Source: a phage. From it: a DNA stretch of 64,000 bases. The notes beneath the pieces were generated by a model. It made no database searches and was not told where the DNA came from. It worked only from the letters and a program-made list of their open reading frames with translations. The translations under genes were made by a program, and so were the position numbers. Shown here piece after piece: positions 1-64,000 of this stretch. The stretch is taken from the sequence record PX423614.1; one strand, 5' to 3'. How positions within the stretch are numbered: the stretch's first letter is position 1; every line of letters begins with the position of its first letter.

Positions 1-186
1 AGCCTCTGTTAAGGGGCTATAATAGTGACTATGATCAGGCTAATGATAACCTATGATAACTACTAGTAACACTATGCAACTATACCATTGATGACCATCC
101 CCCATAGTTTGAATGTAATAACTTATGTGATTATTCATGAGTGGATTATTGATGTATGTATCATTAGACTGGTAGTTGTTTACTTT

Positions 187-261
187 AGTTATTATTTTTA
201 TTCTTTCTTTTAATCTTTTTCTTTTATTCTTTTCTTTTTCAGCGTTTCTTTTTTCTTTTGA
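187..261. repeat. T/C-rich polypyrimidine tract near the window's left end
   Basis: ~75 nt composed almost entirely of T and C on the + strand; no ORF. Confidence 0.5.
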
Positions 262-330
262 TGAGTAGATTTTTGACTGGTAATTTACTACCGCATGGTC
301 TGACCTGTTACCTGTAACTAACTTACATTA

Positions 331-430
331 TATCCTACCCGTTTCCCCTTCCTCGTTAGGCTTCTTACCCATTGGCTAACCTATGCGGCACGTCTTACCC
401 ATCTATCTATCCCGTTGGTCTACTACCCGT
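331..430. repeat. iteron-like direct repeats YTACCC(A/G)T at ~30-bp spacing
   Basis: CTACCC/TTACCC copies ending at 340, 370, 400 and 428. Confidence 0.5.
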
Positions 431-547
431 TCTATAAGTGTTATAAAATTGTAAACTGTATCTCTGAATAAGAAAGTTTAGTAAATTAAATTCCTTTTAT
501 ATTCAGTGAGTTAGGATTATAAATCTAAATAGTTTGAAAATAAGTGG

Positions 548-575
548 TTGACATGTTTTTCCTTTAATGTATAGT
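548..575 (+). promoter_or_regulatory. sigma70-like early promoter
   Basis: TTGACA (548-553), 16-bp spacer, TATAGT (570-575) with TG immediately upstream; ~135 bp before the first gene. Confidence 0.5.
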
Positions 576-709
576 TGCAATCGTAGTTTGAATTATCGTT
601 AATGAAGCAGTGATGTAAAGTAGTTAGCGGTGATAGTGAGTAGTGAAGGTTGATCAGCCTAAGTAACTACACACAACAAACAATCTTTCATCTATCAGGA
701 GTAGTAATA

Positions 710-1210
710 ATGGCTATCAAAGCAATGCAGGCTATCAATCTAGCGTCTTATGCACTGGTTGCAGCTATCGGTGTTAGTGTTATCGCTACCAATGTTCAGG
801 CTAAAGATGATAAAGCGTTATCCGCTCCTACAGGTCTGCAATCCTTTGTTAGCACGTTTAAGAATGCTCCTGATATGGTCTGCCGTGACGTTGGTAGTGA
901 TGGTAATGATGCCTTCTGGAAGGTGCATTTTAACTCTGTAACCGTAAAAGATGTGCGTGTCACTCTTACCCCGTTGGACGAGAAATCTGGCACTCAATCA
1001 GTTATTAAATTGAAACGTGCTGATAGTGATCGTGATATGGTGACGTATTCTCTGTATCAGAAGATTGAGAAAGAGAAATTACAGTTTGTAACTAATCTCG
1101 TTAGTTATGGTGATGTAAGTGAAACCGTACTCGCTACTACTGCTTATCATGACGGTGTAGCAGTTTATACAACCTTTATTAACTTTGCTAATTGTGAGGC
1201 TATTCAATGA
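710..1210 (+). CDS. secreted/periplasmic early protein
   Basis: AGGAG RBS 8 nt before ATG 710; hydrophobic N-terminal signal-peptide-like segment ending VQA; ORF track frame. Confidence 0.55.
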   Translation: MAIKAMQAINLASYALVAAIGVSVIATNVQAKDDKALSAPTGLQSFVSTFKNAPDMVCRDVGSDGNDAFWKVHFNSVTVKDVRVTLTPLDEKSGTQSVIKLKRADSDRDMVTYSLYQKIEKEKLQFVTNLVSYGDVSETVLATTAYHDGVAVYTTFINFANCEAIQ

Positions 1211-1455
1211 ACGAATCATTTGCAACCGTGATAAACGCCTACATGTGCATCCAGCATGGTGATTTGGTTATCAGTGGCAAGTATGGGCTTGTATTGATTC
1301 CTATCCGTGCATTAGTAACCTTGTCTTCATTACGTGCACGCATGACCATTGCTCAGTTGTCCGGCCTTGACCCGATGGATGCTAGCGAGTATCGTGATTT
1401 GCTGGTTAAGTCTGGTTTATCGCTGGAAGAACTGTTAACCGTCGAGGATAATTAA
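1207..1455 (+). CDS. hypothetical early protein
   Basis: ORF with ATGA start/stop overlap to upstream gene. Confidence 0.5.
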   Translation: MNESFATVINAYMCIQHGDLVISGKYGLVLIPIRALVTLSSLRARMTIAQLSGLDPMDASEYRDLLVKSGLSLEELLTVEDN

Positions 1456-1457
1456 CG

Positions 1458-1730
1458 ATGGAAACTATTGCCATTATTGAAACACATAATTACGGTGTAG
1501 GCGTTACGCTGAATTATGACGCTATGGCTGACGTTGGTAATTTGTTATTGATCACCCCTAGCGATATGAAAATTATTGCCTTCACTGGTATTATGCTTAT
1601 TGGTGCGGATTATCTTGAGCTAGCCCAGTTCTTTGCCCGTAATGGCCTACTATTGGACATTGACGAGGTGCAAGCCATTTGTGAAACCTTTGATAACCAT
1701 CTAGATAAGGTAGTAAGTGGTGACTCATAA
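1458..1730 (+). CDS. hypothetical early protein
   Basis: ORF tightly packed after previous gene. Confidence 0.5.
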   Translation: METIAIIETHNYGVGVTLNYDAMADVGNLLLITPSDMKIIAFTGIMLIGADYLELAQFFARNGLLLDIDEVQAICETFDNHLDKVVSGDS

Positions 1731-1821
1731 GTATTTCTTGCATTGCCTGATTGCTTTCTGTATCATGTTATTTATCTATGACATGTTTTTCTTTGTTGCA
1801 CATTCTTCTTGAGGTTGAATC

Positions 1822-2148
1822 ATGAAAACTAAGTTAGCTGTATGTGCTGCCTTGTTCGCTATTTCTTCCGTGTCCTATGCTGCCGTATTCAATGAGTCTA
1901 GCCTTGATGGTCTGCAATGCACCTATCTAATGGAAAACTATGACACTGGCAAGAAGTCCAGCAAGGTAGTATTGATTGACCTGAATGACTATGATCATCG
2001 TGTCGTTGATGGCAAGTATGCGATGCTTGTTAATGAAACTACAGGCAAACAAATCACCATAGATCACATGATGCGGTCTAGTATGACGTTGTTCGACGAG
2101 TCGATGAACGAAATAGCATCAGGTAATGGCACTTGCACCAATCCGTAA
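1822..2148 (+). CDS. secreted early protein
   Basis: N-terminal signal peptide MKTKLAVCAALFAISSVSYA; RBS-like GAGG upstream. Confidence 0.55.
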   Translation: MKTKLAVCAALFAISSVSYAAVFNESSLDGLQCTYLMENYDTGKKSSKVVLIDLNDYDHRVVDGKYAMLVNETTGKQITIDHMMRSSMTLFDESMNEIASGNGTCTNP

Positions 2149-2167
2149 CTAATCCGTAAGACTTCCT

Positions 2168-2193
2168 AAGCGCCCTTTTGAGGCGCTTTTTTC
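2168..2193 (+). terminator. rho-independent terminator
   Basis: hairpin AAGCGCC...GGCGCTT followed by T-run. Confidence 0.6.
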
Positions 2194-2354
2194 ATTTCTA
2201 AGGTGATTGCACATCTTGCCCCTGTTTAGCTCGTTAGAACGCCTCCTGTATGCCTTATTTTCGATTATAGGGCTTGTTTTCTTCCTCCCCTGATGTTATT
2301 CGTGTGCGCGTTCCTCTGTACACAAAAGAAAGTGAAATTATTTTAGAAAAAGGC

Positions 2355-2382
2355 TTGCAACGGTTTTATAATAGTGTATATT
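2355..2382 (+). promoter_or_regulatory. sigma70-like early promoter
   Basis: TTGCAA (2355-2360), 16-bp spacer, TG + TATATT (2377-2382). Confidence 0.45.
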
Positions 2383-2422
2383 GAATCTTGTCAGGACGTG
2401 ATGCATTAAGTTACCTCCTGAT

Positions 2423-2455
2423 AGGCTAGATGTTTAGCCTTGCTCTTTAATAATT
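2423..2455 (+). promoter_or_regulatory. rrn-type antiterminator element (boxB-like hairpin + boxA-like TGCTCTTTAATAATT)
   Basis: hairpin AGGCTA...TAGCCT immediately followed by TGCTCTTTAATAATT, near-identical to the E. coli rrn boxA TGCTCTTTAACAATTTA. Confidence 0.5.
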
Positions 2456-2507
2456 CGATTAGTGTATCTTGATAAACTCCCAACCATGCCATAATGAGGA
2501 TTTATCA

Positions 2508-2708
2508 ATGAACGTGTATACCTTCTCAAGCAAAGACACGCAAATCACTTGCACTAGCATTAACGTTACTAACATGATTATGAGAATAGTCGGTAGTACG
2601 CTACAGCAAGCTAAAGAGATGATAGCCGATGCCGATAAAGGCAAATCTATCGCAGTGTTATCGCTGGTAAGTACGGATAAAGATTTAACCTTTAAGCGTA
2701 TGAACTAA
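2508..2708 (+). CDS. hypothetical small early protein (66 aa)
   Basis: GAGGA RBS before ATG 2508; in-frame within track ORF 2469-2708. Confidence 0.5.
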   Translation: MNVYTFSSKDTQITCTSINVTNMIMRIVGSTLQQAKEMIADADKGKSIAVLSLVSTDKDLTFKRMN

Positions 2709-2780
2709 GGTAAGGTAAGGTAAGGTTAGCGGCCTTAATGGTCGCTAGTTTATCAAGATGCATTAATCGAAAAATAGTTG

Positions 2781-2808
2781 TTGACACATCGAATCACTAT
2801 GATAAGAT
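2781..2808 (+). promoter_or_regulatory. sigma70-like early promoter with AT-rich upstream element
   Basis: TTGACA (2781-2786), 16-bp spacer, TGa + TAAGAT (2803-2808). Confidence 0.55.
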
Positions 2809-2840
2809 GTTCACACGGTCAGCGATGACATAAAACATCC

Positions 2841-2874
2841 GGCACTAAGTGCCCCGCTCTTTAATAATTTATCA
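2841..2874 (+). promoter_or_regulatory. rrn-type antiterminator element (hairpin + boxA-like CGCTCTTTAATAATTTATCA)
   Basis: hairpin GGCAC-taa-GTGCC then CGCTCTTTAATAATTTATCA; 18/20 identical to the rrn boxA region GCTCTTTAACAATTTATCA. Confidence 0.55.
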
Positions 2875-2939
2875 TCTTGCCCTTTCGCAAAGATTCACGC
2901 GAGATAAGGGAAAGAATTAAAAGAAGATGATAAAAAGAG

Positions 2940-2967
2940 TTGACAAGCTAACACGATGTGTTAAGCT
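2940..2967 (+). promoter_or_regulatory. sigma70-like early promoter with A-rich UP-like element
   Basis: TTGACA (2940-2945), 16-bp spacer, TGt + TAAGCT (2962-2967); A-rich tract upstream. Confidence 0.55.
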
Positions 2968-2981
2968 GAAAGTGTAGTAAC

Positions 2982-2997
2982 CGCTCTTTAAAAATAT
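2982..2997 (+). promoter_or_regulatory. boxA-like element CGCTCTTTAAAAATAT
   Basis: third copy of the CGCTCTTTAA core about 10 nt downstream of the predicted start site. Confidence 0.45.
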
Positions 2998-3097
2998 GAA
3001 TCAGAAAGTTAAGCGCAACCGCTTACAATCTTGTTAATCCAATACGCGATTAACTGGTCATTCGAAAGAATAGACGAGAAAAAGATTTAAAAAGTGG

Positions 3098-3126
3098 TTG
3101 ACACGCTAAACAGGATGATTCATAAT
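3098..3126 (+). promoter_or_regulatory. strong sigma70 consensus-like early promoter
   Basis: TTGACA (3098-3103), 17-bp spacer, CATAAT (3121-3126); A/T-rich upstream. Confidence 0.6.
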
Positions 3127-3207
3127 GAGCACTCACTAGGCAACTAGTGAAACGTGAAACCACGGCGAACGGTGGCGGGAAGTGAGAAAGCACTTCGATA
3201 GATTTAC

Positions 3208-3227
3208 CGCTCTTTAACAATTTAAAC
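3208..3227 (+). promoter_or_regulatory. rrn-type boxA-like element CGCTCTTTAACAATTTAAAC
   Basis: matches the rrn boxA core GCTCTTTAACAATTT exactly; preceded by hairpin CCACGGCGAACGGTGG. Confidence 0.55.
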
Positions 3228-3229
3228 TT

Positions 3230-4039
3230 CTTCCTATATCGGTTGAACATGGTGAGCAATAATAACCATTGCAAGCTATGCCAGATAAAACGATGTAAGG
3301 CGCTCTAGAGTATCAGAGGAAACCGCTTTACAATCCCTTACTGGAAACGACACCACTGATAAATGAAGTTATTGAGTACATGCAAGGCTTAAGCTAATCG
3401 CCTACGGTTAAAGGGTAGCGGCGGCGGTGCTAGTAAAGTGCTACAATAATAGACGTTTATCGGGGTAGTTAAGTCCGACGAATTAACGCTCAATAGCGAG
3501 CGGCGGGAGGGGGTTAAAGAATGGCAAATTGCTATTTAACAATAAGGTTTAAGCGTGAGTATTTACTAAGTGAGTGTTTTGATACACATCAATAGCGATG
3601 TGAGTACATAAACATGTAGTGTAGTAAATCGTGAGAGAGATAATCAAACGCCAAAGTATCAGGCGGTCAATGACTCTTTACCATATGCTTTCCCATAGTA
3701 GGCGATAAGCAGGTTTAGAGAGTTGATATAAAAGGGTATCACGAAGCGAAAGCAAAGTAAATAGTAATGCCATCGGCTAGAAATTTAGCTAATTAGAGAT
3801 GGACGCGCTTGCCTTATTGTGATGATTGATCATCGCTGGCAAATCGGCTTTGTTTATAGCGATTAGTTAAATCCACCAGATGAAACATCACGGCAAGTTA
3901 GGCGGCAAGGTTAACTCCTGATAAGACCGCCTGATTTACCACTGGTTACTAGTAGTTAGTGATTAGTGTTAAGTCATTGTGACTTGAATAGCTCATAGAG
4001 AGCGGCGCATAGTGCGTTTACAATTGAAAGGTGAATATC
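3230..4039 (+). other. ~800-nt untranslated leader / candidate non-coding RNA region downstream of tandem promoter-boxA modules
   Basis: no ORF of 60 aa or more on either strand in the track; recurring motif GC(G/T)TTTACAAT at about 3019, 3339 and 4011; GCGGCGG-rich segments. Confidence 0.35.
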
Positions 4040-4942
4040 ATGGCTAAAGTTTTTAATCTGGTTAACGAATCCGGCTTTAATGCACTGGCAAACAACATTC
4101 GTAGTAACAACGCGGCAATCAAACAAGATGTTTCTAACTTCTTGTTAGGCCATTTGCAGCACTTCCGCACTAACGGTAAGAAACTGGATGTATTGCAGTC
4201 GGCGGTTGATTTTCTGTTAACTGAACGTTACCGTGATTTAGATGTAATTTCGGTTGCAATCTCTTTCCTTACTCCTATCAAATATAACACTGACGGGGCG
4301 AACGGTAAGAAGAAATGGATTAATCTGGAAGGTGAAGCGAAAGCTAAAGAAGATGCTAAACCGGAACAGGTTAAATCTAAAATGGAACAAAACCGCGCCC
4401 GCTGGTCGAACTCCTTTGAACGCTTTGCTAAAGGTGAAGACGTGCAGGTTGATAACCCAGCATTCTACAAAGGTTGTAATGACAACGTTCCGGTAGCAAA
4501 TCAAATCAACCAGAAGGTTAACGAAAACTTTAATCAGGATATTTATGCACTGGTTGACCGTCTGGCTGCAATCCGTATTGAAGCGGCACTACTGGCAGAT
4601 GAACGCAATGGCGCATCTTCTGACAATACCATCGCGTTGAGTGAAGAGGTTGGCAAAGTTAAGAAAACTTTTGATTCACTCCTTAAGAAAGTAACCGCGT
4701 CAACCGTATCAATCAGCGATGACTACCTGATCAATGCGTCAATGAAAGAGCTTGAGTCGCTGGACTCTTACGCTGATGAAATGGAAAAGGCGATCAACGA
4801 AATGACTGAGAAATTATCTAACCTTCGCGGTCGTATCTCAAACGCCTCAACTGTTAAAGCTAACGAGAAAGCTGCGCAGGAAGAGGAAGAAGTATTGCGC
4901 AAGGCCGCTGAGATTATGGCAGCGCGTCAACTGGCAGCATAA
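4040..4942 (+). CDS. abundant early protein of unknown function (300 aa)
   Basis: AAAGGTG RBS before ATG 4040; long ORF; followed by strong terminator. Confidence 0.6.
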   Translation: MAKVFNLVNESGFNALANNIRSNNAAIKQDVSNFLLGHLQHFRTNGKKLDVLQSAVDFLLTERYRDLDVISVAISFLTPIKYNTDGANGKKKWINLEGEAKAKEDAKPEQVKSKMEQNRARWSNSFERFAKGEDVQVDNPAFYKGCNDNVPVANQINQKVNENFNQDIYALVDRLAAIRIEAALLADERNGASSDNTIALSEEVGKVKKTFDSLLKKVTASTVSISDDYLINASMKELESLDSYADEMEKAINEMTEKLSNLRGRISNASTVKANEKAAQEEEEVLRKAAEIMAARQLAA

Positions 4943-4961
4943 CCAACAATAAAACACATGA

Positions 4962-4994
4962 GGCGCTATTCGAAAGGGTAGCGCCTTTTTCTTT
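4962..4994 (+). terminator. rho-independent terminator
   Basis: hairpin GGCGCTA...TAGCGCC followed by TTTTTCTTTT. Confidence 0.65.
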
Positions 4995-5049
4995 TACTAG
5001 TGCATTGATTCAGTGTGCTAATCAAAGAAACTAAAAAGAGATAAACACC

Positions 5050-5274
5050 ATGCCAAAACTGAAAACAGAAGTTAAGATGTATCGTAACATTCTCAACAAC
5101 ATGACCTATCGTAAAACCGATAAATACGGAATCGAATGCAAATGCATTCTTACTGGCGAGTGGTATCCGTCGCCGATTCAAGAACAAGCATTGATTGAAA
5201 ACTCTGTTACTTACACTATCACGCAGGAAACTAAGCTAGGCCGATTCCTTCGTAAGCTGGGGTTACGCAAATGA
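5050..5274 (+). CDS. hypothetical early protein
   Basis: ORF track; AAGAG upstream. Confidence 0.45.
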   Translation: MPKLKTEVKMYRNILNNMTYRKTDKYGIECKCILTGEWYPSPIQEQALIENSVTYTITQETKLGRFLRKLGLRK

Positions 5275-5492
5275 TCTTAACTCAATCCCATTTGTGCCCT
5301 ATCTGTAAGAAAGCACGTGCTAATAACAACCATCGCAAATGTAGCAGAATACTACAGCGTCGTCGTAATGATGCCGAGATGGATAAGATTAAAAAGAATC
5401 AGCATGAGCACGAAAGAAAACAAGCGGCGATTAGTGCATCAACTGTTATGTATCGTCGTGTAAGATCACTCCAATATAAAGGGGCTATTTAA
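5271..5492 (+). CDS. hypothetical basic protein with CxxC motif
   Basis: ORF with 4-nt overlap to neighbour; CPIC motif. Confidence 0.45.
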   Translation: MILTQSHLCPICKKARANNNHRKCSRILQRRRNDAEMDKIKKNQHEHERKQAAISASTVMYRRVRSLQYKGAI

Positions 5493-5701
5493 TGACCAGC
5501 TTAAGCACGTTAGAGAAGAAAGCTACTCGTTTGTTAGGACGTCGTGTCCGCTATCACTACCTGAATAAAGGTAAGGCATTAACCGGACGTATTACCACGG
5601 TATCTAGTTGTCGTGGTAAACTGATCTCTGTAAGTGTTCTCTTTGATGGCGAAAAGGTAGCAATTACACGTAGTTGGAAGTCATTTAGTTTAATTGATTA
5701 A
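5492..5701 (+). CDS. hypothetical protein
   Basis: ORF track; start overlaps upstream stop. Confidence 0.45.
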   Translation: MTSLSTLEKKATRLLGRRVRYHYLNKGKALTGRITTVSSCRGKLISVSVLFDGEKVAITRSWKSFSLID

Positions 5702-5771
5702 GTTATTTGGTTAAGCCTTGCTGTGTGGTAAGGCTTGCACGATATAATTTATCAGCGAAAGGAATAAAGAA

Positions 5772-6215
5772 ATGGCTAAATCTAAAATCAGCATGAAAGG
5801 CGGACGAGTGTTCTCTATGAGTGAGCTGGAAAAAGAAAAGCCAGCCGCTGTTAACCATATTAGCAAACGTAGCCTTAAACGAAGAGCTATCAAACAAGCC
5901 GCTCAAGAACATAAGCCTTCTACCGTAGCGAAGGTGTTAGGTCGTCGTGTTCATCGTGCTGATGCGCTTCTTCTTGCTGATCACAAGCGTTCTCTGTTAA
6001 CCAACGGTGCAGCAAAAACAGAACAAGAAAAACGTTTAGAAATCTTTTGTAACGGTCGCACTAAAGGTAAGCAGAAGAATAAAGGTAGCACTAAGCCACC
6101 GAAAGCATTTCCTACTACTAGCCAATGTGCACCAGATGTTTTCTACGCTGATAGTAAACATAAGTGGGGAGTTGAAAAATATATTGACCCAATCAAAACA
6201 GCAAGAGTTAAGTAA
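5772..6215 (+). CDS. hypothetical highly basic protein
   Basis: GGAATAAAGAA RBS region; Lys/Arg-rich ORF. Confidence 0.5.
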   Translation: MAKSKISMKGGRVFSMSELEKEKPAAVNHISKRSLKRRAIKQAAQEHKPSTVAKVLGRRVHRADALLLADHKRSLLTNGAAKTEQEKRLEIFCNGRTKGKQKNKGSTKPPKAFPTTSQCAPDVFYADSKHKWGVEKYIDPIKTARVK

Positions 6216-6245
6216 GCCCCTTCTGTACCAGTAGTCAACTACTAT

Positions 6246-6293
6246 GACGCTCTTCTTGAGCGTCTTTGTCTGCCGCCTTTGTGCGGCTTTTTG
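6246..6293 (+). terminator. tandem terminator hairpins
   Basis: GACGCTC...GAGCGTC then GCCGCC...GCGGC followed by TTTTTG. Confidence 0.5.
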
Positions 6294-6452
6294 CGTAGCT
6301 AGTGATGCCTAAAGGGAACCCCCTTTGTGAATCATTGGCATGGTTCAATCCCTATTGGATGGTCATTTGACCGGGCCTTTAACGAGGCCTCTTTTTTAAG
6401 AGTCTTTACGAGGATTCTTAAATGAGTGAGGTCATGTTCACTCTTTCAGGTC

Positions 6453-6479
6453 GCCCCGTCTTCGGATGGGGCTTTTTTA
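6453..6479 (+). terminator. rho-independent terminator
   Basis: GCCCCgtcttcggatGGGGC followed by TTTTTT. Confidence 0.65.
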
Positions 6480-6530
6480 TGCCCGTAAAACAGGGGGTAG
6501 TAAGTTCTGATAACGACAGCCCAGCTACTT

Positions 6531-6917
6531 TTGACATTGACTATTTATTATGAGGCAGGGAATCAGCCAACCGCTTGCAAAGCATTAGTAGCGGATACCG
6601 TAATAAACAGAATGTCACAACGAAAACTGACTGCCGAGCAGGTTATAAATCAACGAAACCAGTTCGAGTGGATACCCGTCCTATTAAAGAAGGAGAAACC
6701 TTTTAAGCGTTATGTAAAGCTGATTCGTGATGATAATCCTCTGACGAAGAAGTCAATCAGAGAGAGCGAGTGGCTTGCAAGGCGTGCACTGAAGAAAGGT
6801 TATGTGCCTTTGTACAGCGGTACATACTTTCAGAGTAAGAGCGAAGGGGTGCCAAAGTGGTATACCAATCCGATGTATTGTGGTGATTTAGTGTTCAATA
6901 ATAGCTCCCGCGATTGA
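6531..6917 (+). CDS. CwlJ/SleB-like cell-wall hydrolase domain protein
   Basis: motifs IYYEAGNQ, VINRM, NQFEWI, WLARRALKKG and YF...WY resemble the CwlJ/SleB hydrolase family; only in-frame start is TTG 6531. Confidence 0.45.
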   Translation: MTLTIYYEAGNQPTACKALVADTVINRMSQRKLTAEQVINQRNQFEWIPVLLKKEKPFKRYVKLIRDDNPLTKKSIRESEWLARRALKKGYVPLYSGTYFQSKSEGVPKWYTNPMYCGDLVFNNSSRD

Positions 6918-7118
6918 TTCATAGGTGCCAAGATTGACAAACTAAATTTCCTTATAAATCACACACTTATGATTTTCTCTGTAAAAAGTGGAAGTGATTT
7001 GGGACCAGAGGTAATGACTGTATATAGACCTCTGAAAATTATTGATAGAAATTAAGTTTAGAAATAATAAATTCTAAATAATATTTCTTATAATATCTTA
7101 CTTTAAGAGGATAAAGAT

Positions 7119-7424
7119 ATGACTTTAGAGGTTTATAAATTCCTTCTCGTACTCACTGTAACGATCTCTACTCTGGGATTTATTGCTTTAAGTAATAAGT
7201 CAGCAAGCTGGAAGCGTCGTTATGAGTTCCTTCTTAAGCAAGAGGAAGTCTTTAATGCTGATGTTCGTTCCAAACTGTTCAAAATGCAGGAGCAAATTGA
7301 AGCACGTAACGATCGTTTGGCTTCTTTGGGTTGGGAGATTAAGCGTATTCAAGATCTCAATAAGCAACTCACTGAAGAAATTAAACGCCAGAATGAGGAA
7401 ACAGAGGATGCGCTCAAAGGTTAA
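7119..7424 (+). CDS. membrane-anchored coiled-coil protein
   Basis: N-terminal hydrophobic helix then charged coiled-coil-like sequence; RBS AAGAGG. Confidence 0.5.
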   Translation: MTLEVYKFLLVLTVTISTLGFIALSNKSASWKRRYEFLLKQEEVFNADVRSKLFKMQEQIEARNDRLASLGWEIKRIQDLNKQLTEEIKRQNEETEDALKG

Positions 7425-7584
7425 GTTTACCACTGGTAACACTGTCCGCCTTGTTGGCGGTACTCAAACAGGTGTTATTCGTCGGAGAACAACGATTGAT
7501 GGTGTTCTCTGTTATCTTGTTCAGTGGAATGGTGAGTCTTCTCCTTCCTTCGAACGTCGTACTGATTTGGTGCTAGTCAAATGA
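7408..7584 (+). CDS. small protein (58 aa)
   Basis: ATG 7408 in frame of track ORF 7222-7584; GAGGA RBS; overlaps previous gene end. Confidence 0.4.
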   Translation: MRSKVKFTTGNTVRLVGGTQTGVIRRRTTIDGVLCYLVQWNGESSPSFERRTDLVLVK

Positions 7585-7814
7585 AGATGAACTTCGAAAT
7601 CATCCCAAAGGTTAAAGAAAAGCAGCTAATCTTCAGTGATCTCTCTAACGGGGATATTTTTAAATTTAAGAATGTTGATGCTGATACTTATCTTTGGATG
7701 AAAATTGACAAACGGTCTGCCATGAAGTTAAGTGACACTTCTGACATCACTGATGTATTTATCCATTCTGAAGTCTCTAAGTACAAATACAAAATTATCA
7801 TTGAGGGTAAGTGA
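7581..7814 (+). CDS. small early protein, member of GDxF paralog family
   Basis: shares a conserved L..G[DE].F motif (here LSNGDIF) with six other ORFs in 7.8-13.1 kb. Confidence 0.5.
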   Translation: MKMNFEIIPKVKEKQLIFSDLSNGDIFKFKNVDADTYLWMKIDKRSAMKLSDTSDITDVFIHSEVSKYKYKIIIEGK

Positions 7815-8044
7815 TGAAAATTAATCTCTTCTCTGTAGTTGTTACTAAAAAGCTCAGTGAGTTACGTCCGGGTGATGTATTCCGTTTACCGACTAACTCT
7901 GAAAATGTCTACCTAAAGACAGACACTAGCCTTAACGATATGCATCGTGTGGTTGGTCTTAGTCAGGGGACACTGTTCCAATTACAGGAAGACCATGAAG
8001 TTATCCCTGTACCTGATGTTCAAGTAACTCATATTGGTGGTTAA
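7811..8044 (+). CDS. small early protein, GDxF paralog family
   Basis: LRPGDVFRL...VIPVP motif pattern shared with paralogs. Confidence 0.55.
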   Translation: MMKINLFSVVVTKKLSELRPGDVFRLPTNSENVYLKTDTSLNDMHRVVGLSQGTLFQLQEDHEVIPVPDVQVTHIGG

Positions 8045-8269
8045 ATGAAGATTGATATTGATAATACCCCAGCGGTTGTAACTCTCGGTGATCTGAATTC
8101 GGGTGAAGTCTTCCAGTTTAACTACAACGAAACTCAATATTACATGCGTACTGCCTGTTATGGGGAAAACAAAAACTACTTTGTTAACCTCTCCACAGGT
8201 AAACGTGACTCTGAGTGTAAATCAACAGTGGTGCAGCGTGTACCTAATGTTCGACTGACCAATAAGTAA
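8045..8269 (+). CDS. small early protein, GDxF paralog family
   Basis: LNSGEVFQF pattern. Confidence 0.5.
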   Translation: MKIDIDNTPAVVTLGDLNSGEVFQFNYNETQYYMRTACYGENKNYFVNLSTGKRDSECKSTVVQRVPNVRLTNK

Positions 8270-8278
8270 CATCGACTT

Positions 8279-8306
8279 ATAGCCCTTGTGTTTATCAGAG
8301 GGCTAT
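8279..8306 (+). repeat. conserved hairpin ATAGCCCT...AGGGCTAT (copy 1 of a duplicated intergenic module)
   Basis: 8-bp stem; same hairpin at 13084-13111; both followed ~80 nt later by AACATCCG..GATAG. Confidence 0.5.
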
Positions 8307-8571
8307 GTGAGGATGTTCCTCAATTAACTATACTCTCAACGCCATATGGCTCACCGCTAGGGCGAGACTTGTCTCAAACATCCGGTGATAGACTAAAACC
8401 TGTTAATTTTCGAACAGCTTTCCGATATGTAGGGGTATGTATCGGTTTGGGATAGAGAACAATCTAGGGGTAGAGAGTTCTCGACAGTTAGTACAAGCGG
8501 AAGCCTTAACGTGTAGGGCTTCCCTTTATATTAACTGGCAAACCTGCCTCCACCAACAAAGAGAGAACGAT

Positions 8572-8712
8572 ATGAAGAAGACAACCAAACGTATGAACCG
8601 TCCTGAACGTATGGATGCAGTAGCAAATGGTGCTCTGAAGATTGAGTCTGCCATGCTTCGTCTGACAACTAACATCCGTAAGCGTCAAGGTGATTGGTTC
8701 TACGGTGGATAA
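8572..8712 (+). CDS. small basic protein (46 aa)
   Basis: AGAGAG RBS-like before ATG 8572; in frame of track ORF. Confidence 0.35.
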   Translation: MKKTTKRMNRPERMDAVANGALKIESAMLRLTTNIRKRQGDWFYGG

Positions 8713-8721
8713 TTAATAATG

Positions 8722-8754
8722 GGCTGCCCTTCGGGGTGGCCTTTGTTGTTTTAA
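8722..8754 (+). terminator. terminator-like hairpin with ttcg loop
   Basis: GGCTGCCCttcgGGGTGGCC followed by TTTGTTGTTTT. Confidence 0.5.
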
Positions 8755-8795
8755 TTAAGGGACAACTCTTACTTAAACTAACAAGAGAGGTTGAT

Positions 8796-9047
8796 ATGTT
8801 CAATCGTTTATTTGACCGTAAAGGTCGCACTGACATACTGATACCTTCTATCGGTGTGCCAGCTAAGTTCGGTGAGATACGTGCTGGTGATTTCTTCATG
8901 GAATCAGGTCGTCTTCATCTGAAGATCAACCTCGATCACGCTGTTGAAATCCTCAGTGATGATAAGCCAATCATCGGCACTTCGGTGTACAGTGCAAACC
9001 ATACTGTATTTGTTGTCAATGTTCAGATTGAGATTAAATCACCATGA
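8796..9047 (+). CDS. small early protein, GDxF paralog family
   Basis: AGAGAGG RBS; IRAGDFFM pattern. Confidence 0.5.
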   Translation: MFNRLFDRKGRTDILIPSIGVPAKFGEIRAGDFFMESGRLHLKINLDHAVEILSDDKPIIGTSVYSANHTVFVVNVQIEIKSP

Positions 9048-9301
9048 AGACAAACTTCCGAGCAGCAGTTATTACGAAAGTAATAGCAGTTGGTGATGTA
9101 ATGATGCAAGTTCCTCTGAACACTCGTTACATTGCCATTGACCGAATGGGTTATGTGTGGGCTTGGAAGTGGAAGCCTACTTACAATAAACTGTTCGACG
9201 AATACCAGTGCGCTGGGCCTTACATGCCAACGTTGGTTGGTGTGTATGAAGACGGTCCTTGTCGTACTCCTCAGTTAATTGAACTACCGGCGTGTGCTTA
9301 G
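9044..9301 (+). CDS. hypothetical protein
   Basis: ORF track; overlapping start/stop with neighbour. Confidence 0.45.
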   Translation: MKTNFRAAVITKVIAVGDVMMQVPLNTRYIAIDRMGYVWAWKWKPTYNKLFDEYQCAGPYMPTLVGVYEDGPCRTPQLIELPACA

Positions 9302-9302
9302 T

Positions 9303-9467
9303 ATGATTAAATGGTTCAAGCGTCTTGTGCATCTGCATGATTGGGTAATCCTTGAAAAATATACGCTGAAGATTACTGACGATCACGGTGGGACAAAGCA
9401 CAAAGGTCTTCGCTATATTATGCAGTGTAAAGTGTGTGGTCATGTTACCAAGCGTGACATGATCTAA
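9303..9467 (+). CDS. small Cys-containing protein, tandem paralog 1 (MIKWFKRL...)
   Basis: N-terminus MIKWFKRL and C-terminal CKVCGH shared with the next gene. Confidence 0.5.
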   Translation: MIKWFKRLVHLHDWVILEKYTLKITDDHGGTKHKGLRYIMQCKVCGHVTKRDMI

Positions 9468-9476
9468 GGGATCATT

Positions 9477-9641
9477 ATGATTAAATGGTTCAAGCGTCTC
9501 TTTCATTTCCATGAGTGGGAAGATCTTTCTACTTATGAATTGACGATCACAAATAAACTTACTGACAGAGAGCGACAAGGGTTGCGTATCTACTCTCGCT
9601 GTAAAGTGTGTGGTCTGCACAAGAAAACAGATCTGATCTAA
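9477..9641 (+). CDS. small Cys-containing protein, tandem paralog 2
   Basis: MIKWFKRLFHFHEW...CKVCGLHKKTDLI, paralog of 9303-9467. Confidence 0.5.
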   Translation: MIKWFKRLFHFHEWEDLSTYELTITNKLTDRERQGLRIYSRCKVCGLHKKTDLI

Positions 9642-9649
9642 GGGGTGTT

Positions 9650-9859
9650 ATGTTCTTTCGTAAGAAAAAGCCCGAAGATTCTGGATGTAAACACGAGTGG
9701 GTGATCACTGAAAACCTACACATCACTCACGCTAAAGATACTCCAGTAGAGAGAAAAGAGTCTCGTGTATCTCGTGTCTGTAAGCGCTGTTTGAAAATAG
9801 AACAGCATAAAGTTCCCGGTCATATCGGTCATGATGTGGCCTTGCGTATTTTCACTTAA
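9650..9859 (+). CDS. small Cys-containing protein, distant paralog 3
   Basis: CKHEWVITE...CKRCL pattern; ATG 9650. Confidence 0.4.
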   Translation: MFFRKKKPEDSGCKHEWVITENLHITHAKDTPVERKESRVSRVCKRCLKIEQHKVPGHIGHDVALRIFT

Positions 9860-9868
9860 ACAAATCCA

Positions 9869-9944
9869 GCACCCTTAGCTCAATGGACAGAGCAGCGACC
9901 TTCTAAGTCGTTGGTTACAGGTTCGAATCCTGTAGGGTGCACCA
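9869..9944 (+). tRNA. tRNA-Arg (anticodon UCU)
   Basis: cloverleaf: acceptor GCACCCT/AGGGTGC, D-stem GCTC/GAGC, anticodon stem-loop with TCT at positions 34-36, T-arm ACAGG-TTCGAAT-CCTGT, encoded 3' CCA. Confidence 0.85.
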
Positions 9945-9962
9945 ATCAACGTAGGAGGGTTT

Positions 9963-10103
9963 ATGACCTCTGAGTTTAATGAGTGGTTCGATGATATCTT
10001 TACTTCTCCTTTGTTCAGCGAAGAAGAAAGAGAAGAACTTAAAACCTACCTATGGATGGCTTGGCGAGATAGCCGCCGTAAGGCGCTTCAGGAGGGATCA
10101 TGA
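9963..10103 (+). CDS. small acidic protein (46 aa)
   Basis: strong AGGAGG RBS before ATG 9963; stop overlaps next start. Confidence 0.45.
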   Translation: MTSEFNEWFDDIFTSPLFSEEEREELKTYLWMAWRDSRRKALQEGS

Positions 10104-10426
10104 GCTGGGGTGGTGTAATTACCTTAACCTGTATCTTTATCGCCTGTGTAGCTCTTACAGGCTGTGTACAGCATCGTCCTGATGGATGGTGTGCATTATC
10201 TGTAGAAGGTGTCTGTGTTTCCCGTTGGCATAGTGGGGAGAAGGTTCCTAGCGGTGAAATTGATATGCGTTATGCTGGCGCTTCTTGTTCAAATGGCGGT
10301 GCTGTTGATGAGAAGGCTTATGCAGGGCGTGATATGGAGACACAAGGTGATTGGTCGCGTTATGACTTTATCTCCCGTGGTGTACAGTGTAGTGGCTCTG
10401 TGACAACAACAGGTAAGGAGTGGTGA
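10100..10426 (+). CDS. putative lipoprotein
   Basis: signal peptide with lipobox-like LTGC; Cys-rich mature part. Confidence 0.5.
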   Translation: MSWGGVITLTCIFIACVALTGCVQHRPDGWCALSVEGVCVSRWHSGEKVPSGEIDMRYAGASCSNGGAVDEKAYAGRDMETQGDWSRYDFISRGVQCSGSVTTTGKEW

Positions 10427-10427
10427 T

Positions 10428-10682
10428 ATGTCTGGTCATTATTCTGATACGAAAGCATTGCTTGAAACAGCAGCTAAGACTTCATGCCAACAGCAAGTAA
10501 AAATGTTGTTGGTTGATATTAACAATCTGCGCTGGCTTATTAAAGAAGGTCATCTTGGAAACGCTGCCTATTACAACGTTAAAGATATCCTTCGCCGCCA
10601 GCACTTCCTTATCCACGGAAACGTGGTCACTCGCAACTACCAATGGAACGGTCAATGGTTACAGCAGCGTATGTCCTCCTGA
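10428..10682 (+). CDS. hypothetical protein
   Basis: ORF track; AGGAG RBS. Confidence 0.5.
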   Translation: MSGHYSDTKALLETAAKTSCQQQVKMLLVDINNLRWLIKEGHLGNAAYYNVKDILRRQHFLIHGNVVTRNYQWNGQWLQQRMSS

Positions 10683-10909
10683 TTTATGTTATTGGTTGGT
10701 GGTTGGCAGCCATTGTAGTTAAATGGTGCTTCAAAACCAATACACTCTACAACTTCTTCCATTCCTCATGGAGTGGTAAGCCTGATGAATACTCTATTTG
10801 GACGGTGATATTCTTCTGGCCTTTTATGCTGATCTTTATCCTCTTCTTACCTTTACTTATGTTGATAGGTTGGGTAATGGATAAGGTGACAATCTTTGTT
10901 ACTAAGTAA
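10643..10909 (+). CDS. small integral membrane protein
   Basis: two to three hydrophobic helices; true start uncertain. Confidence 0.4.
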   Translation: MERSMVTAAYVLLIYVIGWWLAAIVVKWCFKTNTLYNFFHSSWSGKPDEYSIWTVIFFWPFMLIFILFLPLLMLIGWVMDKVTIFVTK

Positions 10910-11185
10910 TATCGTGAAGGATTCTTACGAGAGTCCTTTGAGATAGGACTTCAGATCTCCTATCAACTAACCGCTCAATGTTGAGCATTTTATTCACATA
11001 AGCCCCTCATGGGCTGGGTTTAATGCCGGTAAGCGTTTTACGCTATCCACTACAGCATCGGATTGTTAGGTCTTACATGCAATATTAATTAATAGGATAT
11101 GGGAGGATTCGTCCCCTCCCCCTATTTATGAAAGCATTCTTCCGAGAGTTCTCTCATAAATTGGTCCATAACTAAAGGTGGTAAA

Positions 11186-11440
11186 ATGAAAGTTAACAAA
11201 CCAGCCAGTAAGAACGCAATACCACTCAGCGCTCTGCGTCTTGGGGATTGCTTCATGTACCCTAACAGTGAAGATGGTGATTTGTACATCTTACTGTCTA
11301 CCGAGTTCTCAACTCGACTCTGCATCAAGGGCGCGGACGAGCATAGACTTGTAGCCTGTCTTAACACAGGCCGAGCGACAGCTCCTCGTAAAGATGTTGC
11401 TGTTATTCCTATTAAAGCTGAAGCAACTATTAAGGAGTAA
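11186..11440 (+). CDS. small early protein, GDxF paralog family
   Basis: LRLGDCFMY pattern; AAAGGTGG RBS. Confidence 0.55.
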   Translation: MKVNKPASKNAIPLSALRLGDCFMYPNSEDGDLYILLSTEFSTRLCIKGADEHRLVACLNTGRATAPRKDVAVIPIKAEATIKE

Positions 11441-11443
11441 GCA

Positions 11444-11707
11444 ATGGCTCTGACCATTAACAAAACTCGTATTGCGGATATTCCTCTAATGGTGGCAGGT
11501 GTTTCTATCGGTTCTTTCTTTACTTTGAAAGAAGATAAAGAACAAACCATTTACATGAAAGTGAACAAAAGCTCTAATGGTTGTGAATACCACCGAGCTG
11601 TGTCTATGCAGAGTGGATACGTTCGTAATATGGCATCCAATATGCCAGTTGGTGTTGTGTTTGAATCAGCAACTCTGGATTTAGTGGAGAAGATCAGTGA
11701 AACATAA
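11444..11707 (+). CDS. small early protein, divergent GDxF-family paralog
   Basis: similar length and hydrophobic pattern; AAGGAG RBS. Confidence 0.45.
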   Translation: MALTINKTRIADIPLMVAGVSIGSFFTLKEDKEQTIYMKVNKSSNGCEYHRAVSMQSGYVRNMASNMPVGVVFESATLDLVEKISET

Positions 11708-11954
11708 AGACCATCCAAAGTATGTATCGCTATTGGATGCAGCCCTTCTCTGCACGTACTGGCTCCTTATTGTTATTGGGGTTGTGCTAATGATATGTGG
11801 TGTCGTACAGTTCTTTATGTATCTGCAAAGCGTGTTAGATATCACATTAGCTAACACTATAATCCTTGCAATTCTCGGTATTATTGCTTTCTGTGTGATT
11901 GTCTTCTTCGTTTGGTTATCTATGAACGACGACTCTACACACACCTTCTATTGA
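11697..11954 (+). CDS. small integral membrane protein
   Basis: two long hydrophobic helices. Confidence 0.45.
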   Translation: MKHKDHPKYVSLLDAALLCTYWLLIVIGVVLMICGVVQFFMYLQSVLDITLANTIILAILGIIAFCVIVFFVWLSMNDDSTHTFY

Positions 11955-11967
11955 CAGGAGAGAATCA

Positions 11968-12084
11968 GTGAGAAAACGTGCCTACTCTGAAGAAGAAATG
12001 GTTAACCTGAAAGGATTCGGTCAACGACAGCCCGATGGTTCAGTTATCTGGTACATTAACGGACAGAAAAAGGCAAGTAAATAA
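11968..12084 (+). CDS. small protein (38 aa), GTG start
   Basis: AGGAG RBS before GTG 11968; followed by terminator-like hairpin. Confidence 0.3.
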   Translation: MRKRAYSEEEMVNLKGFGQRQPDGSVIWYINGQKKASK

Positions 12085-12152
12085 GCCCTCTTCTCTCCTC
12101 CTTTTAACTACTATGACGCCTCTCTTTTCGGCGCTGTTTTGGAGCTTCAAAA

Positions 12153-12566
12153 ATGTCTGGGAAATTCCCTAACGTAAGCAAGAAATTGGCTTACTTAACG
12201 TATAAAGAAAACATTGACCTTCTGGTCAAGCTATATCCGGCTTCATTCAACAAGCAATTCCCTCTTCCTTTGGAGCCTAATGTCCACAAGGAAATCGCCC
12301 GCAAGACTGGTTGGTCAGCGGAGAAAACAAGCATGGTGCTCAACATCTGGACTACTCGTATGGAGTATGTGATGATGGCCTGTAGCACTGGTAAACGCTT
12401 CAAGCTGCACTCTGTAGCTATGAAGATTCGTAGCCCTATTGACCCTGAGCCGATGGCTGGCTTTATTAGCCGTCTGAAATCTTTCCGTGATCGTGGTCGT
12501 GTAGTGAAATTCAAGCATGACTTCTCTTACAAGTTTGGATACGAAGCGTTCCAATTTGTTGTTTAA
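12153..12566 (+). CDS. ProQ/FinO-domain-like RNA-binding protein
   Basis: N-terminal region aligns by eye with the ProQ/FinO domain (LYPASF, PLPL, WTTRMEYVMMACSTGKRFKLHS versus ProQ FPHCF, PLKIGI, YTSSWRYL...G.RVDL). Confidence 0.4.
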   Translation: MSGKFPNVSKKLAYLTYKENIDLLVKLYPASFNKQFPLPLEPNVHKEIARKTGWSAEKTSMVLNIWTTRMEYVMMACSTGKRFKLHSVAMKIRSPIDPEPMAGFISRLKSFRDRGRVVKFKHDFSYKFGYEAFQFVV

Positions 12567-12593
12567 TCTCTCTTTAATGTAAGGTAATAAAGC

Positions 12594-12827
12594 ATGTCTA
12601 AAGTTAGCGCAATTGATGCCATCCGTCAGCCGTTCCAGTTCCAGTCTAAATCAACTCAGACCCACAGCGAACCTAAACAGATTCGTCTGGGCGGTACAGA
12701 GAAGACTGTATTCGATATTGCGAAAAATAAAAGCGTAACCATCGTCGAAGGCGGCGAACTGGTTAATGTTTCCCACCGTATTCGCACTGGCAAGACTGCC
12801 AAAGATCGTGCTAAGAAAGGTTTGTAA
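12594..12827 (+). CDS. hypothetical protein
   Basis: ORF track; RBS-like AAGG. Confidence 0.45.
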   Translation: MSKVSAIDAIRQPFQFQSKSTQTHSEPKQIRLGGTEKTVFDIAKNKSVTIVEGGELVNVSHRIRTGKTAKDRAKKGL

Positions 12828-13078
12828 TGCAAATTTCCAATAAAACACCTCCTGAGCCTACTGTTCAAGTAAAAGATATGACACCGGGAGATGTGTTTCG
12901 TTCGGTTGAATATCCGGGGGAATTCTTTATCCGAATCCCTTCTGCCTCTGTTGCTGGTATCGCTAAGCCGGTAACAGCAGTTCAGTTGAGCACAGGTCAT
13001 CTCTTCCGTTTAGAGATTGACATGGCAGTTATTCCTGTTCCGACAGCAATCCTCCGCTTCGACGGAGATACAGAGTAA
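12827..13078 (+). CDS. small early protein, GDxF paralog family
   Basis: MTPGDVFRS...VIPVP; closest paralog of 7811-8044. Confidence 0.55.
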   Translation: MQISNKTPPEPTVQVKDMTPGDVFRSVEYPGEFFIRIPSASVAGIAKPVTAVQLSTGHLFRLEIDMAVIPVPTAILRFDGDTE

Positions 13079-13083
13079 CATCT

Positions 13084-13111
13084 ATAGCCCTCGTGAGTAT
13101 CAGAGGGCTAT
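13084..13111 (+). repeat. conserved hairpin ATAGCCCTC...GAGGGCTAT (copy 2 of duplicated intergenic module)
   Basis: 9-bp stem; homologous to 8279-8306; followed by GCTAGGGAGAG and GAACATCCG..GATAG as in copy 1. Confidence 0.5.
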
Positions 13112-13319
13112 GTGAGCTATTCTGGCTCAACTAACCTAATCTTAATTTAATCTTTCCCGTATGGGGCCGATGCTAGGGAGAGGAATAATCCTCGAACATC
13201 CGTCGGATAGAATATTTTAAGAGCAGGTTATCCACAGATATTGGGTGATATCTATTTAATTGGCCTTAAAGCTTGGCTCTCTTATGAGAGTCCTTTTTTA
13301 AGTTCAAAGAAGAGGTTGT

Positions 13320-13487
13320 ATGGATAATAAGTTGAAAGCTAAATTCTTATTGGCAGCAATCTTTATTTGCTTAGCCACTGTGGGGTTTGTCAGGATGTAC
13401 TCTTTTGCATCTTGCGAGTTAAGCAAGAATAACAGAGGGTCTTACAACTGGCTAACCAATCAATGTGACAAACAGGAGAAGTTATGA
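13320..13487 (+). CDS. small membrane/secreted protein (55 aa)
   Basis: AAGAGG RBS; hydrophobic N-terminus; stop overlaps next ATG. Confidence 0.4.
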   Translation: MDNKLKAKFLLAAIFICLATVGFVRMYSFASCELSKNNRGSYNWLTNQCDKQEKL

Positions 13488-13846
13488 ACCTACGCCCCAT
13501 TAAAGGCCATGTGAACCTGTCTACGCTTCATAAAGTAGCAAATGATTTAGGTGGTATGGATGAGGAAGATCTGAAACAGCAACTGCTTTGGATTTCTCAT
13601 GGTATCAAGGCGGCAAAGGCCAAAATGGCTCGTGCACAAGGTAAACTAAAAGCGAATAAATATCTTATTCGCCGTCGTAATACCTTACCTCAGGATGTGG
13701 TAAGTTTAGCTTTATCAGGATATAAAGCAGCAGAGGTAGAGCTTCAGGAAGCAGAGTTTGAAAAAATGCGCTTCCAAGAGAACTATCGAAACTTCCGTAG
13801 TATTGACTACATTCGCAAATCTCTGAGCCTTTTGGTAGCAGAGTAA
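13484..13846 (+). CDS. hypothetical protein
   Basis: ORF track; AGGAG RBS. Confidence 0.5.
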   Translation: MNLRPIKGHVNLSTLHKVANDLGGMDEEDLKQQLLWISHGIKAAKAKMARAQGKLKANKYLIRRRNTLPQDVVSLALSGYKAAEVELQEAEFEKMRFQENYRNFRSIDYIRKSLSLLVAE

Positions 13847-13856
13847 AGAGGTAAAA

Positions 13857-15074
13857 ATGTTCCCTGTAACACTTCAAAGCTGGAAAGAATCAGAAGACGT
13901 TGTAACTGTTTGGCCTCCTTGTTATGGTTTCCTGAAAGCAGGTTACTATCAGGGTGGTGATTATGGTGAAGATGAAGACGGTGATCCTGACTACTACTGC
14001 ACATACGACAGCAACTACGGCTGGAATATCCGCATTAAGGTGTGGAGTAAAAATATGATGGTTCGTCAAGGCACTGCCGAAGAGAACGTTCTCGAAAACA
14101 TGATGCCTATGTCCGAAATCAAGTACATCTGGAACTCTGGTACACACCTTCCCGCTTATGGTGTAAAACGCTATGGTGATAAAGAGCCTATTGCCACTCA
14201 ATATTTCCGTGAAGGGGTGGAGAATGGAGACCCTCGTCCACCTTCCCACGTAGAAACATGGGCAGAAGAAAACAACCGTCCTGATATTACTGATCGCGCT
14301 GTAATGGAAGCTTTTGAAGCATTCATGGATAAAGATTCTGACTCATGTCTGGTGTGGCATGAAGCAGGATTCATGGGTGTTTGTACTGATGGTTGTCCTG
14401 CTGATCGCGCTCTGTTCTATCTGATGCTGAATCGCACATTCTATACAGATGATGAAAAATCTGCTGTGTATGAAATGTTGAACAAGATGTATAAGAAGGG
14501 CTGGTCTCCTTTAGCCTCTCTTGCATTCAGCCGACTGATCAACTCTTCAGTGGATGTGTTCGGTAACGAACGTGTTGCTTTAACAGGGAATGATTATGAT
14601 TCCTGTATCTTCCAAGCATCTCTGTATACAGTGGGTGTTGGCAGTACAATGGTTGAACCTCGCCAGACCAAGTGGCGACAGTGTGAATACACCGAAGGTG
14701 AAGGGCATCTTCGTGATGAAGACTTCCCCAGTCTGCTCTACCGTAGTGAAGGTGTGCGAGACTGTCGAGTGAATAACTCAATGTTCTTACCAATCCTTCT
14801 TCCTCAGTATTGCAATCTGCCGAATGGTGAACGTCCGGTCATCACAGAGAAGTCACTCTTGGTTGAATTTATCCGAGAAGTGGCTGAATCTGAAACATCT
14901 TTTGATAAAATTGTGTTCGGTTATAACTGGAACAATGAAACAGCTTCAGCTCGAAGCTACAACACGTATAACATTATCAGTAGTATGTCCAATGGACTGA
15001 CAGGTAGTAATTATACAGTACGTCCCTCAGAAGAGTGGGAAACCATTATGGAAAAATTATTCTTTAATAAATAG
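13857..15074 (+). CDS. hypothetical protein (405 aa), first gene of ligase cluster
   Basis: long ORF with no motif I recognise; acidic Gly-rich N-terminus; co-oriented and tightly linked with the ligase genes. Confidence 0.55.
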   Translation: MFPVTLQSWKESEDVVTVWPPCYGFLKAGYYQGGDYGEDEDGDPDYYCTYDSNYGWNIRIKVWSKNMMVRQGTAEENVLENMMPMSEIKYIWNSGTHLPAYGVKRYGDKEPIATQYFREGVENGDPRPPSHVETWAEENNRPDITDRAVMEAFEAFMDKDSDSCLVWHEAGFMGVCTDGCPADRALFYLMLNRTFYTDDEKSAVYEMLNKMYKKGWSPLASLAFSRLINSSVDVFGNERVALTGNDYDSCIFQASLYTVGVGSTMVEPRQTKWRQCEYTEGEGHLRDEDFPSLLYRSEGVRDCRVNNSMFLPILLPQYCNLPNGERPVITEKSLLVEFIREVAESETSFDKIVFGYNWNNETASARSYNTYNIISSMSNGLTGSNYTVRPSEEWETIMEKLFFNK

Positions 15075-15082
15075 AGGCGAAT

Positions 15083-16033
15083 ATGTCAATCTCCGCATCG
15101 ATTGCTCCGGTAACACCGGCAGAGGATTTCGGTGAGTCAGTGTTCAAAGGAAGAGCTTGCTTTGGTACTTTTAACTGTATGCACATGTATTCTGTTACAG
15201 ACATTAACGGTGAAAGTCGTAACCGAACAAGCCTTCGTGATAGAACTTCAGAAATTGAAGTTATTAACTTCTGGCCTCACAATTTTTATGGCGTACCAGC
15301 TAAAGATATCGAAAGAGCTTTGGTTGAAGCAACAGACATTTTTAACTCAATGTCTTGCTATAAAGATATGTTCTCTGTCACTTCGGTGAACTCTATTGCC
15401 GTGAACCTTCGAAACCATCCAGCAGACAAGGTGTTTACTGGACTAATGACCATCCGTAGCTATTTGGATGGTGATTTTAATGGAATGGAGTTCCTTCAGG
15501 AAGGCGTACAAGACAAGGAAGAGTTGCTTAAGCGACAACGAATCGGTTTAGCTCTACGCCTAGCTGGTTTAAGTCGTAACTTCTTTGGTCGCTGGTGTTA
15601 TAGTAATGACGTAGACTCAACTGATGAGTCAGCAGCGACTTATTTTGATGGTGACATGAGTGCAATTGCATTTCTGCCACTAATTTGCACCACTGATGAA
15701 TTTTCTGAAAACGTATGGGTTCAGAATGTGTTCGGTGTTGATGATAACCGAGATGGTTATGTACGAAACCATAATGATGGAGTTCTCCGTCGTATGGCAC
15801 GTCGTCGTGACCAAGACCCTGACCATTACGAGAGTATGAGTGAATGGTTACGTCTCTGGTCAACTTGTGCAGGTCACAAGAGAGAAGTATTAGATCAGCG
15901 TATGGATAGAATTACTGTTCGTAGTTTTATTGAACGTCTGATGCAAGCAGTACCTTCCTCAATGACACCAGAAGAAGCTGGTGCCCGTGTTGTTTCCCTT
16001 TTTGATGAACTCGTGGAGTATTACAATGACTAA
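15083..16033 (+). CDS. hypothetical protein (316 aa), ligase cluster
   Basis: long ORF; no recognisable motif. Confidence 0.55.
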   Translation: MSISASIAPVTPAEDFGESVFKGRACFGTFNCMHMYSVTDINGESRNRTSLRDRTSEIEVINFWPHNFYGVPAKDIERALVEATDIFNSMSCYKDMFSVTSVNSIAVNLRNHPADKVFTGLMTIRSYLDGDFNGMEFLQEGVQDKEELLKRQRIGLALRLAGLSRNFFGRWCYSNDVDSTDESAATYFDGDMSAIAFLPLICTTDEFSENVWVQNVFGVDDNRDGYVRNHNDGVLRRMARRRDQDPDHYESMSEWLRLWSTCAGHKREVLDQRMDRITVRSFIERLMQAVPSSMTPEEAGARVVSLFDELVEYYND

Positions 16034-16832
16034 GCGCGCTTTCCTTATTGGCTCTGACCCTGAAATGTTTGTTCGTACTGCTTCCGGTATTATCACCTCT
16101 GTGGCTGGTAAGCTGGGCTGTTCTAAAGATAATAAAATTGATCTGGCTCCTGATGTTCGTCTTCAAGAAGACAACGTTCTGGCTGAGTTTGATATTAACC
16201 CACAGAAAGGGTTTGAAGCGTTTGATGATAATATTCAGCGTGGTATTGATCTGACTAACAAAGTTCTCAATGAACGTGGCATGGAGGCAGCACTTGGGAT
16301 TAGCTCTCATGTGTTCACTTCAGAAGAACTTGAATCATTCCACCCGTCAGCTTTTGTATTTGGCTGTACTCCTGATTTCAATGCCTTCACTGGACAAAAG
16401 AACCCTTCACCAGTCGCAACTGATAAGGGTTTGCGTACTGCTGGGGGTCATGTGCACCTTGGTGTCTCCGGGACTTTAGAGATTACTCGACAAACTCAAA
16501 TGATGTTGGGTGTGTTGTGTGATTACTTCCTGTCCTTGCCAGCTGTGATCATGGATAAAGACACTCGTCGTAAAGAGTTGTACGGAAAGGCTTCTGCCAT
16601 TCGCTACAAAGATTACGGTATTGAATATCGTTCTCTTTCTAACTTCTGGATTGGTGATAAGTCCACTCGCAAGTTTGTTTATGAGCAAGTGGATAAGGTT
16701 GTTCAGGGTTGTGATATGGAAGTGTTGATGTCACTTCACTCTCGCCTTCCAATTGAAAAGCTTCACAACATCATCAACAGCAACGATGTTAAAGAAGCGG
16801 ATAAATTCTCCTCTAAACTCCAGATTGTATAA
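16026..16832 (+). CDS. amidoligase-like protein, paralog A
   Basis: shares four ordered motifs with the 17465-18565 product: GSDPEMF/GIELEVEG, LAEFxxxP/CELVxxxP, GGHVH/STHVH, YGIEYRS/GSVEFRIS; start 16026 has a GGAG RBS. Confidence 0.4.
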   Translation: MTKRAFLIGSDPEMFVRTASGIITSVAGKLGCSKDNKIDLAPDVRLQEDNVLAEFDINPQKGFEAFDDNIQRGIDLTNKVLNERGMEAALGISSHVFTSEELESFHPSAFVFGCTPDFNAFTGQKNPSPVATDKGLRTAGGHVHLGVSGTLEITRQTQMMLGVLCDYFLSLPAVIMDKDTRRKELYGKASAIRYKDYGIEYRSLSNFWIGDKSTRKFVYEQVDKVVQGCDMEVLMSLHSRLPIEKLHNIINSNDVKEADKFSSKLQIV

Positions 16833-16841
16833 GGTGATATT

Positions 16842-17468
16842 GTGAGCTTGTTAAGAGATTTTCAACACTATTATTGTGGAACATGGATTGCTCAGCGATC
16901 ACCTGATGGTAAAAACCTCCCTCTATATGTGCTTGATGTTCGTCAGCAAGGTAACTTTGATATCGACGACTATTCACACGACGCTGAAATGTCTTTAGTG
17001 TTTGAGGCGGAACGCTGGACTAAAAACTCTGAAGGTCAGTTTGAACGTCAGGTTGTTAGTAATATCCCAGTGTTTGATCACAGCCTCATTCTGGAGTCTC
17101 CAGATGTAGGATACCTTCAGCATGGTAATAACATGGTGAGCTGGACCCATATCAACCCTGTTCGTCAGCGAGCTAAAGGCTTGATGGGGAATAAACTTCG
17201 TGGTGCTCCGCCTTCTCTCGGACGTTCGATTCCGGGTGATTTGGTGTACAACCTGTTTAATCCAGAGTTTGAAGGGTTGGTTACTCGTTTCATCTATATC
17301 AATCCTGTCGATGGAAAAGTTTATTACAAAGGAGCTTACGTTGGAAACGTGCTTCTTGAAGCTGGTTATGGCGACAATGGTCGTCAATCTTTAAACCTTC
17401 TGGAGAAGTTCAAGCATATTTCTTCAGACCTGTCATCATATAATGTAGAGTTGGTGGAATCATTATGA
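16842..17468 (+). CDS. hypothetical protein (208 aa), ligase cluster
   Basis: ORF track; between the two amidoligase-like paralogs. Confidence 0.5.
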   Translation: MSLLRDFQHYYCGTWIAQRSPDGKNLPLYVLDVRQQGNFDIDDYSHDAEMSLVFEAERWTKNSEGQFERQVVSNIPVFDHSLILESPDVGYLQHGNNMVSWTHINPVRQRAKGLMGNKLRGAPPSLGRSIPGDLVYNLFNPEFEGLVTRFIYINPVDGKVYYKGAYVGNVLLEAGYGDNGRQSLNLLEKFKHISSDLSSYNVELVESL

Positions 17469-18565
17469 CAACCGTAGCACAAGTTTTTGGATACCGTAAC
17501 CCTCGCTTATCTGAACCGCATCCAAGTATTGCTTTTCAGTGTGGTGTTGGTATTGAGTTAGAAGTCGAAGGTACAACTGACATTGACGCTGATATGTGGG
17601 TTTGTACTGAAGATGGCTCTCTTCGTGATGGTTGTGAATTAGTATGTGCACGACCTTACAACGGTGAAGAACTACTTCGTGCTATTAACAATCTGAGTGA
17701 AGCAGTACAGGATTCCGGAGCCGAGGGAACTTGGCGCTGCTCCACTCACGTTCATATGGATATGCGTGACGCTGATAGTAATATCCTTAAGAAAGTTATT
17801 CTTGGATGGACGTTCTATGAAAAGATGATGTTCAAATGTTCTGGATACCATCGCTATCGTAGCAACTTCTGTCCAGCTTTTGCTGTCGTTCAAGCACAAG
17901 TTATGAATGCTTCGTCAGCGTTCAACCGAGACGGGGAAGCTTTCTTCCACTCTCTTGTTAATAGCTGGGATAAATATACCTCCCTTAATCTTTTGCCTCT
18001 ATCTCAATTTGGTTCTGTTGAGTTCCGTATCTCAGAGCCGAAGTGGAAAAAGAGCCAACTTCTGAATCTGGTCAACCGCTTCTTGGTTCTCAAGAAACTG
18101 GCTGTTGAATATGCAGATTTAGACAATGAAGCTTATGTTGAGAAGTTGAATGAGCTGCGCTTCGCTCCTATGATTCAACATCTACCCCTAGACTATACTC
18201 CAAGAGACAGCGATCTCACTGAAGGGTATCGTCTTGCTCGTGATATTCTCTTCTGTCGTGAGCAATCTGTAACTTTGGTTGGTCGTGTTCGTGTGCAACA
18301 GACTGGCCCTGATGGTGAAGTCCTTATCAACTTACGTGATATGAATGACTTCTATGGTTTCTTGGGATATGTGCGCGGTAATGCCAACAGTGTCTACGAA
18401 GAGATCATGACCTACTACACCCCTCAGATTGAAAGCACTCGAATCGCAACGGTTCGTGAAATTCGTCACATATTTGCATTGATGCGTGAATCAGGTAGCA
18501 GTGATGATAACGTCACTGGTTATATTCCAGACCATCTGGAAATGCAATTAGAACGACTGCTGTAA
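17465..18565 (+). CDS. amidoligase-like protein, paralog B
   Basis: E-x-E, E, H-x-H and E-x-R motif series shared with paralog A; this pattern is typical of glutamine-synthetase-like carboxylate-amine ligases. Confidence 0.4.
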   Translation: MTTVAQVFGYRNPRLSEPHPSIAFQCGVGIELEVEGTTDIDADMWVCTEDGSLRDGCELVCARPYNGEELLRAINNLSEAVQDSGAEGTWRCSTHVHMDMRDADSNILKKVILGWTFYEKMMFKCSGYHRYRSNFCPAFAVVQAQVMNASSAFNRDGEAFFHSLVNSWDKYTSLNLLPLSQFGSVEFRISEPKWKKSQLLNLVNRFLVLKKLAVEYADLDNEAYVEKLNELRFAPMIQHLPLDYTPRDSDLTEGYRLARDILFCREQSVTLVGRVRVQQTGPDGEVLINLRDMNDFYGFLGYVRGNANSVYEEIMTYYTPQIESTRIATVREIRHIFALMRESGSSDDNVTGYIPDHLEMQLERLL

Positions 18566-18642
18566 CACAACGGGCGCTCTTATACAGGGCGCATTTAAAG
18601 GTTAATTAGATGAAAGGGTTTACCCTTCAGGTGGATTAGAAA

Positions 18643-20676
18643 ATTTGTGGTATCGTATTAGCTGGCGGCAACATGACCTCAGCAGATTTGGACATTTTCA
18701 ACCAACTTCTGTATGCTGGTGTTTTCCGTGGACAGCACTCAACTGGTGTGTTTGGTCAGCGTAAAGGTGAAAAGCAAGTCTTCTCTTATAAAGAAGCTCT
18801 TCCTTCTTATGCTTTTATGCTCCAGACAGAATATACAAATATTACCAAAGGGCTTACGAACTACGTAGTTCCTCCTTCGTGGATTGTTGGTCACAGCCGA
18901 CATGCCACTCGTGGGGCTGTCAATGCTCGAAATGCTCACCCATTTACTCACGGGGATATTACTCTGGTTCATAATGGAACCCTGTTAGATCAAGATCTCC
19001 TTCCTGACAGTAAGCGTTTCGAAGTTGATAGTGAAAACATCTGCCACTCAATTAACACCATTGGAGCAGCAGAGACTATCCAAAAACTGGATGGTGCATT
19101 CACTTTGATTTGGCATGATGCTAAAGACAACACGCTTCACATTATCCGTAATGATGAGCGTCCTTTCCACCTAGCCCGCTGTGGTTTGGATTGGTTTGGA
19201 GCTTCTGAAGAAGCTATGCTTATGTGGATTTTAGAGCGTTCTAAGTCCCATAAGAACCGTATCAATGACCACTTCGAATGTAAAGTGGGAACTGAGTATA
19301 TCTTTGATGTGTCTAACAGTCGTATGACTCTGGTTCAAGAGGTGGAGCACACGCTTCCGGTTTTTACGGTAACGAGTCGCTGGGGCGGCTATTACTCGAA
19401 CTCCTCTCTTTATCAGAACCAACAGACAAACAAATCAAGCAGCAGCACAAGCGACATTTACGGAAACAAAGACGACAAGCCCGGCGTGACAAGCGGAGAC
19501 ATTCGTCGTCGTAAAGCGATTGAAGACCAGAACAAACTGGCTGCCGATCGTGGTCTTCCTTATCGTCGTGATGGTCGTGTGGATATTATTCCTCATGAGT
19601 TCCATGCTTATAACAACACAGATCGTGGTAAGATGGTTGGTTACATCTACGATGATAAAGCTCAAGAGTATGTCGAAGGGGATGTTCACAACGTAGCCAA
19701 AGATGAATATCTTAAGGCTCTTGAAAACCCAAAGGTAGTATATCGCGGGACGATTGCTTGTATCTCCGAAGTGGACAGTATGATTCGCCTCGTACTAACT
19801 TCAGGGCTGTTTGTTGATGCTACAGATAAGGAGCCTCAAAGCACTACTGCTGATTTTGATGATGATATCCCTTTTGATGCAGAGGACTCCTTCATCACTA
19901 AGAATGGTGTAGAAGTCACTCGTAAGTTCTGGGAATCTCACTCTCATGGTGACTGTGGTGGTTGTGATAAGCACATTGACTGGAAAGATGCTCGTAAGGC
20001 TGTGTTTGCTTATCAGGCATACTGGCATCCAGAATGCTTCGAAGCGTTATCTAAAACCTCTGAAGAGGAAGAAGATGTGCCTTTGGGTGTATGTGCTATC
20101 TGTGGTGAAGTCAAGACTGATTTCGAGTTTGACAACGAAATGAGTAAACTTCGTGGTGAAGACGTTTGTTATATCTGCTCCAAAGAAATCAAAGATAAAG
20201 TAAAGAATGTTACTCTATCTGAAGGTTATATTTGGACTAAAGCAGTAGACACAACCAACCCACGTCGTCCTGAAGTAGCTGTTCGTGTTGATGAACGTAT
20301 GCTTAGCCGTATGATTGTAATGGTCAGCTCAGCAAAACGTTCAGGGGATATTACACTTGCAGATGTTCCTAATTCGTATTTGGAAAAACGTGGTGGTGAT
20401 ACTTATGCCATCTCTGTTTATGGTCCAAAGAATTCCCCAAAGGAGGTACCCGCTGAGAAAGCGGAGACATTTCCAGAAAAGTCAACCTCTCTCCGAAAAA
20501 CAGTTGTCAGTTATGATGGACAACGAACAGCTGAGTTTACAAAAGCCCTCTGGACTTCAATTGGGTTTTGTGCAGTCTGTTATAAACAAATTCCGTGGCG
20601 TGATGCAGAAACTTGCTCACTGAACAAAGAAAACAGGGTGATCTGTAATTCAGATTACTGTAAAGGTAAACACTAA
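18643..20676 (+). CDS. class-II glutamine amidotransferase-like domain fused to Cys-rich zinc-ribbon-like C-terminal region
   Basis: in-frame upstream extension encodes CGIVLAGG, matching the N-terminal nucleophile block (M)CGIVG of PurF/GlmS/AsnB; RG..STG, GHSRHATRG, NAHPF and VHNG motifs; C-terminal CGGC, CAICGE, CYICSKE, CAVCYKQ clusters; first in-frame ATG is at 18673. Confidence 0.55.
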   Translation: MCGIVLAGGNMTSADLDIFNQLLYAGVFRGQHSTGVFGQRKGEKQVFSYKEALPSYAFMLQTEYTNITKGLTNYVVPPSWIVGHSRHATRGAVNARNAHPFTHGDITLVHNGTLLDQDLLPDSKRFEVDSENICHSINTIGAAETIQKLDGAFTLIWHDAKDNTLHIIRNDERPFHLARCGLDWFGASEEAMLMWILERSKSHKNRINDHFECKVGTEYIFDVSNSRMTLVQEVEHTLPVFTVTSRWGGYYSNSSLYQNQQTNKSSSSTSDIYGNKDDKPGVTSGDIRRRKAIEDQNKLAADRGLPYRRDGRVDIIPHEFHAYNNTDRGKMVGYIYDDKAQEYVEGDVHNVAKDEYLKALENPKVVYRGTIACISEVDSMIRLVLTSGLFVDATDKEPQSTTADFDDDIPFDAEDSFITKNGVEVTRKFWESHSHGDCGGCDKHIDWKDARKAVFAYQAYWHPECFEALSKTSEEEEDVPLGVCAICGEVKTDFEFDNEMSKLRGEDVCYICSKEIKDKVKNVTLSEGYIWTKAVDTTNPRRPEVAVRVDERMLSRMIVMVSSAKRSGDITLADVPNSYLEKRGGDTYAISVYGPKNSPKEVPAEKAETFPEKSTSLRKTVVSYDGQRTAEFTKALWTSIGFCAVCYKQIPWRDAETCSLNKENRVICNSDYCKGKH

Positions 20677-20687
20677 GAGGTATAGTT

Positions 20688-20921
20688 ATGGAAGTTCGTA
20701 AACTGATGTTGGATAACGTGGTAACTACCCGCCGTATTCCGATGACAAGCACAGGATGTGATAACCTCCGAGCAATTCAGAAGTGGATGCAAGAAGGTAT
20801 TGGGAAGCTGGTTGACTCTCCAGTAGAAATCCCTTTTCCAACCGTTATCAATAACGTGTTGGCTGACTATGTTAAAATGAAGGGGATTAAAGTTGAGCCT
20901 CATGTCAAGCAAGGGAGCTAA
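20688..20921 (+). CDS. hypothetical protein
   Basis: ORF track; GAGG RBS. Confidence 0.45.
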   Translation: MEVRKLMLDNVVTTRRIPMTSTGCDNLRAIQKWMQEGIGKLVDSPVEIPFPTVINNVLADYVKMKGIKVEPHVKQGS

Positions 20922-21123
20922 GCCTCACCTGACAATGCTGGAGTATCAACAACTCCGACTTCAACAACTGGTAACGGAGCAGCGAAAGCTGTATCCGTTT
21001 GCTTTTAACTTAATCGACTCTCCAAGCGATGCCCAAGAAGACGAAATGTTCGCTGAGTATTGGGCAATCGAAGCTAAAATTCAATCCTGTCGTAACGAAA
21101 TTCTTAAACTAAAAGGTATCTAA
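20893..21123 (+). CDS. hypothetical protein
   Basis: ORF track. Confidence 0.4.
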   Translation: MSLMSSKGAKPHLTMLEYQQLRLQQLVTEQRKLYPFAFNLIDSPSDAQEDEMFAEYWAIEAKIQSCRNEILKLKGI

Positions 21124-21125
21124 AA

Positions 21126-22361
21126 ATGACTACTCGTATCCGTGTTCTTCCGTATGGCCCGTCTGATTCTGTTAACGCTCTGGTATCTGCTATCAGTGAT
21201 ACTATCCGTGATGAACGCATCAATGCTAACGTGATGGGGCTTCTTTCAGAGAATAGCCGCTGGCGTTCTCGTGAAGGTGATGTGGTTGTTAACTACGGGA
21301 ACCGTCGCTATCCTGAATCATTCTTTGGTTCTGCAACCGTCCTTAACCGTACCGCAGCCTTATATATGGCAGCGAACAAACGTCGTGCTTTCAGTGTGAT
21401 GGACCAAGCAGGTGTTAAAACTGTGGAATACACAGATGTTCAAGAGACTGCTCAGGAGTGGTCAAACACTGGTAATATTGTGTATGAGCGCCATGAGCTG
21501 ACTGGTCACTCTGGTTCGGGCATTGTTGTTGTAGAACCGGGTGATTCAATTGGTCAAGCTGAACTGTACACCAAAGGTATTCAAGGCCCACGTCGTGAAT
21601 GGCGTGTCCATGTGTTCAAAGGTGTAATCACCTATGTTCAGAAGAAGATTCGTCGCAATGGTTATCGCGAAGACCCTAACTATCGTGAAGATATTCGTAA
21701 TCACCACACTGGCTGGGTTTACTCAAGCTCCTTCACAGATGCTCCGAATGACGCCTCTCTGATCAATGCAGTGAAAGCTGTTGAATCAATGGGTCTGGAT
21801 TTCGGTGCAGTTGATATTATCACCAAAGGTCAAGAAGCGTGGGTACTGGAAGTTAATACAGCACCGGGCCTGACTGGTACAACTCTGGATACTTACCGTC
21901 ATAACATTCTTGAGTTTGTTAAAGCTCAAAACCCTCTCTATACTCCTCAGTATAAAGTGGTTTACCAGACTCCGATTGAAGATGGAGACGGTGAGTTGGT
22001 GGATGATATTGAAAGTGCTGATGATGAAAACTTTGCACTGGAAGGACAAGTAGCACAGCCGATTGATTCAGTTGATGTGGTTCCTGAAGAAATGCAACTG
22101 GAAGGTCAGATGAATACTCAAACTATTCGTAATGCACCTACTGGCTACACTTTGTCTCGTGGCTACTGGATTGCAAATATCCGTCATGTCCACAACAACC
22201 TGCAACCGAATGCAATGTCTGCCAATGTCATCCTGTTCTGTGATGGTCGTAACTTCTACCGCAGTGGTTGGAACGTTCCGGTCAATCCAGTCCAGATTCA
22301 TAACCCTCGCAAGTTAGAGTCTGTCAATGTTGAAGGTAGCGAAGTAGCAGTAACTCTGTAA
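21126..22361 (+). CDS. ATP-grasp family ligase (RimK-like)
   Basis: GSGIVVV, E-W-R-VHVF and the DFGAVDII...VLEVNTAPGL block typical of ATP-grasp enzymes such as RimK, glutathione synthetase and D-Ala-D-Ala ligase. Confidence 0.6.
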   Translation: MTTRIRVLPYGPSDSVNALVSAISDTIRDERINANVMGLLSENSRWRSREGDVVVNYGNRRYPESFFGSATVLNRTAALYMAANKRRAFSVMDQAGVKTVEYTDVQETAQEWSNTGNIVYERHELTGHSGSGIVVVEPGDSIGQAELYTKGIQGPRREWRVHVFKGVITYVQKKIRRNGYREDPNYREDIRNHHTGWVYSSSFTDAPNDASLINAVKAVESMGLDFGAVDIITKGQEAWVLEVNTAPGLTGTTLDTYRHNILEFVKAQNPLYTPQYKVVYQTPIEDGDGELVDDIESADDENFALEGQVAQPIDSVDVVPEEMQLEGQMNTQTIRNAPTGYTLSRGYWIANIRHVHNNLQPNAMSANVILFCDGRNFYRSGWNVPVNPVQIHNPRKLESVNVEGSEVAVTL

Positions 22362-22387
22362 TTAAATTAAACAAAAAGGAATTTGTA

Positions 22388-22630
22388 ATGTTGTCTATCG
22401 AAGATTTGATCAGCCGTGGAATGACCGAAGAAAAAGAGCCTCTGATTGTAGGCTCTCGTAAAGCTATCAACCAACTCTGTGAAGAGTTCGGTATCACAAA
22501 TAAGAGAATGATTGGTAATCAGTTCTCTGCAATCATCACCTTCCTCAAACGAGGTGATAAATGTTCAATGGAATGTGCTGAGCGTATCATCGCAATTGCA
22601 CAAGCAGATAAGGGAGTAACAAGTCTGTGA
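22388..22630 (+). CDS. hypothetical protein
   Basis: ORF track; AAAGGAA RBS. Confidence 0.45.
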   Translation: MLSIEDLISRGMTEEKEPLIVGSRKAINQLCEEFGITNKRMIGNQFSAIITFLKRGDKCSMECAERIIAIAQADKGVTSL

Positions 22631-22812
22631 ATAAATACACAATCATGTTTCGTACAATGTCAGCAGAAGGAAATATTCAATCTCTGGACATTCAAGCAGA
22701 TCGCTTTGAATCACTTGGAACAAGTGTTAACTTCTTCCGAGGTACAGAGCTAGTGGGTACATTCCAATCTGATGTGTTGACTGGTGTGATCAAACACTTC
22801 GAAGTAGAATAA
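22627..22812 (+). CDS. hypothetical protein
   Basis: ORF track. Confidence 0.4.
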   Translation: MNKYTIMFRTMSAEGNIQSLDIQADRFESLGTSVNFFRGTELVGTFQSDVLTGVIKHFEVE

Positions 22813-22869
22813 TTTGCTTTAGCCTCTTCGAAAGAGGAGGCTAGTTCGAATTTAACTAGAGGTTGTAAA

Positions 22870-23286
22870 ATGGTTAATAATAAACTGGATATGTTTAAAA
22901 GTCGTATCTTAGATGTAGAGTATTCCAAAAACCTCTTTGAGAAGCACAAGAAAGAGGCAAAGGAAGAGTTAGAAAGTCTTCTGAAAGATGAAGAGATTCC
23001 TCTCTTTGATCGTTGGTGCTTGTTTCTGGAACACGGTGACTTATTTCCTGTAGCTTCAAGTGTAATTAGTAGAGCTGTTACAAGTGCAGTGGAAGGTTTT
23101 TATGACTTGGAAAGATACCGAACTTATATCTTCTCTGATATTTTTGAAGAATACTGGTTTGGTGAAAAAGAGTCAATTTCTGATGAAACCAAGAAAGCCA
23201 TTAAGGGATGTTTTGAAGAATTCCCTGAAAAGCCAATCCGATCAATCATCTTCTCTGGATATTCTGGTTTCCAACATGATTGGTAA
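22870..23286 (+). CDS. hypothetical protein
   Basis: ORF track; GAGG RBS. Confidence 0.5.
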   Translation: MVNNKLDMFKSRILDVEYSKNLFEKHKKEAKEELESLLKDEEIPLFDRWCLFLEHGDLFPVASSVISRAVTSAVEGFYDLERYRTYIFSDIFEEYWFGEKESISDETKKAIKGCFEEFPEKPIRSIIFSGYSGFQHDW

Positions 23287-23292
23287 GCAGCC

Positions 23293-23490
23293 ATGAAAAA
23301 GATTCTATTTTTCCTCTCCTTATTCAGTGTGTCAGCGATCGCCGCTGATGAATGCATCTCTAAAGATTCAGGGAGAGGTCAAATCATAACTCAATGCGGC
23401 AGCCATGTAACAGTTGTCGATTCTATAACTCAAACAGTTCTCGTGTGTAACGGGACTTCTTGTACAAAAGAAATTTTAAACAAAAGGTAA
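23293..23490 (+). CDS. small secreted protein
   Basis: signal peptide MKKILFFLSLFSVSAIA. Confidence 0.45.
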   Translation: MKKILFFLSLFSVSAIAADECISKDSGRGQIITQCGSHVTVVDSITQTVLVCNGTSCTKEILNKR

Positions 23491-23494
23491 TGTA

Positions 23495-23926
23495 ATGTCT
23501 GATAAAGTATTAGTTGCAACGTATGGTTCTCTTCGTAAAGGTCAACACAACCACGCTATCAATGCTCGTGCAGGTGGTGTGTCTATTGGTGAAGGGTGGA
23601 CAGTAAACAACTGTAACCTGTATCAGTATTGCACAGCATACTTCCCAAGTGTATCTTTGGAGCATGACAGCAATGGTAAGCCTGTTCGTGTAGAAGTCTT
23701 TGAAACAACCCAAGCTGGTCTGGAAGGTCCGTATGACGGTCTGGAAGGTCATCGTGGTAATGATAACCCATACACCTTTTACAAGCGTACACTGATTCCA
23801 GTATTATTGGACAGCGGTGAAACTGTGGAAGCGTGGATTTATCACATCGACGAAGAACAAGATGTTCTGGTTGAATCTGGTGACTGGACAGCATATCTGG
23901 CAGGTGAGAAGGATGACAGTAACTGA
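23495..23926 (+). CDS. gamma-glutamyl cyclotransferase-like (AIG2/GGCT family) protein
   Basis: N-terminal YGSLRKG motif, LEGPYDGLEGH...Y.R and C-terminal AWIY match the AIG2/GGCT fold signature. Confidence 0.6.
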   Translation: MSDKVLVATYGSLRKGQHNHAINARAGGVSIGEGWTVNNCNLYQYCTAYFPSVSLEHDSNGKPVRVEVFETTQAGLEGPYDGLEGHRGNDNPYTFYKRTLIPVLLDSGETVEAWIYHIDEEQDVLVESGDWTAYLAGEKDDSN

Positions 23927-24119
23927 CAGGCAGAAGTTAAGAAAGCTGGAATCTGACTACTTGAAGATGCGGTGGAAGATTAATCGTTATGAAAAGTTTG
24001 TCAGTATGCTCACACCTGATAAGCACTCTGAAGAATTTATTCACAGAACAAAGCAAACCTTGCAGGGTTTTAGAAACTTGCAAGATGATGTGTGGGAAGA
24101 AATACGATCGTTTTACTAA
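23913..24119 (+). CDS. hypothetical protein
   Basis: ATG 23913 within track ORF; AAGG RBS. Confidence 0.35.
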   Translation: MTVTDRQKLRKLESDYLKMRWKINRYEKFVSMLTPDKHSEEFIHRTKQTLQGFRNLQDDVWEEIRSFY

Positions 24120-24154
24120 GAAGATTGCTCAAGGAATTCCAAGGAGGATAGAGC

Positions 24155-25945
24155 ATGTCAAAGATCATTTTGGGAGACACAGGCTGTAAAGAGTGTATCT
24201 CTCATGGTCGTGATAAGACCCGCAATCACATGATTCTCTTCCGAAATGAAGAGTCCGGTGAGGAGTGGGGTTCATGTAACAGATGTGGTGCGTATGAAAT
24301 CTTCGAGAAAGGAATGACGCCCACTCCTAATGAAAAGAAAGAGCTGTCCCCTGAAGAACTCCGAGAAGTCTTAGACGATTGCTTAGAGCTTCCTCAGGGA
24401 GAGTTGACCCGTCGCTTAATTCCTAAAGCTGTATCTGAACGCTATGGATGCCGTATTGGTTTAAGTCAAACAGACGGTCAAACTCCTGACAGCTACTTCT
24501 TCCCTCGCGAACGTGATGGGAATATTGTTGGATATGAAGTAAAACTTCTAGACAGCAAGAAATTCTATTATGTAGGTAATGTGAAAGAAGCCGACTTATT
24601 TGGTATGGCTCAAGCACAACGTGGCGATGTTTACAATAAGAAGCTCTTCATCTTTGAAGACCCACTCTCTTGTATGTCTGGATTCCACGTACTTACTGCG
24701 TTCACAAACGCAACTAATATCAAACCTGCTTGTGTCTCTCTTCCGTTCGGTGCAGGTTCAATCTCTTCTGTGTTGTCAAGAAATCGTGATTTTATTAATG
24801 GTTTCGAGGAGATTGTACTCTGCATGGACAATGATGATGCAGGCGAGATTGCATTGACTAAAGGTCGTTCTCTGTACCCACATGTCAAGTTTGCAAGAAT
24901 TCCAAAAGGTACGTTTACTTACAACGGACAGGAAAAGGAAATCAAAGATGCAAACGACATGTTACTGGCAGGGAGAGGTCAAGAGCTTTTCAATAATCTG
25001 AAGTATTCAGCTAAGCGGGAATCTCCTGCTGGAGCTGTTACAGTTTTTGATTGTCTTGAAGACGCTCTGAAGAAAGCGGAATGGGGTATCCCTTATCCGT
25101 GGAAAACTCTCAATGACATGACCTTTGGTATTCGTTGGGGGGAGATGGTTGCAATCGGCGGTGGTGTTGGTTCAGGTAAAACCTTAATCGCACACGAACT
25201 GGTAGCATGGCTTTGCCTTGAGCATGGTTTTAATGGTGGTGGCTTCTTCTTGGAAGAGAAGGTAGGCATGTCTGTTAAGAACATTGCTGGCAAGTCTGCA
25301 TCTGTTCCATTTCACCGACCGGATGTTGAGTATGAAGAAAGTCAGCTACGAGATGAAGCACTTCGATACGCTGATAAGTTTTTCTTGTACGACAACTTTG
25401 GACAGAATGAGTGGGAAGACATTAAGCAGTGTATTCGCTTTTGGGTAGTTGAGAATCAATGTAAGTTTATCATCCTTGATAACATCACTGCATTGGTATC
25501 TCACTTAACTCCATCCGAAGTGAATACAGAAATCAGTAAGATTGCTTCAGAGCTTGCTGGTATGTGTAAGGAATTAGACTTCACTGCTTTTGTGTTATCT
25601 CACTTGAATGCTCCGGCGGGCGGTGCCCCTCACGAAGAAGGTGGTCAGGTTAAAGAAGTACAGTTTACTGGCTCACGTTCATTAATGCGCTGGTGTCAAT
25701 GTATTATCGGTTTCGAACGTAATAAACAAGCGGATGGGTTAGGTAAAAACTTGTCAATCATACGTCTGCTCAAAGAGCGTAACTATGGACAGACGGGGGT
25801 TTGCTATACCAAATATATTAACGAAACAGGTCGTCTTGTAGAACGAGAAGATCATGAAGTTGATGAAGATAATCCGTTTACAGTCACCAACGGAGAAGAT
25901 GCAGCTTCCTTACTTTCACAAGAAGGGGAGGCACGTCCGTGGTAA
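24155..25945 (+). CDS. bifunctional DNA primase/helicase (T7 gp4-like)
   Basis: N-terminal Cys4 zinc ribbon (CKEC...CNRC), primase-type acidic motif MDNDDAGE, Walker [10 protein letters not shown], Walker B IILDN. Confidence 0.8.
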
Positions 25946-26487
25946 AGAAACTGTATGCGTTTGATATTGAAGGTGATAACCTCTATGACGGTATTCAGAA
26001 TGTCTGGTGTATATGGATATTTGATGTACTGTCTGGAGAACGGTGGGGGTATCGCCCTCACCAAATTGAAGAAGCACTACACAAACTGAAAGAAGCTGAT
26101 GTAGTAATAGGTCACAATATTATTGATTTTGACCTTCCTGCTTTGTTTAAATTCTACTCTCATGTGATACCTTTTCGTTTTAATGTCTTTGATACCCTGT
26201 GCCTGAGTCGATACCTCAAGCCTGACCGTATTGGTGACAGTCCAGAATACCCCAAAGGCGACCCTAGACATGGCCCTCGCGGTCATGGCCTCAAGCAATG
26301 GGGCGAATTTCTGGGAGAGCTGAAGGGTGATTATGGCGAACAGGAAGAAGCATGGGATGCATTCACTGAAGACATGTTCACATATTGTGAGCAAGACGTT
26401 AACTTGACAGTTAAGGTTTACATGTGTCTTTGCCAAATGGCAGGATTTGATTATAGAAATCCCCCATCTCTCAACTGGAAAATGTAG
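25939..26487 (+). CDS. DNA polymerase family A 3'-5' exonuclease domain, encoded as a separate gene
   Basis: Exo I FDIEGD, Exo [10 protein letters not shown], Exo III YCEQDV; aligns with T7 DNA polymerase residues ~1-190; GTG start overlapping helicase stop; TAG stop at 26485. Confidence 0.75.
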
Positions 26488-26489
26488 AA

Positions 26490-27962
26490 ATGATTAAGAT
26501 TCCATTGTCTGAATTGAACCTTCAAGAAGGAGAAGCCCTCAGTGTAGGGCTTGACCTGATTCGTAATTTGATCAGAGATAACGTAGTCCCTGATGGCATC
26601 TATCCTGTTATTGCAGGTGGTGCTATCCGTGATACGTTCTTCCAAAATAGAACTCCGAATGATGTTGATATCTTCCTAGTTCAAGGAGGGTTTCGTTGGA
26701 ACACTCGTCAGGAAAACAGCCCTGCTAACGTAGGTAATGCTGCACTTTTCCTTGACAACTTCTTATCTTGGACAGAAAGTAAGGGGCTTCAGGTTACATC
26801 TCGACTAATTCAGCCTGTTAACGGGACAACCTATGCTGAAGCGCTTTTCACTTTCCAAGAGATTCTGGAAATTGAGATTGATCAAGTTAAAATCCAGATG
26901 ATGATTAATCTACCTTTGGATATGGATACTTTAAGCCGTCGCTTCCCTATGATCTGTCAAGGGTTTATGACTCTTGGTAATCTGTATGTGTCAAACGAAG
27001 GTTTGTTTGCAATGTCATACACTCGTGACATTCCTGTGGTATCTAGTCGTGAAATGAAGTACGTTCACAAGAAGTGGCCTGAAGCAACTGTTGCAGTTTA
27101 TAGCAGTTCTACCGAATATATGCACCTTGCAATGGGAGCTTTCGGTGAGCCAGAAGTTCACCTGATTAGTGATTTAGTTGGACCTATGGCTGGTGTAAAT
27201 TTATATCAGAATCAGCGTCGTCATTATACCCTGAAGATGATGGAAACTATATTAAACATTCCTCAGGAAAGGGGTCGTAGTTATCTGGACGAGGAAGTTA
27301 ACCTACAGACAGAATGGTCTAGTGGATTAACCACTATAGGTGCTGAAGCAATCACGCAGCCTTGGACTCCGGGAACTAACAGACGAGATCTTCAAGCTTT
27401 TAATGAAGAAACTTCTCGAACAGTTCGAGGAGGTGTTGTAGGGTATAACGTACAACCTCATGAAAGACCTCGTGACACTTTCACTGGCAGTTTTGGTAGT
27501 GCACGCTCTTCTGGAGTGGATACTCGTACATGGCATGTCCAAGGAGGAACTGCTCGTCCTATTCCCTCTCCGTCAATGGATGATTTGCAGCGTTCTCGTC
27601 GTTCATGGGAAACAGTAAGCTCTGTTGTTCAGGGTCTACGTGCTAGAGATATTGAACGTGTAGAAGTTGGTGATTTGCCAACCCCTACAGAAGATCGAGT
27701 ATCAGCTATAGCGGCTCGTGAAGCTGCTCATATTGGTTTTGCATCATTAACTAATGACGCTAACGAAGCTCCTCGACCTGTTGGTCGTCGTAATGGTCTA
27801 GCTCACTCTGACACTGCACTTGGTGCAGAACTACGAGCAGCAGCTCGTGAGCTATCTGGTGAGCTTCACAACAACCTAGCAGGTGTTACACTATCTCGTG
27901 AAACAGCTCGTAATATGATTAATAATTTGGCATCATCTGTACAAGGAAACAGAAACTCATGA
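26490..27962 (+). CDS. polymerase-beta superfamily nucleotidyltransferase with disordered Arg/Ser/Thr-rich C-terminal half
   Basis: VIAGGAIRD...NDVDIF matches the GG...DxD head-domain signature of CCA-adding/poly(A) polymerase-type nucleotidyltransferases. Confidence 0.45.
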   Translation: MIKIPLSELNLQEGEALSVGLDLIRNLIRDNVVPDGIYPVIAGGAIRDTFFQNRTPNDVDIFLVQGGFRWNTRQENSPANVGNAALFLDNFLSWTESKGLQVTSRLIQPVNGTTYAEALFTFQEILEIEIDQVKIQMMINLPLDMDTLSRRFPMICQGFMTLGNLYVSNEGLFAMSYTRDIPVVSSREMKYVHKKWPEATVAVYSSSTEYMHLAMGAFGEPEVHLISDLVGPMAGVNLYQNQRRHYTLKMMETILNIPQERGRSYLDEEVNLQTEWSSGLTTIGAEAITQPWTPGTNRRDLQAFNEETSRTVRGGVVGYNVQPHERPRDTFTGSFGSARSSGVDTRTWHVQGGTARPIPSPSMDDLQRSRRSWETVSSVVQGLRARDIERVEVGDLPTPTEDRVSAIAAREAAHIGFASLTNDANEAPRPVGRRNGLAHSDTALGAELRAAARELSGELHNNLAGVTLSRETARNMINNLASSVQGNRNS

Positions 27963-28492
27963 GTCTTTTAGGTTCTCAAGAATTACACAGCGTTATCGAT
28001 AATGGCTTTTTAGATGCGGAGCATAAATATGTTAACGCTGCTAGCGTGGATATCCGTATTGGTGATACTATCCTTGTTGAAGAACAGGCTGATGGTATTG
28101 TTGACATTGATGCTAAAGAAAACCTCAAGTGGAAAGAAGTGAAAATCCCTGAAGATGGCATTGTCATTACTCCGGGACAGTTCTTCTTAGCTCACTCTAT
28201 GGAAGAATTTAACCTTCCAGACAATATTTCAAGTCTGTTTGTACTCCGCTCCTCAATGGCTCGTTGTGGTTTAAACCACTTACATGCTGGGTGGGCTGAT
28301 GCAGGGTTTAACAGCAGTAAGCTAACCTTTGAGTTCCATAACGTTACCCACAATCACAGCTTACGAGTTCGTGCTGGGATGCGTGTTGGTCAAATGGTTA
28401 TGTTTGAACACTCTCACGCTGGTGATGATTCCTATGCAGTGAAGGGTCGTTATAATAACTCTGATGGGGTTGTTGCTTCTAAAGGCGTATAA
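27959..28492 (+). CDS. dcd: dCTP deaminase (Dcd)/dUTPase superfamily protein
   Basis: aligns with E. coli Dcd: ASVDIRIG, ITPGQFFLAHS, RSSMARCGL, AGWADAGF, catalytic-Glu block TFEF, GMRVGQMV. Confidence 0.65.
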   Translation: MSLLGSQELHSVIDNGFLDAEHKYVNAASVDIRIGDTILVEEQADGIVDIDAKENLKWKEVKIPEDGIVITPGQFFLAHSMEEFNLPDNISSLFVLRSSMARCGLNHLHAGWADAGFNSSKLTFEFHNVTHNHSLRVRAGMRVGQMVMFEHSHAGDDSYAVKGRYNNSDGVVASKGV

Positions 28493-28708
28493 TTGATGGA
28501 GTTTGGAACAATGAAAAGACGTTGGGTAGTCCGCGTTCACTGGAGCAGTGGTACAGAATCAATGGGTATCAGAAACACTCGTCAAGAAGCTCGCGCTCAT
28601 AAGAAGTTCTTATTAAGCTGCGAAAGTACTATTGACAAGATCACTATCCACAAAGCTCAGGACTTTAAATCAGGTCGTTTCTATATCAGCGGAAAGGTAC
28701 ATTACTAA
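28493..28708 (+). CDS. small protein, KVHY-tail family copy 1
   Basis: W.VRV.W...TRQEAR...I.IHK...KVHY pattern shared by four ORFs. Confidence 0.5.
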   Translation: MMEFGTMKRRWVVRVHWSSGTESMGIRNTRQEARAHKKFLLSCESTIDKITIHKAQDFKSGRFYISGKVHY

Positions 28709-28914
28709 TGGCTAAATTATGGGCAGTTCGTGTTAAATGGGCTAACAAAGATCTTGGTGGTGATTGTCTTAAACTGTTTGACACACGACAAGAAGCTCGT
28801 CTTGCTAAGAAAGCTACAAAAGCTTTAGGTCTCGCTGAAAAAGTAGAGATTCATCGTTGGTTTCAAAATGATAATAACAGTGCAGGATCCTTGACTAGCA
28901 AGGTTCATTACTAG
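28708..28914 (+). CDS. small protein, KVHY-tail family copy 2
   Basis: LWAVRVKW...TRQEARLAKKA...SKVHY. Confidence 0.5.
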   Translation: MAKLWAVRVKWANKDLGGDCLKLFDTRQEARLAKKATKALGLAEKVEIHRWFQNDNNSAGSLTSKVHY

Positions 28915-28966
28915 TTGGTAGTAGATATGATAACTCTCAAATGTATATACAGTATAAGAATATTGT

Positions 28967-29314
28967 ATGAAACAGGAGAGAGTTATGTTAGATTTGAGTA
29001 AAGTGGCCCCGCCATCTGAAGAGATTAGCAAAGCTAAAGTTATGCAGCAGTTCTATCATCGTGATATGCTTGGTCGTTATATCAAGAATCGTGATGTTGT
29101 TGCATGGTCTATTGGAAATCAAGGTTATCTTCTCAAAGTGTTGCAAGTTACTGGCTCAACAGCCAAGCGAGTCAAAGTCTATGACCCTGAAATGGGGCGT
29201 TCTAAATCAGTAGACCCTCAGAATTGCATTGTTATCACACAACAGGTCATGGATAACATTGCTCGTAATGTAGCTAATTCAACTAACTTAGAAGGGGATG
29301 CACCTAATGCATAA
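28967..29314 (+). CDS. hypothetical protein
   Basis: ORF track; AAATGTATATA motif about 25 bp upstream. Confidence 0.45.
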   Translation: MKQERVMLDLSKVAPPSEEISKAKVMQQFYHRDMLGRYIKNRDVVAWSIGNQGYLLKVLQVTGSTAKRVKVYDPEMGRSKSVDPQNCIVITQQVMDNIARNVANSTNLEGDAPNA

Positions 29315-29873
29315 TAATGTCTTCGACTTACCTGAACTAACACGAGTGGGTTCTAGCAACCCATTCTCTACTACTGACTCTTCTATCTCTCGTCTTGAGG
29401 GAATGAATAAACTGATTAGCGGTAACAGCTTAGAACACATCTTGTGTGGTGTGCAAGCTAACCTTGAACTTCTACACATCAAAGCAAAGAACTACCACTG
29501 GAACGTCTCTGGAGCTGGTTTCCAAGGTGTTCATGGTATGTTCGATGAGTTAGAAGATTATGCTCGTGAGGCAGGCGACCGAATAGCAGAGCGTATGCGC
29601 TTTCACTGTGTTAAAGTGGATGCTACTGCTAGTAACTATTTAGGTCATGCTTGGTTCCGAGAAGGTAACGCTGATCTCGACATGGACGGTATGCTTTCCG
29701 ACATGTGCATGACTCTGATGTGTATCATTGAAAAGATGGACGAGTTTGATTCAGACTTGTGCACTTATCCAGTTGACCAGAGTATGCTTCAAGAAATTAA
29801 TGAAGGTCTTGGCAAGTTCTGCTACTTCGTCAAGAGCAACATGTCCCACTCCAGTGGTGACGTGTCTTACTAA
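29298..29873 (+). CDS. Dps-like ferritin-superfamily protein
   Basis: HWNVSGAGFQGVHGMFDELEDYAREAGDRIAER matches the Dps signature H-W-N-V-x-G...H...F.E...E; alternative internal start at 29403 possible. Confidence 0.55.
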   Translation: MHLMHNNVFDLPELTRVGSSNPFSTTDSSISRLEGMNKLISGNSLEHILCGVQANLELLHIKAKNYHWNVSGAGFQGVHGMFDELEDYAREAGDRIAERMRFHCVKVDATASNYLGHAWFREGNADLDMDGMLSDMCMTLMCIIEKMDEFDSDLCTYPVDQSMLQEINEGLGKFCYFVKSNMSHSSGDVSY

Positions 29874-29930
29874 TCAAACCTCCGCCCTGTCTCTTTGTTT
29901 AAGAGGTGGGGCGAACTTCTTTATAAGGAT

Positions 29931-30116
29931 ATGAGTATGTTTTCAGCAATCGTATGGTCTGTATGGGCAATTCTTGTTGGTGGTATCGTTTATCTGGCTC
30001 AGAAGCAGATGCTTAAAGAGAATCCGAATGATGCTAAACCTATTAAACATGGCAGCATTGCTCTGGTAATTTTCTCTGTTGTTATTCCTTTCCTTCTCCA
30101 CCTGTTGACTGCATAA
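29931..30116 (+). CDS. small membrane protein (two helices), tandem paralog 1
   Basis: AAGGA RBS; hydrophobic helices; paralog of the following interrupted gene. Confidence 0.5.
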   Translation: MSMFSAIVWSVWAILVGGIVYLAQKQMLKENPNDAKPIKHGSIALVIFSVVIPFLLHLLTA

Positions 30117-30125
30117 GGGTTTGAT

Positions 30126-30315
30126 ATGATTTCACTGATTGTGTGGGCCGTGTGGTCGTTAATAGTTGGTACTGTTATATATATATAAAGCTCGAAATTT
30201 AGCAATTAAAGAAAACCCAGCAGAAGAGGATGTTAAAGCTATCAAGCTAGGTAGTGTTGTTCTGGTACATTTTGCTATAACACTACCTCTTGTTATTATT
30301 CTTTGTATGCTATAA
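30126..30315 (+). pseudogene. frameshifted tandem paralog of 29931-30116 (interrupted at an (AT)5 tract)
   Basis: frame 0 stops after 20 codons within ATATATATATA (30177-30187); a +1 shift restores a C-terminal half similar to the upstream paralog. Confidence 0.4.
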
Positions 30316-30505
30316 GGAATCCAAAGAGTGAAACTAAACCTACCTGAAGAATTACAAGCACATGCCATTATCGTTAGTGGCTGTGTGATGGGTCTTGGTC
30401 AGACAAAGAAGATTGCTCATGACTTAGCAAAAGGTCAGTATAAATCTTTTATTGTTGTTCCTGCTACCCAGCGTCATATCAACCTGTTTATTAACAAGGA
30501 ATAGA

Positions 30506-30781
30506 ATGAGTAAAGTAATTAAGTTTTATAGTAATTCATGTGCTCCGTGTGCAGCTATGGCTCCTGTGTTTAAGAAGGTTGTGGCTGACTATAGTGTAGA
30601 AGTTGAAGAAGTAAATATCTCTGAAGGTGATGGTCGAGAGCGAGCCGTTGAATATGGTGTTCGCAGTATCCCAGCCTTTGTCGTCCCTGATAAGAACAGT
30701 GGTGCTCATTATAGTTTATCAGGTATGCAAACTGAATCTAATCTCCGTGCATTTTTAGACACGGCTCTGAAAGGTATTTAA
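30506..30781 (+). CDS. thioredoxin/glutaredoxin-like protein (CxxC active site)
   Basis: KFYSNSCAPCAAMAP CxxC motif in thioredoxin-fold position; downstream IPAFVV cis-Pro-like motif. Confidence 0.5.
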   Translation: MSKVIKFYSNSCAPCAAMAPVFKKVVADYSVEVEEVNISEGDGRERAVEYGVRSIPAFVVPDKNSGAHYSLSGMQTESNLRAFLDTALKGI

Positions 30782-30782
30782 T

Positions 30783-30998
30783 ATGGAAAAGAAACCTTGG
30801 ATTACTTTTTGGGTAGTTAAGTGGTTTAATTTTGATAGCACAATCCCTAGCCTCTCCTCGTACACAACACGGAGAGAGGCTCGCCGCTTTAAGCGAGCTT
30901 TAAAAATTGCTAACACTGGTGCTTCTAAGATCACAATCCAGAAAGGGATTGAAACAGAAAGTGGAAGCAATCTGATTTATAAAAAGATTTACTATTAA
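30783..30998 (+). CDS. small protein, KVHY-tail family copy 3
   Basis: WVVKW...TRREARRFKRALK...ITIQK...KKIYY. Confidence 0.5.
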   Translation: MEKKPWITFWVVKWFNFDSTIPSLSSYTTRREARRFKRALKIANTGASKITIQKGIETESGSNLIYKKIYY

Positions 30999-31013
30999 AG
31001 AATAGGTGCTATT

Positions 31014-31226
31014 ATGACTCAAGGAAAAGATGTGTATTTTTGGGCTGTTGTTTCTGAATATCCAGAGATGGAGTATCCAAGGGTTAACACGTGTGCTACT
31101 CGTAAAACTGCACGATGCACTAAACGTGCCCTCAAGAAGATGGGTCGTGATTCGAAGATTTCAATCCACCGTGCATATATGACAGCAGCGGGTTTCATTG
31201 TAGTAACACCAAAAGTTTATTATTAA
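31014..31226 (+). CDS. small protein, KVHY-tail family copy 4
   Basis: FWAVV...TRKTARCTKRALK...ISIHR...PKVYY. Confidence 0.5.
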   Translation: MTQGKDVYFWAVVSEYPEMEYPRVNTCATRKTARCTKRALKKMGRDSKISIHRAYMTAAGFIVVTPKVYY

Positions 31227-31240
31227 GGAAGAGTTCAAGG

Positions 31241-31891
31241 ATGAATGAACAATTACAAGCAACACTAATTGAAGCAATGGGAAATGACAAAACCGTTGTT
31301 AACGCAGCTCGGGTTTCTTTTGGAGTCACTCGTGAAGGAGAGTTAAATGAACGTGATGAACGCCTTATCAAATTCCTTGCCAGAGAAAAACACTGTACAC
31401 CATTCCGTCATCCGACAATTAGCTTCCGATGCAAAGCGCCAATCGCAATTGCGAGGCAGCTGGGCAAGCATCAAGTTGGATTCTCGTGGAACGAAATGTC
31501 CCGGCGGTATAAAGATGGAGCAGTTGAACTCTTCATCCCTAAAGAGATTTTTGAAAGACCTTCGGACCTCCATGCAGGTGCGGGGAATCTCCTCACCACA
31601 GGAGCACAAAACTCTGCACTAGTCCTGATTAATCGGGCATATGAAACAGCTCTTGAGTCATATGATGAGTTGATTAAGTTCATCGCTCCAGAGCAAGCTC
31701 GATTCGTACTACCTCAGGGAATGATCACTGAGTGGGTGTGGACAGGCTCTTTATATGGTTGGTCAGAGTTGTGTCGTCAGCGACTGTCCGACCATGCTCA
31801 GTATGAAGTACGAGTGTTCGCATCAACGGTCGATGAAGAGCTTCGTAAACTTTTCCCAATCTCATGGGACGCACTACGTGAAGCCCACTAA
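31241..31891 (+). CDS. thyX: ThyX-like flavin-dependent thymidylate synthase homolog with divergent RHR motif
   Basis: KHQVGFSWNEMSRRY resembles the ThyX signature RHR-x-x-S-xxxx-S-x-RY but RHR is replaced by KHQ. Confidence 0.5.
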   Translation: MNEQLQATLIEAMGNDKTVVNAARVSFGVTREGELNERDERLIKFLAREKHCTPFRHPTISFRCKAPIAIARQLGKHQVGFSWNEMSRRYKDGAVELFIPKEIFERPSDLHAGAGNLLTTGAQNSALVLINRAYETALESYDELIKFIAPEQARFVLPQGMITEWVWTGSLYGWSELCRQRLSDHAQYEVRVFASTVDEELRKLFPISWDALREAH

Positions 31892-32063
31892 AGTGTGTAG
31901 CTTCTGTCAAAAGCAGAAGCTTCTTATCAATTTCAAGCTGAACGAGGAAACAGGTTTGGGTCATGCTTTTTGTCATGATTGCAGGTACTACCTTGAACAG
32001 AAGCAACACATAAACTGGTTGCATTACTACAAACCTAACACCTACAAGCACAAGGTTATCTAA

Positions 32064-32543
32064 ATGAAAGCTATTTTTGAAGGAAGAGAATATGATGTTC
32101 CTGAGTGGACCAAATACATAGCCCGCGATTGTGATAATCAGGTTTGGGCATATGGAAATACACGACCTATGTTTAATGAAAACACTGGCAGTTGGTCTAA
32201 TATGTCAAAACTACCGGGATATATTCGGTTGCTTGGTTCTTCTAGGCGTCCTGTAGGTTTCGCTGCTGACTCTCTTGTTGAGGTCGGTGTTGAAAAAGGG
32301 GTAGACAAGCCAGAAACAATTTGGGTATTGTCTTCGAGTACTCCAATCAAAGGGAGTCGTGGGATTTCCTTCTACGTTGAGCCTGTCGCTTACTTCAAAA
32401 AGAAGCCAACCACCAACTCTCTGATGTTAAAGAACATTCCTTATTCCCAAGTTGCTACTCTGTTAGATAATGGAACAGTGCTTGTTGAGAATAATGGGAC
32501 AAATCAAATCTTTTATGATTTAGAAGAAAGGGTTTTGGAATGA
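32064..32543 (+). CDS. hypothetical protein
   Basis: ORF track. Confidence 0.5.
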   Translation: MKAIFEGREYDVPEWTKYIARDCDNQVWAYGNTRPMFNENTGSWSNMSKLPGYIRLLGSSRRPVGFAADSLVEVGVEKGVDKPETIWVLSSSTPIKGSRGISFYVEPVAYFKKKPTTNSLMLKNIPYSQVATLLDNGTVLVENNGTNQIFYDLEERVLE

Positions 32544-32860
32544 TCAACAATAATACATTTAGGACTGGTAACGGAAATGAAATCAGTCCTGCTGAAGTGA
32601 TTAAACGACACAGAACACAGATGCTTATCCACTCCTATTTGTATTATTGGTTGGATGACCCAATCTGGTCTGACGATAAGTGGCAACAAGTGGCTGATGA
32701 CTTAACCACCTTGCAAGAGATGTATCCTGAGCCTATTGGATTCTTCGATTCAGAGTTCAATGGATGGAATGGCTCCACTGGTATGCATCTTCCTCATGAC
32801 GAGCGTATAGCTTGTATGGCTACTGAAGTATACCGTTTACATAAGGACAAATCAATCTGA
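32540..32860 (+). CDS. hypothetical protein
   Basis: ORF track; overlapping start/stop. Confidence 0.5.
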   Translation: MINNNTFRTGNGNEISPAEVIKRHRTQMLIHSYLYYWLDDPIWSDDKWQQVADDLTTLQEMYPEPIGFFDSEFNGWNGSTGMHLPHDERIACMATEVYRLHKDKSI

Positions 32861-33038
32861 AATGTTTTAAATGTGAATCAACTCTTCTCCATTTGGACTC
32901 GAAAGTAATACGGGAGCTTGCCAAAGGCTCCCCGACTAAAGGGAAGAATAAGAAGTTTGTCGAAATTAAGGTTATAGGTATCCATTGCTCAGAGTGTAAA
33001 TCCTGTAGCTTCTTATATGAAGAACACGGAGGTAGGAA

Positions 33039-33776
33039 ATGAGTCGTAGAGAATCTCGGAAAGCATCACGGAGAGAATTACGTCGTGAAGCTCTCGTCAC
33101 CAAGAAAGGAAAGCGGGAATTTGAAGAAGTAGTTCTTGCTAAGCCGGTAGTACCTCAGAACCAATTCCAGAGTGAGCTGCTTGATGCAATTAAAACCAAA
33201 CAGGTTGTATTCACAGATGCTCCTGCTGGTTGTGGTAAGACCTTCGTAATTACTTCTACAGTAATTGATGCTCTGAAGAGTGGGAAGATTGAGAAGATTA
33301 TCCTAAGCCGGCCTGCTGTTGGTATGGGTAATAGTCTTGGATTACTTCCCGGTGGGCTTCGTGAGAAGTTTGAACCATACCTAATGCCAATCGTTGATGT
33401 TATTACTCAGCGCTACGGTAAAGGTTTCTACGAATGTCAAGTAGGTAATGGTAATATTGAGTTCGTACCTCTGGAATATCTACGTGGTCGCTCGTTCAAC
33501 GATGCTGTCGTGATTGTTGATGAGTTCCAGAACACTACTCCTGATGAAGCATATTCAATCATGACACGTCTTGGTGAAACCTCTCAGATGTTCTGCATGG
33601 GGGACACTAACCAGCACGACATGCGTGGTGAGAGCGGTCTTGATTGGGCTACTGATTTCATCTACCGTCACCAGTTATTTGAGTTTGCCGCTCTAGTAGA
33701 TGGCGAATCAGATGATATTGTTCGTTCAGGTTTCTGTAAAGCTATTGTTAAAGCAATGGAATCTGAAAAATCATAA
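33039..33776 (+). CDS. phoH: PhoH-like ATPase
   Basis: Walker A DAPAGCGKTF, Walker B VIVDEFQN and overall PhoH-family pattern. Confidence 0.7.
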   Translation: MSRRESRKASRRELRREALVTKKGKREFEEVVLAKPVVPQNQFQSELLDAIKTKQVVFTDAPAGCGKTFVITSTVIDALKSGKIEKIILSRPAVGMGNSLGLLPGGLREKFEPYLMPIVDVITQRYGKGFYECQVGNGNIEFVPLEYLRGRSFNDAVVIVDEFQNTTPDEAYSIMTRLGETSQMFCMGDTNQHDMRGESGLDWATDFIYRHQLFEFAALVDGESDDIVRSGFCKAIVKAMESEKS

Positions 33777-33823
33777 ACATAATGTATACTCCTTAGTGTA
33801 CACTGATATGTTAAGGAGTTGTG

Positions 33824-34138
33824 ATGACCGATAAGGCGAAACGTGATTATGCACAAGAACGAAGAACTGCAATCGCAAGGGGTGAGACCGGCGTTGGTAG
33901 CAAGAGCGGAGATGCTCAGCGCCACCGTGCACGTCGCATCGTTGAAAAGCGCGATGGAAAAGCTGCTGTCCGAGGTAAAGATGTTGGACACAAACGATCA
34001 ATCAAGTCGGGAGGTTCTAATGCGTCAAGTAACTTACGTGTTGAATCAGTCTCTCGAAATCGCTCGAACGGCGGCAAAAGTGGAGATCGTGCTGGAAAAT
34101 CAGCAGGCGGTCGCAAAGGAGCTTTAAGCTCAAGTTGA
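33824..34138 (+). CDS. highly basic Arg/Lys/Gly-rich protein
   Basis: AAGGAG RBS 9 nt before ATG; TAATGTATA motif 36 bp upstream; an alternative overlapping frame (33843-34127) also stays open. Confidence 0.45.
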   Translation: MTDKAKRDYAQERRTAIARGETGVGSKSGDAQRHRARRIVEKRDGKAAVRGKDVGHKRSIKSGGSNASSNLRVESVSRNRSNGGKSGDRAGKSAGGRKGALSSS

Positions 34139-34143
34139 TATAA

Positions 34144-34174
34144 GGCTACCCATTTCGGGTGGCCTTTTCTTTTA
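34144..34174 (+). terminator. rho-independent terminator
   Basis: GGCTACCC-atttc-GGGTGGCC followed by TTTTCTTTT. Confidence 0.6.
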
Positions 34175-34194
34175 TAGAACCTAAGGTAATAAAT

Positions 34195-34446
34195 ATGTCT
34201 AAAGTAACTTATATCACTGTAACTGATTTCCTCCCTTCTCTGAACACAACTGAGAGCTATACTTTTCCTGTAGAAAATGTTACAAGCTCTGTTGAAATGA
34301 TTAAGTTTAATCAAACAACAGCTCGTACTAACGTGGCTCTTCGTGGTCCTGATGGCAAGTTCATCTCCTTCCGTGATAAGGTTGTTCCTAAGCGTATTGC
34401 TAAATCTATTGAAAATCTGAAACCTTTCCCTAACTTTGGTGCATAA
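34195..34446 (+). CDS. small protein, tandem paralog 1 (TARTNV...GKF...NLKPFP)
   Basis: shares TARTNVALRGPDGKFISFRD and NLKPFP with the next gene. Confidence 0.5.
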   Translation: MSKVTYITVTDFLPSLNTTESYTFPVENVTSSVEMIKFNQTTARTNVALRGPDGKFISFRDKVVPKRIAKSIENLKPFPNFGA

Positions 34447-34447
34447 T

Positions 34448-34705
34448 ATGAAGATTAGCTTAATCCAAATTCGTGATCATCTCTTTAATGGTGACGCTCA
34501 GACTCATGACTACAAGGTTAATCAAGGACAACACCCTACCAATCACCTGATTGGAGGGATTTCTTTATTACCTAATAAAACAGCACGGACTAATGTAATG
34601 ATTCGTGGTAAGGATGGTAAATTCCTCTCTTATCGTGACCCTGAAATCTGTGCTATTGTTCGTACAGCCATGAACAACCTAAAACCATTCCCGACAGTGG
34701 AGTAA
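34448..34705 (+). CDS. small protein, tandem paralog 2
   Basis: TARTNVMIRGKDGKFLSYRD...NLKPFP. Confidence 0.5.
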   Translation: MKISLIQIRDHLFNGDAQTHDYKVNQGQHPTNHLIGGISLLPNKTARTNVMIRGKDGKFLSYRDPEICAIVRTAMNNLKPFPTVE

Positions 34706-34708
34706 GTT

Positions 34709-35062
34709 ATGCCAGTACCTCAACGCCTAGAACGTCACTGCGTTCTCAAATGGGATAATATTCATGATAACCTCTCTATTCAAGAGTTTCGTCAGTTTAT
34801 CGAATTGACAGCGAAGATTAACCGAAACCAACCAGCTCGAAACTTTGTGGTGGTTAGCGATAAGTATCCAGAGCTGTATGAGCAGGTGTGGGGGATGAAA
34901 CTAGCACAGGTTCAGAGGAATAGTAATGAACGGAGAGAAGCTCGTAGACAGCGAGCAGAAGATGTTCCAGCAGTCTTTTATGTGGATGAATTGGCTGATT
35001 CATATGAAGCTTTAGATATTGTTGAAGACAACCAAGCATTCACAGATTTAATATACCAATAA
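34709..35062 (+). CDS. hypothetical protein
   Basis: ORF track. Confidence 0.5.
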   Translation: MPVPQRLERHCVLKWDNIHDNLSIQEFRQFIELTAKINRNQPARNFVVVSDKYPELYEQVWGMKLAQVQRNSNERREARRQRAEDVPAVFYVDELADSYEALDIVEDNQAFTDLIYQ

Positions 35063-35075
35063 CTATAAGGAGTGG

Positions 35076-36770
35076 GTGATGGATAACCCTGATAAGTTAC
35101 CTTTCATAACGGAGATGACAGTCGCTGATATAATCTCAAAACAGGCGAAGCATGGAGTCAACTTCAACAGAAGAAACGCTCGGTGGTTTGTTCACCTTCT
35201 CAAAGAGATTATTGTCAATATTGATAAAGAACTGATTCCTCTCCTCCCCAAAATGCGGGTGGATGGTTCAACTTATTCCAAACCTTTTAAGAAGTCCGGT
35301 GCTTTACAGAAGTGGCCTCAACTCTATTGTGATAGGGTTGGTCTTAAAAGAGAAGATATCGGTGGGGCGTTTACTTGCGTTGAGTATGTAGACTTTGACC
35401 CATCAAAAGATGCACGTATCAAAGAAGCCTTGATGGATGAAGGTTTTATACCTCCAGAGTGGAATTATTCTAAGAAACCTTGGAATACTTTTGAAATTCG
35501 TAAAGCTATGAAGAAGTATGGTACATACTCTGCATGGTATTCTGCTTGGATTCGAGGTAACGCTAAAGAGAAACAGACAGCAGAGATGATAGATGCTGAT
35601 ATCCGAAGGTTTTTGGATAAACACTTCCGTTATCATACTGTCAATTATATGAAAGCCTATGTCAGCGGTTTAGGTCTTAACCCTAACAGGAAGAAGCCTG
35701 TAACCTTTGATGAAATCAAAAAAGTTTTGGCTACATCAAACAAGTGGCCTACAGCCCCTACAAACCTTGAGGAGACTCTTGAAGAGGGGCTTGGGGGTGA
35801 GCTAGGGGGTGTAGGAAGTTTGCTTAAGAGACGCGTTGTAGCGGCTCACAGGCTAGGTTTGATTAGCGGGCTTATCGACAAGGAACGTAAAGATGGTAAG
35901 TTGTCCGCCGAAGCTAATAGCTGCGCTACTCCGACATTTCGTTTTAAACATCGCATTGTTGTTAATATTCCTTCTCGCGGTTTGTTTGGTCACGAGTGCC
36001 GCAGTCTTTTTCAATCTGACTATTCCTCAGACGATAGTCATAACCATCCTTTCATCATTACCAACCATATCCCTGATGGGTGTTACGTACGAAAGGGTAC
36101 TAACATTATCTATGAAATGGGAAAACCGGGCAAGAAAGACAAACCAATAGGTGCTTATAAATTTTATGTACCTGCTGGTCGTGAAGTCTTCTTAGGTTAT
36201 GATGGCTCTGGTCTTGAGCTGAGGATGCTCGCTCACTACCTTATCAAAGAGTGTCGTGAGATGCTCGCTGAAGCAGAGCGGGAAAACAACCCAGCTAAGA
36301 AACGGGAAGCTGAACGCGGTCTAGCTTCTGCTGTTATGTACAGAGATATTCTTTTAGAAGGAGATATTCACTCACATAACCAAAAACTTGCTGGCCTTCC
36401 TACTCGTGATAATGCTAAAACATTTATCTACGCATTCAACTACGGAGCTGGTGACGCTAAGTTAGGAAGCATCGTAGGTGGTGGCTCTGACGAAGGGGCT
36501 ATCATGAGAGCAAGATTCTTAGCAGAGAATCCTTGTATTGCAATCCTTATTGAACGTATGACAGAGAAAGCACAAAGTGGATATATCTACGGTGTGGATG
36601 GACGTCGTATTACAATGAGAAGAGATGCAACTGGAAAGGTTATGGTCCATAAAGCCTTAAATACGCTCCTACAGAGCGCTGGGGCGATTGTTATGAAGTA
36701 TGCAATGCTATTCCTCAATAAATGGATTGAGCGTGATGGTGTTCGTTGTGCGAAGGTTATCGACATGCAT
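35076..36770 (+). CDS. DNA polymerase family A polymerase domain, exon 1 (thumb, palm, fingers through motif-C His)
   Basis: aligns with T7 DNA polymerase and Klenow: motif A DGSGLELR, motif B RDNAKTFIYAFNYGAG, KALNTLLQSAGA; exon ends at the motif-C His codon CAT at 36768-36770. Confidence 0.8.
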
Positions 36771-37378
36771 AAACTTTCATTGTGCATGTAAAAGTTGGTG
36801 AACTCGGTGAAACCCTACCATTAAGTTGGGGGCAATACCGAGCTAAGCTATTAGGAGATGATATGGCTAAGAAAACTCTTGTTTTGGAAACAACCGAAAC
36901 AGGGTGTATCATCCCTATCTCACACAAACTTAACAAAGATGGTTATTTCAGAAAAGTAATAGATGGCAAATGGGTCATGTATCATAGATATGTTTGGGAA
37001 GAATCTTTTGGTTCTATTCCTGATGGTTATGAAATAAATCACAAATGCAAGAATAGGGCTTGTTCCAATCTTGAGCACTTAGAAATGATTGAAGGTTCAG
37101 AACATGCAATAGAATCAAACACTGGAAGAAATGGAGATAGACAAGAAGCTGCAAGGCTTTATTGGCTAGAAACAGAATGCTCTGGTGTACATCTTGCAGA
37201 GAAGTTTGGTGTGAGCTTCGGAATCGGTTGTAGATGGATTCGGAAGTGGAAAGTGTAGAGACTATCCTAAGGGAGTAGGGGGTTAACAGGGAAACCCTCG
37301 AAGCGCCAACAACAGCAAATTAGCTATGCTGTTATGATATAGTCCGATACCCGAAGTAATTTGGGAATAACATAAATG
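36771..37378 (+). mobile_element. group I intron interrupting the polymerase gene at motif C
   Basis: 5' exon ends in U that can pair with intron GUGCAU to form P1 with a U-G wobble; intron ends in G; R-like AGACTA and S-like GATATAGTCC core elements; exon 2 resumes with DEGQFTVHRDDV matching Klenow DELVFEVHKDDV. Confidence 0.65.
36864..37258 (+). CDS. intron-encoded HNH homing endonuclease
   Basis: GYEINHKCKNRACSNLEHLE HNH motif; TAGGAG RBS; located inside the intron. Confidence 0.65.
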
Positions 37379-37531
37379 GATGAAGGCCAGTTCACTGTAC
37401 ATCGTGATGATGTTAATATTCTGCGCACTCTCACTGAAGAGTGTGTCCGTAAAGCAGGGGAATACCTCAAGATGGAATGTCCTCTTGCATCAGATTGTAA
37501 GATTGGGCTTAACTGGAATCATACTCACTAA
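37379..37531 (+). CDS. DNA polymerase family A, exon 2 (C-terminal 50 aa)
   Basis: DEGQFTVHRDDVNIL...GLNWNHTH aligns with the polymerase C-terminus (T7 ...GPNWAICH). Confidence 0.65.
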   Translation, partial: DEGQFTVHRDDVNILRTLTEECVRKAGEYLKMECPLASDCKIGLNWNHTH

Positions 37532-37842
37532 TGATTGATATCAAAACTGAAGTTAAATATAATCCCAAGCTCAATTTTGATGCTTGGGCAAAACTGATTC
37601 TTGATATACCTCTCCAAGATGTGGGTTACACACAAGTAACCTGCACAGCAGAAATTCCTACTCATGGGTTACGTCCGTGGAAAGGCGTATCAGTTGTAGA
37701 TGTGATAAAAGAGATGGTTAAAAGATGTGCCACTCAGTACGGAGGTGCATTAGAAGGTCGTCATTTCTACTACACCCGTAAGCAGGAGTCAACACAATAC
37801 GAAACTTTCATTGAAGTTAACCTCTTTGTGGTGGAGAAGTAG
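37531..37842 (+). CDS. hypothetical protein
   Basis: ORF track; start overlaps polymerase stop. Confidence 0.45.
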   Translation: MIDIKTEVKYNPKLNFDAWAKLILDIPLQDVGYTQVTCTAEIPTHGLRPWKGVSVVDVIKEMVKRCATQYGGALEGRHFYYTRKQESTQYETFIEVNLFVVEK

Positions 37843-37882
37843 TGACTAGTTCAGTGGAAGAGTTGAATGGTATTACGAAATG

Positions 37883-37909
37883 AACTAGTCTTATTGATTA
37901 GTTCTTTTT
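37883..37909 (+). terminator. rho-independent terminator
   Basis: GAACTA...TAGTTC followed by TTTTT. Confidence 0.5.
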
Positions 37910-38224
37910 AAGGAGACAAGGAAGTGGAAGAAGTAAAAAGTTCTGAATGGTGCTTGAAGCAACAAAAGCTCGCACAGGATGAAGGTCGTTTTGAAGACGC
38001 TAAAGCTTATGGTGAATTATTTCAAACATGGGTAGAACGAGAGGAGAAAGCTAAATGATGGACCTGATTCGTAAACCCGCCCCAAAGTGGAACATCTATT
38101 ACCAAGATTCCACTGGTAAATTTCATAACCAACTGGTTTATACTGATGAAGAGCGCGATGAAGTCGTTGCTCAGATTGAAGCAGATGGTGGTACAGTTCT
38201 CAAAATCTACGAAAGGAATTAATA

Positions 38225-38467
38225 GTGACTCTAACCTCTAAAGAATTAAAAGAAACTCTGGAAACAACCGAAGGTAAACAACATCTCCTTGCACAGATTC
38301 ACTCTATGGGTAAGGATACCTTACGTCAAGCTTTGTATGAACTGACTACTGCTGTTATCCAGATTGAAGCTAACGCTGAAGAAAGTTTGATTAAGTTAGA
38401 AGCTGCTAATGCAGAAATCAATGGATTGAAGGTTCGTATTATCGAGCTGGAAACACAAAATAAATAA
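38225..38467 (+). CDS. coiled-coil protein
   Basis: ORF track; heptad-like sequence. Confidence 0.45.
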   Translation: MTLTSKELKETLETTEGKQHLLAQIHSMGKDTLRQALYELTTAVIQIEANAEESLIKLEAANAEINGLKVRIIELETQNK

Positions 38468-38490
38468 GCTACCTTCGGGTGGCTTTTCTT
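38468..38490 (+). terminator. terminator with ttcg tetraloop
   Basis: GCTACC-ttcg-GGTGGC followed by TTTTCTT. Confidence 0.55.
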
Positions 38491-38505
38491 GTCTAAGGAG
38501 CTGGT

Positions 38506-38898
38506 ATGAAGATTGGCTTAGATTATGACGACACTTTTACAGCGGACAAAGAGATGTGGACACATATCATAGGACTTATGAAGTCCCGTGGTCATGATGT
38601 TCGTATCGTGACTTACCGATTCGCTGAACCTAATGGGTATACAAATGAAGAACTACTGGCAGATGCAGCAAGTCTAGATATTCCTGTTATCTTTTGCAAC
38701 GGTGTTCAGAAGGATTCCGTCACTCAGAGCTTGGGTTTCTTTGTGGATGTTTGGATTGATGACTTCCCTGTAGGTATCCCTAAAATGGACCACCTAGATG
38801 GTATGCTGAAGGGCGTAAGGCTTAATGACCTTAGAGCAGCACCTCCGGTAGAAATAGCCTCTCCTGTATACTCTGAAGAGCCTCTGGTGATACGATGA
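38506..38898 (+). CDS. HAD-like phosphatase candidate
   Basis: N-terminal GLDYDDTFT resembles HAD motif I DxDxT; weak. Confidence 0.3.
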   Translation: MKIGLDYDDTFTADKEMWTHIIGLMKSRGHDVRIVTYRFAEPNGYTNEELLADAASLDIPVIFCNGVQKDSVTQSLGFFVDVWIDDFPVGIPKMDHLDGMLKGVRLNDLRAAPPVEIASPVYSEEPLVIR

Positions 38899-39085
38899 AG
38901 AAGTTTCTAATCTGGTCTATTGTAATTGCTCTGTTTCTTTGGGTGATGGATGCTCTTGGAGATTACAGTAAAGAAGATTGCGAGACTCGAATCTCAAAAG
39001 AGTTTAAATCAGAGACCAAGTGGGTTGATGGTCGCTGTTATGTTGAAGGTTGGAGTCGTACTACAACTCGTTAATAAGGATTAAA

Positions 39086-39310
39086 ATGATTTACGTTCAC
39101 ACCTATAAGATTGGAAAGAAAATAGTTGACCGAATTCACTATGATGAAGCGGAAGCTCAGGCTTCTCTAGCGGTTCTTGGTGGCAAGGTTAAGAATTACA
39201 TAGAGGCTGATAAACCGACTAAGGGCGTCCCTATTCTAGAGTATCTCGGGACAAACAACCCAGTAACAGCGATGACTGTTATCAACAGTAAACAAAGGGA
39301 GTTGCTATAA
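39086..39310 (+). CDS. hypothetical protein
   Basis: AAGGA RBS before ATG 39086. Confidence 0.45.
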   Translation: MIYVHTYKIGKKIVDRIHYDEAEAQASLAVLGGKVKNYIEADKPTKGVPILEYLGTNNPVTAMTVINSKQRELL

Positions 39311-39513
39311 TGTCTAATGAATATATTATTAAAAATGATGCGACAGGTTTGTTTCAATTTATCACAGATGCGACAGATTATGGGCAACTTATCAACTTTG
39401 TAGAGCTTGCAAAGCTCAAGGAAGAAATTGATGCTTTATATGCCGATGAGCAATCTCGTCTCTTACAAGAATCCTTGAGTGGAGATTATATCTGCGATGG
39501 TTGCACTATCTAA
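39310..39513 (+). CDS. hypothetical protein
   Basis: ORF track. Confidence 0.45.
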   Translation: MSNEYIIKNDATGLFQFITDATDYGQLINFVELAKLKEEIDALYADEQSRLLQESLSGDYICDGCTI

Positions 39514-39656
39514 ACGGTATAAAGTCTGGCTAGACGAAGGGGCTGAGTATTCTGAGGGTTTTGGCTGGAGAGTTATTTTAGAAACAGACGATAGGGAGGA
39601 GGCTGAAACGAAAGCTGAATCCTTCAACTACTCATATTACGAGGACACATACGAGA

Positions 39657-40277
39657 ATGGCTGAAGTTTATTTTGCAGGTGATGGTCACCTAGGCCATCG
39701 TAACATCTGTAAATTTAGGAAGAAGTTTAGTAGTATTGAAGAACATGATAAAGCTATCTTAGCAGCGTTTGATCATGTTACTAAACGCGATAAAACTTTC
39801 TTTACAGGTGACTGGGTGTTTGAGAAGTATGCACTTGATATTATCGCTGAAGTAAAGGGAGAGAAACATCTTGTCTTAGGGAACCATGACAGATTAGAAC
39901 TTCTCCCTGATATGATGAAAGTCTTTAGACACATCAGTGGTGATTATAAATACAAAGAATTTTGGGTAACTCATATTCCTATTCACTCTGATGAAATGAG
40001 AGGGAAGTATAATATCTATGCTCATACTCATAATTCTACTATTAGAGATTGGAGATACTTTTGTACTTCAATGGAACAAATTGATTACAGAGCTGTGTCT
40101 CTGCAAGAAATTAGAAAAGAATTAGAAAGTAGGAAAGATTGGGTAGCTTCTTTATTACAAAAAGATTATCCAGTTACTGATAAAGTACAAGAGATGTTAA
40201 GCAAACAAGCAGAATCTAACTTACCTTATCAGAGAACAGTAGAACAAACCAGTTTTAAAGGTCTTTTAGAATGGTAG
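39657..40277 (+). CDS. calcineurin-like metallophosphoesterase
   Basis: GDGHLGH and LGNHD motifs match the GDxHG / GNH[DE] phosphoesterase signature. Confidence 0.55.
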   Translation: MAEVYFAGDGHLGHRNICKFRKKFSSIEEHDKAILAAFDHVTKRDKTFFTGDWVFEKYALDIIAEVKGEKHLVLGNHDRLELLPDMMKVFRHISGDYKYKEFWVTHIPIHSDEMRGKYNIYAHTHNSTIRDWRYFCTSMEQIDYRAVSLQEIRKELESRKDWVASLLQKDYPVTDKVQEMLSKQAESNLPYQRTVEQTSFKGLLEW

Positions 40278-40610
40278 AAGTTATTGTTTTAAGTTAAGTT
40301 TTCTTTTGATTTTAATAGAGAATCAAAGTCCTAGGAGTCCTCAACCTAAATCAAGGATTTCCTTAATTCTCTATTTTTATCTCGCAGGTGTCTCCTGCCC
40401 TTCGGTACTTGCAAGGGTTACAATGATTGCCCAATATACAAGCCTGCAATAGCTTTACTAGCTATACCATATATACATTACTACTTGTCATTATCTACTA
40501 CCAAAAAGGTTATAGTATAATAGAACCTTATCTGTATAAGTGTAATGTATATAGTATACAAACCGCTCAAAGAGAGCAACAATCTTAAATCTATATAAGG
40601 AAATATTAAT

Positions 40611-41351
40611 ATGTCTATGATCCCTGAACTGTCTGTATCCCGTAAATCCAACTACGATGTAATCCCTGATGGTGAGTACGAAGCACGTATTGTTCGTGTT
40701 GTAGGTTTGGGTGTTCACAATCGTGACCCTTGGATTGACCCTAAAACCAAAGCAGTTACTCCTAAGAACCCAGCTTTCCGTATGGACTTAGCTTTTGAGC
40801 TGATTGGCGTAGATGCAACAGGGACTGATAATGAAGGCAAACCTCTGGACCCTCGTCCTGCTTGCCAGTTTAAATCTTTTGATGTAAACCCACGAGCTAA
40901 GAACTCTGGTATTCTAAATCTGATTAAAATGATCGACCCAAGTGTTCAAGCACTGAAAGGTGATTTGGGTTGGTTTAAAGATATGCTGTTAGGTCAGCCT
41001 GTTAACATTCTGGTTAACTCTTACACCAATAAAGCTGGTGAGAAGAAAAACTCCATTAAAAGCATCACTCCAATCCCGACTAAATATCGTGACGCGGTAG
41101 GTGCTCCTCGTAGTGAGTTGATCTTCTTCGAACCATATGCTGAGACTGATGCTAACTTAGCTGCTTATCAAGCAATCTTCCCATTCCAACGTAACCTCTT
41201 GACTCAAGCTAATGATGCTAAGAACATTCCTCTGGCTGGTCGTGAAGTTACCAAAGCTTCTGACACTGAACAGAAGGACGCAACTCCGAGTATCCCTACT
41301 ATTAATGAAGAGCCGCAGTCTACCTTTGAAGAGGACGACTCTCCATTCTAA
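40611..41351 (+). CDS. putative single-stranded DNA-binding protein (T7 gp2.5-like architecture)
   Basis: acidic C-terminal tail ending in Phe (EEDDSPF); strong RBS, upstream TAATGTATA motifs and strong terminator downstream; assignment by architecture only. Confidence 0.35.
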   Translation: MSMIPELSVSRKSNYDVIPDGEYEARIVRVVGLGVHNRDPWIDPKTKAVTPKNPAFRMDLAFELIGVDATGTDNEGKPLDPRPACQFKSFDVNPRAKNSGILNLIKMIDPSVQALKGDLGWFKDMLLGQPVNILVNSYTNKAGEKKNSIKSITPIPTKYRDAVGAPRSELIFFEPYAETDANLAAYQAIFPFQRNLLTQANDAKNIPLAGREVTKASDTEQKDATPSIPTINEEPQSTFEEDDSPF

Positions 41352-41373
41352 GAATCTCTCCTTGTAATAGCTT

Positions 41374-41397
41374 AGCCACCTTCGGGTGGCTTTTTTC
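41374..41397 (+). terminator. rho-independent terminator
   Basis: AGCCACC-ttcg-GGTGGCT followed by TTTTTT. Confidence 0.7.
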
Positions 41398-41409
41398 GTT
41401 GGAGTTAAA

Positions 41410-41757
41410 ATGGAAAACCTTAAACACACTATAGGTTTTATAGTCTTCATAGCTCTTGTTTTCTTTGGAGGTGTTAGGTTCGAGCAACTTCGAAATGACA
41501 GTAAAGCTCTTGACCAAGAGAAGAAACAACAAGAGATAGAGATTGAGAGAGCTAAGGCTGCTGATGAAGTGGCTCAGAGAGTTCTGACTGGTTTATCAAA
41601 CTGGAAGAAGAACACGGAAACTATTTACAAAGAGATGCATTATGAAAAAACTAAGCCAGTTTTTTACAATGTGTGTGCTAGCGATGAGTATGTCAGCTTG
41701 TTCAACGAGCGACAACAGCAGGCAGTTAGTGCCCTTACCAACAAACCTAAAAACTGA
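41410..41757 (+). CDS. i-spanin-like protein (N-terminal TM helix, periplasmic coiled coil)
   Basis: hydrophobic helix IGFIVFIALVFFGGV then charged helical region; an embedded out-of-frame lipoprotein ORF begins inside it. Confidence 0.5.
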   Translation: MENLKHTIGFIVFIALVFFGGVRFEQLRNDSKALDQEKKQQEIEIERAKAADEVAQRVLTGLSNWKKNTETIYKEMHYEKTKPVFYNVCASDEYVSLFNERQQQAVSALTNKPKN

Positions 41758-41902
41758 GTGTGATGTAGACCTCCCTTTACTTCAGAGTGGACAGGGAGTA
41801 GCACTTGCAACAACACTTGAGTGGTATCAGGATAATTATATAACCTGTGCTGCTAATCACAATGGTTTACTTAAAGCTCTCAAAGAGAGAGGGATACAAT
41901 GA
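41642..41902 (+). CDS. o-spanin-like lipoprotein, overlapping i-spanin in another frame
   Basis: signal peptide with lipobox MSACS; overlaps 3' end of previous gene. Confidence 0.5.
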   Translation: MKKLSQFFTMCVLAMSMSACSTSDNSRQLVPLPTNLKTECDVDLPLLQSGQGVALATTLEWYQDNYITCAANHNGLLKALKERGIQ

Positions 41903-42123
41903 TAAGAGCAGAACTTACAATACCAGAAGGCGTTACTCAACTTCATGCAGTATGGGAATACAACAATCAAGTTTGGGGACGAACCTTTAAGTTCTTTGTA
42001 GATGGAGATCAATCCTATTGGGCCTATTATGACTCTGAAGAAGATATGTGGATTAAGGTAAGTGGTATTCAGACAGCCATTCCTTGTCCTGACACAGCAA
42101 TGTATCTATTCTGTGTAGCCTAA
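41899..42123 (+). CDS. hypothetical protein
   Basis: ORF track. Confidence 0.45.
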   Translation: MIRAELTIPEGVTQLHAVWEYNNQVWGRTFKFFVDGDQSYWAYYDSEEDMWIKVSGIQTAIPCPDTAMYLFCVA

Positions 42124-42147
42124 CATAAAGTAAGTTAAGGACGACTT

Positions 42148-42798
42148 ATGAAGAAGAAGACAACACCCACACGCTATCGTATTCATGGCATTCCTATTAA
42201 ATATTATCCAACCTTCGATGAATTTTATCGAGAGAACTGGAAAGTTGTGCATAAGTATTTTATGTATGACATTAAAGATTATCACGAGGCAGAGGATGTT
42301 GCTCAGGAAGTGTTACTGAACGCTTGGCGTTTTGTATTTGCAAAGCAAGAAGAACTTCTGCTCACTGATGAAAAAGATATTGAGCACATGACTTATCGTG
42401 TCAAGAATATCATCTGGTCGATTCGTTCTAATCGTCAGACAGTTGGAGACCGACGTATCTACTCTATTCCAGAAGCTGATATGTTTAGACCTCCTGAGAT
42501 GAATTCATGGGAAAGTCCTTTAGAGATTGCGATGGATAAGCATGATTCTACTGGAGACCCGTTCTTGGAATCTAGAATCTTTTTCTTCTTCCAAGACCTG
42601 AGTGACATTATGGAAAACCGTAAGATGGCAAGCATGTTCTCAATGCTCTTTCTCGGCATCCCACATGATCACATCCAGCAAGAGTTGGGAATTTCACACG
42701 GAACCTTCTATCGTCGTTATTCAGAGAATCGTGATCTGTATGAAGCGGTAGTAGAGAAGCACTTTGATAAAGAAGATCTTCAAGGGATGATTCAATAA
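42148..42798 (+). CDS. phage-encoded ECF-like sigma factor
   Basis: region-2-like [15 protein letters not shown] and C-terminal region-4-like helix-turn-helix [20 protein letters not shown]. Confidence 0.55.
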
Positions 42799-43394
42799 TG
42801 AGTAAACCATTAGTAGTAATTCTGAATGGACCACCGGGTTGTGGTAAAGATACAATCGCTAATTCTTGGTTAGAGAAAACACTTGGTAACACCGAGTTTA
42901 GGCCGCATGTAAAGGCTTTTAAGGAGCCTATGTATCGAGTGGCTGCTGCTGCATTAGGTCTACCTCTTTATGAGTTCATGGAGCTGTACAACGACCGTGA
43001 GTGGAAAGAACATAGCCGTCCTGAATGGGACGGTAAGTCAGTTCGAGACTTGATGATTGCAACTAGTGAGAACTATCTGAAGCCCATGTTTGGTGAGACC
43101 TGCATGGGTAAACTTGCTGTTAGCAGTATTCAACAACGCACCCCAACACAGAATGATGTTATTGTATTCTCTGACGGTGGGTTTAAAGCAGAAGTTGAAG
43201 AACTGGAAAAACATTTCCATGTTCGAGTAGTTCAGATTCTCCGAGATGGATGCTCCTTTGAAGGGGACTCCCGTTCTTATATCGAAGGAATAAACCTACC
43301 AACCTACCTCCTCTTTAATGACCGTTCTGTAGAAGAGGCAGTGGAGGATTTGGAGTGGATTATTGAGGGGACACGGAGAGGTCTCTATGTCTGA
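42798..43394 (+). CDS. P-loop nucleotide kinase (dNMP kinase-like)
   Basis: Walker A LNGPPGCGKDT at N-terminus; size and pattern like phage dNMP kinases. Confidence 0.45.
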   Translation: MSKPLVVILNGPPGCGKDTIANSWLEKTLGNTEFRPHVKAFKEPMYRVAAAALGLPLYEFMELYNDREWKEHSRPEWDGKSVRDLMIATSENYLKPMFGETCMGKLAVSSIQQRTPTQNDVIVFSDGGFKAEVEELEKHFHVRVVQILRDGCSFEGDSRSYIEGINLPTYLLFNDRSVEEAVEDLEWIIEGTRRGLYV

Positions 43395-44208
43395 TGTAGT
43401 CTATCCTGAAGTAGCAATTGTGGATGCAGATGTTCTACGGTATGAAGTTGGTGCTCTTACACAAGAGCATCCATTCCTAGATACAGGTCGTGTTCCGGTT
43501 GATTATGGATTCTTAATTGAACGTCTCCAACACAAAATTGATGTAATCATTGCAAGGTCAGGTTGTGAGAAAATAATCTTTTACTTCAGTGAAGGTGGTA
43601 ATTTTCGGTTTGATATTGCTAAGCAGCAAGGTTATAAAGCTAATCGACCACCGGGAGAAAGACCTCACCACTGGCAAAATGTTAGTGACTACATTAAAGA
43701 GAATTACGAATACGTAGAAGTTTTTGGGAGAGAGGCAGATGATGCCTTAGCTGAAAGACAGAGACGTGATAAGAACACTATCATTTGCACCCGTGATAAA
43801 GACTTGTTAATCACTCCCGGATGGCATTACCGTTGGGCTTGCGGGGAGAGACAGAAAGAGGTACCTCCTCATTATGTATCAGAGGAAGTAGCATGGCAGA
43901 ACTTCTTCTACCAGATGCTGATCGGGGATAGCACAGATAATATTCCCGGATGTGGTGAGAAGGTTGAAATGATGTGGGGTGGCAATCTAGTAATGCGTCG
44001 TAAAGGCATTGGTAGTAAGGCTGCAATCAAACTTATTGAGAAGGTATTCGATAAGTGGACTCTTTATCATATTATACGAATGGAATACTATAAAAGGTTC
44101 GAGGAAGAAGCAGAAGATAAGATGTTAGAAAACGCTCGATTGCTCTTCGTTGGACAAGCTGAAGGTGACCTCTTTGATTGGTCATGGTTAGATAAAACTT
44201 GGGAATAA
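43387..44208 (+). CDS. 5'-3' exonuclease (FEN family, T7 gp6-like)
   Basis: GYKANR, EADD, TRDKDL and GDSTDNIPG motifs align with T7 gene 6 exonuclease; track ORF begins at 43363. Confidence 0.65.
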   Translation: MSDVVYPEVAIVDADVLRYEVGALTQEHPFLDTGRVPVDYGFLIERLQHKIDVIIARSGCEKIIFYFSEGGNFRFDIAKQQGYKANRPPGERPHHWQNVSDYIKENYEYVEVFGREADDALAERQRRDKNTIICTRDKDLLITPGWHYRWACGERQKEVPPHYVSEEVAWQNFFYQMLIGDSTDNIPGCGEKVEMMWGGNLVMRRKGIGSKAAIKLIEKVFDKWTLYHIIRMEYYKRFEEEAEDKMLENARLLFVGQAEGDLFDWSWLDKTWE

Positions 44209-44218
44209 GGATATTATA

Positions 44219-44410
44219 ATGGGTAAATTTGACTATCGTTCGTATGATGAAAACTCCTCTACTCGTGAATCTCGTAAAGATCAAAAGATTAAGCACCAAG
44301 CATTTGATCGTCGCACAGGTCGTATCCCTCGTGCTGATAAAGAATCACACCGAGTCAATAAACGCATTTGGGAAGACGCTGATATGGATGTAGGTTATGG
44401 CGAAAGCTGA
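44219..44410 (+). CDS. hypothetical basic protein
   Basis: ORF track. Confidence 0.4.
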   Translation: MGKFDYRSYDENSSTRESRKDQKIKHQAFDRRTGRIPRADKESHRVNKRIWEDADMDVGYGES

Positions 44411-44801
44411 GAAGACAAGATGCTCTGGTCAGTGGACTGAAGCACGTTATAACTCCTTCATTAAGTCAGGGATTCGTTCTCTGACTAGGAAATGGAAACC
44501 TATGTTTGATTCTCTCAAAGAAGCTCAGACAGAACGTAAAATCAACCCTAAAACTGGCAAACTGGCAATGCACTATAAGTGTGCTATGTGTGGTAATGAT
44601 TCTCCTCTTAAAGACGTAGCAGTAGACCATATAGAGCCTATTGTTCCAGTGGACCATGAAGCTACTTGGGATGAAATCATCGAGAGGGCTTTAGTTGAGA
44701 AAGATGGTTTTCAAGTCTTATGCAAAGAGCCTTGCCATAAGATAAAAACTAAGGAAGAGAATGATGCAAGACGCGAATTTAAAAAATCTAGAGACTCCTG
44801 A
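44397..44801 (+). CDS. HNH endonuclease
   Basis: CAMCG...VDHIEP...CKEPCH HNH/zinc motif. Confidence 0.55.
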   Translation: MAKAEKTRCSGQWTEARYNSFIKSGIRSLTRKWKPMFDSLKEAQTERKINPKTGKLAMHYKCAMCGNDSPLKDVAVDHIEPIVPVDHEATWDEIIERALVEKDGFQVLCKEPCHKIKTKEENDARREFKKSRDS

Positions 44802-45063
44802 AGAAAGAGAAGTCTTTGAATCTATGAACAAGGAAAACACACATGATCAAGTATCTACGAAACAAGTTCTTCGCTTTAGCTATCGTAATTGGAGAGGCGA
44901 AGTTGCAGACCGCTCCGTTATTCCTTTACGAACCTCAGTTGCTTCTTCCCGTTATCATAATGGGGGCAAACCTTGTTGGATAATGACCGCTTGGGACAAC
45001 GACAAGAACGACATTCGAGAGTTCAAACTCTCTGATATTATTAAGTATTATGATTTAATCTAG
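44761..45063 (+). CDS. hypothetical protein
   Basis: ORF track. Confidence 0.45.
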   Translation: MMQDANLKNLETPEEREVFESMNKENTHDQVSTKQVLRFSYRNWRGEVADRSVIPLRTSVASSRYHNGGKPCWIMTAWDNDKNDIREFKLSDIIKYYDLI

Positions 45064-45253
45064 GAGATTTTATGATTGAAGAAGAAAATTGGGATGTATG
45101 ACGAATTTGATGGATTCTAGTAGCCTTGGGTTTTCTCTTTGTTCTAATAGTTCCTATTAAGAGTAAGGACACACCCCTACTGTACAGTAGATATGGCAAG
45201 AGAAGTGATAAAGGTTTGATATAAAACGTCGAACCTGTATCTAGAAATAAAGA

Positions 45254-45289
45254 AGCCCCCTTCCTTTTTACAGGTTGGGGGCTTTTCTT
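45254..45289. terminator. bidirectional terminator between convergent + and - strand modules
   Basis: AGCCCCC...GGGGGCT hairpin flanked by an A-run upstream and T-run downstream. Confidence 0.6.
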
Positions 45290-45291
45290 GT

Positions 45292-48200
45292 TTACTCCTT
45301 AGCTCGAACTCTAACACGAAGTTTAGCTTGACGCTTACTTCTCTCCAACTTGTCAGACAGAGAACCACGTTTGACTTTCAACTCTCCCTCGTCATTATAC
45401 TTCTCCAAGAACTGTAAATACTCTTGTCGAGTAGTTGTCTTGTAAGAAGGAATCTTAGCATTAGGATTCGCTTCAATCACACGTCTAATCTTAGCTACAT
45501 CATCCCTCCCTAAAAGTTTCCCTTTAGCTTGTTCTGCTGTAGAACCAAAGATTTTCTCAAGTGCTCGAGATTTGTTACCACCTGCTGAAGCAGCACCAAG
45601 TTTCGCAATAGCAGAATAATCATCAGCACTAAACCAAGCCACTGGATTATCTCCATAACGTTTCTTGTTCTCAGCAGCAGTCTGTAGAGCACGCACAAAT
45701 CGACGGTTGTTACCAGCCTTATCTGCACCATGAACCCTATCTAGAACCTCTGCAACACTCGCCAACTCCTGCAAGTCTTTCCCTTCAATAAAAGCTTTCT
45801 CTGCTTTGTTAGCAAAGTCATCTTCCTGCTTCTTAATACTTTCAAGAATATCAGAGTTAGCCTGAGATCTTTCATCCTCAGGTAGAGCCGAACGAATCTT
45901 CTCCATTTCTTTCTCTTCATCTAAAAGTTTCTTAAAGTCAGAATCAACTTTACGAGCATCTTCGATAGCTTTTGATGTTTCTGCATCAAGGTCAGAAGCT
46001 TTCCCATCTGCATCACCAGTTGCCTTAGCAATCTCTCTTTCGATTGGAGTAGCTGTTTCATACTTCTTAACAAACTTCTCTACGTCAGATTCGATACGAG
46101 CACGAGCATTCTGATGTTCCACTGGAGTCATAGGTTTCTCTAACAAAGCATACCGATTGTCCATATAAGAACCAGCATACGCTTCAGCATCCTCCCTAGA
46201 AACCCCCTTCTCTTCCAGAGTATTGACTAAACGCTTATGAATGTCATCACGTTGACGTTGAACTGCCATTAGGTCATTCTCTCGTTCCTGAGCTTCTTTC
46301 AGAGCCTTATCTCTCTTCACTCTAGAATCAATATCAAACCTACGGTTCATTTCCTCAGCCTGTTCATACATCCTATTCCACTTAGCCTCACGAGCATCTT
46401 CCTCTGCTTCGGTCAAACGACGTTTGCGATCGAGATAATCACTCTCAGCGTTGTGAATACGTTCAATAATACTACGGAAACGCTCTGGTGGTACTGGAGA
46501 GTTTTTATCGTGGTGAGCAGCAAGCTGTTTCAAAGTACGACCTTCCTGAGCTTCTCTGACACTTTCAGGCAATTCTTTGAACATCTTCTCCATCTCGGAT
46601 TTCTGAGCCGCTATAGCTTCCAAGGACTGCTTTTCAGCTTCCATAGCTGCCTTGGCATCATTACGAGCCTTAGCTCTGTTACGGAGCGTCTCAAGACGTT
46701 CTTGACGTGCTTGCAAGTGTTTAGCCGCTGCTTCGTATTGAGAGTTCTTGTTAGCCTTGTTGAACATGTTAACTTCTCGGTTATAGGTATTAATAAACCC
46801 ATCCCACACATCCTTCATTTGACCAACTTCCAAAGCCTCAACCCTTCCAGCTTTCTCTGAAGATTTAAACTTACTCTCCACAAAGTCTTCCATGATCTTA
46901 CGCATAGCATCTTTCTGAGCAGGACGTAAAGGTTCTGCATCAAGCAGTGTACCAATTTCATCCTGAAGCTCTTTCTTCTGATCTACCAGTTTAGGAGCAT
47001 CTTTCTTGTCAAACGCTTTATTCTCTTCCAGAGCCTCTCGATAGAGACGGTCAAATTCATCATCTCTCTGTTTCTGATATAAACGTTCAGCTCTTCGTTT
47101 CAGTGAATCTAGGCTTGTGACGTTTCCACCCAAACCCTTCTCTTCAGCACGTAAAGCCTTAGTAGCAATATCAGAAGGCAATCCACGCTCTTTTACCCAA
47201 TCAGCAAAAGAAGAACGAACATGTTGAGACTTAGCAGAAGCAATACCTTGCTGTGAAGCTAGCTGGTTTCTAGCCATCTCTTCATGACGCTGTGTGTTGT
47301 TTGCTTGGTCTTCCTGACGGATACGACGCATAAGCTCTTTAGGGTCTCCTTTATAAGAAAGGAAGTTTTCCGCAGTAGCTTTAGCTTTAGCAGCAGCCGA
47401 ATACAAAGAACGAGCAAATCGGTCAGCACGATCTTTTGTTGCCTGACGGGCAGCAGTTGACATGGAAGCCAGACGCTCTACACCGAGTGATGGTTTAACA
47501 GGCTCAGGAGCCTTCTCAGGAGCTTTAGGCGCACGAGCAGGTAATGGCTCAGGTTTCTCTTGAGGTTCCTCTACGGTCTTCTCAGGAGCTTCTTTGGCAC
47601 GTTCTGCTTCCTCTGCTTCTTGACGTTTCTTCGCTTCTGCTACAGCCCTGCGCTGAGCTACTAGCTCTCTCGCTGTCAATGCTTCTTGCTGTGGTTCAGG
47701 TTCTGGAGTAGTGCTTTCTTGAGCCTGAGCAGCTTCCGCTTCTTGACGTCTAAGTTCTGCTTGTTGTAGAGCACGTCTTTGAGCAACTAAATCTCTTGCC
47801 GTAAGAGGTGTTTCAGTAGGAGCTGGAGAGGAAGGAATTTCTTCCGTCACAGTAGTAGCAGAAGGCTCCTCACGAACCGGTTCGGAAGGGGCATCATTTT
47901 GGGTACGGAATTTGATGTCTTCTGTGGTTGGTTCTTCTTCCATTTTTGCTCTTGCTTCTTCGGCTTGAGTTCTAGCTCGTTGTACTTCTAAATCCGCTCT
48001 AGCCAAAGAACGAATAGCTTCACTATTAGCTGACTGTTGTTTCTCTCGTTGAGCACGAGCACGGTCAGAAGTGAAACGATTAAGCACATACTTAGCCGCA
48101 CCAAGAGGATTCTTAACCAAGACAGGAGCTGGAGCTTCACGGAAACCATCATCAGTCAGAGAGGTCCAACCGCGATCTTGGTTGCTCATGAACTTAGCCG

Positions 48201-49737
48201 TGTTATTTAAAGTGAAAGCATCTTGAATAGGATTAAACCCTTCAGGCATACCTTTCAGTTTCTTCAACCCACCAATAGCCTTCTTCATCTCTGGAGAAAC
48301 ATTCTCAGAGAGTTTTTGCAACTGAGTAGCTTTATCAATAAAGTTATTTAGATCTTCACCATCACGAGCTTTGAAACGATTTGCTTCACTGTAGAAGGTC
48401 TTGTAGGCATCAATAAAGTCACGGTCAGCTTGTGTACGATTCTTAATGTCAATAGCACTACCGGTAAAGTCACCACTCGCTCGGAGAGCTACTAACTCTC
48501 GGTCTAGGTTGTCTAGAACATCAGTAAGAGCTTTGGTGTTGTCTTTAGTGTAGTCAGCCATCGCATCTTTCATTGCTACAGCTTGTTTCTGGTTATACTC
48601 ATTGTCAGCAAAAGCTTTACCTTGAGTCTTCTTAGGAGAAGCTAAAGGATTGAGACCGGGAACGTTAGAACTGTCTTTCTGAACAGTAGCAGCCTTCTCT
48701 GCACGACTTTGGTCTGTATTTAAGATGCGCTGAACAGCAGGAGAATCCATAGCAACTGCATCAGTGATACGGAAACCGTTTTCATCTAGAAGATTTAAAG
48801 CAGAAGCAGCATTAGCATTCTCAGCTTTAGAGTAGGCTTCACGAAGTTCATCAGCATTAGCAGCTTTACGAATCACTTCATCTTCAGCAGCAATGTCAGT
48901 TTTAACATGCTCAGGAGTACGGTCAAATACTTGAGGGCTAGAACGACTTATCAATCCATGAACCCCACCAATTGCCCCACCATAAGCAGCACCAAGTGCA
49001 CCCTCTTCAATAGCCCCTTCTAAGACATTAGCGAGAGTAGTATCATCCCCATGTTTGTTCTGAGCTTCAGCAGCACCTACAATAGCACCACCCTTAGCAC
49101 CCGCAACTGCGTTGGAAGCTACGCTCTGTCCTACACGACCAAGAGTCGTAGAAGCTGTACCAGTCATACCCGGAAGGATTTTCTGAGCAGCGTAGTTAGC
49201 GCCACCAACAAGAGCAGCATCCAGAACTGATTTGTCTTCATCTTCTTTTGGAGTTTGGTCAGCATATGCACGACCTGTTTCACGAGCCGCAATAACAGCA
49301 GCAGCAACAGCAGGGTTTGCAACTGTCAAACCAATATCAGCAGCAACTCCAGCATACTGACCAGCTGTTTTACCAAAACCATCTTCTATCTTAGATAAGC
49401 GCTCTTCCAACAATTGCTTGGAGTTCTCTTGAATACGCTTACCGTAGCTTGTTTCTGAACCAGTTAAGTTTTCACCAATCTCTACCAGCCCACCTATACC
49501 TCTAGCAGCACTAGCTGCAATGTTAGCACCACCAGATTGAAGAGCGTTAGACACACCTTGAGCAAACTCCCCAATAGCACCTCGTTCTTCTTGTTGTGGT
49601 TGCTCTTGTGGTTGAGTCTCAGGAATAGTGCCCCCTGCTGCCTTGTATTGTTCTCTCATTTGAGCCTGTTGCTCTGGAGAGGCATTCAGATACGCAGGAG
49701 CTTTGGAAGCTTCTTCCCACGATTTTAAATTAGCCAT
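45292..49737 (-). CDS. large internal virion protein (1481 aa)
   Basis: very long ORF with Ala/Gly-rich N-terminal region and extensive charged helical segments; TAATGTATA motif about 50 bp upstream on the - strand. Confidence 0.6.
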   Translation of the reverse strand: MANLKSWEEASKAPAYLNASPEQQAQMREQYKAAGGTIPETQPQEQPQQEERGAIGEFAQGVSNALQSGGANIAASAARGIGGLVEIGENLTGSETSYGKRIQENSKQLLEERLSKIEDGFGKTAGQYAGVAADIGLTVANPAVAAAVIAARETGRAYADQTPKEDEDKSVLDAALVGGANYAAQKILPGMTGTASTTLGRVGQSVASNAVAGAKGGAIVGAAEAQNKHGDDTTLANVLEGAIEEGALGAAYGGAIGGVHGLISRSSPQVFDRTPEHVKTDIAAEDEVIRKAANADELREAYSKAENANAASALNLLDENGFRITDAVAMDSPAVQRILNTDQSRAEKAATVQKDSSNVPGLNPLASPKKTQGKAFADNEYNQKQAVAMKDAMADYTKDNTKALTDVLDNLDRELVALRASGDFTGSAIDIKNRTQADRDFIDAYKTFYSEANRFKARDGEDLNNFIDKATQLQKLSENVSPEMKKAIGGLKKLKGMPEGFNPIQDAFTLNNTAKFMSNQDRGWTSLTDDGFREAPAPVLVKNPLGAAKYVLNRFTSDRARAQREKQQSANSEAIRSLARADLEVQRARTQAEEARAKMEEEPTTEDIKFRTQNDAPSEPVREEPSATTVTEEIPSSPAPTETPLTARDLVAQRRALQQAELRRQEAEAAQAQESTTPEPEPQQEALTARELVAQRRAVAEAKKRQEAEEAERAKEAPEKTVEEPQEKPEPLPARAPKAPEKAPEPVKPSLGVERLASMSTAARQATKDRADRFARSLYSAAAKAKATAENFLSYKGDPKELMRRIRQEDQANNTQRHEEMARNQLASQQGIASAKSQHVRSSFADWVKERGLPSDIATKALRAEEKGLGGNVTSLDSLKRRAERLYQKQRDDEFDRLYREALEENKAFDKKDAPKLVDQKKELQDEIGTLLDAEPLRPAQKDAMRKIMEDFVESKFKSSEKAGRVEALEVGQMKDVWDGFINTYNREVNMFNKANKNSQYEAAAKHLQARQERLETLRNRAKARNDAKAAMEAEKQSLEAIAAQKSEMEKMFKELPESVREAQEGRTLKQLAAHHDKNSPVPPERFRSIIERIHNAESDYLDRKRRLTEAEEDAREAKWNRMYEQAEEMNRRFDIDSRVKRDKALKEAQERENDLMAVQRQRDDIHKRLVNTLEEKGVSREDAEAYAGSYMDNRYALLEKPMTPVEHQNARARIESDVEKFVKKYETATPIEREIAKATGDADGKASDLDAETSKAIEDARKVDSDFKKLLDEEKEMEKIRSALPEDERSQANSDILESIKKQEDDFANKAEKAFIEGKDLQELASVAEVLDRVHGADKAGNNRRFVRALQTAAENKKRYGDNPVAWFSADDYSAIAKLGAASAGGNKSRALEKIFGSTAEQAKGKLLGRDDVAKIRRVIEANPNAKIPSYKTTTRQEYLQFLEKYNDEGELKVKRGSLSDKLERSKRQAKLRVRVRAKE

Positions 49738-49807
49738 AACGTCTCCTTATAAATAAAAATGTCCTACCTCCTATATACATTATAAGAGATAGGACTTAGG
49801 TCTTAGA

Positions 49808-51475
49808 TTACTGGAACATCCAACTCGTATCTGCCGCTGAAGAAGAAAGAGCACCTGTTAAGCGAGGATTTGTAGTATCTCCACCAACAGCTGCTTCGGC
49901 TTCATTCTCAAACGTACCGAATGGGTCATAGAAACCAGCAGAGGGGATAGCACGGTTGACAAGAGCTGTAGCTCTTTTCTTATCCATACCAGAACCGATA
50001 TATGCCTCAATTGTTGCTTTCTTAGCATCCTTCACACCTTTCTCAGCGGAAGTAGCACCAACAGTTGCCTGCTTACGAGCATACGACAGAGCAGCATCAG
50101 AAGGACGATAGCCTGCTTTAAGGGACCAAGTATTACCAACCTTAACAAAGATTGACGGGTCTTCTGCAAAGTGAGCCAAGTCATCAGCTTGGAGAGAGCG
50201 GTTAGCACCAATTTCTGCCCTTGCGGAGTTCATGATAGCCTGCATGTAAGCAGAACGAGCAGTTTGATAATCCTTATCTTTAACAGCTTTGTCAGCTAAA
50301 TCCAAGTCTTTATGAGACTGATTAAACAGACCCGCTTTTTCTGCCCACTGCTTAGCAACGGTACCTTCTGCTGTGTTCTGAGCCAGACGAACTTCTTTAG
50401 GGTTGAAAGTAAAGCTCTGAGCAGCTTTCTCTGCACGCTCTGCTTTAACTTGATCACGATATCCAATAAGTTCTTTCTGTTTCTCGAACTGAGCATTAGC
50501 ACGTTCTTCAGCAGCACGACGAGTTTCAGCAGCACGTTCCCGCATCGAATTCTCTTGAATCTGTTGACGTCTATCCCACTCACGATTGGCACGTTCTTCA
50601 TCCTGAGCAGCAAGAGCCATTTTCTCCTGAGGACTCATCTGACGCATCTTGAGAAGAGAAGGATCTCCCGAAGCAATTGCAGCAGCAACTGAATCTTGAG
50701 AGTAGCCTTGTTCTAACAGAGCATCACGGTTGGCTTCTAGTTGTTGTTTAGTTTCATCCTGAGCAGCTAAGCCAGAACCAATCTGGAAAGCTTCAATAGG
50801 GGATTTACCTGACATAATAGAAAGACCAACACCCATTAAGCCAGTGTAGAAACTAGACTTCTGGTAGAACGGTTGCTTCTGAAGCTCATTCCAAGCTTGT
50901 GCTGGATCTTTAGCTTTAGCTACTTCCATAATATCATTATTAATACGTTCTTGGTCTTTAGCACGAGTTGCACCAGCCATACCTTCAGGAGCTGGATTAC
51001 TATTAGCTAGAGTGTTAATAACATTCTGAGCCTGTTCCACTTGAACTGGAGAGAACTCTTTATCTGTTTCTTCCAGAGGTTTACGAGGAGGAGTAACAGG
51101 AAGCGGGTCACTAGGCATCAACCCAGCAGCTTGTAGACCCTCATCAGAGGATAGATCTGGGTTATTTATAGCAGGAGCTGGTTCGCCAATATCAATACCC
51201 TGAAGGCTTGTAGGAGTCCCTTGATTCTCTGCTTCCATAAGGCGCTGTCTAAATCCCGGATTTAACATAGCTTCTTGGTCTTCTTGAGCATTGGCAACAA
51301 GAGAAGACAAACCTACAGGAGAAGCAGGAGGTCTCCGGTTATACATAGAAACATCAGCAGCTGGATAAGCAGGTCTTGCCATGTATGGAGAGGCCGAAGC
51401 GGCCCCTTGTTTAACACCATAAATCTGATTTCTTGGGTCTTGACTGCGAAGATACGCATAAGAAGTTTGTTGCAT
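49808..51475 (-). CDS. virion internal protein (555 aa)
   Basis: ORF track; part of co-directional late operon. Confidence 0.55.
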   Translation of the reverse strand: MQQTSYAYLRSQDPRNQIYGVKQGAASASPYMARPAYPAADVSMYNRRPPASPVGLSSLVANAQEDQEAMLNPGFRQRLMEAENQGTPTSLQGIDIGEPAPAINNPDLSSDEGLQAAGLMPSDPLPVTPPRKPLEETDKEFSPVQVEQAQNVINTLANSNPAPEGMAGATRAKDQERINNDIMEVAKAKDPAQAWNELQKQPFYQKSSFYTGLMGVGLSIMSGKSPIEAFQIGSGLAAQDETKQQLEANRDALLEQGYSQDSVAAAIASGDPSLLKMRQMSPQEKMALAAQDEERANREWDRRQQIQENSMRERAAETRRAAEERANAQFEKQKELIGYRDQVKAERAEKAAQSFTFNPKEVRLAQNTAEGTVAKQWAEKAGLFNQSHKDLDLADKAVKDKDYQTARSAYMQAIMNSARAEIGANRSLQADDLAHFAEDPSIFVKVGNTWSLKAGYRPSDAALSYARKQATVGATSAEKGVKDAKKATIEAYIGSGMDKKRATALVNRAIPSAGFYDPFGTFENEAEAAVGGDTTNPRLTGALSSSAADTSWMFQ

Positions 51476-51489
51476 AATTATTCTCCTAA

Positions 51490-52458
51490 TTAAGAGCTAG
51501 CTAAGCCACCGATAACACCGCCAGCTAAAGCACCCCAAGGGCCAAAAGCTGAACCAGCAGCAGCACCACTAGCAGCACCACCTAGGAAGCCTCCGCTACC
51601 ACCAGATGTTTTAGTAGTTGTGGTTGTCCCTAAAGCTCCATTAAGAACCCCGGCAGCACCTAGTTGATTGTTAATATCCTGCCAACCCCAATTAGCAGCA
51701 TTCTGAGCATTCTCATAAGCATTGTTCAAATCAGACTGCTGTTGTTGCTGCTGTTGCAGTCCTGCATTCCACTGATTCATCATTTGCTGTTGTGATAACT
51801 GACCAGCTTGGTTTCCTAGATTAGCAAGATTGGAGCCAATGTTAGATAAACCACCCAAAGCAGATGCTTGTGTTTGTCTATTACCAGAAAGAATGTTCTG
51901 TGCTTGAGTTAGAGCGGAGTCATAAGCACTATTAGTAATATTGGTTGCTGTGTTCTGCATCTGGTTCAGAGCATCACCTTGAGCAAAAGATTTAGCCATA
52001 CGTGCACCAGAACCTTGCTGACCAGCAAACTGCTGAGAAATTTGAGGAAGTGCATTCCTAGCCAAACTCTGTTGGGTTTGTTCATTATTCGCTGCAATAG
52101 CTGCTTGCACAGCCTCATCGTCATAGAGCTGGCCTGCAAGAGCACCAATCTGTTCTCCAGTGATTTGACCAGAGTTTGCAAGGTTGTTGTATCCAGAGTA
52201 TGCGTTATCTAGATACCCTAAACCAGATTGGGCAGCATCCATGTATTGAGAAGAAAGTGCACCTAATGCACCAGATTGTGATAGATTGTTCAGAGCCTCT
52301 TGCTGGTTTTGATTAAGTCCAACATTTTCTCGATACACATAATCGCCTGAACTAGTGTTATTAACCTGATTGACCAACTGATCAATATAGGATTGAATGT
52401 AGTCAGGTCTTGTCATTTTAGAAGTAGTCTTGCTACTCCCACCACCAAATAAAGCCAT
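51490..52458 (-). CDS. Gln/Asn/Gly-rich virion protein, paralog 1
   Basis: N-terminus MALFGGGSSKTT and Q/N-rich repeats shared with the next gene. Confidence 0.55.
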   Translation of the reverse strand: MALFGGGSSKTTSKMTRPDYIQSYIDQLVNQVNNTSSGDYVYRENVGLNQNQQEALNNLSQSGALGALSSQYMDAAQSGLGYLDNAYSGYNNLANSGQITGEQIGALAGQLYDDEAVQAAIAANNEQTQQSLARNALPQISQQFAGQQGSGARMAKSFAQGDALNQMQNTATNITNSAYDSALTQAQNILSGNRQTQASALGGLSNIGSNLANLGNQAGQLSQQQMMNQWNAGLQQQQQQQSDLNNAYENAQNAANWGWQDINNQLGAAGVLNGALGTTTTTKTSGGSGGFLGGAASGAAAGSAFGPWGALAGGVIGGLASS

Positions 52459-52467
52459 AGCTCCTCC

Positions 52468-53520
52468 TTAATTTGCTCCAAAGGCTCCTAGAACACCACC
52501 TAAGATATTACTCCCTGCGGTAGATAACCAGTTGCTCTGACCGTTCTGTTGAGACAGGTTTGAGCCACCAATCATAGGACCAGCCATCCCAGCTTGACCT
52601 CCAGAAGCATTGTACGAATTCCAAGCATTAGTAGTTTGCTGGTTAGGGGTAAAAGCACCTAGACGACCAGCAATACCAAGACCAGTAACCCCAGCACCAA
52701 GGATTTGTTGTGAAGCATTAGGGGCAGCACCTCTATTAGTAATAGTGTACCCAGCCATTGGACTTACTGAGTTTAATACATTAAGCTGATTGTTAAGCTG
52801 ATTCCAACCATACTGCTGACTGCCAATATCATTCTCCCAATTGTTGTTAGCTTGGAGTTGATCTTGCTGCTGTTGAAGGTTTCCAGCAGTGAGCTGATTC
52901 TGTATTGCCTGTTGACCAGCTTGCACCCCAGCAGCTCCTAGGTTCAGATTCTGATTTGCTAAACCAGACTGAGCATTGAGCAAACCTTGCTGATAAGAGT
53001 TGTTATTCAGAAGATTACTAACACCCATATTTTTACCCTGAATAGAGCGAGAGAGGTTAGTATTCGCTGAAGAAAGAGCAGCACCTTGAGCAGCAGCGCG
53101 TCTCAGAGAGCCTGAGTCAGAGCCATTGCCAAGAGATACATTAGCAGCAGCTTTGCCTGTAGACTTAGCTAGTGCAGAGTTATTTAATCCAGAACTAAAG
53201 TTATTAACATCTTGAGCAGAGATACCACCTTTATTGACTAGGTTTTGGTATTTCTGAGCCAACTCATTCATCTGGTCTAGCCCTTGTTGAGTCCGAGGGG
53301 TATACATCTGACTGAGTTGGTTAAGTGTGTTAGAGTTTGCTAAATTAGAAAGAGCTGCCGTTTGGCCTTCATTGAAGCCCGCTATATTGCGACTGATGAA
53401 CCCTTGGTCATTTTGATTCATAGCTTGGGCATTGGCTACAATCTGTTTCAGAAGAGCATCAACCTGAGAAGACGGAGCTACCGTAGTCTTAGATTTAGGA
53501 GCAGAACCGAAAAGAGACAT
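52468..53520 (-). CDS. Gln/Asn/Gly-rich virion protein, paralog 2
   Basis: N-terminus MSLFGSAPKSKTT; Q/N-rich. Confidence 0.55.
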   Translation of the reverse strand: MSLFGSAPKSKTTVAPSSQVDALLKQIVANAQAMNQNDQGFISRNIAGFNEGQTAALSNLANSNTLNQLSQMYTPRTQQGLDQMNELAQKYQNLVNKGGISAQDVNNFSSGLNNSALAKSTGKAAANVSLGNGSDSGSLRRAAAQGAALSSANTNLSRSIQGKNMGVSNLLNNNSYQQGLLNAQSGLANQNLNLGAAGVQAGQQAIQNQLTAGNLQQQQDQLQANNNWENDIGSQQYGWNQLNNQLNVLNSVSPMAGYTITNRGAAPNASQQILGAGVTGLGIAGRLGAFTPNQQTTNAWNSYNASGGQAGMAGPMIGGSNLSQQNGQSNWLSTAGSNILGGVLGAFGAN

Positions 53521-53529
53521 ATGTCCTCC

Positions 53530-54327
53530 TTATCTGTAAATGTCAGTACCTATGCTAGACAGACGTCTCAGCACAGCTTGTGTTTGTGGACTATATCGAG
53601 AACCTGCTTGAGTAGGGGCATGTGCTCTCTGTACAGTTTGAGAGTTAGGCTGTTTTCCTGCAAGCATAGAAGCAGCTGCCAACACAGCATTACCAAAGTT
53701 CTGTTGAGGTTTTTGATCTTCTCCAGACTGTTGTTCATCAGAGTAAAACTCAACAGGACGACCACCCAAAGCCCCAGCCTTGCTTGCAGCCATCTCTGCT
53801 TGAGTGGGAGCATTTGCAGCACCTTCTCTGGCCAATGTGTTAGGGTCAAACTGGTCCACAGGTTGTACTGCTTTCAAAGCACCTACAGGATTAGCCACTT
53901 GTGCCGCTGCTGTGTTCTTATCAAAGAATGGTAGGAACAGCTTATTATTCATTGAATCTAAAGCTTGAGGTGTAAACCCTTTCTTACCAGCAAACATTTG
54001 CTTAGCACCACCAGTCCCTTCTGAATATCCCACCAAAGCCTTCCTCACATCACCGTCAAAAGCTTTCAGGTTATCTCTTAAATATCTAGCACCCATGTCA
54101 ATATTCTTTGCAGGGTCTAACCTATCTTCAAGTTTATATCCATAATCTTTAGCCAACCCCTTACTGATTTGCATTAAACCTACTGGCCCTGTACCAGATT
54201 CAGCAGAAGGTCTTCCACTAGACTCTCTCTGAATAACTGCGTGAATGAGAGCAGCAGGAATGCCATATTTCTTAGAAGCTTGCTGAACCAAAGGGTCAAG
54301 CTCCGACACTCCTAGTATCTTTGTCAT
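53530..54327 (-). CDS. virion-associated lytic transglycosylase (SLT domain)
   Basis: QRESSGRP...GPVGLMQISKGLAKDYGY matches the SLT catalytic E-S...GLMQ motif. Confidence 0.7.
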   Translation of the reverse strand: MTKILGVSELDPLVQQASKKYGIPAALIHAVIQRESSGRPSAESGTGPVGLMQISKGLAKDYGYKLEDRLDPAKNIDMGARYLRDNLKAFDGDVRKALVGYSEGTGGAKQMFAGKKGFTPQALDSMNNKLFLPFFDKNTAAAQVANPVGALKAVQPVDQFDPNTLAREGAANAPTQAEMAASKAGALGGRPVEFYSDEQQSGEDQKPQQNFGNAVLAAASMLAGKQPNSQTVQRAHAPTQAGSRYSPQTQAVLRRLSSIGTDIYR

Positions 54328-54339
54328 AAAAACTCCTTA

Positions 54340-55371
54340 TCATAAACCTGCAAAAATCTTAGCAGCGTTGATTACAGGGATGGAGATATTAACAGCAGCA
54401 TTAGAACCTAAGTCATAGCTGTTAGACCATTGGAACATATATCTACCATATCCAGTTCCTATTGAAGATCCTGACATGGTATGAGAACGCATTTGTTGAT
54501 AATACCAACCACCCCCACTTCCTCTAATAGCTCCAACTCCAGAAGACAGAGGAATCATAGGATAAGCTAAGCCAGTATCTCCACCTGCTGAGCCTACGAA
54601 AGTGTCTACTGTAAAAGGAGACCTATAAGTAGAGAATACGCACTGAGTAGTTCCGGGAGAGTATATATTTAAACCGCCGTTGTGTTCAGGAACCCCAGCA
54701 CCATTACAAAATACAGCAACCCTAGCAAACACAGAACCACCTTCATTAGTGTTGCCGTTGTTATAAGACCTGTTTTGATAAACTCGAATCACCCTATCTC
54801 CTGATGTATAAGATAAACCAACACCACCATCAGACCAGTTAGCAAAAACTACAGCATTAGGCATATAGAAACCACCAATATCAGGTATCTGTAGAGCGTT
54901 GTTTATAGTTCCTTGCCAAGCCCAGATACATTGACCCACAACCCCAGCATCTGAGATAGAGAAGTAGTCAGCTGTATTAGAGAAGGTTATTCCATAGTTC
55001 CTATCAGCTCTTGGGTAGATTTGATATATATTGAAACCACAGTCAAACAAGGGGTTGCTTCCCGGATTTTGATTTAATGTAACCCTGAACGATGTGTTAT
55101 TCTCTACATAAATATTGTTGACACAATATACATCAGGAATTAAGTTAGGAGGAACCTCCCATTGCCAACAAAGAGATCCTGTTGGTACAATCACTATCTG
55201 ACCACTCCCATCCCACCCGCTAATAGGAAAAGACCTTCCAGCCCCATTAAAGTTAAAACTCCCACTTATTGAATTTTTTATTTGAGGAAAAGTACTTCCG
55301 CTATCAATAAAGAGAGGAGCCGGGGAAGCTGGTCCCGGTCCTACAGGTTGACACCATATTCCATAAGCCAT
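54340..55371 (-). CDS. tail-associated protein
   Basis: ORF track; Gly/Ser/Asn-rich. Confidence 0.5.
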   Translation of the reverse strand: MAYGIWCQPVGPGPASPAPLFIDSGSTFPQIKNSISGSFNFNGAGRSFPISGWDGSGQIVIVPTGSLCWQWEVPPNLIPDVYCVNNIYVENNTSFRVTLNQNPGSNPLFDCGFNIYQIYPRADRNYGITFSNTADYFSISDAGVVGQCIWAWQGTINNALQIPDIGGFYMPNAVVFANWSDGGVGLSYTSGDRVIRVYQNRSYNNGNTNEGGSVFARVAVFCNGAGVPEHNGGLNIYSPGTTQCVFSTYRSPFTVDTFVGSAGGDTGLAYPMIPLSSGVGAIRGSGGGWYYQQMRSHTMSGSSIGTGYGRYMFQWSNSYDLGSNAAVNISIPVINAAKIFAGL

Positions 55372-55372
55372 A

Positions 55373-56353
55373 TTACCAACTCCCTATCCTGATTCTCAGT
55401 GCACCACTCCCGTCATAGAAATCGATTCTGTTCCCATTCATCCAGAGCTGTGCTCCACCTGTACCACCCATCACAAAATCCCCACCAACAGTAAGTCTCC
55501 AGTTTGAACCACTCATAGAGCCAGCAGTGATCTTGTTAGCTGTAAGATTGGCAATCTGACCATCAGTAATCCACACGTTATCTATCTGAGCAAACTGGAT
55601 ACGAGCATTAGCAATCTGAGCAGTTGTGATATTGACGTTCTTAATATCAGCAAACTCTATCTTAGCTCGACCTCCTTCAAATACAAAAGGTGTATTACCC
55701 GAGTTACCATCACCTACAACAAACTTATCAGCTGTAACTTGGAACTGACTATTCGTGCCGTTGTTAGTTAGTTTGACACCAGCATACCTACCGTTGACAT
55801 TTGAGTTAATTCCCCACGTAGCTTCGTAGTCAGATAGCTTCATATAAGAAGATAGACTGCTGTTAATGTTGGAGATCTCTGTTTGAACTAAGCCAATTTC
55901 CTCTCCCTGCTGGTTTACGATTCCCTCAACAGATTGTATCTTAACCTCATTACCTTCTATAGAAGTTTTAAACCCTGCCATAGAACTTTCTAGCTTAACT
56001 GGCGGTTGTACTGAATTATCCCAAATATCTTCAGTGGACAGATTGCCCATCTGTGTTTGAATATCAGCAATAGCTGTTTCGATCTCTGTAGTAATTCTGT
56101 TTTCAAGTTCATCAAATTGAAGATTCATTGCATTAAGAGCTTTAATCCTAACATCAATTTCTTCATGTATTTCATCAATGGCTTGAAACATCTGATTAGT
56201 TGCTGTACTAACTTTTTGTAGTTCATCATAGACGGCAACGTTGTAAGTTTCTGTATCCTGCACATTGTTTAGAAAACCAACATTGTACGGAAGTGTGGTG
56301 TTGTTTCTACCAGTATTCTTTCGAAAACCTCCAGCACCCATAAGTACCTCCAA
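55373..56353 (-). CDS. tail-associated protein
   Basis: ORF track; N-terminal helical region then beta-rich. Confidence 0.5.
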   Translation of the reverse strand: MEVLMGAGGFRKNTGRNNTTLPYNVGFLNNVQDTETYNVAVYDELQKVSTATNQMFQAIDEIHEEIDVRIKALNAMNLQFDELENRITTEIETAIADIQTQMGNLSTEDIWDNSVQPPVKLESSMAGFKTSIEGNEVKIQSVEGIVNQQGEEIGLVQTEISNINSSLSSYMKLSDYEATWGINSNVNGRYAGVKLTNNGTNSQFQVTADKFVVGDGNSGNTPFVFEGGRAKIEFADIKNVNITTAQIANARIQFAQIDNVWITDGQIANLTANKITAGSMSGSNWRLTVGGDFVMGGTGGAQLWMNGNRIDFYDGSGALRIRIGSW

Positions 56354-56355
56354 TT

Positions 56356-56383
56356 AAAAACAATAAAAGGGGCCGAAGCCCCT
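56356..56383 (-). terminator. intra-operon terminator/attenuator hairpin on - strand
   Basis: on - strand GGGGC-ttcg-GCCCC followed by TTTTATTGTTTTT, between two late genes. Confidence 0.45.
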
Positions 56384-56388
56384 ATTTG

Positions 56389-59300
56389 TTATCTTCGACC
56401 GCCAACACTAAACTCTATGGTTAAACCATTCATAGAAGCATTACTGTTAACATCATTATCTATAACATTATAGAATAGGTATGGATGGTTCAGTCTCACG
56501 GATACATGACGATCTGAGCCTACCCTAAACTCTTTAGTTGAGTGATTGTGTCCATACTCGTTTGAGAATTGACTTCCACCGACTTCAAAAGTATAAGTAC
56601 CTGTACCAGTAACTTGAGGTCTAAATCTATTAATATGTTTTTGATTCCACTCATTAGTGACATTATCAAAATCAATACCAGTTCTTTCTAACCTCATTTC
56701 TAAAGGTTTTTCTATAATCCTATCATTGGTTCTATCATAGATGTAGTCCAGAGCACCAACATCCACTTGATAGAATCCCTTCAGGAAAGAGCCAACTATT
56801 GTAATCCTTTGACGGAAGTTATTAGCATCCTTTCTCCAGACTAATTGGTTAATAGAGGGATCATCCCAAGTGATCTCTTGAAAATCTGCCCAGATTGGAC
56901 CTCTCTCAAGAACTGGTGGATCGACTAACCCAATACACTGAGCATATGGTATTGTACGGAAAGACCAAGTGTCAAACTCATAATTCCAAACAGCGGCTTT
57001 ATTACAAGCAAAACTCTCTTTAGGCTCTCCCGGACCTACATATAAAACCCAAACCTCTTTCTTGTCTTGGTGTAGGTGAACTCTAGTAGCTAGAGGGTTT
57101 ACTAGACAGATCTCATTAATGAGAAGATTCTTGACTCGGTTAGATGCTATAGATTTTTTAGATGCACCATTATGTAAGATCACATCATTTTGAGTTACTA
57201 CGAAGTGTCCACCTTCGACTTCAACTGCACACTCAGGAGCAAGTATGCCAGAGTCATTAAACAGTTTCTTAAACATAAGGGGCTGATATGTGTTATTGGT
57301 TGGAGAACCAATGTAGGTTTCGAACTCCGTGTAAACAAAAAGGTAATCTTTCAGAGGAAGTACATCAATCAAGCTTCCGTTAGAATCTGCTAAATCTATA
57401 TACCCAGCGTACCCATTTTCCAAAGCCTCAGTTTGACCAACAATGTTTGCTGATAGGTCTGAAGTTGTTAAACGATCATAAGCATAATCATCCCAAAGAG
57501 ATGGAGCTTTGTTTTCGTTAGCGAAATTCGACCACCGAAGTCTTAGAGGGTAGTGAGTAGTTACACCAGATGCATTAGATTCCCTCATATTCAGAGCAAA
57601 AAGTCTGTTGTTGAATGCACGAATACGCTCACACTTCCAGTTAAATTTCTTAACAGAAGGGTTGCCATCATTATCAACGACTGTTTGCTCACCCCATCCC
57701 GGAAGATCTACGAAATACTCAGATTCAAACTCTTTGACCTGTGGTGTTTCATAATGAGTGGTAGCCACTGCACAGTTAGAGATTATGGTGTGATACCAAG
57801 GATAGTCGTCAAAAGCATCATAATCTTTCTGAGTCATTTGACTAGCAGTACAAGTAACTTTGATCTCACCTTTACGAATAGCTGTCAGTTTTAGAGATTT
57901 CCCGGTAGTAGATGTGGTTGAAACATATCCTGCTTTGTCCACTGTCCACTGATAGAAATACTCTCCCTCAGGCAAAGCATTGGCTGTAATTACAATATCT
58001 TCCCCAACATCAAGAGAGGCATCGATGATATCTAGTGATAAAGATTGCAACGGAGTATCGCTGGACATGAGTGCAGCTCGTGCAAAACCTTCCATATCAT
58101 TGACGTTTGAGTAATCATAGAAGTTGTTACCTTCATACATTCCTGAGGTATCAACTCCAGATGGCTCATTAACAAAATATAAAACCTCTTCTGATTCGAT
58201 AGGAACATTATTGGTTTCTTCTCGTATAGAATCTACTACAGGTTCTGATAAGGTCATTGCAGAAGTTCGCATCATTCTCCCAGCTAAATCAACCCTCACT
58301 GTACAGGTTGCTGATCTATCACCCTCTTGAGTAACAGCTGTGATTTCAGTAAACCCAGCTAGTAACCCTGTTATTACCGCTTCTGTACTATTTCCAGAAA
58401 CTGTGGCAATGGTAGGATTAGAGGAAGTCCAAGTTATGCTTTTATTGGGAGCATCTGAAGGATTAACCGTAGCAGTTAAAACATACTGAGTACCTCTGCT
58501 CATTTGAACGCTTGTCTGACTCAGAGTGATACTGTCTATCTGAGGTATAACAGTAACTTGACAAGAAGCACTCTTAGTTCCGTTATCAGCAGTTATTGTT
58601 ACAGTACCCTCACCATTAGCAGACAAAGTAGCTGTCAGTGTATTAGCATTAGGTGTTACAGACACAACAGAAGCATTACTAGAGACCCAAGTTACAGGAG
58701 TTTTTCCAGTAACAGCAGTTAGCGTTGTGTTACCACCTTTGCGGACAGTTATTGTATCCTGACTTAAGAAGATACCAGAATCACCATCTATGATGTTTAC
58801 TGCAATCTGAGTACTAATAGATTTATCAGCTGTTGATACAGTAACTACTAAATTCCCTTCTTTTTCATAAGACGTCAAGGTTGCAGTTTTAGAGTTCTCG
58901 GTGTCAGCTTCTACTTTACCATAAGAAGAATTACTAACCTCCCAAACTAAAGCTGTGTTATTAGCATCTTCAGGAAGAATAGAAACTTCCAAGGTTTTAG
59001 TTTGATTGAAATTCATTGAAATAGAAGTTTCTTTAGGAACAATCTGAGAAACAACCGGATATATCTTAATAGAAGCGGAAGCTCTTTTTGTGACAGTAGC
59101 AACCTTTCGGCTAATATCTGTCAAACTTTCATCTGTTAGCTTGTATAGCTTTTTGTCTGTACCAACAATCAGAAAGCTATTACCTGCACTATAGTAGTCA
59201 AAAGGCATTGATATAAAAGAAAGTGGTGTAATCTCTTTATCTTCTTCTACATAAGAAAGAGGGGCATTGCCCCCCGTCTTAAAAACTCTTTGCTCTACAA

Positions 59301-59406
59301 AGCGGGCATTGATAGCATTAGTGAAAGCATTAGGTGCTAAATCAGTTGGAGCTTGGTCAGCAATAACCCCTACAGCCCCTAAAGATTTTATTGGATAAAG
59401 CGCCAT
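56389..59406 (-). CDS. large tail protein with bacterial Ig-like (Big_2-type) domains
   Basis: two segments with the Big_2 pattern (TVTITADNGTKSASCQVTV; EITAVTQEGDRSATCTVRV). Confidence 0.55.
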   Translation of the reverse strand: MALYPIKSLGAVGVIADQAPTDLAPNAFTNAINARFVEQRVFKTGGNAPLSYVEEDKEITPLSFISMPFDYYSAGNSFLIVGTDKKLYKLTDESLTDISRKVATVTKRASASIKIYPVVSQIVPKETSISMNFNQTKTLEVSILPEDANNTALVWEVSNSSYGKVEADTENSKTATLTSYEKEGNLVVTVSTADKSISTQIAVNIIDGDSGIFLSQDTITVRKGGNTTLTAVTGKTPVTWVSSNASVVSVTPNANTLTATLSANGEGTVTITADNGTKSASCQVTVIPQIDSITLSQTSVQMSRGTQYVLTATVNPSDAPNKSITWTSSNPTIATVSGNSTEAVITGLLAGFTEITAVTQEGDRSATCTVRVDLAGRMMRTSAMTLSEPVVDSIREETNNVPIESEEVLYFVNEPSGVDTSGMYEGNNFYDYSNVNDMEGFARAALMSSDTPLQSLSLDIIDASLDVGEDIVITANALPEGEYFYQWTVDKAGYVSTTSTTGKSLKLTAIRKGEIKVTCTASQMTQKDYDAFDDYPWYHTIISNCAVATTHYETPQVKEFESEYFVDLPGWGEQTVVDNDGNPSVKKFNWKCERIRAFNNRLFALNMRESNASGVTTHYPLRLRWSNFANENKAPSLWDDYAYDRLTTSDLSANIVGQTEALENGYAGYIDLADSNGSLIDVLPLKDYLFVYTEFETYIGSPTNNTYQPLMFKKLFNDSGILAPECAVEVEGGHFVVTQNDVILHNGASKKSIASNRVKNLLINEICLVNPLATRVHLHQDKKEVWVLYVGPGEPKESFACNKAAVWNYEFDTWSFRTIPYAQCIGLVDPPVLERGPIWADFQEITWDDPSINQLVWRKDANNFRQRITIVGSFLKGFYQVDVGALDYIYDRTNDRIIEKPLEMRLERTGIDFDNVTNEWNQKHINRFRPQVTGTGTYTFEVGGSQFSNEYGHNHSTKEFRVGSDRHVSVRLNHPYLFYNVIDNDVNSNASMNGLTIEFSVGGRR

Positions 59407-59415
59407 AGTTCCTCC

Positions 59416-60219
59416 TTAGCTAATACGTCTCCAGATATGCGCTGCTCTGAAAGGCGGCAAAGTGTTGATAGGTTGTCTCGATACATCATCACGTCCAAAA
59501 CTAACAGAACCTGTAATCGAGTGAGAGTGAGTGTTAGTATCAGTTACCTGAGTATAACCACCACCCGGACTATACCAATTAGGACTGCTGTTGTGACCGC
59601 TAGCATCCCCACGACCCATCGTGATATTATGTGAGTGAGAATAAGAACTAACTTGAAAACTGGAACCATTGATTGTAGTAAGAGGCATATTGTCAGCACG
59701 GATTGTGTTGAATACTCGACCTCCTGTGCCACCTGCTTGGAATTCCACACGCTGGGCGTTAGGAACCGAACCGTCAGGGTTAACAACACCAGTACCCATA
59801 ACAACACCAGTTACTTTAGCCCAAGAACCGAAGCCAAGAGAGCTGGAGTCTCCCGGATTAATATCTTCTTCAGTGATGTAATAAGAACCAATACGGTATA
59901 GTTTATTTTGCATCCAATTCAACATGAAAGCTTCCATCTGACCTTTGGTTACAGCATCTTTATCACCAGTTCCCGGAGTTAAGTTTTTGATCATCAAACC
60001 TCCAACATCCATAGAATCTCCAGTAAAGGAGACCTTGTTTGCTAGGATGTTGAAAGAATCTGAGTCAAGTTGAACCGGCTCTGTGATGTTAGGGAAAGTG
60101 TTAATTAAGACTTGTTTGACCAGTCGTATCTGGGCAGCCCCTTCATAAAGATAGTCCCTATCCCGTGGGTATAGGGGGTTTAAATCGGTAGTAACTACCG
60201 CAGTTGTTTCGATAGCCAA
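59416..60219 (-). CDS. tail fibre-like protein
   Basis: DAVTKGQMEAF motif resembling tail-fibre N-terminal attachment region; Gly/Ser/Thr-rich distal part. Confidence 0.45.
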   Translation of the reverse strand: MAIETTAVVTTDLNPLYPRDRDYLYEGAAQIRLVKQVLINTFPNITEPVQLDSDSFNILANKVSFTGDSMDVGGLMIKNLTPGTGDKDAVTKGQMEAFMLNWMQNKLYRIGSYYITEEDINPGDSSSLGFGSWAKVTGVVMGTGVVNPDGSVPNAQRVEFQAGGTGGRVFNTIRADNMPLTTINGSSFQVSSYSHSHNITMGRGDASGHNSSPNWYSPGGGYTQVTDTNTHSHSITGSVSFGRDDVSRQPINTLPPFRAAHIWRRIS

Positions 60220-60231
60220 AAGGCACCTCCA

Positions 60232-60723
60232 TTAATATTTTCCTGTAGTGTATAGATTTGCTTCTGCAACCCTGCGATTGTGAAGTCCCGGACTCCGCTG
60301 CTTTACACCTTTAACAGTTATCTTATCCCAACGTAAGAACTCTGAGTAAACATCACCCTTCACATCTCCGTTGATCACTTTCCTAAGTTTTGAAGCTGAC
60401 AAAGCACCACCACCAACATTAAAGTTGAAAGAAGTGACAGCATCAAATTCATGAGCTAGCATAGGAACTCTTATGTTTTTCTGAGTAGCACGAACAGAGT
60501 CTTGTGTGTCTCTATCTAGCAGAGCTAGACAATCCTCTATAGAATACGTTAATCCCTGTCTAACTGGATACCCATTCATATCGCGCGTAGCCCCAACACA
60601 TATCGTCCAGATACCTGCGGAATCTTGGTAAGCACGAGTTCTCATACCTTCATGCTTCATGATGAATTCCATCCCTTCTGGGCTTAAGCTCAGTTGTATC
60701 GGTGGCAATGCGACATTATCCAT
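60232..60723 (-). CDS. lysozyme (glycoside hydrolase family 24-like)
   Basis: EGMRTRAYQDSAGIWTICVG matches the T4/lambda-type lysozyme catalytic block EGxxxxAYxDxxGxWTIGxG. Confidence 0.7.
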   Translation of the reverse strand: MDNVALPPIQLSLSPEGMEFIMKHEGMRTRAYQDSAGIWTICVGATRDMNGYPVRQGLTYSIEDCLALLDRDTQDSVRATQKNIRVPMLAHEFDAVTSFNFNVGGGALSASKLRKVINGDVKGDVYSEFLRWDKITVKGVKQRSPGLHNRRVAEANLYTTGKY

Positions 60724-60753
60724 TTTTCACCTCCCTTTCTAGTTAGCCCTAAG

Positions 60754-60972
60754 TTACTGAAGCATGTTTCTCAGAGCACTAGAATCAGAGTCCGGACAAA
60801 TAACCACAAGATTATTTTGAATTGTACGCTGCTTACATGATGCACTTAACTTCTCAATTGGTGCAGGTTGTGTTACCAGAGGATGCACTGCGTTAACAGG
60901 AACAGCCACTGACACAGCAAAACCGGTAGCAACACAAGCTAACCCATAACTGATTTGTTTCATCATTTTCAT
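60754..60972 (-). CDS. small lipoprotein
   Basis: signal peptide with lipobox-like GLAC. Confidence 0.45.
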   Translation of the reverse strand: MKMMKQISYGLACVATGFAVSVAVPVNAVHPLVTQPAPIEKLSASCKQRTIQNNLVVICPDSDSSALRNMLQ

Positions 60973-61066
60973 CTTCGTATCTCCTATGTGTATTCCTTTT
61001 GTGATATAGTAGTTTCATTACTTCTTGAACATACTTACTACTAAAGCCCCCAAAGGGGCTATTAGA

Positions 61067-63256
61067 CTACTTACTAGACTTAAGCTCTGACACCTCTTTC
61101 TTAAGATCTTCAACCTGCTTCATAAGTTCAAGAATAGCTTCATGGTGCAACGCAGCAGCAACGCCCGTGGTGTTAACTGACTTTACGTTATCCAACACAG
61201 ATCCGTCTCGCAGAGTGACTGGTGAAGCCTTTGTTTCTGATACAGCTTCAGGAAAATCCTTCTCTACGTCCTGTGCGATGAATCCGTACCCTGTTGAGCC
61301 ATTGGTTTCCAGAACCCATGAAACCCCCTTGATATTCTTCATCTTAGAGAGTGGGTCACTGATGCGCTCAATATTGCTTTTAACTCGTTCATCAGATGTA
61401 CTTCTCCATTCTTGGCATCTTGCTATACCATCAGATCCAAATAAGTATGAGGCACTGCTACCAAGCCCATCATAGACGTTAATCTGCACGCGGTCCAATG
61501 CTGTTGTGCCACTTCTGACTCCGCCAAGTAACCAATTCCCGTCATACCAGTCGCCGCCAACGGAGTTTATATAACCTCCTTCCGGCACATTCGCGTAGTT
61601 TATCATCCTGATGGCGTTTCTTTCTGAAGCTGCGACCCCAACAGAGTTTAATGGTTGTACAATGACATCATTCGGTCTGACGTATGCGTCAATATGTAAT
61701 GCGCCATCAGGCCGTAGTGTGCCAATCTGAGTCTCTGCGCTTGGGAAGTACAAAGTACCAGCTTGGTTGAATGACCATTCTTGCACCCCATTGGATACCA
61801 CAGCGCCTTGTTCAGATGCCAACCCACCAATTCTCCCATATGCCTGAAGATATGCTTGATACCTTAGGCTTGTACCAATCTTATATTCAGATTTGACACT
61901 ACCACCCCTGACAACCGTTCCGGATGCAGGTTCTGTCGAGTCACTATTAATAACAGACCAAGAAGTATTAGCAGCAGTAAATCCACCGTGTGCACGGATA
62001 GTCCAAACACCAATAAAGTTACGAGGTATGGCATTTGCAGTAATACCGTATCTACCATATGTTAGATCAGATTGACTTGCATCAAATCTAATATTAGTAT
62101 ACAGCCCGGCACCACCAGAAACAGGCCACACACCTTGAGTTGAAGTTGTAGAGGTAAAAGCTCCATCAGTAGCTACTTGACCTTGAGAACTAGCTGCGGT
62201 AAGAAGAGTATGGGCAGTGTAGGCAACAATGTTAGGCAGTGCAGCATCATAAGCCAACCCATTATTAACAGAGTATCCTCCATCACCACGAGCAAACAAT
62301 TCTTTAAGAGAGCCAGCCTGAACACCATTTCGGTCAGGCACACGGAAGGTTGTCGTACCGTTCCCTGTAGAGTATTTCCCTCTTTGCTGAGCATCAGCCA
62401 ACCAAGCAGAATCGCTAATAGGTGTTAGTAATTGAGCATAAGCCCATAGGTCTGGATAGTCAGCACGATTGAGAAGCTGCCCGTCTGAAGGTACTTCAAA
62501 AGCTGGGATGAAAGCACGACTGTCACGTAGGTGAAAATCACCAATACCAAAGTTAGAAATACCACTCATGGTAGGACCACCAGAACCACCACCACTATTA
62601 CGAAGCTGTCTCAGTGTCACTGCATCATAATCACCAACTGCATCAGGGACAGTTACTGGTTGAGTGAAAGTAACTTTCTGTGTGAGCTGTTTGATATCAG
62701 AGTTAATACCAGTACGAGTTACACCAATGGTACGCCCTTTGGAATCTTTGACGTAGGAACCAATTGAAGCGAAAGGTAAATCCTCAACTTCTGGGCGATA
62801 TCTTTTGGAGTATACCGGGTATTTAGTTTCGACTCCAGAATCGTTCTGATCAACAACCTGAAGACGACCAGCAGAATGAATCTCAACCCCCTGAACAGAA
62901 GAAGCATAACTTCCAAGTTTGATGGTGTTCTCAGGGGTGACTTTAATCATATCTACCGATTCAACACCATTACCACCGCCAGAGCGAATAGGTGTGTCAT
63001 TATTAACAAAGGGGTCATCTTTAAAAAGAGCATTTGTCATAATGGGATTGATAGCGTCGGTTACATATTGCTTAGTAGCCCCTTCTGCTTTCGTTTGATA
63101 GGTTGCTTCAGCGTCAGACTTCTGAAGATATTTTTCTGTTAAGTTGATAGCACCAGCGGCCCCATCTACAGTAGATACACCCACAACTGCGGCATCTCTA
63201 GTAACTACCACGTGAGGCATCATTATCCCAGATTTGGGCATTAATTCTCTAGACAT
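61067..63256 (-). CDS. tail fibre/spike with C-terminal intramolecular chaperone (peptidase S74-like) domain
   Basis: C-terminal SDERVKSNIERI...GYGFIAQDVEKDFPEAV matches the self-cleaving chaperone domain of endosialidase-type tail fibres. Confidence 0.65.
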   Translation of the reverse strand: MSRELMPKSGIMMPHVVVTRDAAVVGVSTVDGAAGAINLTEKYLQKSDAEATYQTKAEGATKQYVTDAINPIMTNALFKDDPFVNNDTPIRSGGGNGVESVDMIKVTPENTIKLGSYASSVQGVEIHSAGRLQVVDQNDSGVETKYPVYSKRYRPEVEDLPFASIGSYVKDSKGRTIGVTRTGINSDIKQLTQKVTFTQPVTVPDAVGDYDAVTLRQLRNSGGGSGGPTMSGISNFGIGDFHLRDSRAFIPAFEVPSDGQLLNRADYPDLWAYAQLLTPISDSAWLADAQQRGKYSTGNGTTTFRVPDRNGVQAGSLKELFARGDGGYSVNNGLAYDAALPNIVAYTAHTLLTAASSQGQVATDGAFTSTTSTQGVWPVSGGAGLYTNIRFDASQSDLTYGRYGITANAIPRNFIGVWTIRAHGGFTAANTSWSVINSDSTEPASGTVVRGGSVKSEYKIGTSLRYQAYLQAYGRIGGLASEQGAVVSNGVQEWSFNQAGTLYFPSAETQIGTLRPDGALHIDAYVRPNDVIVQPLNSVGVAASERNAIRMINYANVPEGGYINSVGGDWYDGNWLLGGVRSGTTALDRVQINVYDGLGSSASYLFGSDGIARCQEWRSTSDERVKSNIERISDPLSKMKNIKGVSWVLETNGSTGYGFIAQDVEKDFPEAVSETKASPVTLRDGSVLDNVKSVNTTGVAAALHHEAILELMKQVEDLKKEVSELKSSK

Positions 63257-63296
63257 TTAAATCTCCTTAAAGCTCCCCGAAGGGAGCATTGTTAAA

Positions 63297-63932
63297 TTAC
63301 TCAGAAGGCATTTCAACACGAACTGAAATAAAAGCATCACTCGGGATATCAATAGGATCGCCGTCAGAGAAACCTTCTATCTCATTTCTAGCAAAAACCG
63401 GAGAGGTTGGATGGGTTCTGTGATAGGTTTTAACTAAAATAGAACCATCTTCTTTAATCTCATAGTCCAACCAAATCCTAGGTTGTTTGTTGCGGTCAGT
63501 AGGAATTTCAAAGCCGCCGTCAATGCCTCCCCATTTTGCATCTGCGTTTAAGCCAAGGCAACCGGTAATCAAGTACTCACCAACACTTTGCCGAATGACA
63601 TTAACCCCCTCAGATTCCTCGTTCGTCTCATATCGACCGTTGGAGTAAATATGAACTACCGGAGATGCCGCTTTGATAAATCCGTTTACATCAACAGTGG
63701 TGTTTTTGTTTGTAAAACAATGGACATATTTTGTTGTTCCGTCTGCAATCCTTATTGCGTAAGTTATACGACCATAGTCTGAGGCTTCGCCATTAGACCC
63801 TGCATATGATACACCGTGGGCAACCCAGAAGTTAGTATCCTCTGGCTGCATATACCAGTAGCAGTTAAACATGTCTAAAGTAAACAGTCCATTCCCGGAG
63901 GCATGTTGGACGCGATTACCAGAACCACCCAC
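63297..63932 (-). CDS. hypothetical virion-module protein
   Basis: ORF track. Confidence 0.5.
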   Translation of the reverse strand: MGGSGNRVQHASGNGLFTLDMFNCYWYMQPEDTNFWVAHGVSYAGSNGEASDYGRITYAIRIADGTTKYVHCFTNKNTTVDVNGFIKAASPVVHIYSNGRYETNEESEGVNVIRQSVGEYLITGCLGLNADAKWGGIDGGFEIPTDRNKQPRIWLDYEIKEDGSILVKTYHRTHPTSPVFARNEIEGFSDGDPIDIPSDAFISVRVEMPSE

Positions 63933-64000
63933 ACCTGTGTTTGATGGAGTGGTACTTAGCGCTCCAATATTGAACCTTGCACCAGCAGCATCCCCAGCAC

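Follow-up and report, generated by a model that had tools for sequence, protein, structure and literature searches.

The Dcd, thioredoxin-like and ThyX genes of the phage studied here most likely belong to an ordinary phage dTTP-supply module, in which the KHQ...SRRY motif of ThyX is the signature of a subclass and probably not the mark of a changed substrate or product. The DNA analysed (the window) is a 64,000-nucleotide stretch, which its sequence assigns to a Gordonclarkvirinae (Kuravirus/phiEco32-like) coliphage; the phages Bas87, Bas88 and ECBP2 share ~94% nucleotide identity with it, and the dTTP-supply genes are already annotated in their records. The set lies within the replication gene block of the phage (Table 1). 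The original prediction had grouped a Dcd-family protein, a CxxC thioredoxin and a ThyX-like protein and had placed a P-loop dNMP-kinase-like protein and PhoH nearby; all five were located where it had put them.

Table 1. Genes of the dTTP-supply set and their neighbours in the window.
Feature	Position	Strand	Profile match or basis
Putative nucleotidyltransferase (NTase), 490 aa	26490..27962	+	phrog_12715
Dcd, dCTP deaminase family, 177 aa	27959..28492	+	PF22769, TIGR02274, phrog_1663
Dps/ferritin-like protein	29298..29873	+	PF00210, phrog_3636
Small thioredoxin-fold protein, 91 aa, best start 30506	30506..30781	+	PF00085, phrog_22
ThyX, flavin-dependent thymidylate synthase family, 216 aa	31241..31891	+	PF02511, TIGR02170
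ThyX motif K76-H77-Q78-VGFSWNEM-S87-R88-R89-Y90	31466..31510	+	translation
PhoH-like ATPase	33039..33776	+	PF02562, phrog_170
dNMP kinase, 198 aa	42798..43394	+	phrog_139, Walker A GPPGCGKD

HMM searches clearly indicate the family of ThyX, which matched PF02511 (E = 1.4e-42; 146.1 bits, cut-off 24.8) and scored above the threshold of the NCBI TIGR02170 thyX equivalog (123.4 bits, cut-off 87.9). Enzymes of this family are homotetramers that bind FAD at the interface of three subunits and carry out the NADPH- and methylene-tetrahydrofolate-dependent conversion of dUMP to dTMP. AlphaFold 2 modelling of the full-length monomer gave a pLDDT of 94.6; the TM-score between the model and Thermotoga maritima ThyX was 0.82, and all of the top 50 Foldseek matches were T. 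maritima ThyX structures (0.78–0.83). The phage protein shares its family, fold and length with canonical ThyX proteins, namely T. maritima TM0449, Mycobacterium tuberculosis Rv2754c, PBCV-1 A674R and gp48 of mycobacteriophage D29. The T. maritima residues S30, H53, H59, Q75, H79, N85, E86, S88, R90, Y91, R147 and R174 are all present in it, and the same 12 residues are near-invariant over 584 aligned ThyX sequences; the phage equivalents of Q75, E86, S88, R90, Y91, R147, R174 and H53 are Q73, E85, S87, R89, Y90, R154, R181 and H51, respectively. Among the known dUMP-binding and catalytic residues checked, the sole exception outside the motif changes is E58, a variable position. The ratio dN/dS relative to Bas87 is 0.08, indicating purifying selection.

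The motif of the phage ThyX translates to KHQVGFSWNEMSRRY and aligns with RHRIA-SYNELSGRY of T. maritima, so that R78 is replaced by Lys, H79 is retained, R80 is replaced by Gln and one residue is added. The classical signature RHR-X7-S is thus absent, its His and Ser being retained and both Arg residues replaced; K-H-Q with X8 spacing stands against R-H-R with X7 in the canonical enzymes, and position 89 (T. maritima numbering) is Arg, giving SRRY, where canonical ThyX proteins have Gly, Gln or Ala. Translation and alignment therefore agree with the predicted replacement of RHR by KHQ and retention of S....S.RY. The description of RHR as phosphate-binding was too narrow: in solved structures, the ThyX motif forms hydrogen bonds chiefly with the phosphates and ribityl of FAD, and the first Arg also touches the flavin and dUMP (PMC6514825). 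R78 and R80 have been described as dUMP hydrogen-bonding residues conserved in the family (PMC3498832), so their replacement is not obviously neutral.

The pattern KHQ-X8-SRRY was found in 120 of the 120 closest homologs, down to 52% identity, and 150 representatives at ≤50% identity all lacked RHR; this invariance, together with the dN/dS value, rules out KHQ as a chance or sequencing oddity. In the 584 aligned sequences, the occupants of two positions covary: where position 80 is Arg, position 89 is Gln, Ala, Gly or Thr (38 of 40 sequences), and where position 80 is not Arg, position 89 is Arg (~490 of ~500). The pattern [KR]-H-x...S-R-R-Y, with X7 or X8 spacing, thus marks, as a class signature, a huge ThyX subfamily of mostly viral members, in which, judging from the alignment, Arg was lost at T. 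maritima position 80 and gained at position 89. The two changes probably compensate each other within a rearranged pocket for FAD and the dUMP phosphate, leaving substrate and product unchanged; in PBCV-1 ThyX, the dUMP-phosphate pocket can be filled by the side chain of position 89 (PMC3498832). All the characterised ThyX proteins checked (those of D29 (gp48), Dictyostelium, T. maritima, M. tuberculosis and PBCV-1) have the canonical RHR, and no experimentally characterised member of the SRRY subclass was found.

The replacement of both signature Arg residues, which are conserved dUMP contacts in canonical enzymes, and the requirement of M. tuberculosis ThyX for the ThyX motif for its activity (PMC2386288) would also suit a protein that has decayed into a relic without catalytic activity, its FAD or dUMP binding lost. 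Such decay is hardly credible here, given the purifying selection on the gene, the confident full-length model and a 15-residue motif that is essentially invariant among homologs sharing only 52% identity overall. Moreover, in relatives, inteins are inserted exactly inside the motif, and intein insertion is typical of functionally critical sites.

The Dcd protein matched PF22769 (E = 1.5e-34) and phrog_1663 (E = 7.5e-59) and likewise exceeded an equivalog threshold (TIGR02274 dCTP_deam; 106.6 bits, cut-off 92.8). Its Ser/Arg (RSSMARCG), Asp (ADAGF) and catalytic Glu (KLTFEFHN) segments align with the Dcd proteins of M. tuberculosis and Bacillus halodurans; the catalytic Glu block predicted to be intact is indeed so, KLTFEFHN aligning with its counterparts in enzymes of solved structure. 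Escherichia coli Dcd and the bifunctional dCTP deaminase-dUTPases (DCD-DUT) of M. tuberculosis and Methanocaldococcus jannaschii share the catalytic Glu, Ser, Arg and Asp as well; a DCD-DUT yields dUMP and PPi instead of dUTP. The phage protein is nearer to the B. halodurans (E = 1e-14) and M. tuberculosis (3e-13) enzymes than to E. coli Dcd (7e-07), and its best PDB matches are labelled only 'deoxycytidine triphosphate deaminase'. The dN/dS relative to Bas87 (0.042) indicates purifying selection. The dcd start codon overlaps the stop codon of the upstream NTase gene (ATGA, as read in the sequence), and the two genes appear to be translationally coupled.

The NTase matched phrog_12715 strongly (E = 1.8e-165) and, over residues 32–71, phrog_1614 weakly; searches of Pfam, NCBIfam and the PDB found no sequence match, and its close homologs numbered only 22, all Kuravirus-like. 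It contains an N-terminal GGAIRD...DVDIF motif, the C-terminal half being of low complexity, and the AlphaFold 2 model (pLDDT 34) was too poor for use. The Dps/ferritin-like protein encoded between dcd and the thioredoxin gene matched PF00210 (E = 7.3e-08) and phrog_3636 (E = 9.8e-53), with weak Dps matches in NCBIfam. The thioredoxin-like protein carries CAPC as its active site and a cis-Pro within SIPAF, matched PF00085 (E = 1.1e-12; 48.2 bits, cut-off 23.5) and phrog_22, and has a dN/dS of 0.044 relative to Bas87; since it scored 46.9 bits against the TrxA equivalog, under the cut-off of 96.8, it is a protein of thioredoxin fold but not a TrxA ortholog. The dNMP kinase, identified by its Walker A sequence and phrog_139 (E = 1.4e-40), found no match in the Pfam and NCBIfam profile scans, and its Bas87 counterpart is annotated as a dNMP kinase. 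PhoH (PF02562, E = 7.3e-56; phrog_170, E = 1.4e-81) is regarded as a neighbour of the set rather than as an established member of the pathway.

A boost of the dTTP supply, as originally proposed, remains the best-supported reading of these genes, with ThyX and Dcd both over their equivalog cut-offs and the dUMP-binding and catalytic residues of ThyX mostly kept. Dcd would convert dCTP to dUTP, or straight to dUMP if it is bifunctional, so that dUMP would be produced either by host Dut or by Dcd itself. ThyX would then methylate dUMP to dTMP using bound FAD, NADPH and methylene-tetrahydrofolate; as ThyX forms no dihydrofolate, this step would be independent of host ThyA and DHFR. From dTMP, the route to dTTP would run through the dNMP kinase of the phage and Ndk of the host, and the small thioredoxin would most likely serve as electron donor for host ribonucleotide reductase. 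Overall, the pyrimidine dNTP pool would be moved from C towards T, which suits a phage genome of 42% G+C in a host of ~51% (E. coli; PMC10733785).

The changed motif had also been taken as a possible sign of altered pyrimidine chemistry, perhaps linked to the ligase cluster. Besides dTMP, or in its place, the variant ThyX might produce a modified pyrimidine nucleotide, such as 5-hydroxymethyl-dUMP, if water captured the exocyclic-methylene intermediate, and the dNMP kinase and the polymerase would carry the product into DNA; the exocyclic methylene of ThyX is in principle trappable by nucleophiles (PMC8989533), the phage does encode a dNMP kinase, and both signature Arg residues are replaced. 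What keeps such chemistry in play, unsupported as it is, is a remarkable resistance reported for Gordonclarkvirinae against restriction systems of types I, II and III, for which neither a modification pathway nor an inhibitor is known (PMC11990801). In the window, EcoRI (12), EcoRV (17), EcoKI (6) and EcoP1 (101) sites occur near the expected number; resistance without avoidance of sites points to some unexplained protection of the DNA. Only G+C-rich palindromes are avoided, a possible hint of protected A/T-rich sites, but the skew is equally strong in T7, whose DNA is not known to carry a base modification.

The distribution and the residues of the subclass argue against such a diversion. The motif class spans many phage lineages, being carried by over a thousand genomes, and also occurs on giant-virus-like contigs, and a related SRRY form, with K-Y-L replacing RHR, is chromosomal in Fusibacter, where it lies among ackA, plsX, yceD, rsmD, recG and fakA with synteny in seven genomes, consistent with a housekeeping gene. 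In 80 unrelated viral contigs, the subclass ThyX is found in replication modules and never adjoins Dcd, thioredoxin, NTase or the amidoligase cluster, which leaves the proposed link to the ligase cluster unsupported as well. Apart from the covarying Arg 89, the phage ThyX retains R174 for uracil recognition, S88, R90 and R147 for phosphate binding, the lid Tyr91 and His53. A precedent for a diverted thymidylate-synthase homolog is offered by the ThyA-family hydroxymethylases, i.e., gp42 of T4, acting on dCMP, and those of SPO1 and the hypermodified-thymidine phages, acting on dUMP (in part PMC8989533). Like the putative pathway here, they act with a phage dNMP kinase; their fold is unrelated to that of ThyX, and their active-site changes are accompanied by modification genes and pool-clearing enzymes, neither of which was found among the window ORFs scanned. 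Those ORFs, scanned with Pfam and PHROGs, included no dUMP hydroxymethylase, 5-hmdU DNA kinase or transferase of the hmU/thymidine hypermodification set, nor any methyltransferase, glycosyltransferase or further enzyme known to modify bases. We therefore consider it unlikely that ThyX yields a modified nucleotide, and equally unlikely that a ThyX producing C5-modified dUMP acts with Dcd, the dNMP kinase and perhaps the NTase to give Gordonclarkvirinae a covalently modified genome; if true, this would account for their resistance to all three types of restriction.

The BASEL paper speculated that uracil is present in the DNA of these phages, arguing from the dCTP deaminase and the NTase next to it (PMC11990801). 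Uracil would replace thymine as in PBS1, with dUTP supplied by Dcd, and the Dcd gene is indeed intact and under purifying selection; the likeness to PBS1/PBS2, where a phage dCTP deaminase raises dUTP, is by speculation in the same paper. The window phage differs from PBS1/PBS2 in having ThyX, and neither a dTMPase nor a Ugi-like inhibitor of UDG was recognised among the window ORFs scanned against Pfam and PHROGs. The GGAIRD..DVD motif of the NTase resembles the head domains of CCA-adding and poly(A) enzymes, which are specific for RNA, and not a DNA-modifying enzyme. The conserved locus also holds a selected ThyX with its remaining dUMP-site residues intact, which would turn dUMP into dTMP, the opposite of what a phage with uracil-DNA needs; a conserved ThyX beside Dcd argues against the published speculation, and uracil-DNA appears very improbable.

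For the phage itself, the result is mainly a clarification, in that a standard dTTP-supply module, annotated already in close relatives, is recognised as such. For the ThyX family, it brings out a very large, mainly viral branch without the textbook RHR, characterised by [KR]-H-x and Arg at position 89. An evolutionary survey dropped sequences with more than two residues dissimilar from RHRX7S (PMC2826268), and the branch, which deviates at both Arg positions as well as in motif spacing, may be under-sampled there. A characterised enzyme of the SRRY branch would reveal to what extent ThyX needs its 'essential' motif, a question relevant to the design of ThyX inhibitors and to rules of annotation.

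A nucleotide database search with the 3.9-kb nucleotide-metabolism region matched 99 phage records, with 92-95% identity over most of its length to the Escherichia phages Bas87, Bas88, vB_EcoP-101114UKE3, IME267 and ECBP2; the high identity to the Bas87/Bas88/ECBP2 group places the phage of the window (G+C content about 42%) among the podophages of the Gordonclarkvirinae (Kuravirus/phiEco32-like). The syntenic genes of Bas87 are ordered as primase/helicase, polymerase exonuclease subunit, nucleotidyltransferase, dCTP deaminase (Dcd) and several hypothetical proteins, followed by a 'DNA binding protein', a thioredoxin domain, thymidylate synthase, a 'DNA ligase' (Nlig-Ia domain only) and PhoH, after which come DNA polymerase, sigma factor, dNMP kinase and exonuclease. 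Many GenBank records already carry annotations for the whole gene module. Dcd, the CxxC thioredoxin-like protein, ThyX, PhoH and the dNMP kinase, all named in the original prediction, are each present. The Dcd segments with Ser/Arg, Asp and the catalytic Glu align to solved enzymes, and the best-scoring PDB entries for the protein come from B. halodurans and M. tuberculosis, not from E. coli.

Features of the nucleotide-metabolism block and of the neighbouring genes in the window
Feature	Coordinates	Characteristics
Amidoligase cluster	13857-23926	PF14395, PF12224, GATase_6, RimK-like, GGACT
Putative nucleotidyltransferase (NTase)	26490-27962	490 aa; GGAIRD..DVDIF motif; coupled to dcd by ATGA overlap
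Dcd	27959-28492	PF22769 E = 1.5e-34; TIGR02274 106.6 bits (cut-off 92.8)
Small paralogous ORFs (four)	28493-28708, 28708-28914, 30783-30998, 31014-31226	65-71 aa; phrog_4939
Dps/ferritin-like protein	29298-29873	PF00210, phrog_3636
Thioredoxin-fold protein	ATG at 30506	91 aa; CAPC site
ThyX	31241-31891	PF02511 E = 1.4e-42; TIGR02170 123.4 bits (cut-off 87.9)
ThyX motif	31466-31510	KHQVGFSWNEMSRRY
Ia-domain protein	32540-32860	106 aa; PF22745 E = 1e-33
PhoH	33039-33776	
dNMP kinase	42798-43394	P-loop; phrog_139 E = 1.4e-40; Walker A GPPGCGKD

Translation and alignment (HMMER and MAFFT) of the ThyX motif to RHRIA-SYNELSGRY of T. maritima, whose numbering is used below, bear out the predicted replacement of RHR with KHQ: R78 is changed to K, H79 is retained, R80 is changed to Q, one residue is inserted and the downstream S....S.RY is retained. 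Structures from M. tuberculosis and H. pylori show RHR hydrogen-bonded to FAD at its ribityl and at both its AMP and its FMN phosphate, and the first Arg additionally touches the isoalloxazine ring and dUMP (PMC6514825); T. maritima R78, R80, S88 and R90 are direct, family-conserved hydrogen-bond partners of dUMP (PMC3498832). Since the RHR residues contact FAD and dUMP in known enzymes, the substitution site is functionally important and was flagged with good reason. The phage protein fails the classical RHR-X7-S signature; its profile, its fold and all but two signature residues are those of ThyX. The confident AlphaFold2 model (pLDDT 94.6; TM-score 0.82 on T. maritima ThyX) represents a monomer, whereas the ThyX active site is built from three subunits.

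The motif change is not peculiar to the phage of the window. The pattern ARQLxKHQxGFSWNExSRRYKDG recurs in each of the 120 nearest database homologs, whose identity falls as low as 52%; those of Salmonella phage SeKF_80, Yersinia phage PYps23T and Escherichia phage Ecp_YSF are among them. HMMER, run exhaustively against 1.84 billion cluster representatives, yielded 366 at E < 1e-30; RHR was found in none of the best 150 of these (39-60% identity), which carry [KR]-[H/S/Y]-[Q/T/K/E/V...], 7-8 residues and then S-R-R-Y. Among isolates, this SRRY subclass occurs in Kuravirus, 7-11-like and GJ1-like phages (MLP1, vB_EamM-Y2), roseophage SIO1 and cobaviruses, as well as in Alteromonas, Aeromonas, Vibrio, Rheinheimera and Thermus phages; a 559-kb contig with giant-virus-looking gene content carries a related RHT...SRRY form. 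The experimentally studied enzymes checked (T. maritima, Thermus 6j61, D29 and Dictyostelium ThyX) belong to the RHR class. D29 gp48 and the Dictyostelium ThyX, which rescues E. coli thyA, were considered as experimental proxies for the SRRY class and rejected, since both are canonical RHR enzymes and therefore uninformative on it. An evolutionary survey dropped ThyX with more than two residues dissimilar from RHRX7S (PMC2826268), so the SRRY branch may be under-sampled there.

A search with all window proteins from 13.8-44.2 kb against 80 IMG/VR contigs carrying subclass ThyX (824 kb) revealed homologs of the primase-helicase, exonuclease and family-A polymerase in about 30 of the 80 contigs, PhoH in 7 and the dNMP kinase in 2; Dcd, the NTase, the thioredoxin and the Dps-like protein were found in none of them, and neither was any protein of the amidoligase/GATase/ATP-grasp/GGCT cluster. 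With the ligase cluster absent from these contigs and replication genes present, the motif belongs to a ThyX lineage travelling with replication modules and did not arise to suit the ligase cluster of Kuravirus; the tie suggested earlier between the two is not supported. The cluster itself is situated upstream of the replication genes, and its products are a phiEco32-type COOH-NH2 ligase (PF14395), Amidoligase_2, a class-II glutamine amidotransferase, a RimK-like ATP-grasp protein, a gamma-glutamyl cyclotransferase and DUF7020.

Residues at T. maritima positions were read off from one profile alignment of 584 ThyX sequences, comprising database matches, 80 viral contigs from the subclass alignment, 74 from the canonical alignment, D29 gp48 and T. 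maritima ThyX. Sequences with Arg at position 80 have Gln, Ala, Gly or Thr at position 89 in 38 of 40 cases, and those with another residue at position 80 have Arg at position 89 in about 490 of about 500, the sample being phylogenetically non-independent and, in effect, two clades. A compensated relocation of one guanidinium group would leave just such a pattern. As the position-89 side chain is able to fill the dUMP-phosphate pocket in the PBCV-1 complex (PMC3498832), it is plausible that R88 of the phage enzyme, which corresponds to position 89, takes over the role of R80. Near-invariant across both classes are S30/T, H53, H59, Q75/E, H79, N85, E86, S88, R90, Y91, R147 and R174. The phage ThyX is classed here with a variant subclass, one that would most likely function as the canonical enzyme does.

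The dN/dS values relative to Bas87 are 0.08 for thyX, 0.042 for dcd and 0.044 for trx, and two relatives of the window ThyX (P0121 and P0133) contain HNH-containing inteins exactly within the motif (KHQxGF^SWNE), each running from CLTGD to VVHN between the flanking GF and SWNE. Indispensable sites are typical intein locations. Both features point to a working enzyme, and that the phage ThyX is an inactive relic seems scarcely credible. The thyX gene shows 84% nucleotide identity and a dS of 0.77 to its Bas87 counterpart (21934-22584 of the 40.6-kb Bas87 locus), and its neighbours are far closer to Bas87 (dcd 94%, NTase 98%); in Bas87, an HNH homing endonuclease gene, absent from the window, lies directly upstream of thyX. 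The divergence of thyX and the HNH gene that Bas87 has and the window lacks suggest that this spot is mosaic or has undergone exchange associated with homing.

Subclass ThyX was also sought in 185,579 species genomes. Few cellular copies of the viral KHQ pattern appeared, mostly on MAG contigs, together with a coherent set of Firmicutes sequences (Fusibacter, Acidaminobacteraceae, some Bacillaceae) that read ARQWWKYLVG...WNESSRRYV, retaining SRRY and lacking both Arg 80 and His 79. In the Firmicutes loci (L209-L238, e.g., L214 5968-6660), K-Y-[LI] stands for RHR and a longer insert precedes WNESSRRY. On a complete Fusibacter chromosome, thyX has ackA and a HIGH-family NTase to one side, rsmD, recG and fakA to the other, and plsX and yceD close by; this neighbourhood is kept in seven genomes, which is consistent with a housekeeping-type gene.

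Sequence searches of Pfam, NCBIfam and the PDB gave no match for the putative NTase; only 22 homologs were found, near-identical and all from Kuravirus-like phages, and the AlphaFold2 model has a pLDDT of 34. Its GGAIRD...DVDIF resembles the motif in the head domains of CCA-adding enzymes and poly(A) polymerases; the C-terminal half is long, Ser/Arg/Gly-rich and predicted to be disordered. The four small paralogous ORFs lying among dcd, trx and thyX are 28-38% identical and have in common W.V...TR.EAR..K and a C-terminal K[VI][HY]Y. The Dps/ferritin-like gene also lies inside the block; the feature names under the match include 'integrase' in several GenBank relatives and 'DNA binding protein' in others, and the former label, if applied to the Dps-like gene, looks like a misannotation. 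The stand-alone Ia-domain protein contains only the N-terminal (NAD+-binding) domain of NAD-dependent DNA ligases and is labelled 'DNA ligase' in relatives despite the absence of catalytic domains.

The window contains 12 EcoRI, 17 EcoRV, 6 EcoKI and 101 AGACC sites, all near expectation. Gordonclarkvirinae are reported to be remarkably resistant to restriction systems of types I, II and III, with neither a modification pathway nor an inhibitor known (PMC11990801); site avoidance thus fails to account for the resistance to the systems that use these sites, which poses a genuine puzzle. A ThyX yielding a modified pyrimidine would explain the resistance and is conceivable on chemical grounds, as the ThyX reaction involves an exocyclic-methylene intermediate (PMC8989533); the wide spread of the subclass, its intact dUMP site and the lack of partner genes among the scanned ORFs make this improbable. 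Among those ORFs, none was recognised as a methyltransferase, hmU-kinase, glycosyltransferase or similar enzyme, and a literature search found no report in which Kuravirus DNA had been digested with restriction enzymes or analysed for its nucleosides. G+C-rich hexamer palindromes are depleted in the window (observed/expected 0.20-0.45), A/T-rich ones are not (0.87-0.95), and CCWGG (the Dcm/EcoRII site) is missing against about 73 expected. This skew was considered as a proxy for protected or modified thymines and discarded, since T7 shows the same avoidance pattern and its DNA is not known to carry modified bases. CCWGG is likewise missing from the Bas87 locus (about 47 expected). GATC occurs at about half of expectation, and ten G+C-rich hexamer palindromes (the PstI, SacI, SalI, NcoI, SphI, SmaI, SacII, EagI, NarI and ApaI sites) have zero copies. 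Replacement of thymine by uracil has been speculated from the presence of Dcd and the NTase (PMC11990801); a conserved, selected ThyX that drains dUMP into dTMP is hard to reconcile with it, and uracil-DNA appears very improbable in this phage.

Supply of dTTP is quite likely the function of the set, whose genes are identified by their profile matches and whose activities and flux would be those of the families. Dcd would turn dCTP into dUTP or, should it be bifunctional, into dUMP; host Dut would provide dUMP where needed, ThyX would produce dTMP, and the phage dNMP kinase together with host Ndk would finish the route to dTTP, with the thioredoxin probably backing the host ribonucleotide reductase. 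The nucleotide-metabolism finding as a whole is essentially ordinary; its side value lies in a very abundant, uncharacterised ThyX subclass and in an argument against the uracil-DNA speculation for this restriction-resistant phage group.

Follow-up and report, generated by a model that had tools for sequence, protein, structure and literature searches.

A predicted Dps-type mini-ferritin with a conserved ferroxidase site encoded among the DNA-synthesis genes of a phiEco32-like Kuravirus

As judged from its sequence and predicted structure, a gene of a phiEco32-like Kuravirus coliphage encodes a genuine member of the Dps-type mini-ferritin family in which the inter-subunit ferroxidase ligand set is complete. 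The gene was identified in the window, by which we mean the whole stretch of 64,000 nucleotides that was analyzed. By analogy with cellular Dps proteins we consider it probable, at roughly 0.6, that the product is a working mini-ferritin that would clear Fe(II) and H2O2 as phage DNA is made and thereby limit Fenton damage. Membership in the Dps family was already known, having been annotated since the phiEco32 genome of 2008, with identical proteins present in GenBank, and our result mainly confirms and tidies that annotation; our literature searches found neither biochemical nor genetic work on the function of a phage Dps. What is new here is a corrected start codon, a column-wise check of the metal site, a description of both tails, the correction of an "integrase" label, a coupled upstream gene (gp68), a 3' hairpin and a doubt about DNA binding.

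The earlier note had reported a Dps-like ORF at 29298-29873; the ORF is present there on the plus strand, with its start codon now corrected to 29307. The features that bear on the gene call are as follows:

29298..29873, plus strand: the ORF as first listed, 191 aa, which includes the string HWNVSGAGFQGVHGMFDELEDYAREAGDRIAER quoted in the earlier note
29307..29873, plus strand: the Dps-family gene with the preferred start, 188 aa plus stop, starting at Met4 of the 191-aa ORF
29292..29298, plus strand: Shine-Dalgarno-like GAAGGGG, 8 nt ahead of the ATG at 29307, found by sequence inspection

The ORF opens with ATG-CAC-CTA-ATG, the second in-frame ATG being that at 29307, where this start codon and the stop of the preceding gene overlap as ATGcaTAA (29307-29314). 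The annotated start of phiEco32 gp67 is the codon equivalent to this ATG, and the called lengths of all Kuravirus-type homologs in the databases are 187-190 aa. The Shine-Dalgarno spacing, the homolog lengths and the phiEco32 gp67 start together make the ATG at 29307 the most likely true start, and residues are numbered here from Met4 of the 191-aa ORF. Close upstream of the gene start there was no copy of the phage sigma-factor promoter motif TAATGTAT, for which the nearest sites were at 565 and 33780, and a scan for the sigma-70 consensus near the gene identified sites no more numerous than in shuffled sequence.

The assignment of the product to the Dps-like ferritin fold, as the earlier note had claimed, was borne out by Pfam, PHROG, PDB sequence matches, an AlphaFold2 model and Foldseek, all of which agreed. 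Ferritin (PF00210) was the sole Pfam match above its curated cut-off, with a score of 32.9 bits (gathering cut-off, 24.5) over a span limited to residues 59-102. The match to PHROG 3636 covered residues 40-184 (E=9.8e-53). Dozens of Dps proteins were returned by phmmer against the PDB sequences, with Mycobacterium smegmatis Dps2 at the top (E about 1e-9), and barring a handful of matches at E>0.3 all of those returned belonged to the Dps family. The NCBIfam Dps and DpsA equivalog models scored 17-35 bits (34.7 versus 114 for Dps) against cut-offs of 114-300, and since these scores are far under the cut-offs, the phage protein is best described as a member of the family and not as an equivalog of the curated cellular or host Dps proteins. 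At the level of sequence, the resemblance to Dps is far above that of a chance motif. Divergence in helices C and D was too great for confident alignment by sequence methods.

The AlphaFold2 model, for which 23 homologs were used as input, had a mean pLDDT of 83.8, with values above 90 in the core (residues 41-180). This is the structure prediction that had been proposed as a check for a four-helix bundle, and a bundle with the additional BC helix of Dps was what it returned:

29430..29837, plus strand: Dps four-helix-bundle core, with helices A 42-66, B 72-99, BC 108-113, C 126-151 and D 155-177 in the AlphaFold2 model

The short helix at 108-113, in the loop between helices B and C, corresponds to the Dps topology, and the bundle ends with helix D, lacking the C-terminal E helix of 24-mer ferritins. 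When the model was compared with the PDB by Foldseek, the best 50 matches were all subunits of Dps dodecamers, typically with an rmsd of 1.2-2.3 Å over about 140 columns and a target-normalised TM of 0.8-0.9. Assignment to the 24-mer ferritin/bacterioferritin class, whose marks are a di-iron site within one subunit and a fifth helix, was considered and rejected, because the strong PDB sequence and fold matches were all Dps proteins and the metal-site residues are arranged as in Dps.

The residues of the ferroxidase centre are contained in a short segment of the gene:

29496..29591, plus strand: ferroxidase-centre segment, with His64, Trp65, His76, Asp80, Asp91 and Glu95 (His67, Trp68, His79, Asp83, Asp94 and Glu98 in the numbering of the 191-aa ORF)

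These residues share alignment columns with H51/W52/H63/D67/D78/E82 of E. coli Dps and with H31/W32/H43/D47/D58/E62 of Listeria innocua Dps, the reference sequences being identical to PDB 1f30 and 1qgh, respectively. An alignment had been suggested as a way to reveal missing metal-site residues, and no ligand was absent. Since all five ligands fall in the E. coli and L. innocua columns, the inter-subunit ligand set is complete. The spacing is His, a second His 12 residues on and Asp 4 further, followed by an Asp and a Glu that are spaced by 4 along helix B. The earlier note had described a Dps hallmark with His, Asp and Glu at the expected spacing, and that description holds, in that the five ligands plus the Trp align exactly and are conserved in the phage family. 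Among 23 phage homologs, with identities down to 25%, H64, W65, H76, D91 and E95 are invariant and D80 is nearly so; as the ligands have been conserved over such divergence, selection has kept the catalytic site and not the fold alone. In published Dps structures the His/His/Asp set comes from one subunit and the Asp/Glu pair from its partner, and since the conserved active site is inter-subunit, at least a two-fold dimer is implied. The three-fold pore is less well matched: of the aspartates that line it in L. innocua Dps, only D121 pairs with an Asp of the phage protein, whereas D126 and D130 pair with Pro and Ser. Further acidic residues are present near the pore positions, in EFDSDLCTYPVDQ. 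With a single one of the three pore aspartates matched by an acidic residue, the route by which iron enters may differ.

Among characterized Dps proteins, M. smegmatis Dps2 (PDB 2z90, 4m35 and 8hwz) was the best match in both sequence and structure, at 24-26% identity, rmsd 1.2-2.3 Å and target-normalised TM 0.8-0.89, and its H-W-N-V...H...D...D...E segment is nearly identical to that of the phage protein. Relative to Dps2, the phage protein adds a non-basic N-terminal extension of 41 aa, a C-terminal tail ending in Tyr and six cysteines. E. coli Dps (PDB 1dps, 1f30) has the same fold and the same ligands at 18% identity, but its N-terminal tail is Lys-rich (6 K/R in 28 residues), whereas the phage protein has no such tail. 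L. innocua Dps (PDB 1qgh), a mini-ferritin that does not bind DNA, likewise shares the fold and ligands (22% identity) and likewise has no basic tail.

The surrounding 6 kb of the window are about 94% identical to Bas87 and IME267, and the protein is 100% identical to copies in HC-25922 and SU7 and 84% identical to phiEco32 phi32_67 (gp67, YP_001671812). Copies more than 80% identical were found in 98 of 99 related Kuravirus-like records. In these orthologs, which include phiEco32 gp67 and SU10 CDS67, the gene, its genomic position, the upstream gp68 and the downstream hairpin are the same, and only the content of small ORFs around it differs. Beyond this group, copies at 29-43% identity are present in Grimontviridae (Privateer, SE131, ECO319P1), Cronobacter phages and Lahexavirus phages of Aeromonas. 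Of these, Privateer gp068/QIN94861, SE131 gp090, ECO319P1_00054 and LAh8_124 have the same ligands and belong to the same dNTP/replication module, but the Grimontviridae/Lahexavirus proteins are shorter (144-156 aa) and have neither the long N-terminal extension nor the Tyr tail; a short basic N-terminal tail occurs in some of them, and the next gene is usually an ATP-cone or NrdD gene. In all, detectable homologs of the phage clade were found in 134 of 50,697 phage records. Among 1.84 billion representative proteins searched, just 2 clusters matched at E<1e-30 and 12 at E<1e-10, with cellular Dps proteins following the phage clade at 1e-10 to 1e-5. The suggestion that Dps is an unusual function for a lytic phage was right in part: few phages overall carry the gene, but within its own lineage it is usual, and the SU10 paper lists it as common to all sequenced podophages of the C3 morphotype. 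A recent capture of the host dps gene was rejected as its origin, since the phage protein shares only 18% identity with E. coli Dps and belongs to a clade that spans several phage families; this low identity, together with the small number of close representative clusters, indicates an old, lineage-specific acquisition.

The names given to the gene in GenBank vary and include "DNA-binding protein", "ferric iron binding protein", "DNA protection during starvation protein", "hypothetical protein" and "integrase", and phiEco32 phi32_67 is called a DNA binding protein, with a RefSeq note that reads "member of the Dps family". We weighed the possibility that the product is an integrase, as it is called in IME267, MLP3, ES17 and many other records. 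All that speaks for it is the product name in the GenBank/RefSeq records, and it is refuted by the Pfam result, which includes Ferritin but no recombinase domain, and by the Dps four-helix-bundle fold of the model. As judged from domain content and predicted structure, the name is an annotation error that was copied between records. The correction matters because an integrase label can wrongly flag lytic phages that are therapeutic candidates as temperate.

The gene is situated between a dCTP deaminase gene on one side and the thioredoxin and ThyX genes on the other, with PhoH and DNA polymerase genes further downstream:

27959..28492, plus strand: dCTP deaminase of the dNTP-synthesis module (Pfam DCD, E=1.5e-34)
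28985..29314, plus strand: gp68-like small ORF, 109 aa from the phiEco32-equivalent start (phrog_10984)
30506..30781, plus strand: thioredoxin of the redox and dNTP module (Pfam Thioredoxin, E=1.1e-12)
31241..31891, plus strand: ThyX, flavin-dependent thymidylate synthase (Pfam Thy1, E=1.4e-42)

The divergent homologs that we examined were also always within a dNTP-synthesis/replication module. The gene order in Privateer is dCTP deaminase, thioredoxin, gp68-like ORF, Dps and ATP-cone protein; in SE131 it is ThyX, Dps and ATP-cone protein; in LAh_8 it is NrdD, PhoH, NrdG, gp68-like ORF, Dps and ATP-cone protein; and in ECO319P1 it is thioredoxin, gp68-like ORF, Dps and NrdD. Homologs of gp68 are present in all five lineages (BLASTP E 1e-15 to 1e-17 versus the window copy), and the gp68-like ORF is directly upstream of the Dps gene in four of the five (the window, Privateer, LAh_8 and ECO319P1) and displaced in SE131. 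In the four lineages the gp68 stop and the Dps start overlap, as ATGcaTAA, TAATG, TAATG and ATGA. This coupled pair has, as far as we found, not been pointed out before, and gp68, being translationally coupled, may be a partner of the Dps protein. Searches with gp68 identified nothing in Pfam, the unknown-function family phrog_10984 among the PHROGs and a best E of 0.17 in the PDB profile search; its AlphaFold2 model had a mean pLDDT of 46.

[quoted passage not shown] CDS68, the gp68 of SU10, was detected as well (PMC4281155). As the sample had merely been PEG-concentrated and also contained the polymerase and thioredoxin, these detections indicate expression and not a location in the virion (PMC4281155).

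Given the fold, the ligand set and this neighbourhood, the role that we favor is the removal of iron and peroxide during DNA synthesis. The gp67 ortholog would be produced abundantly, as a middle-class protein, alongside the enzymes of dNTP synthesis and replication. Its two-fold dimers would be expected to assemble into a dodecameric cage, as those of cellular Dps do, and the inter-subunit ferroxidase sites would then oxidize Fe(II), preferably with H2O2, and store the iron inside the cage. Both Fenton reagents would in this way be removed while the phage DNA replicates, which would shield it and nearby redox-sensitive enzymes. H2O2 is the oxidant that Dps proteins prefer, and ThyX has an NADPH-oxidase side activity. 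The protection might coincide with the presence of redox-sensitive or H2O2-producing enzymes, namely ThyX and thioredoxin and, in relatives, the anaerobic NrdD/NrdG. The protection of DNA that the earlier note had mentioned is something that we infer from cellular Dps proteins. It is important to note that this mechanism gives no role to the N-terminal extension, the Tyr-ended C-terminal tail, the 5-10 cysteines or the coupled gp68, and that the E. coli host already has a Dps of its own. If the mechanism is correct, a catalytically intact mini-ferritin that is kept in the DNA-synthesis module across virus families could reveal a general requirement for iron/peroxide control in phage replication.

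The two ends of the protein were examined by alignment and in the AlphaFold2 model:

29307..29429, plus strand: N-terminal extension, 41 aa, lineage-specific, with 3 K/R versus 4 D/E
29838..29870, plus strand: C-terminal tail SNMSHSSGDVSY, acidic to neutral, with Tyr at its end

Two motifs are conserved in the N-terminal extension: MHNNxFDLP, with which it opens, and a helix of the form S(L/M)xRL(D/E)xM. Confidence in this part of the model was low (pLDDT 40-62, with a helix at 26-38), and a comparison by eye of the FDLP motif with clamp-binding and SSB-tail motifs gave no convincing match. The C-terminal tail contains no K/R, and 12 of the 14 long Kuravirus-type homologs that were aligned end in Tyr. 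There are six cysteines in the protein studied here and 5-10 in Kuravirus-type proteins, versus none in E. coli Dps. The Kuravirus protein is acidic overall, with a pI of 4.79 and 14 K/R versus 28 D/E.

These termini bear on the alternative that the protein primarily binds DNA, coating or condensing that of the phage or the host so as to remodel the nucleoid or organize replication compartments, with iron chemistry being secondary. E. coli Dps binds DNA through its Lys-rich N-terminal tail, some cellular Dps proteins are established to compact DNA, and a Lys/Arg-rich tail is not required for membership in the wider Dps family. In agreement with a DNA-binding role are the 'DNA binding protein' label in phiEco32 and many relatives, the position of the gene among replication genes and the small basic N-terminal tail of the short Grimontviridae-type homologs, such as MLTARARTSRN. 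However, the Lys/Arg-rich flexible tail of the E. coli-type DNA-binding Dps is absent from both Kuravirus termini, and a purely architectural role would not need the strict conservation of the ferroxidase ligands. Since the Kuravirus form is acidic and its N-terminal tail is not basic, the "DNA-binding" label is unsupported and seems to have been inherited from the name of the family, no assay behind it having been found in the literature. From its composition, direct DNA binding by the Kuravirus form on its own is unlikely, and we regard a primarily architectural, DNA-compacting role of the protein as unlikely too. Another alternative has the protein interfere with host iron or with a host defence, by starving the host or a defence pathway, by feeding iron to phage enzymes or by acting as a decoy for factors that recognize host Dps. 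The abundance of the protein in SU10 (PMC4281155), the high divergence of the clade (the 12 clusters noted above), the lineage-specific terminal motifs, which resemble interaction peptides, and the adjacency of NrdD/NrdG, an Fe-S enzyme system, in relatives could all be read in this manner. On the other hand, the large ORFs of the window include neither an RNR nor any other iron enzyme that was obvious, and our literature searches found no anti-defence function for the phage Dps family, and we consider this alternative very improbable.

The remaining alternatives place the protein in the virion. Encapsulin systems consist of HK97-fold shells that package iron-oxidizing, ferritin-like cargo. 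In one form of the idea, Dps would be enclosed together with the genome, or be attached to it, inside the very elongated C3-type heads, where it would condense or protect the particle DNA or from which it would arrive at infection, with the terminal extensions or gp68 possibly serving in loading. In its favor is that the predicted Dps homolog of Privateer was among about ten proteins identified by mass spectrometry of whole particles, from virions purified on a CsCl step gradient and then an equilibrium gradient (PMC7881722), and that every C3-morphotype podophage lineage examined carries the gene. In CsCl, however, Dps that is loaded with iron or bound to DNA could band together with phage, and the Privateer-type homologs are those without the N-terminal extension. 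By position, the gene belongs to the replication module of the middle genes rather than to the late structural genes, the tail channel would not let a cage of about 9 nm pass, and the SU10 detection came from the PEG-concentrated sample described above. In addition, gp67 goes unmentioned in a cryo-EM study of CsCl-purified SU10 virions, which gives the internal ejection proteins as gp20-24 and whose gel-MS covered major bands only (PMC9509320). Taking these points together, we regard a location in or on the virion as clearly unlikely. The more specific proposal that the Dps of C3 podophages is a capsid-associated, iron-oxidizing nanocage on or in virions, as a phage counterpart of the ferritin cargo of encapsulins, is in our estimation quite improbable; loading might depend on the terminal peptides specific to the lineage or on the coupled gp68, and the cage would protect or organize the packed genome. 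The likeness to encapsulins is conceptual, in that a ferritin-superfamily iron oxidase is combined with a capsid of the HK97 lineage, and the Kuravirus gene lies outside the structural module. An association with the virion, if true, would represent a new type of capsid cargo.

Proteins of uncultured phages gave a lead in the same direction. A fold search of viral predicted structures (BFVD) identified Dps-fold domains within long proteins named "Prohead protease", of 333-763 aa, and a metagenomic tandem Dps-Dps protein (P0124) with a long basic tail, encoded on a 4-kb contig that was too short to give useful gene context, had a weak match to a head-maturation-protease PHROG (E=0.0018). Pfam identified Ferritin only in the long Dps fusions that the search of representative proteins had returned, P0124 among them. 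The gene for another of these (P0112), on a 53-kb contig of which 14.6 kb was read, adjoins genes for ThyX, a helicase and a methyltransferase, and not head genes. No Dps fusion of the head-protease kind was found among the annotated phage genomes in our collection. This lead keeps the idea of a capsid cargo alive for some phages but is no evidence for it in the Kuravirus studied here.

Directly 3' of the Dps stop codon there is an inverted repeat:

29883..29913, plus strand: 13-bp hairpin, -18.6 kcal/mol, z = -3.1

The arms of the stem are identical in phiEco32, with a different loop. In the terminator scan the run of T residues after the hairpin was weak, and the element may for that reason be a leaky terminator or one that stabilizes the mRNA. 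As predicted from sequence and folding energy, it is likely a terminator or a 3' mRNA-stabilizing element.

The Dps gene is preceded by a small ORF whose product, a gp68-like protein (phrog_10984), is kept in five phage lineages, and in four of these the stop codon of the small ORF overlaps the Dps start codon. The neighborhood also holds two separate sets of paralogs, one of four ORFs of ~70 aa that flank the Dps gene and one of two small predicted membrane proteins that follow directly on its hairpin. In the window these are as follows:

28493..28708, + strand, ~70-aa paralog, phrog_4939 match
28708..28914, + strand, ~70-aa paralog, phrog_4939 match
28985..29314, + strand, gp68-like small protein
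29895..30116, + strand, small predicted membrane protein, phrog_9296 match (unknown function)
30166..30315, + strand, small predicted membrane protein, paralog of the preceding one
30783..30998, + strand, ~70-aa paralog, phrog_4939 match
31014..31226, + strand, ~70-aa paralog, sharing the pattern of the other three copies

The gp68-like proteins have invariant residues that include HRD.L.R, W, G and P.N..VI..Q; searches of Pfam and the PDB returned no match, and the AF2 model had a pLDDT of 46. All three ~70-aa paralogs that were scanned matched phrog_4939 (unknown function), and all four copies share the pattern W.V.V.W ... TR.EAR..KK ... I.I.K, with (H/Y)Y as their last two residues. It is unusual for a replication module to contain a family of small proteins in several copies. 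The two membrane proteins have KENP...IK.GS..LV.F in common.

In Privateer, SE131 and LAh_8 the Dps gene is followed immediately by a free-standing ATP-cone protein, 90-99 aa long, and no ATP-cone protein was present at that position in the Kuravirus window. The relevant features of the related loci are:

Privateer (L002), 4639-4923, gp68-like homolog; 5398-5694, ATP-cone protein (Pfam PF03477, E=2e-20)
SE131 (L003), 3382-3648, gp68-like homolog; 5408-5707, ATP-cone protein
LAh_8 (L004), 4609-4962, gp68-like homolog; 5429-5701, ATP-cone protein
ECO319P1 (L005), 3687-3956, gp68-like homolog

In uncultured phages a Dps-fold domain can be joined to other regions within long proteins (BFVD A0A6J7XDU5, A0A6J7WPK9 and A0A6J7WIS1; P0124, metagenomic contig L006, 615-2948; P0112, contig L007, 8001-9005). 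Several of these fusions carry the annotation "Prohead protease". One has two Dps domains in tandem (Dps-Dps), a GRVLNGRN motif and a basic tail rich in Arg, Gly and Ser. Dps may thus be a capsid cargo in other phage groups.

Many Kuravirus records in GenBank/RefSeq, RefSeq entries included, name the Dps gene "integrase" (among others IME267, vB_EcoP-101114UKE3, MLP3, ES17 and KBNP1711). This label is a propagated annotation error, which could wrongly imply a temperate lifestyle for these lytic phages.

TAATGTAT, described in SU10 as the promoter core of the phage sigma factor, occurs in seven exact copies in the window versus 2.7 expected by chance (+ strand, 565, 33780 and 40543; - strand, 40473, 49775, 52776 and 53136), none of them directly upstream of the Dps gene. 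Two ORFs in the early region are the counterparts of proteins that MS detected in SU10, its "ATP-grasp enzyme" and its "glutamine amidotransferase":

17465..18565, + strand, amidoligase-like ORF
18673..20676, + strand, class-II glutamine amidotransferase ORF

Follow-up and report, generated by a model that had tools for sequence, protein, structure and literature searches.

[quoted passage not shown]

Introduction

The intron of gene 5 in T7-like phages was reportedly described in 2004. In papers by Bonocora and Shub, splicing of the intron of phage PhiI and homing by its endonuclease I-TslI are said to have been shown experimentally. In 2009, the same authors reportedly found that the free-standing gene 5.3 of T3 and phiYeO3-12 encodes a homologue of I-TslI, which cuts the same polymerase site. 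One article lists a homing endonuclease, encoded by gene 5.3, beside gene 5 and describes K1F as carrying this putative gene 5 intron (PMC4925675). As summarized in another, introns occupy at least three insertion sites in phage polymerase genes, with site 881 of Pol I being that of the PhiI and W31 introns, while the intron endonucleases of SPO1, SP82 and Bastille and of Pf-WMP3 are nicking enzymes (PMC3428280).

Here, a stretch of 64,000 nucleotides from the sequence record PX423614.1 (hereafter the window) was analysed, which belongs to a Kuravirus/Suseptimavirus-like coliphage. A first-pass annotation, made by eye, had proposed that its DNA polymerase gene is interrupted at motif C by a group I intron carrying an HNH endonuclease gene, a type considered familiar from T7-like phages. 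The relationship proved closer still than this suggested, as the element is homologous in sequence to the gene 5 intron of those phages and occupies the identical His/Asp site. Judged by its sequence, it is a previously unannotated member of that family.

The interrupted polymerase gene and the insertion boundaries

Three segments make up the interrupted gene:

35079..36770, + strand: exon 1 of the family A DNA polymerase gene, 564 codons (1692 nt), ending ...VIDMH (ORF table)
36771..37378, + strand: predicted group I intron, 608 nt, starting AAACUU and ending with G37378; recognized by its absence from intron-less alleles, by covariation and by homology to the T7-like gene 5 intron
37379..37531, + strand: exon 2 of the DNA polymerase gene, 153 nt, 50 codons DEGQFTVHRDDV...NWNHTH and a stop

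The two intron-less relatives HC-25922 and Bas86 carry an uninterrupted polymerase CDS of 1845 nt, with which exon 1 is colinear and whose length equals that of the two exons joined (1692 and 153 nt). At the insertion point they read ...GACATGCAT directly followed by GATGAAGG..., in the context ...ATTGACATGCATGATGAAGGCCAG..., and the stretch that they lack is exactly 36771-37378 (608 nt); no other register of this insertion fits against either of them. Because these relatives are without exactly this stretch, the boundaries do not depend on judgement, and those first placed by eye turned out to be exact to the base. Exon 1 ends, as annotated, at T36770 (GTT ATC GAC ATG CAT, V I D M H) and reads through into KLSLCM with TAA as the seventh codon (ORF 35076..36791), while exon 2 starts from G37379 with GAT GAA GGC CAG, which opens DEGQFTVHRDDV. 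The 3′ end of the intron at G37378 is likewise fixed by the intron-less alleles.

The insertion point lies between the His and the Asp-Glu codons of polymerase motif C. It was claimed that the HDE motif is restored only after splicing, which holds, as the insertion parts His from Asp-Glu and splicing alone regains the motif. When the exons are joined in silico, the DNA junction reads GACATGCAT followed by GATGAAGGCC and the protein across the junction ...VIDMHDEGQFTVHR. In the unspliced exon 1, Pfam DNA_pol_A matches residues 361-564 (profile positions 143-334 of 381) with 52.8 bits; in-silico splicing raises the score by 31 bits to 83.8 and extends the match to profile positions 143-380 of 381. 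Exon 2 aligns with the C-termini of Klenow and T7 polymerase. The match to Klenow ...VHDELVFEVHKDDV... noted beforehand was borne out by a phmmer alignment that continues unbroken over the splice junction to the C-terminus. The spliced gene would encode a single family A polymerase of 614 aa with an intact His-Asp-Glu motif C, and we infer from these sequence comparisons that 36771-37378 is spliced.

Predicted structure of the intron RNA

The intron folds into a complete group I core comprising P1, P10, P3 to P9, P7.1 and P7.2, without P2, and with the HNH gene looped out of P6a. The predicted elements are the following:

36765..36787, + strand: P1, with U36770-G36782 at the 5′ splice site; 6 bp, 100% paired in 12 sequences
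36774..36781, + strand: guide strand of P10, CUUUCAUU pairing with the first 8 nt of exon 2, GAUGAAGG (37379-37386)
36794..36800, + strand: 5′ strand of P3, GUUGGUG pairing with CGCCAAC at 37304-37310; 100% paired, compensatory changes in 4 of 6 tested pairs
36803..36842, + strand: P4, 36803-36809 pairing with 36836-36842 and enclosing the P5 hairpin (36813-32)
36843-44, + strand: 5′ strand of P6, CU pairing with AG at 37252-53; 100% paired, one compensatory pair (U-A versus C-G)
36848-51, + strand: 5′ strand of P6a, CUAU pairing with GUGG at 37246-49; 100% paired
37260..37264, + strand: 5′ strand of P7, GACUA pairing with UAGUC at 37340-37344; pseudoknot with P3, 100% paired and invariant, fitting the conserved Rfam element GAUAUAGUC
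37265..37299, + strand: P7.1 (UCC-UAAG-GGA, 37265-74) and P7.2 (37278-37299), the additional hairpins characteristic of subgroup IA
37311..37333, + strand: P8 hairpin, AACAGCA / UGCUGUU
37334..37344, + strand: J8/7 and 3′ strand of P7 (S element), AUGAUAUAGUC; invariant in all homologues and the segment best matching RF00028
37350..37365, + strand: P9 hairpin, CCCGAA-GUAA-UUUGGG; 100% paired, compensatory changes in 4 of 6 pairs

With the P10 and P7 pseudoknots counted in, 99.0% of the cells of the full model are paired across 12 homologues, versus 36-47% when the partners are slid. Compensatory changes were found in 13 pairs, and the observed covariation score was reached by none of 500 shuffles. 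RNAalifold independently recovers P1, P3, P4, P5, P6 and P9, and P3 is also found in the single-sequence MFE fold; the ORF-deleted RNA has an MFE z-score of -3.5. Covariation is seen in P3, P5, P6, P8, P7.2 and P9. P4, P7 and P7.1 are always paired yet invariant and, for this reason, are uninformative for covariation. In P6a, only one-sided changes occur, which is compatible with the pairing. P5 has a 9-nt extension that is confined to the Kuravirus-like clade. P8 and P7.2 were judged by folding each sequence separately, as the MAFFT alignment is out of register there between clades: P8 forms a hairpin in every homologue from wholly different stems (CAGUC/GACUG, CAUGUA/UACAUG, CUGU/ACAG), and the stems of P7.2 vary in sequence by clade with pairing kept.

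The pairing first seen by eye, of exon AUGCAU (36765-36770) with intron GUGCAU (36782-36787) including the U-G pair at the splice site, corresponds to P1. Its outer pair is A-U in the Kuravirus-like phages and Vp_R1 and G-C in the T7-like phages; both bases thus change together, in line with the exon sequence, and the change is compensatory. P10, with 8 bp in the window, is 96% paired across the sequences and shows compensatory changes in 2 pairs; the intron base matches the synonymous codon of each host (GAA/GAG, GAU/GAC). The R-like and S-like core elements proposed earlier were also recognized, as GUAGAGACUAUCC (37255-37267) and AUGAUAUAGUCC (37334-37345), respectively.

At the gathering threshold, the only Rfam hit in the whole window is a tRNA. 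Below it, RF00028 (gathering score 50) aligns with 37259-37366 (26.7 bits, E 1e-4) and with 36804-36868 (14.3 bits, model positions 60-139). The homologous introns of K1F and Vp_R1 score 35.7 and 34.9 bits over their full length. In the same search, the experimentally proven T4 td intron gave no RF00028 match at E <= 0.01, which makes the sub-threshold score of the window weak counter-evidence; the gathering threshold is non-discriminating for ORF-bearing phage introns. Taken as a whole, the sequence comparisons support the prediction of a group I intron of IA2-like type at 36771-37378. P7.1 and P7.2 are both present and the core resembles that of td, which on sequence places the intron in subgroup IA2 (T4 td type), a formal assignment that we take to follow the Michel-Westhof scheme.

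The HNH endonuclease gene

Two features define the gene inside the intron:

36853..36857, + strand: Shine-Dalgarno sequence AGGAG, 5 nt upstream of the HNH ATG
36863..37258, + strand: HNH homing-endonuclease gene, ATG to TAG, 131 aa; the final codons and the stop overlapping with P6a, P6 and J6/7

That the intron carries an HNH gene was confirmed by Pfam HNH_3 (46.8 bits, E 2.3e-12, cut-off 24.8) and by a match to PHROG 6254 'HNH endonuclease' (E 2e-43). AGGAG or GGGAGG is kept at the Shine-Dalgarno position in 12 of 12 homologues. In the MFE fold, the AUG lies in a hairpin that may sequester it (36846-51 pairing with 36863-68) and that is out of register in the T7-like homologues. None of the 13 introns has a disrupted reading frame, and the dN/dS of 0.04-0.14, with synonymous sites saturated, indicates purifying selection. 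The motif (I/V)(N/D)HKC.NRAC.N..HL...H is kept in 13 of 13; the HNH proteins of the window and SU7 have CS where the other 11 have the CC of HKC.NRACCN. Among 106 database homologues of the protein, every one whose context was inspected lies downstream of a truncated DNA_pol_A gene. A sequence search of the PDB with the HNH protein gave nothing meaningful, only a chance match to TCR-beta (E 0.07). By analogy with I-TslI, the protein would act as a homing endonuclease.

Homologous introns and their distribution

In blastn searches, introns in gene 5 of K1F, 13a, JeanTinguely, Bas102 and others align with 83-100% of the window intron at 65-70% identity; across the homologous introns, E ranges from 1e-13 to 3e-43 and coverage of the intron from 57 to 98%. 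K1F, 13a and similar phages served in this comparison as proxies for PhiI, W31 and I-TslI (AAV53690). The records of K1F, 13a, JeanTinguely, Bas102 and other phages annotate gene 5 as a two-piece join, i.e., as spliced. The ribozyme halves are 80-89% identical to those of the homologues, except the 3′ half of Aeromonas PT2 (69.8%), while the HNH ORF shows about 70% nucleotide and 55-63% amino acid identity. The boundary, with TGCAT closing exon 1, G closing the intron and GA(T/C)GA opening exon 2, is the same in the window and 12 homologues. A homologous intron, again with about 65-70% DNA identity, also occupies the same His/Asp site in Vibrio phage Vp_R1. The host polymerases share 34% (K1F) and 49% (Vp_R1) amino acid identity with that of the window.

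Among 86 records with the polymerase of the window, 11 contain the intron; IME267, like Bas86 and HC-25922, is intron-minus. This distribution is patchy and out of step with the exon backbone: the exons of the window are closest to those of the intron-less Bas86 (99.1% and 97.3%), its intron matches that of SU7 (99.7-100%), and PAS59 holds a different intron variant inside a window-like polymerase. Overall, the element is found at an identical site in the polymerases of three or more phage lineages. It is likely, with some reservation, that one intron-endonuclease composite has moved among T7-like Autographiviridae, Kuravirus-like Gordonclarkvirinae, the Vibrio Grimontviridae phage Vp_R1 and an unclassified 189-kb metagenomic contig. 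The composite would target about 12 nt encoding (V/M)-H-D-E of motif C, the sole stretch common to their polymerase genes at the DNA level, and its P1 and P10 guides would then be retuned to the synonymous codons of each host.

Alternative explanations

The locus could be read without any splicing, as a polymerase split by a free-standing HNH gene into a protein of 570 aa (...VIDMHKLSLCM) and a tail of 51 aa from ATG 37376, which would assemble non-covalently. Such a tail has an ATG (37376-37378) in frame with exon 2 at the very 3′ end of the intron, and GenBank records annotate it: SU7 is given a ribosome-binding site and a separate 'DNA polymerase' CDS there, the ECBP2 record also has a separate 51-aa gene, and PE006 annotates a 'DNA polymerase-like protein'. 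However, this ATG is missing from the T7-like homologues, which end in ...GAAAG and whose records annotate a spliced gene, and the nominal ribosome-binding site of the tail falls in the P9 stem. In addition, the sequences flanking the HNH gene are no spacer. Nothing else in the element is as well conserved, with identity still at 80-89% where the polymerases share 34% of residues, and these flanks fold into the complete covarying core, with guides that track host exon codons. Without splicing, the break in motif C would also leave His apart from the catalytic Asp-Glu. Independent translation of the tail was rejected on the grounds that conservation of its ATG does not extend across the family and that the flanks form a covarying ribozyme, and the unspliced reading as a whole is very improbable. 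A joining of the parts at the protein level is more remote still, with a probability close to negligible. Inteins are among the insertions associated with homing endonucleases that occur at active-site motifs of polymerases, and fractured genes in which split inteins flank an endonuclease gene are known (PMC2677866). Yet the frame of the insert is not continuous with the exons, as translation from exon 1 would meet a stop at the seventh codon and the HNH gene starts and terminates independently; Pfam detects no intein or Hint domain, and 6 extra residues after exon 1 and none before exon 2 are too few for the halves of a split intein. The reading frames effectively refute an intein or a fractured gene.

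It is also conceivable, but unlikely, that the intron splices and is immobile, with an HNH protein that is inactive or has another role (intron folding, phage competition) and with inheritance that is vertical or by ordinary recombination. The replacement of CC by CS in the HNH motif of the window and SU7 is in keeping with this, and the incongruence of intron and exons could also arise through general homologous recombination, a common process among such phages. Against it stand the purifying selection on an HNH frame that is intact throughout, the patchy presence among close relatives and the identical site in the polymerases of several lineages, all of which active homing predicts.

Proposed mechanism

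The element is thus very probably a mobile IA2-like group I intron of the T7-like gene 5 family, capable of splicing and homing. According to the proposed mechanism, the polymerase gene would be transcribed as a single pre-mRNA, in which the intron RNA would fold into P1 and P3 to P9. Free guanosine would attack after U36770, held in the U-G pair by the guide GUGCAU, and the released exon 1 would attack after the terminal G37378, with exon 2 positioned by P10. The spliced mRNA would be translated into the 614-aa polymerase with its His-Asp-Glu intact, while the HNH gene (131 aa) in the P6 loop would be expressed from its own ribosome-binding site. If it behaves like I-TslI of PhiI, the enzyme is expected to cut close to the insertion point in the intron-less polymerase alleles of relatives infecting the same cell, and recombinational repair would copy the intron into the cut allele.

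Consequences for annotation

The records of SU7 and ECBP2 contain two "DNA polymerase" genes and an endonuclease, with no intron annotated. More generally, the polymerase of the window, SU7, ECBP2, PE006, PAS59 and FH3 is recorded as two genes with the endonuclease between them and should be annotated as one spliced gene of 614 aa. The SU7 genome paper and a 2023 review of Kuravirus-like phages make no mention of an intron, and a literature search found no description of one for phiEco32, Kuravirus, SU7 or ECBP2. Although no new kind of mechanism is involved and the intron is ordinary in kind, it had gone unannotated in this phage group, and with it a well-studied family of mobile introns now reaches a second and a third lineage of phages, whose hosts are enterobacteria and vibrios. 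Culture collections already contain phages with and without the intron at 95-99% identity, making homing, co-conversion and marker exclusion directly measurable. Should the cross-family transfer hold true, these phages would offer a natural series for studying the jump range of a homing element and the later adaptation of its ribozyme.

Comparison with known systems

The T4 td intron, the archetypal IA2 intron (I-TevI), shares with the window intron the motif order GACUAUCC-loop-GGAGUAGGG...CGAA-P3′-P8-GAUAUAGUC with near-identical core motifs, as well as CAAU in J5/4, CUAA after P4, an ORF looped out of the P6 region, P7.1 and P7.2. It differs in having P2, a long P9 extension and a length of 1016 nt, in its host gene, which is that of thymidylate synthase, and in its endonuclease, which is of the GIY-YIG type instead of HNH. 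In blastn searches with the window intron, there were no T4-like matches and no overall homology to td. The introns of the Bacillus phages SPO1, SP82 and Bastille (I-HmuI, I-HmuII, I-BasI) and of cyanophage Pf-WMP3 (I-PfoP3I) are, according to PMC3428280, likewise HNH-encoding group I introns in conserved coding sequence of family A polymerase genes. Nevertheless, they lie at other insertion sites, encode endonucleases of another architecture and showed no nucleotide homology to the window intron by blastn. Gene 5.3 of T3 and phiYeO3-12 differs from the HNH gene of the window in being outside any intron, beside an intron-less gene 5; in the intron-less Kuravirus-like relatives inspected (HC-25922 and Bas86), no gene of this kind lies beside the polymerase.

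The closest described system is the T7-like gene 5 intron itself, with which the window intron shares the insertion at His/Asp-Glu of motif C (Pol I 881/882), the length class (598-602 nt versus 608 nt in the window) and the architecture, i.e., no P2, a 131-aa HNH gene looped from P6 and ending in J6/7, and P7.1 and P7.2. The host is different, being a Kuravirus/Suseptimavirus-like phage (Gordonclarkvirinae), and its polymerase has no exonuclease domains fused to it and, over the aligned C-terminal region, shares about 34% identity with the T7-like polymerase (PMC9965538). Compared with the T7-like introns, the guide sequences of the window intron are retuned to its own exons, P5 carries the 9-nt extension and P7.2 is shortened, and the 3′ end reads ...AAAUG instead of ...GAAAG.

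The interrupted polymerase gene

Around the intron, the identity of the window is 96.7% with Escherichia phage vB_EcoP_SU7 and 95% with ECBP2, both podophages of C3 morphotype from the Gordonclarkvirinae (Suseptimavirus/Kuravirus). Members of this group have a 614-aa family A DNA polymerase to which no exonuclease domains are fused (PMC9965538). In the window, the gene is represented by two open reading frames that flank a third:

35076/35079 to 36791, polymerase 5′ ORF, ending ...VIDMHKLSLCM and a stop
36863-37258, HNH ORF of 131 aa, ribosome-binding site AGGAG
from ATG 37376, 3′ ORF of 51 codons

A megablast search with this region separated two classes of relatives: 11 records align throughout, and many others align in two pieces with about 608 nt missing. 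Aligned to the window, the intron-less phages HC-25922 and Bas86 read ...ATTGACATGCAT↓GATGAAGG... (arrow, splice junction) and lack exactly 36771-37378, such that a one-base boundary shift either way conflicts with their sequence. Their polymerase CDS of 1845 nt equals the sum of 1692 nt (35079-36770) and 153 nt (37379-37531) in the window. The Pfam DNA_pol_A match covers profile positions 143-334 (52.8 bits) before and 143-380 of 381 (83.8 bits) after in silico joining of the exons, and the alignment of the joined-exon product with the Klenow fragment is unbroken over the junction (vidMHDEgqFtVHrDDV vs imqVHDElvFeVHkDDV) and up to the C-terminal NW..H. Hence the coordinates and description proposed in the first-pass annotation, an intron inserted at polymerase motif C, are exact.

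Just upstream of the polymerase region, two adjacent paralogous small genes, 34196-34446 (+) and 34448-34705 (+), share the motif ...ARTNV.(L/I)RG.DGKF(I/L)S(F/Y)RD...NLKPFP and are annotated in relatives as hypothetical proteins only. The single tRNA gene of the window is a tRNA-Arg with anticodon TCT at 9869-9944 (+) (Rfam 73.2 bits; ARAGORN).

Structure of the ribozyme

The insert was aligned with the homologous insertions of 12 other phages, the ORF interior being removed. RNAalifold, which was run without any prior knowledge of group I introns, returned P3, P4, P5, P6, P9 and P1, the latter with the U-G pair that had been anticipated at the 5′ splice site. The full pair model adds two pseudoknotted elements, P10 and P7; the intron has no P2. 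Standard pairs fill 99.0% of the 593 cells of the full model, versus 36-47% after sliding of the 3′ partners by 1-3 columns. Two-sided, compensatory changes occur at 13 pairs (4 of 6 in P3 and 4 of 6 in P9), and none of 500 shuffles attains the pairing, the number of compensatory pairs or the covariation score of the real alignment. The outer P1 pair alternates between A-U and G-C, switching together with the exon, while the P10 intron base tracks the synonymous choice of the host (GAA or GAG, GAU or GAC), a pattern characteristic of a functional guide. P8 and P7.2, which the MAFFT alignment did not hold in register, form in each of the sequences, with stems that are unrelated; P4, P7 and P7.1 are always paired and, because they never vary, uninformative for covariation. 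Folded alone with the ORF deleted, the window RNA forms P1, P3, P4, P5, P7.2, P8 and P9 (z = -3.5). On this comparative evidence, the insert belongs to the group I introns, as first proposed.

The Rfam model RF00028 scores below threshold in the window (26.7 bits over 37259-37366 and 14.3 bits over 36804-36868) and covers the homologues of K1F and Vp_R1 full-length at 35-36 bits. In the same permissive scan, the experimentally established td intron of a T4-like phage gave no RF00028 match at E ≤ 0.01. The model thus detects phage group I introns poorly when they carry an ORF, and the missed gathering score probably reflects the 400-nt ORF insertion rather than intron absence.

The HNH endonuclease gene

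The assignment of the 131-aa product as an HNH endonuclease is borne out by matches to Pfam HNH_3 (46.8 bits, cut-off 24.8) and PHROG 6254 (E 2e-43). Since its last codons and stop fall in P6a, P6 and J6/7, the ORF is looped out of P6a. The frame is intact in 13/13 introns (131-139 aa), with an invariant core (N/D)HKC.NRAC.N..HL...H, a dN/dS of 0.04-0.14 and synonymous sites near saturation. The ribozyme halves are much better conserved than the ORF synonymous sites: between the window and PE006 they are 96.7% and 98.3% identical at an ORF dS of about 1.1, which again indicates constraint on the RNA.

In the minimum free energy fold, AGCUAU 36846-36851 pairs with AUGGCU 36863-36868, so that the start codon of the HNH gene is sequestered in a stem and the Shine-Dalgarno AGGAG (36853-57) lies in the loop. 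This stem and P6a are mutually exclusive because its 5′ strand overlaps P6a (36848-51). Vp_R1 and PT2 could form an equivalent stem, but in T7-like introns it is out of register. By analogy, it could be a translational attenuator like that of I-TevI.

Evidence for mobility

The polymerase of the window is 34% identical to that of K1F (C-terminal 230 aa) and 49% identical to that of Vp_R1, whereas the ribozyme halves are 80-89% and the HNH proteins 55-63% identical; the introns of the three clades are roughly equidistant from one another and the polymerases are not. Only 11 of the 86 records with this polymerase contain the intron. Exon 1 of the window is nearest to the intron-less Bas86 (99.1% and 97.3%) and to PAS59. 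The intron is 99.7-100% identical to that of SU7, whose exon 1 is only 95.5-96.9% identical, and PAS59 has a PE006-type intron (HNH 78% in nucleotides) within a window-type polymerase. Homing with co-conversion predicts patterns of this kind, to which general recombination could also have contributed.

In exon 2, seven substitutions are clustered at 37414-37430 (GTTAATATTCTGCGCACTCTC vs GTTAACAAACTTCGTACCCTC in SU7, HC-25922 and Bas86), causing one amino-acid change, K to I. Because of this cluster, identity to every relative is down to 88% in the first 60 nt of exon 2, versus 98% in the last 100 nt of exon 1; it may be a recombination or co-conversion scar beside the intron. Bas86 also has a free-standing HNH endonuclease gene (1-335 of its locus, L003, against about 33776-33830 in the window) directly upstream of its equivalent of window ORF 33821-34138, a position occupied in HC-25922 by PhoH (33039-33776 in the window). 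This gene adds to the signs that endonuclease genes turn over among these phages.

Alternative interpretations

The implicit GenBank annotation is that the polymerase is translated as separate fragments of 570 aa and 51 aa. Its only point in favour is the ATG at 37376-37378, the last three intron bases, which is in frame with exon 2 and from which the records of relatives annotate a 51-aa "DNA polymerase" gene. However, this AUG is found in the Kuravirus-like introns and in the metagenome locus L017 but is absent from the T7-like homologues K1F, 13a and VSG32, its nominal ribosome-binding site falls in P9, and separate translation leaves the covarying ribozyme unexplained. The reading frames rule out an intein or fractured gene, as does a Pfam search, which found no Hint domain in the insert and polymerase products. 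An intron that splices but is immobile is less likely, as it accords poorly with how strongly purifying selection acts on the HNH ORF.

Relation to known introns

A sensitive blastn search with the 608-nt intron retrieved 48 records beyond Kuravirus-like phages. Most are T7-like, including K1F, 13a, LNA7, VSG32, JeanTinguely, Bas102-104, Yersinia WX1/WX2 and Aeromonas PT2; among the others are Vibrio phage Vp_R1 and a few unrelated phages with short partial matches. The full-length matches show 65-70% identity, cover 57-98% of the query and all lie within or beside the DNA polymerase gene, and all homologous introns compared share the boundaries ...TGCAT↓...G↓GA(T/C)GA, corresponding to His↓Asp-Glu, in keeping with the earlier suggestion of a type familiar from T7-like phages. 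The K1F, 13a, JeanTinguely and Bas102 records annotate gene 5 as a join of two pieces, and a putative, homing-endonuclease-bearing group I intron was described in the K1F polymerase gene (PMC4925675). The T4 td intron has the same order as the window intron, GACUAUCC-loop-GGAGUAGGG...CGAA-P3′-P8-GAUAUAGUC, with P7.1 and P7.2, which places the window intron with subgroup IA2.

The HNH protein has 106 metagenomic homologues at E ≤ 1e-5; those inspected, one of them on a 189-kb contig (L015), are each closely preceded by a truncated DNA_pol_A gene and show the same splice-site motifs. The L015 intron (~2900-3560) is of the same family and at the same His↓Asp site, following a polymerase exon 1 of 689 aa. 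Its P7 would have an A-C mismatch (GACUA vs UAGCC), hence this copy may be degenerate or paired differently. The T7-like metagenomic contig L018 has the same HNH intron at His↓Asp and, upstream in the same polymerase gene (2250-2504), a second, ORF-less group I intron (RF00028 43.2 bits, E 2.7e-9), which its close relative L017 lacks.

The intron is mentioned neither in the SU7 paper nor in the Kuravirus review. It is a new member, so far unannotated, of the group I intron/HNH family seen in gene 5 of T7-like phages, and its host is a Kuravirus-like coliphage. It involves no new mechanism, and its main value lies in annotation correction and in providing a convenient system for cross-family phage homing experiments. 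As PMC3428280 cites Bonocora & Shub (2004), PhiI and W31 have self-splicing introns at Pol I 881, the same insertion site as His↓Asp-Glu in the window. On sequence grounds, the window element is a homologue of this experimentally characterised family, beyond mere analogy. Bonocora and Shub reportedly found in 2009 that the PhiI intron is mobile via its own HNH enzyme, I-TslI, and the product of the free-standing T3 gene 5.3 is said, from the same work, to cut the same polymerase site.

Follow-up and report, generated by a model that had tools for sequence, protein, structure and literature searches.

A probable phiEco32-type sigma factor and its promoter element in a Suseptimavirus-like coliphage

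Does the 216-residue protein encoded at positions 42148-42798 serve as a phage sigma factor, and are the copies of a short motif lying 5' of several genes the promoters that it reads? We addressed this question in a stretch of 64,000 nucleotides of phage DNA (sequence record PX423614.1), referred to here as the window. The window belongs to a phiEco32-like coliphage of the Suseptimavirus group and has ~95% DNA identity to deposited genomes. All 99 phage records that match the region around the finding are from phages of Escherichia or Shigella that belong to the phiEco32 group within the subfamily Gordonclarkvirinae. Closest to the region are Bas86, NC-B, Bas87, SU7, IME267 and 101114UKE3 (~95-96% identity), ECBP2 is ~92% identical, and the closest matching genomes are Suseptimavirus-type. 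The orientation of the window is opposite to that of the phiEco32 record: as far as ~45.1 kb the + strand carries the early and middle genes, and from there on the - strand carries the late ones.

42148-42798, + strand: open reading frame with ATG start, 216 aa; gene for a homolog of the phiEco32 sigma factor gp36

The sequence AAGGA lies eight bases 5' of the ATG of this gene. The original prediction read its product as a phage sigma factor, and comparison with databases bears this out. The protein matches PHROG 1740, 'RNA polymerase sigma factor' (E=1e-43), is 80% identical to phiEco32 gp36 (172/214 residues) and matches chain F of PDB 9m7y, which is phiEco32 gp36, over residues 1-215 (phmmer, E=1e-117). 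Among the 99 related genomes, searched by tblastn, nine deposited genomes encode a 100% identical protein. Of the two sigma blocks originally proposed, the region-2-like one is weakly visible in Pfam (Sigma70_r2, PF04542, sub-threshold at E=0.0011, 19.1 bits against a cutoff of 24), while the region-4-like one drew no Pfam match to Sigma70_r4 or r4_2 even at E up to 10, its sigma4-like fold being known from the cryo-EM structure of the homolog. PDB matches to M. tuberculosis SigL do not rise above chance. The call of a sigma factor is thus weak from sequence profiles alone and rests on the phiEco32 experiments and structure. The weak Pfam matches as a whole (Sigma70_r2, DUF1492 and TetR_N) would also suit a rival reading, according to which the protein is an accessory DNA-binding regulator and the motif sites, TAATGTATA, are extended -10 sigma70 promoters (TGnTATA-like).

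Against that reading stands what has been established for the homolog. As summarised from Pavlova 2012 in PMC8948821 and described in PMC12276001, gp36 associates with the core RNA polymerase of E. coli and directs initiation from middle and late promoters that have the element tAATGTAtA. Solved by cryo-EM in a complex of E. coli RNA polymerase, gp79 and promoter DNA (PDB 9m7y), gp36 occupies the position of a sigma factor (PMC12276001). The N-terminal domain is sigma2-like, binds the clamp helices via D44, E47, E49, D50 and E54, and reads -14A, -13A, -12T and -11G through N95, S91, S94, E79 and H80, with W90, Y83 and R84 positioned at the fork junction (PMC12276001). The sigma4-like C-terminal domain sits on the flap-tip helix, where R187 and Y186 touch -37G and -34A (PMC12276001). 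Transcription was compromised or abolished when the contact residues, or the contacted bases, including those of AATG, were mutated (PMC12276001).

These contacts are preserved almost completely in the window. The residues that read and melt the -10 region (E79, H80, Y83, R84, W90, S91, S94 and N95) are all identical, as are the -35-region contacts Y186 and R187 and the acidic patch for the clamp helices (D44, E47, E49, D50 and E54). In the hydrophobic groove for the flap-tip helix, I142, F166, L167 and F204 are identical and M138 is conservatively replaced by L, which is the sole change among the published DNA- and polymerase-contact residues. The groove that receives gp79 (F146, M164, L167 and I169) is unchanged from gp36, and the inter-domain linker has an insertion of two residues relative to it. 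By analogy with gp36, we infer that the window's sigma factor binds core polymerase and initiates at the motif. The sigma gene's neighbours encode a 74-aa protein (PHROG 30479, function unassigned) and a dNMP kinase, and neither of these is anti-sigma-like.

The partner of gp36 is encoded as well:

22388-22630, + strand: gp79 homolog, 80 aa; by homology, sigma70 inhibitor and gp36 co-activator

This protein is 75% identical to phi32_79 (tblastn) and matches PDB 9m7y_G at E=8e-36. At the positions that contact gp36 and RNA polymerase it has either the same residues or conservative replacements, and in helix 1, which binds gp36, L9 and M14 are kept and both L6 and V10 are replaced by I. In phiEco32, gp79 inhibits the sigma70 and sigmaS holoenzymes and stimulates the gp36 holoenzyme 3- to 4-fold (PMC12276001). 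PHROG 8339, the group of the gp79 homolog, is still annotated as being of unknown function.

We then turn to the DNA element. Six gp36-dependent promoters have been mapped 5' of phiEco32 genes 6, 13, 26, 40, 58 and 68; their common element is tAATGTAtA, with start sites 6-8 bp downstream, according to the passages on these promoters in PMC8948821, PMC4331800 and PMC4281155. Supplementary Table S3 of PMC8948821 gives the same six elements in NJ01, ECBP2, KBNP1711, SU10 and 172-1, and gives the gene-68 promoter as aAATGTATA and the gene-6 promoter as TAATGTAgA. In the phiEco32 record the published elements were found at the expected places. In the window, the occurrences are as follows:

565-573, 33780-33788 and 40543-40551 on the + strand, 40472-40480 and 49774-49782 on the - strand: exact copies of TAATGTATA
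28939-28947, + strand: variant AAATGTATA

Motif enrichment had been named in the original prediction as a way to check the proposed promoters. The five exact copies in the window compare with 0.62 expected, an enrichment of ~8-fold, and none of 100 dinucleotide-preserving shuffles reached five. Four of the six copies of AATGTATA lie outside sense-strand open reading frames of at least 45 aa (binomial P ~6e-4, with the non-coding fraction of the window, ~8%, measured by open reading frames of the same minimum length), and the remaining two are covered only by TTG-start frames that are annotated in none of the relatives' records compared. When one mismatch was allowed, the search of the window gave no enrichment (20 copies against 19.8 expected), so that the signal is carried by the exact and near-exact motif only; the loose pattern AATGTANA was not enriched either. 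Near-variants within genes (52775, 53135, 55127 and others) were dismissed because the one-mismatch class is unenriched and the upstream element is missing. The flat one-mismatch count is one of two points in favor of a second rival, namely that the sigma factor is real but uses a different element, and that the motif copies are here by chance or inheritance and without function.

The placement of the copies bears on both rivals. Four of them lie 5' of genes whose phiEco32 counterparts have mapped gp36 promoters:

28915-28947, + strand: P68-type middle promoter, upstream element TTGGTAGTAGAT and core AAATGTATA at 28939-28947, the same aAATGTATA variant as in the published P68
33780-33788, + strand: core TAATGTATA of the P58-type middle promoter; the downstream open reading frame, 33821-34138, is 90% identical to gp58
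40543-40551, + strand: core TAATGTATA of the P40-type middle promoter; the downstream open reading frame, 40611-41351, is 84% identical to gp40
49774-49782, - strand: core TAATGTATA of the P26-type late promoter, 36 nt 5' of the gene for a 1481-aa protein

On sequence grounds, these four copies are orthologs of the experimentally mapped phiEco32 promoters P68, P58, P40 and P26. The motifs that had been noticed 5' of middle or late genes at 28939, 33780 and 40543 thus fall at the positions of P68, P58 and P40, with downstream open reading frames 84-92% identical to those of phiEco32. The minus-strand motif before the 1481-aa gene is likewise present and corresponds to P26, although the coordinate first given for it, 49784-49792, was wrong by 10. 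The frame downstream of the P68-type site is 92% identical to gp68, with its likely ATG at 28985, 37 nt past the motif, and the 1481-aa gene (45292-49737, - strand) is 81% identical to gp26. Across the four sites the distance from the end of the motif to the start codon is 32-59 nt. The equivalents of the late promoters P13 and P6 should lie beyond position 64000, because the end of the window falls within the gene-14/gene-15 tail-fibre region.

When ten published and orthologous promoters were aligned from -45 to +10, a common upstream element, roughly TT-purine-purine-N-A, was apparent. An A stands at -34 in 10/10 and a purine at -37 in 9/10 of these promoters (4/4 and 3/4, respectively, for the four of the window), in agreement with the structural contacts of gp36. 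Sites were scored with a two-block matrix for which the six published phiEco32 promoters were the sole training set; it superseded a first matrix with spacer columns, which was noisy and overlooked a divergent site 5' of gene 40 (anti-P40, described below). Scores were 16.6-23.9 for anti-P40 and three of the four orthologous promoters. P40, the core of which is invariant in 9 phages, scored 10.8 because its upstream element is shifted, lying 1 nt nearer the core than in phiEco32.

In none of the four orthologous sites does a TTGACA-like hexamer stand at sigma70 spacing; they carry instead the gp36 -35-region element, with A at -34, which speaks against extended -10 sigma70 promoters. For phiEco32, it has already been shown in vitro that such sites are used by core polymerase with the phage sigma factor and not by the sigma70 holoenzyme. 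That reading draws some support from the SU10 genome paper, which allows that some middle promoters might be read by sigma70 too (PMC4281155), and from the copy at 565-573, which overlaps a good sigma70 promoter:

548-575, + strand: sigma70-type early promoter TTGACA-16-TATAGT; TAATGTATA at 565-573 overlaps its spacer and -10 element

The early promoter is kept in phiEco32, SU7 and NC-B and is less exact in ECBP2, where the -35 hexamer is TTGTCG. The motif within it is not conserved. At 565-573 the sequence is TAATATATA in SU7 and NC-B and TATTATATA in ECBP2 and phiEco32, and the TAATGTATA of the window is the product of one or two lineage-specific substitutions. The site has G rather than A at -34 and a matrix score of 9.1. 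As a gp36 site it was rejected, since the relatives are without the specifically read G at -11, there is no A at -34 and the score is low. The overlap with a sigma70-like promoter that had been pointed out for this copy therefore exists, but it does not mark a conserved gp36 site; the copy is a lineage-specific coincidence within a conserved sigma70 promoter and is not taken as evidence of dual use. Its loss as an example also weighs against the accessory-regulator reading, which we regard as very improbable.

For the second rival, the coincidence at 565-573 is the other supporting point, an exact copy that arose in one lineage. It is set against the ~8-fold enrichment of the exact motif, the location of most AATGTATA copies outside open reading frames and their occurrence at orthologous promoter positions. 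Moreover, the motif is invariant across genera while the adjoining spacers vary, and the base-reading residues of the sigma factor are all unchanged. We give a sigma factor with a different element even less credence than an accessory regulator.

We conclude that the open reading frame at 42148-42798 very probably encodes the ortholog of phiEco32 gp36, a two-domain protein distantly related to sigma70, and that it drives the middle/late switch as in phiEco32. What supports this mechanism directly is that the protein is homologous, with its contact residues conserved, that the motif is enriched and that its copies lie at orthologous positions; binding to polymerase, start sites and timing are carried over from the phiEco32 experiments. 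The early genes would be read by the host sigma70 holoenzyme from promoters such as that at 548-575. The gp79 homolog would invade the RNA channel and displace sigma70 region 4 from the host RNA polymerase. On the core enzyme, the N-terminal domain of the phage sigma factor would contact the clamp helices, and its C-terminal domain would rest on both the flap-tip helix and helix 1 of gp79; the latter helix is expected to stabilise the factor on the polymerase. Its N-terminal domain would read and melt AATGTA, centred at -11.5, its C-terminal domain would touch -37/-34, and transcripts would start 6-8 nt 3' of tAATGTAtA. The predicted output in the window comprises the gene-68, gene-58 and gene-40 middle operons (+ strand) and the late gene 26 (- strand). 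For phiEco32, the temporal switch from sigma70 to a phage sigma factor that the original prediction proposed is already the published model, and the window encodes the gp79 homolog that would enforce it.

The closest known system is phiEco32 itself (Savalia 2008; Pavlova 2012; Xu et al. 2025, PDB 9m7y/9m7z). Both phages encode the orthologous sigma factor (80% identity) and the gp79 partner, both have the promoter element at the same four gene positions in the window, and both have early and middle genes on one strand and late genes on the other. They differ in genus, the window being Suseptimavirus-like; ECBP2, of the same genus as the window, has ~61% genome identity to phiEco32 according to the literature. 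They also differ 5' of the sigma gene, where phiEco32 has the macro-domain gene 37 and the window a 74-aa open reading frame. Salmonella phage 7-11 likewise has a phage sigma factor (SaPh711_gp47) encoded beside a gp40 homolog, and promoters in comparable places of the genome (PMC8948821). However, its sigma factor shows only ~15% identity and reads a bipartite promoter, GTAAtg-16-aCTA, and phage 7-11 is without gp79, host shut-off and a middle class (PMC8948821). The only promoter 5' of its gene 48 is the forward one.

ECF (group 4) sigma factors share the two-domain sigma2 plus sigma4 architecture, judging by the gp36 structure, whereas the window's sigma factor stays below the Pfam threshold for region 2 and lacks a region-4 profile match. 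ECF factors typically use a -35/-10 pair, in contrast to the extended 9-nt -10-like core element of the gp36 type, and gp36-type factors, unlike ECF factors, are stabilised by a phage co-activator, gp79. An analogous arrangement is AsiA/MotA of phage T4, where a small protein disables sigma70 region 4 and a second one supplies new promoter specificity (PMC12276001). T4 keeps and remodels sigma70, whereas a phiEco32-type phage replaces it with a phage sigma factor.

The sigma factor, promoter element, promoter positions and switch are already known from phiEco32 (2008-2012, with the structure in 2025), and the promoters are already tabulated for relatives of the window phage (PMC8948821 Supplementary Table S3). 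The main finding thus adds nothing new. Its value is that of a positive control, in that sequence reading alone recovered a real regulatory system.

The one item of the analysis that is possibly new is the divergent site 5' of gene 40, which the original prediction had missed.

40472-40504, - strand: candidate seventh gp36-type promoter 'anti-P40', upstream element TTGGTAGTAGAT, spacer of 12 nt, TAATGTATA core at 40472-40480

Anti-P40 stands back to back with P40, 62 bp apart and in the opposite direction. With P68 it has in common both the exact upstream sequence, TTGGTAGTAGAT, and the 12-nt spacing, and it is the top-scoring site of the whole window (23.9, two-block matrix). In a comparison of nine phages spanning three genera (Suseptimavirus, Kuravirus and Nieuwekanaalvirus), 11/11 positions of the core and 10/11 of the upstream element are invariant, compared with 0/12 of the spacer; elements that stay invariant while the spacer drifts are the pattern of a working promoter. 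ES17 keeps both elements despite an insertion of ~150 nt between anti-P40 and P40, and phiEco32 (EU330206.1) has the same divergent arrangement at 36682-36712 on the + strand, with the core at 36704-36712. The published six-promoter lists (PMC4331800; PMC8948821 Supplementary Table S3) do not include anti-P40, and a search of the literature on phiEco32 antisense transcription and Kuravirus transcriptomes found nothing relevant. In phage 7-11 there is no divergent promoter at the equivalent place 5' of gene 48. Judged by its conservation, anti-P40 is likely a real gp36 promoter.

Anti-P40 faces away from all middle genes, into a largely invariant non-coding stretch.

40300-40466, - strand: non-coding but conserved DNA downstream of anti-P40, lying between gene 40 and the phosphoesterase gene
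40448-40466, - strand: hairpin beside the predicted anti-P40 start, paired in 100% of cells, seven distinct sequences
40330-40412, - strand: conserved block with a long hairpin, 76/83 positions invariant

In the hairpin at 40448-40466, two pairs are changed on both sides (compensatory changes), and one G-C pair is changed to G-U, which would be a C-A mismatch on the + strand. The consensus folds of the minus strand are the more stable ones, by 5.4-8.4 kcal/mol; z-scores from single-sequence folding fail to separate the strands (-2.75 and -2.74). The middle module of the stretch is replaceable and occurs in two unrelated forms among the relatives. Read on the + strand, the long hairpin of the 40330-40412 block precedes TTTTTAT and is probably the terminator of the operon upstream. 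Minus-strand open reading frames downstream of anti-P40 do not exceed 28 aa, Rfam gave no match for the region upstream of gene 40, and nothing similar to the conserved block turned up in E. coli genomes; in IMG/VR scans the block was found only in the same phage group.

A seventh gp36-dependent promoter on the - strand that makes a middle/late small RNA, an antisense transcript or an origin-activating transcript near gene 40 is a tentative proposal, to which we assign somewhat less than even chances. If real, anti-P40 and the block would add an uncharted transcript to a system that is a structural model for sigma replacement. The lead is a modest one that might show how the gene-40 region is regulated or how DNA replication starts.

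Several further features of the gene-40 region were observed. The leader of gene 40, downstream of P40 (40558-40610, + strand, AACCGCTCAAAGAGAGCAACAATCT...), has 41 of 53 positions invariant across genera and is far more conserved than the adjacent non-coding DNA; it could be a translational operator. Within the conserved block, the 9 nt ATTTCCTTA (40357-40365) are perfectly complementary to the gene-40 ribosome-binding site, TAAGGAAAT (40596-40604), and in phiEco32 the same complementarity extends over 7 nt. Read-through transcripts from upstream could mask the ribosome-binding site in this way, whereas transcripts started at P40 could not. The product of gene 40 (40611-41351, + strand) has an acidic C-terminus, ...FEEDDSPF, that recalls the C-termini of single-strand DNA-binding proteins, and one related record annotates gp40 as such. 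This stays a hint of single-strand DNA binding, because gp40 has no match in Pfam, annotated PHROGs or PDB sequences. Directly 3' of gene 40 there is a strong intrinsic terminator (41374-41400, + strand), AGCCACCTTCGGGTGGCT followed by TTTTTT. It sits between P40 and the sigma gene, and the route by which the sigma gene is transcribed is not obvious.

Elsewhere in the window, a tRNA-Arg with anticodon TCT is encoded at 9869-9944 (+ strand), as is also the case in phiEco32 and YF01. The non-coding DNA at 290-440, 5' of the first early promoter, contains repeated CTTACCC and CTACCCGTT-like words, which may have to do with packaging or with the genome terminus.
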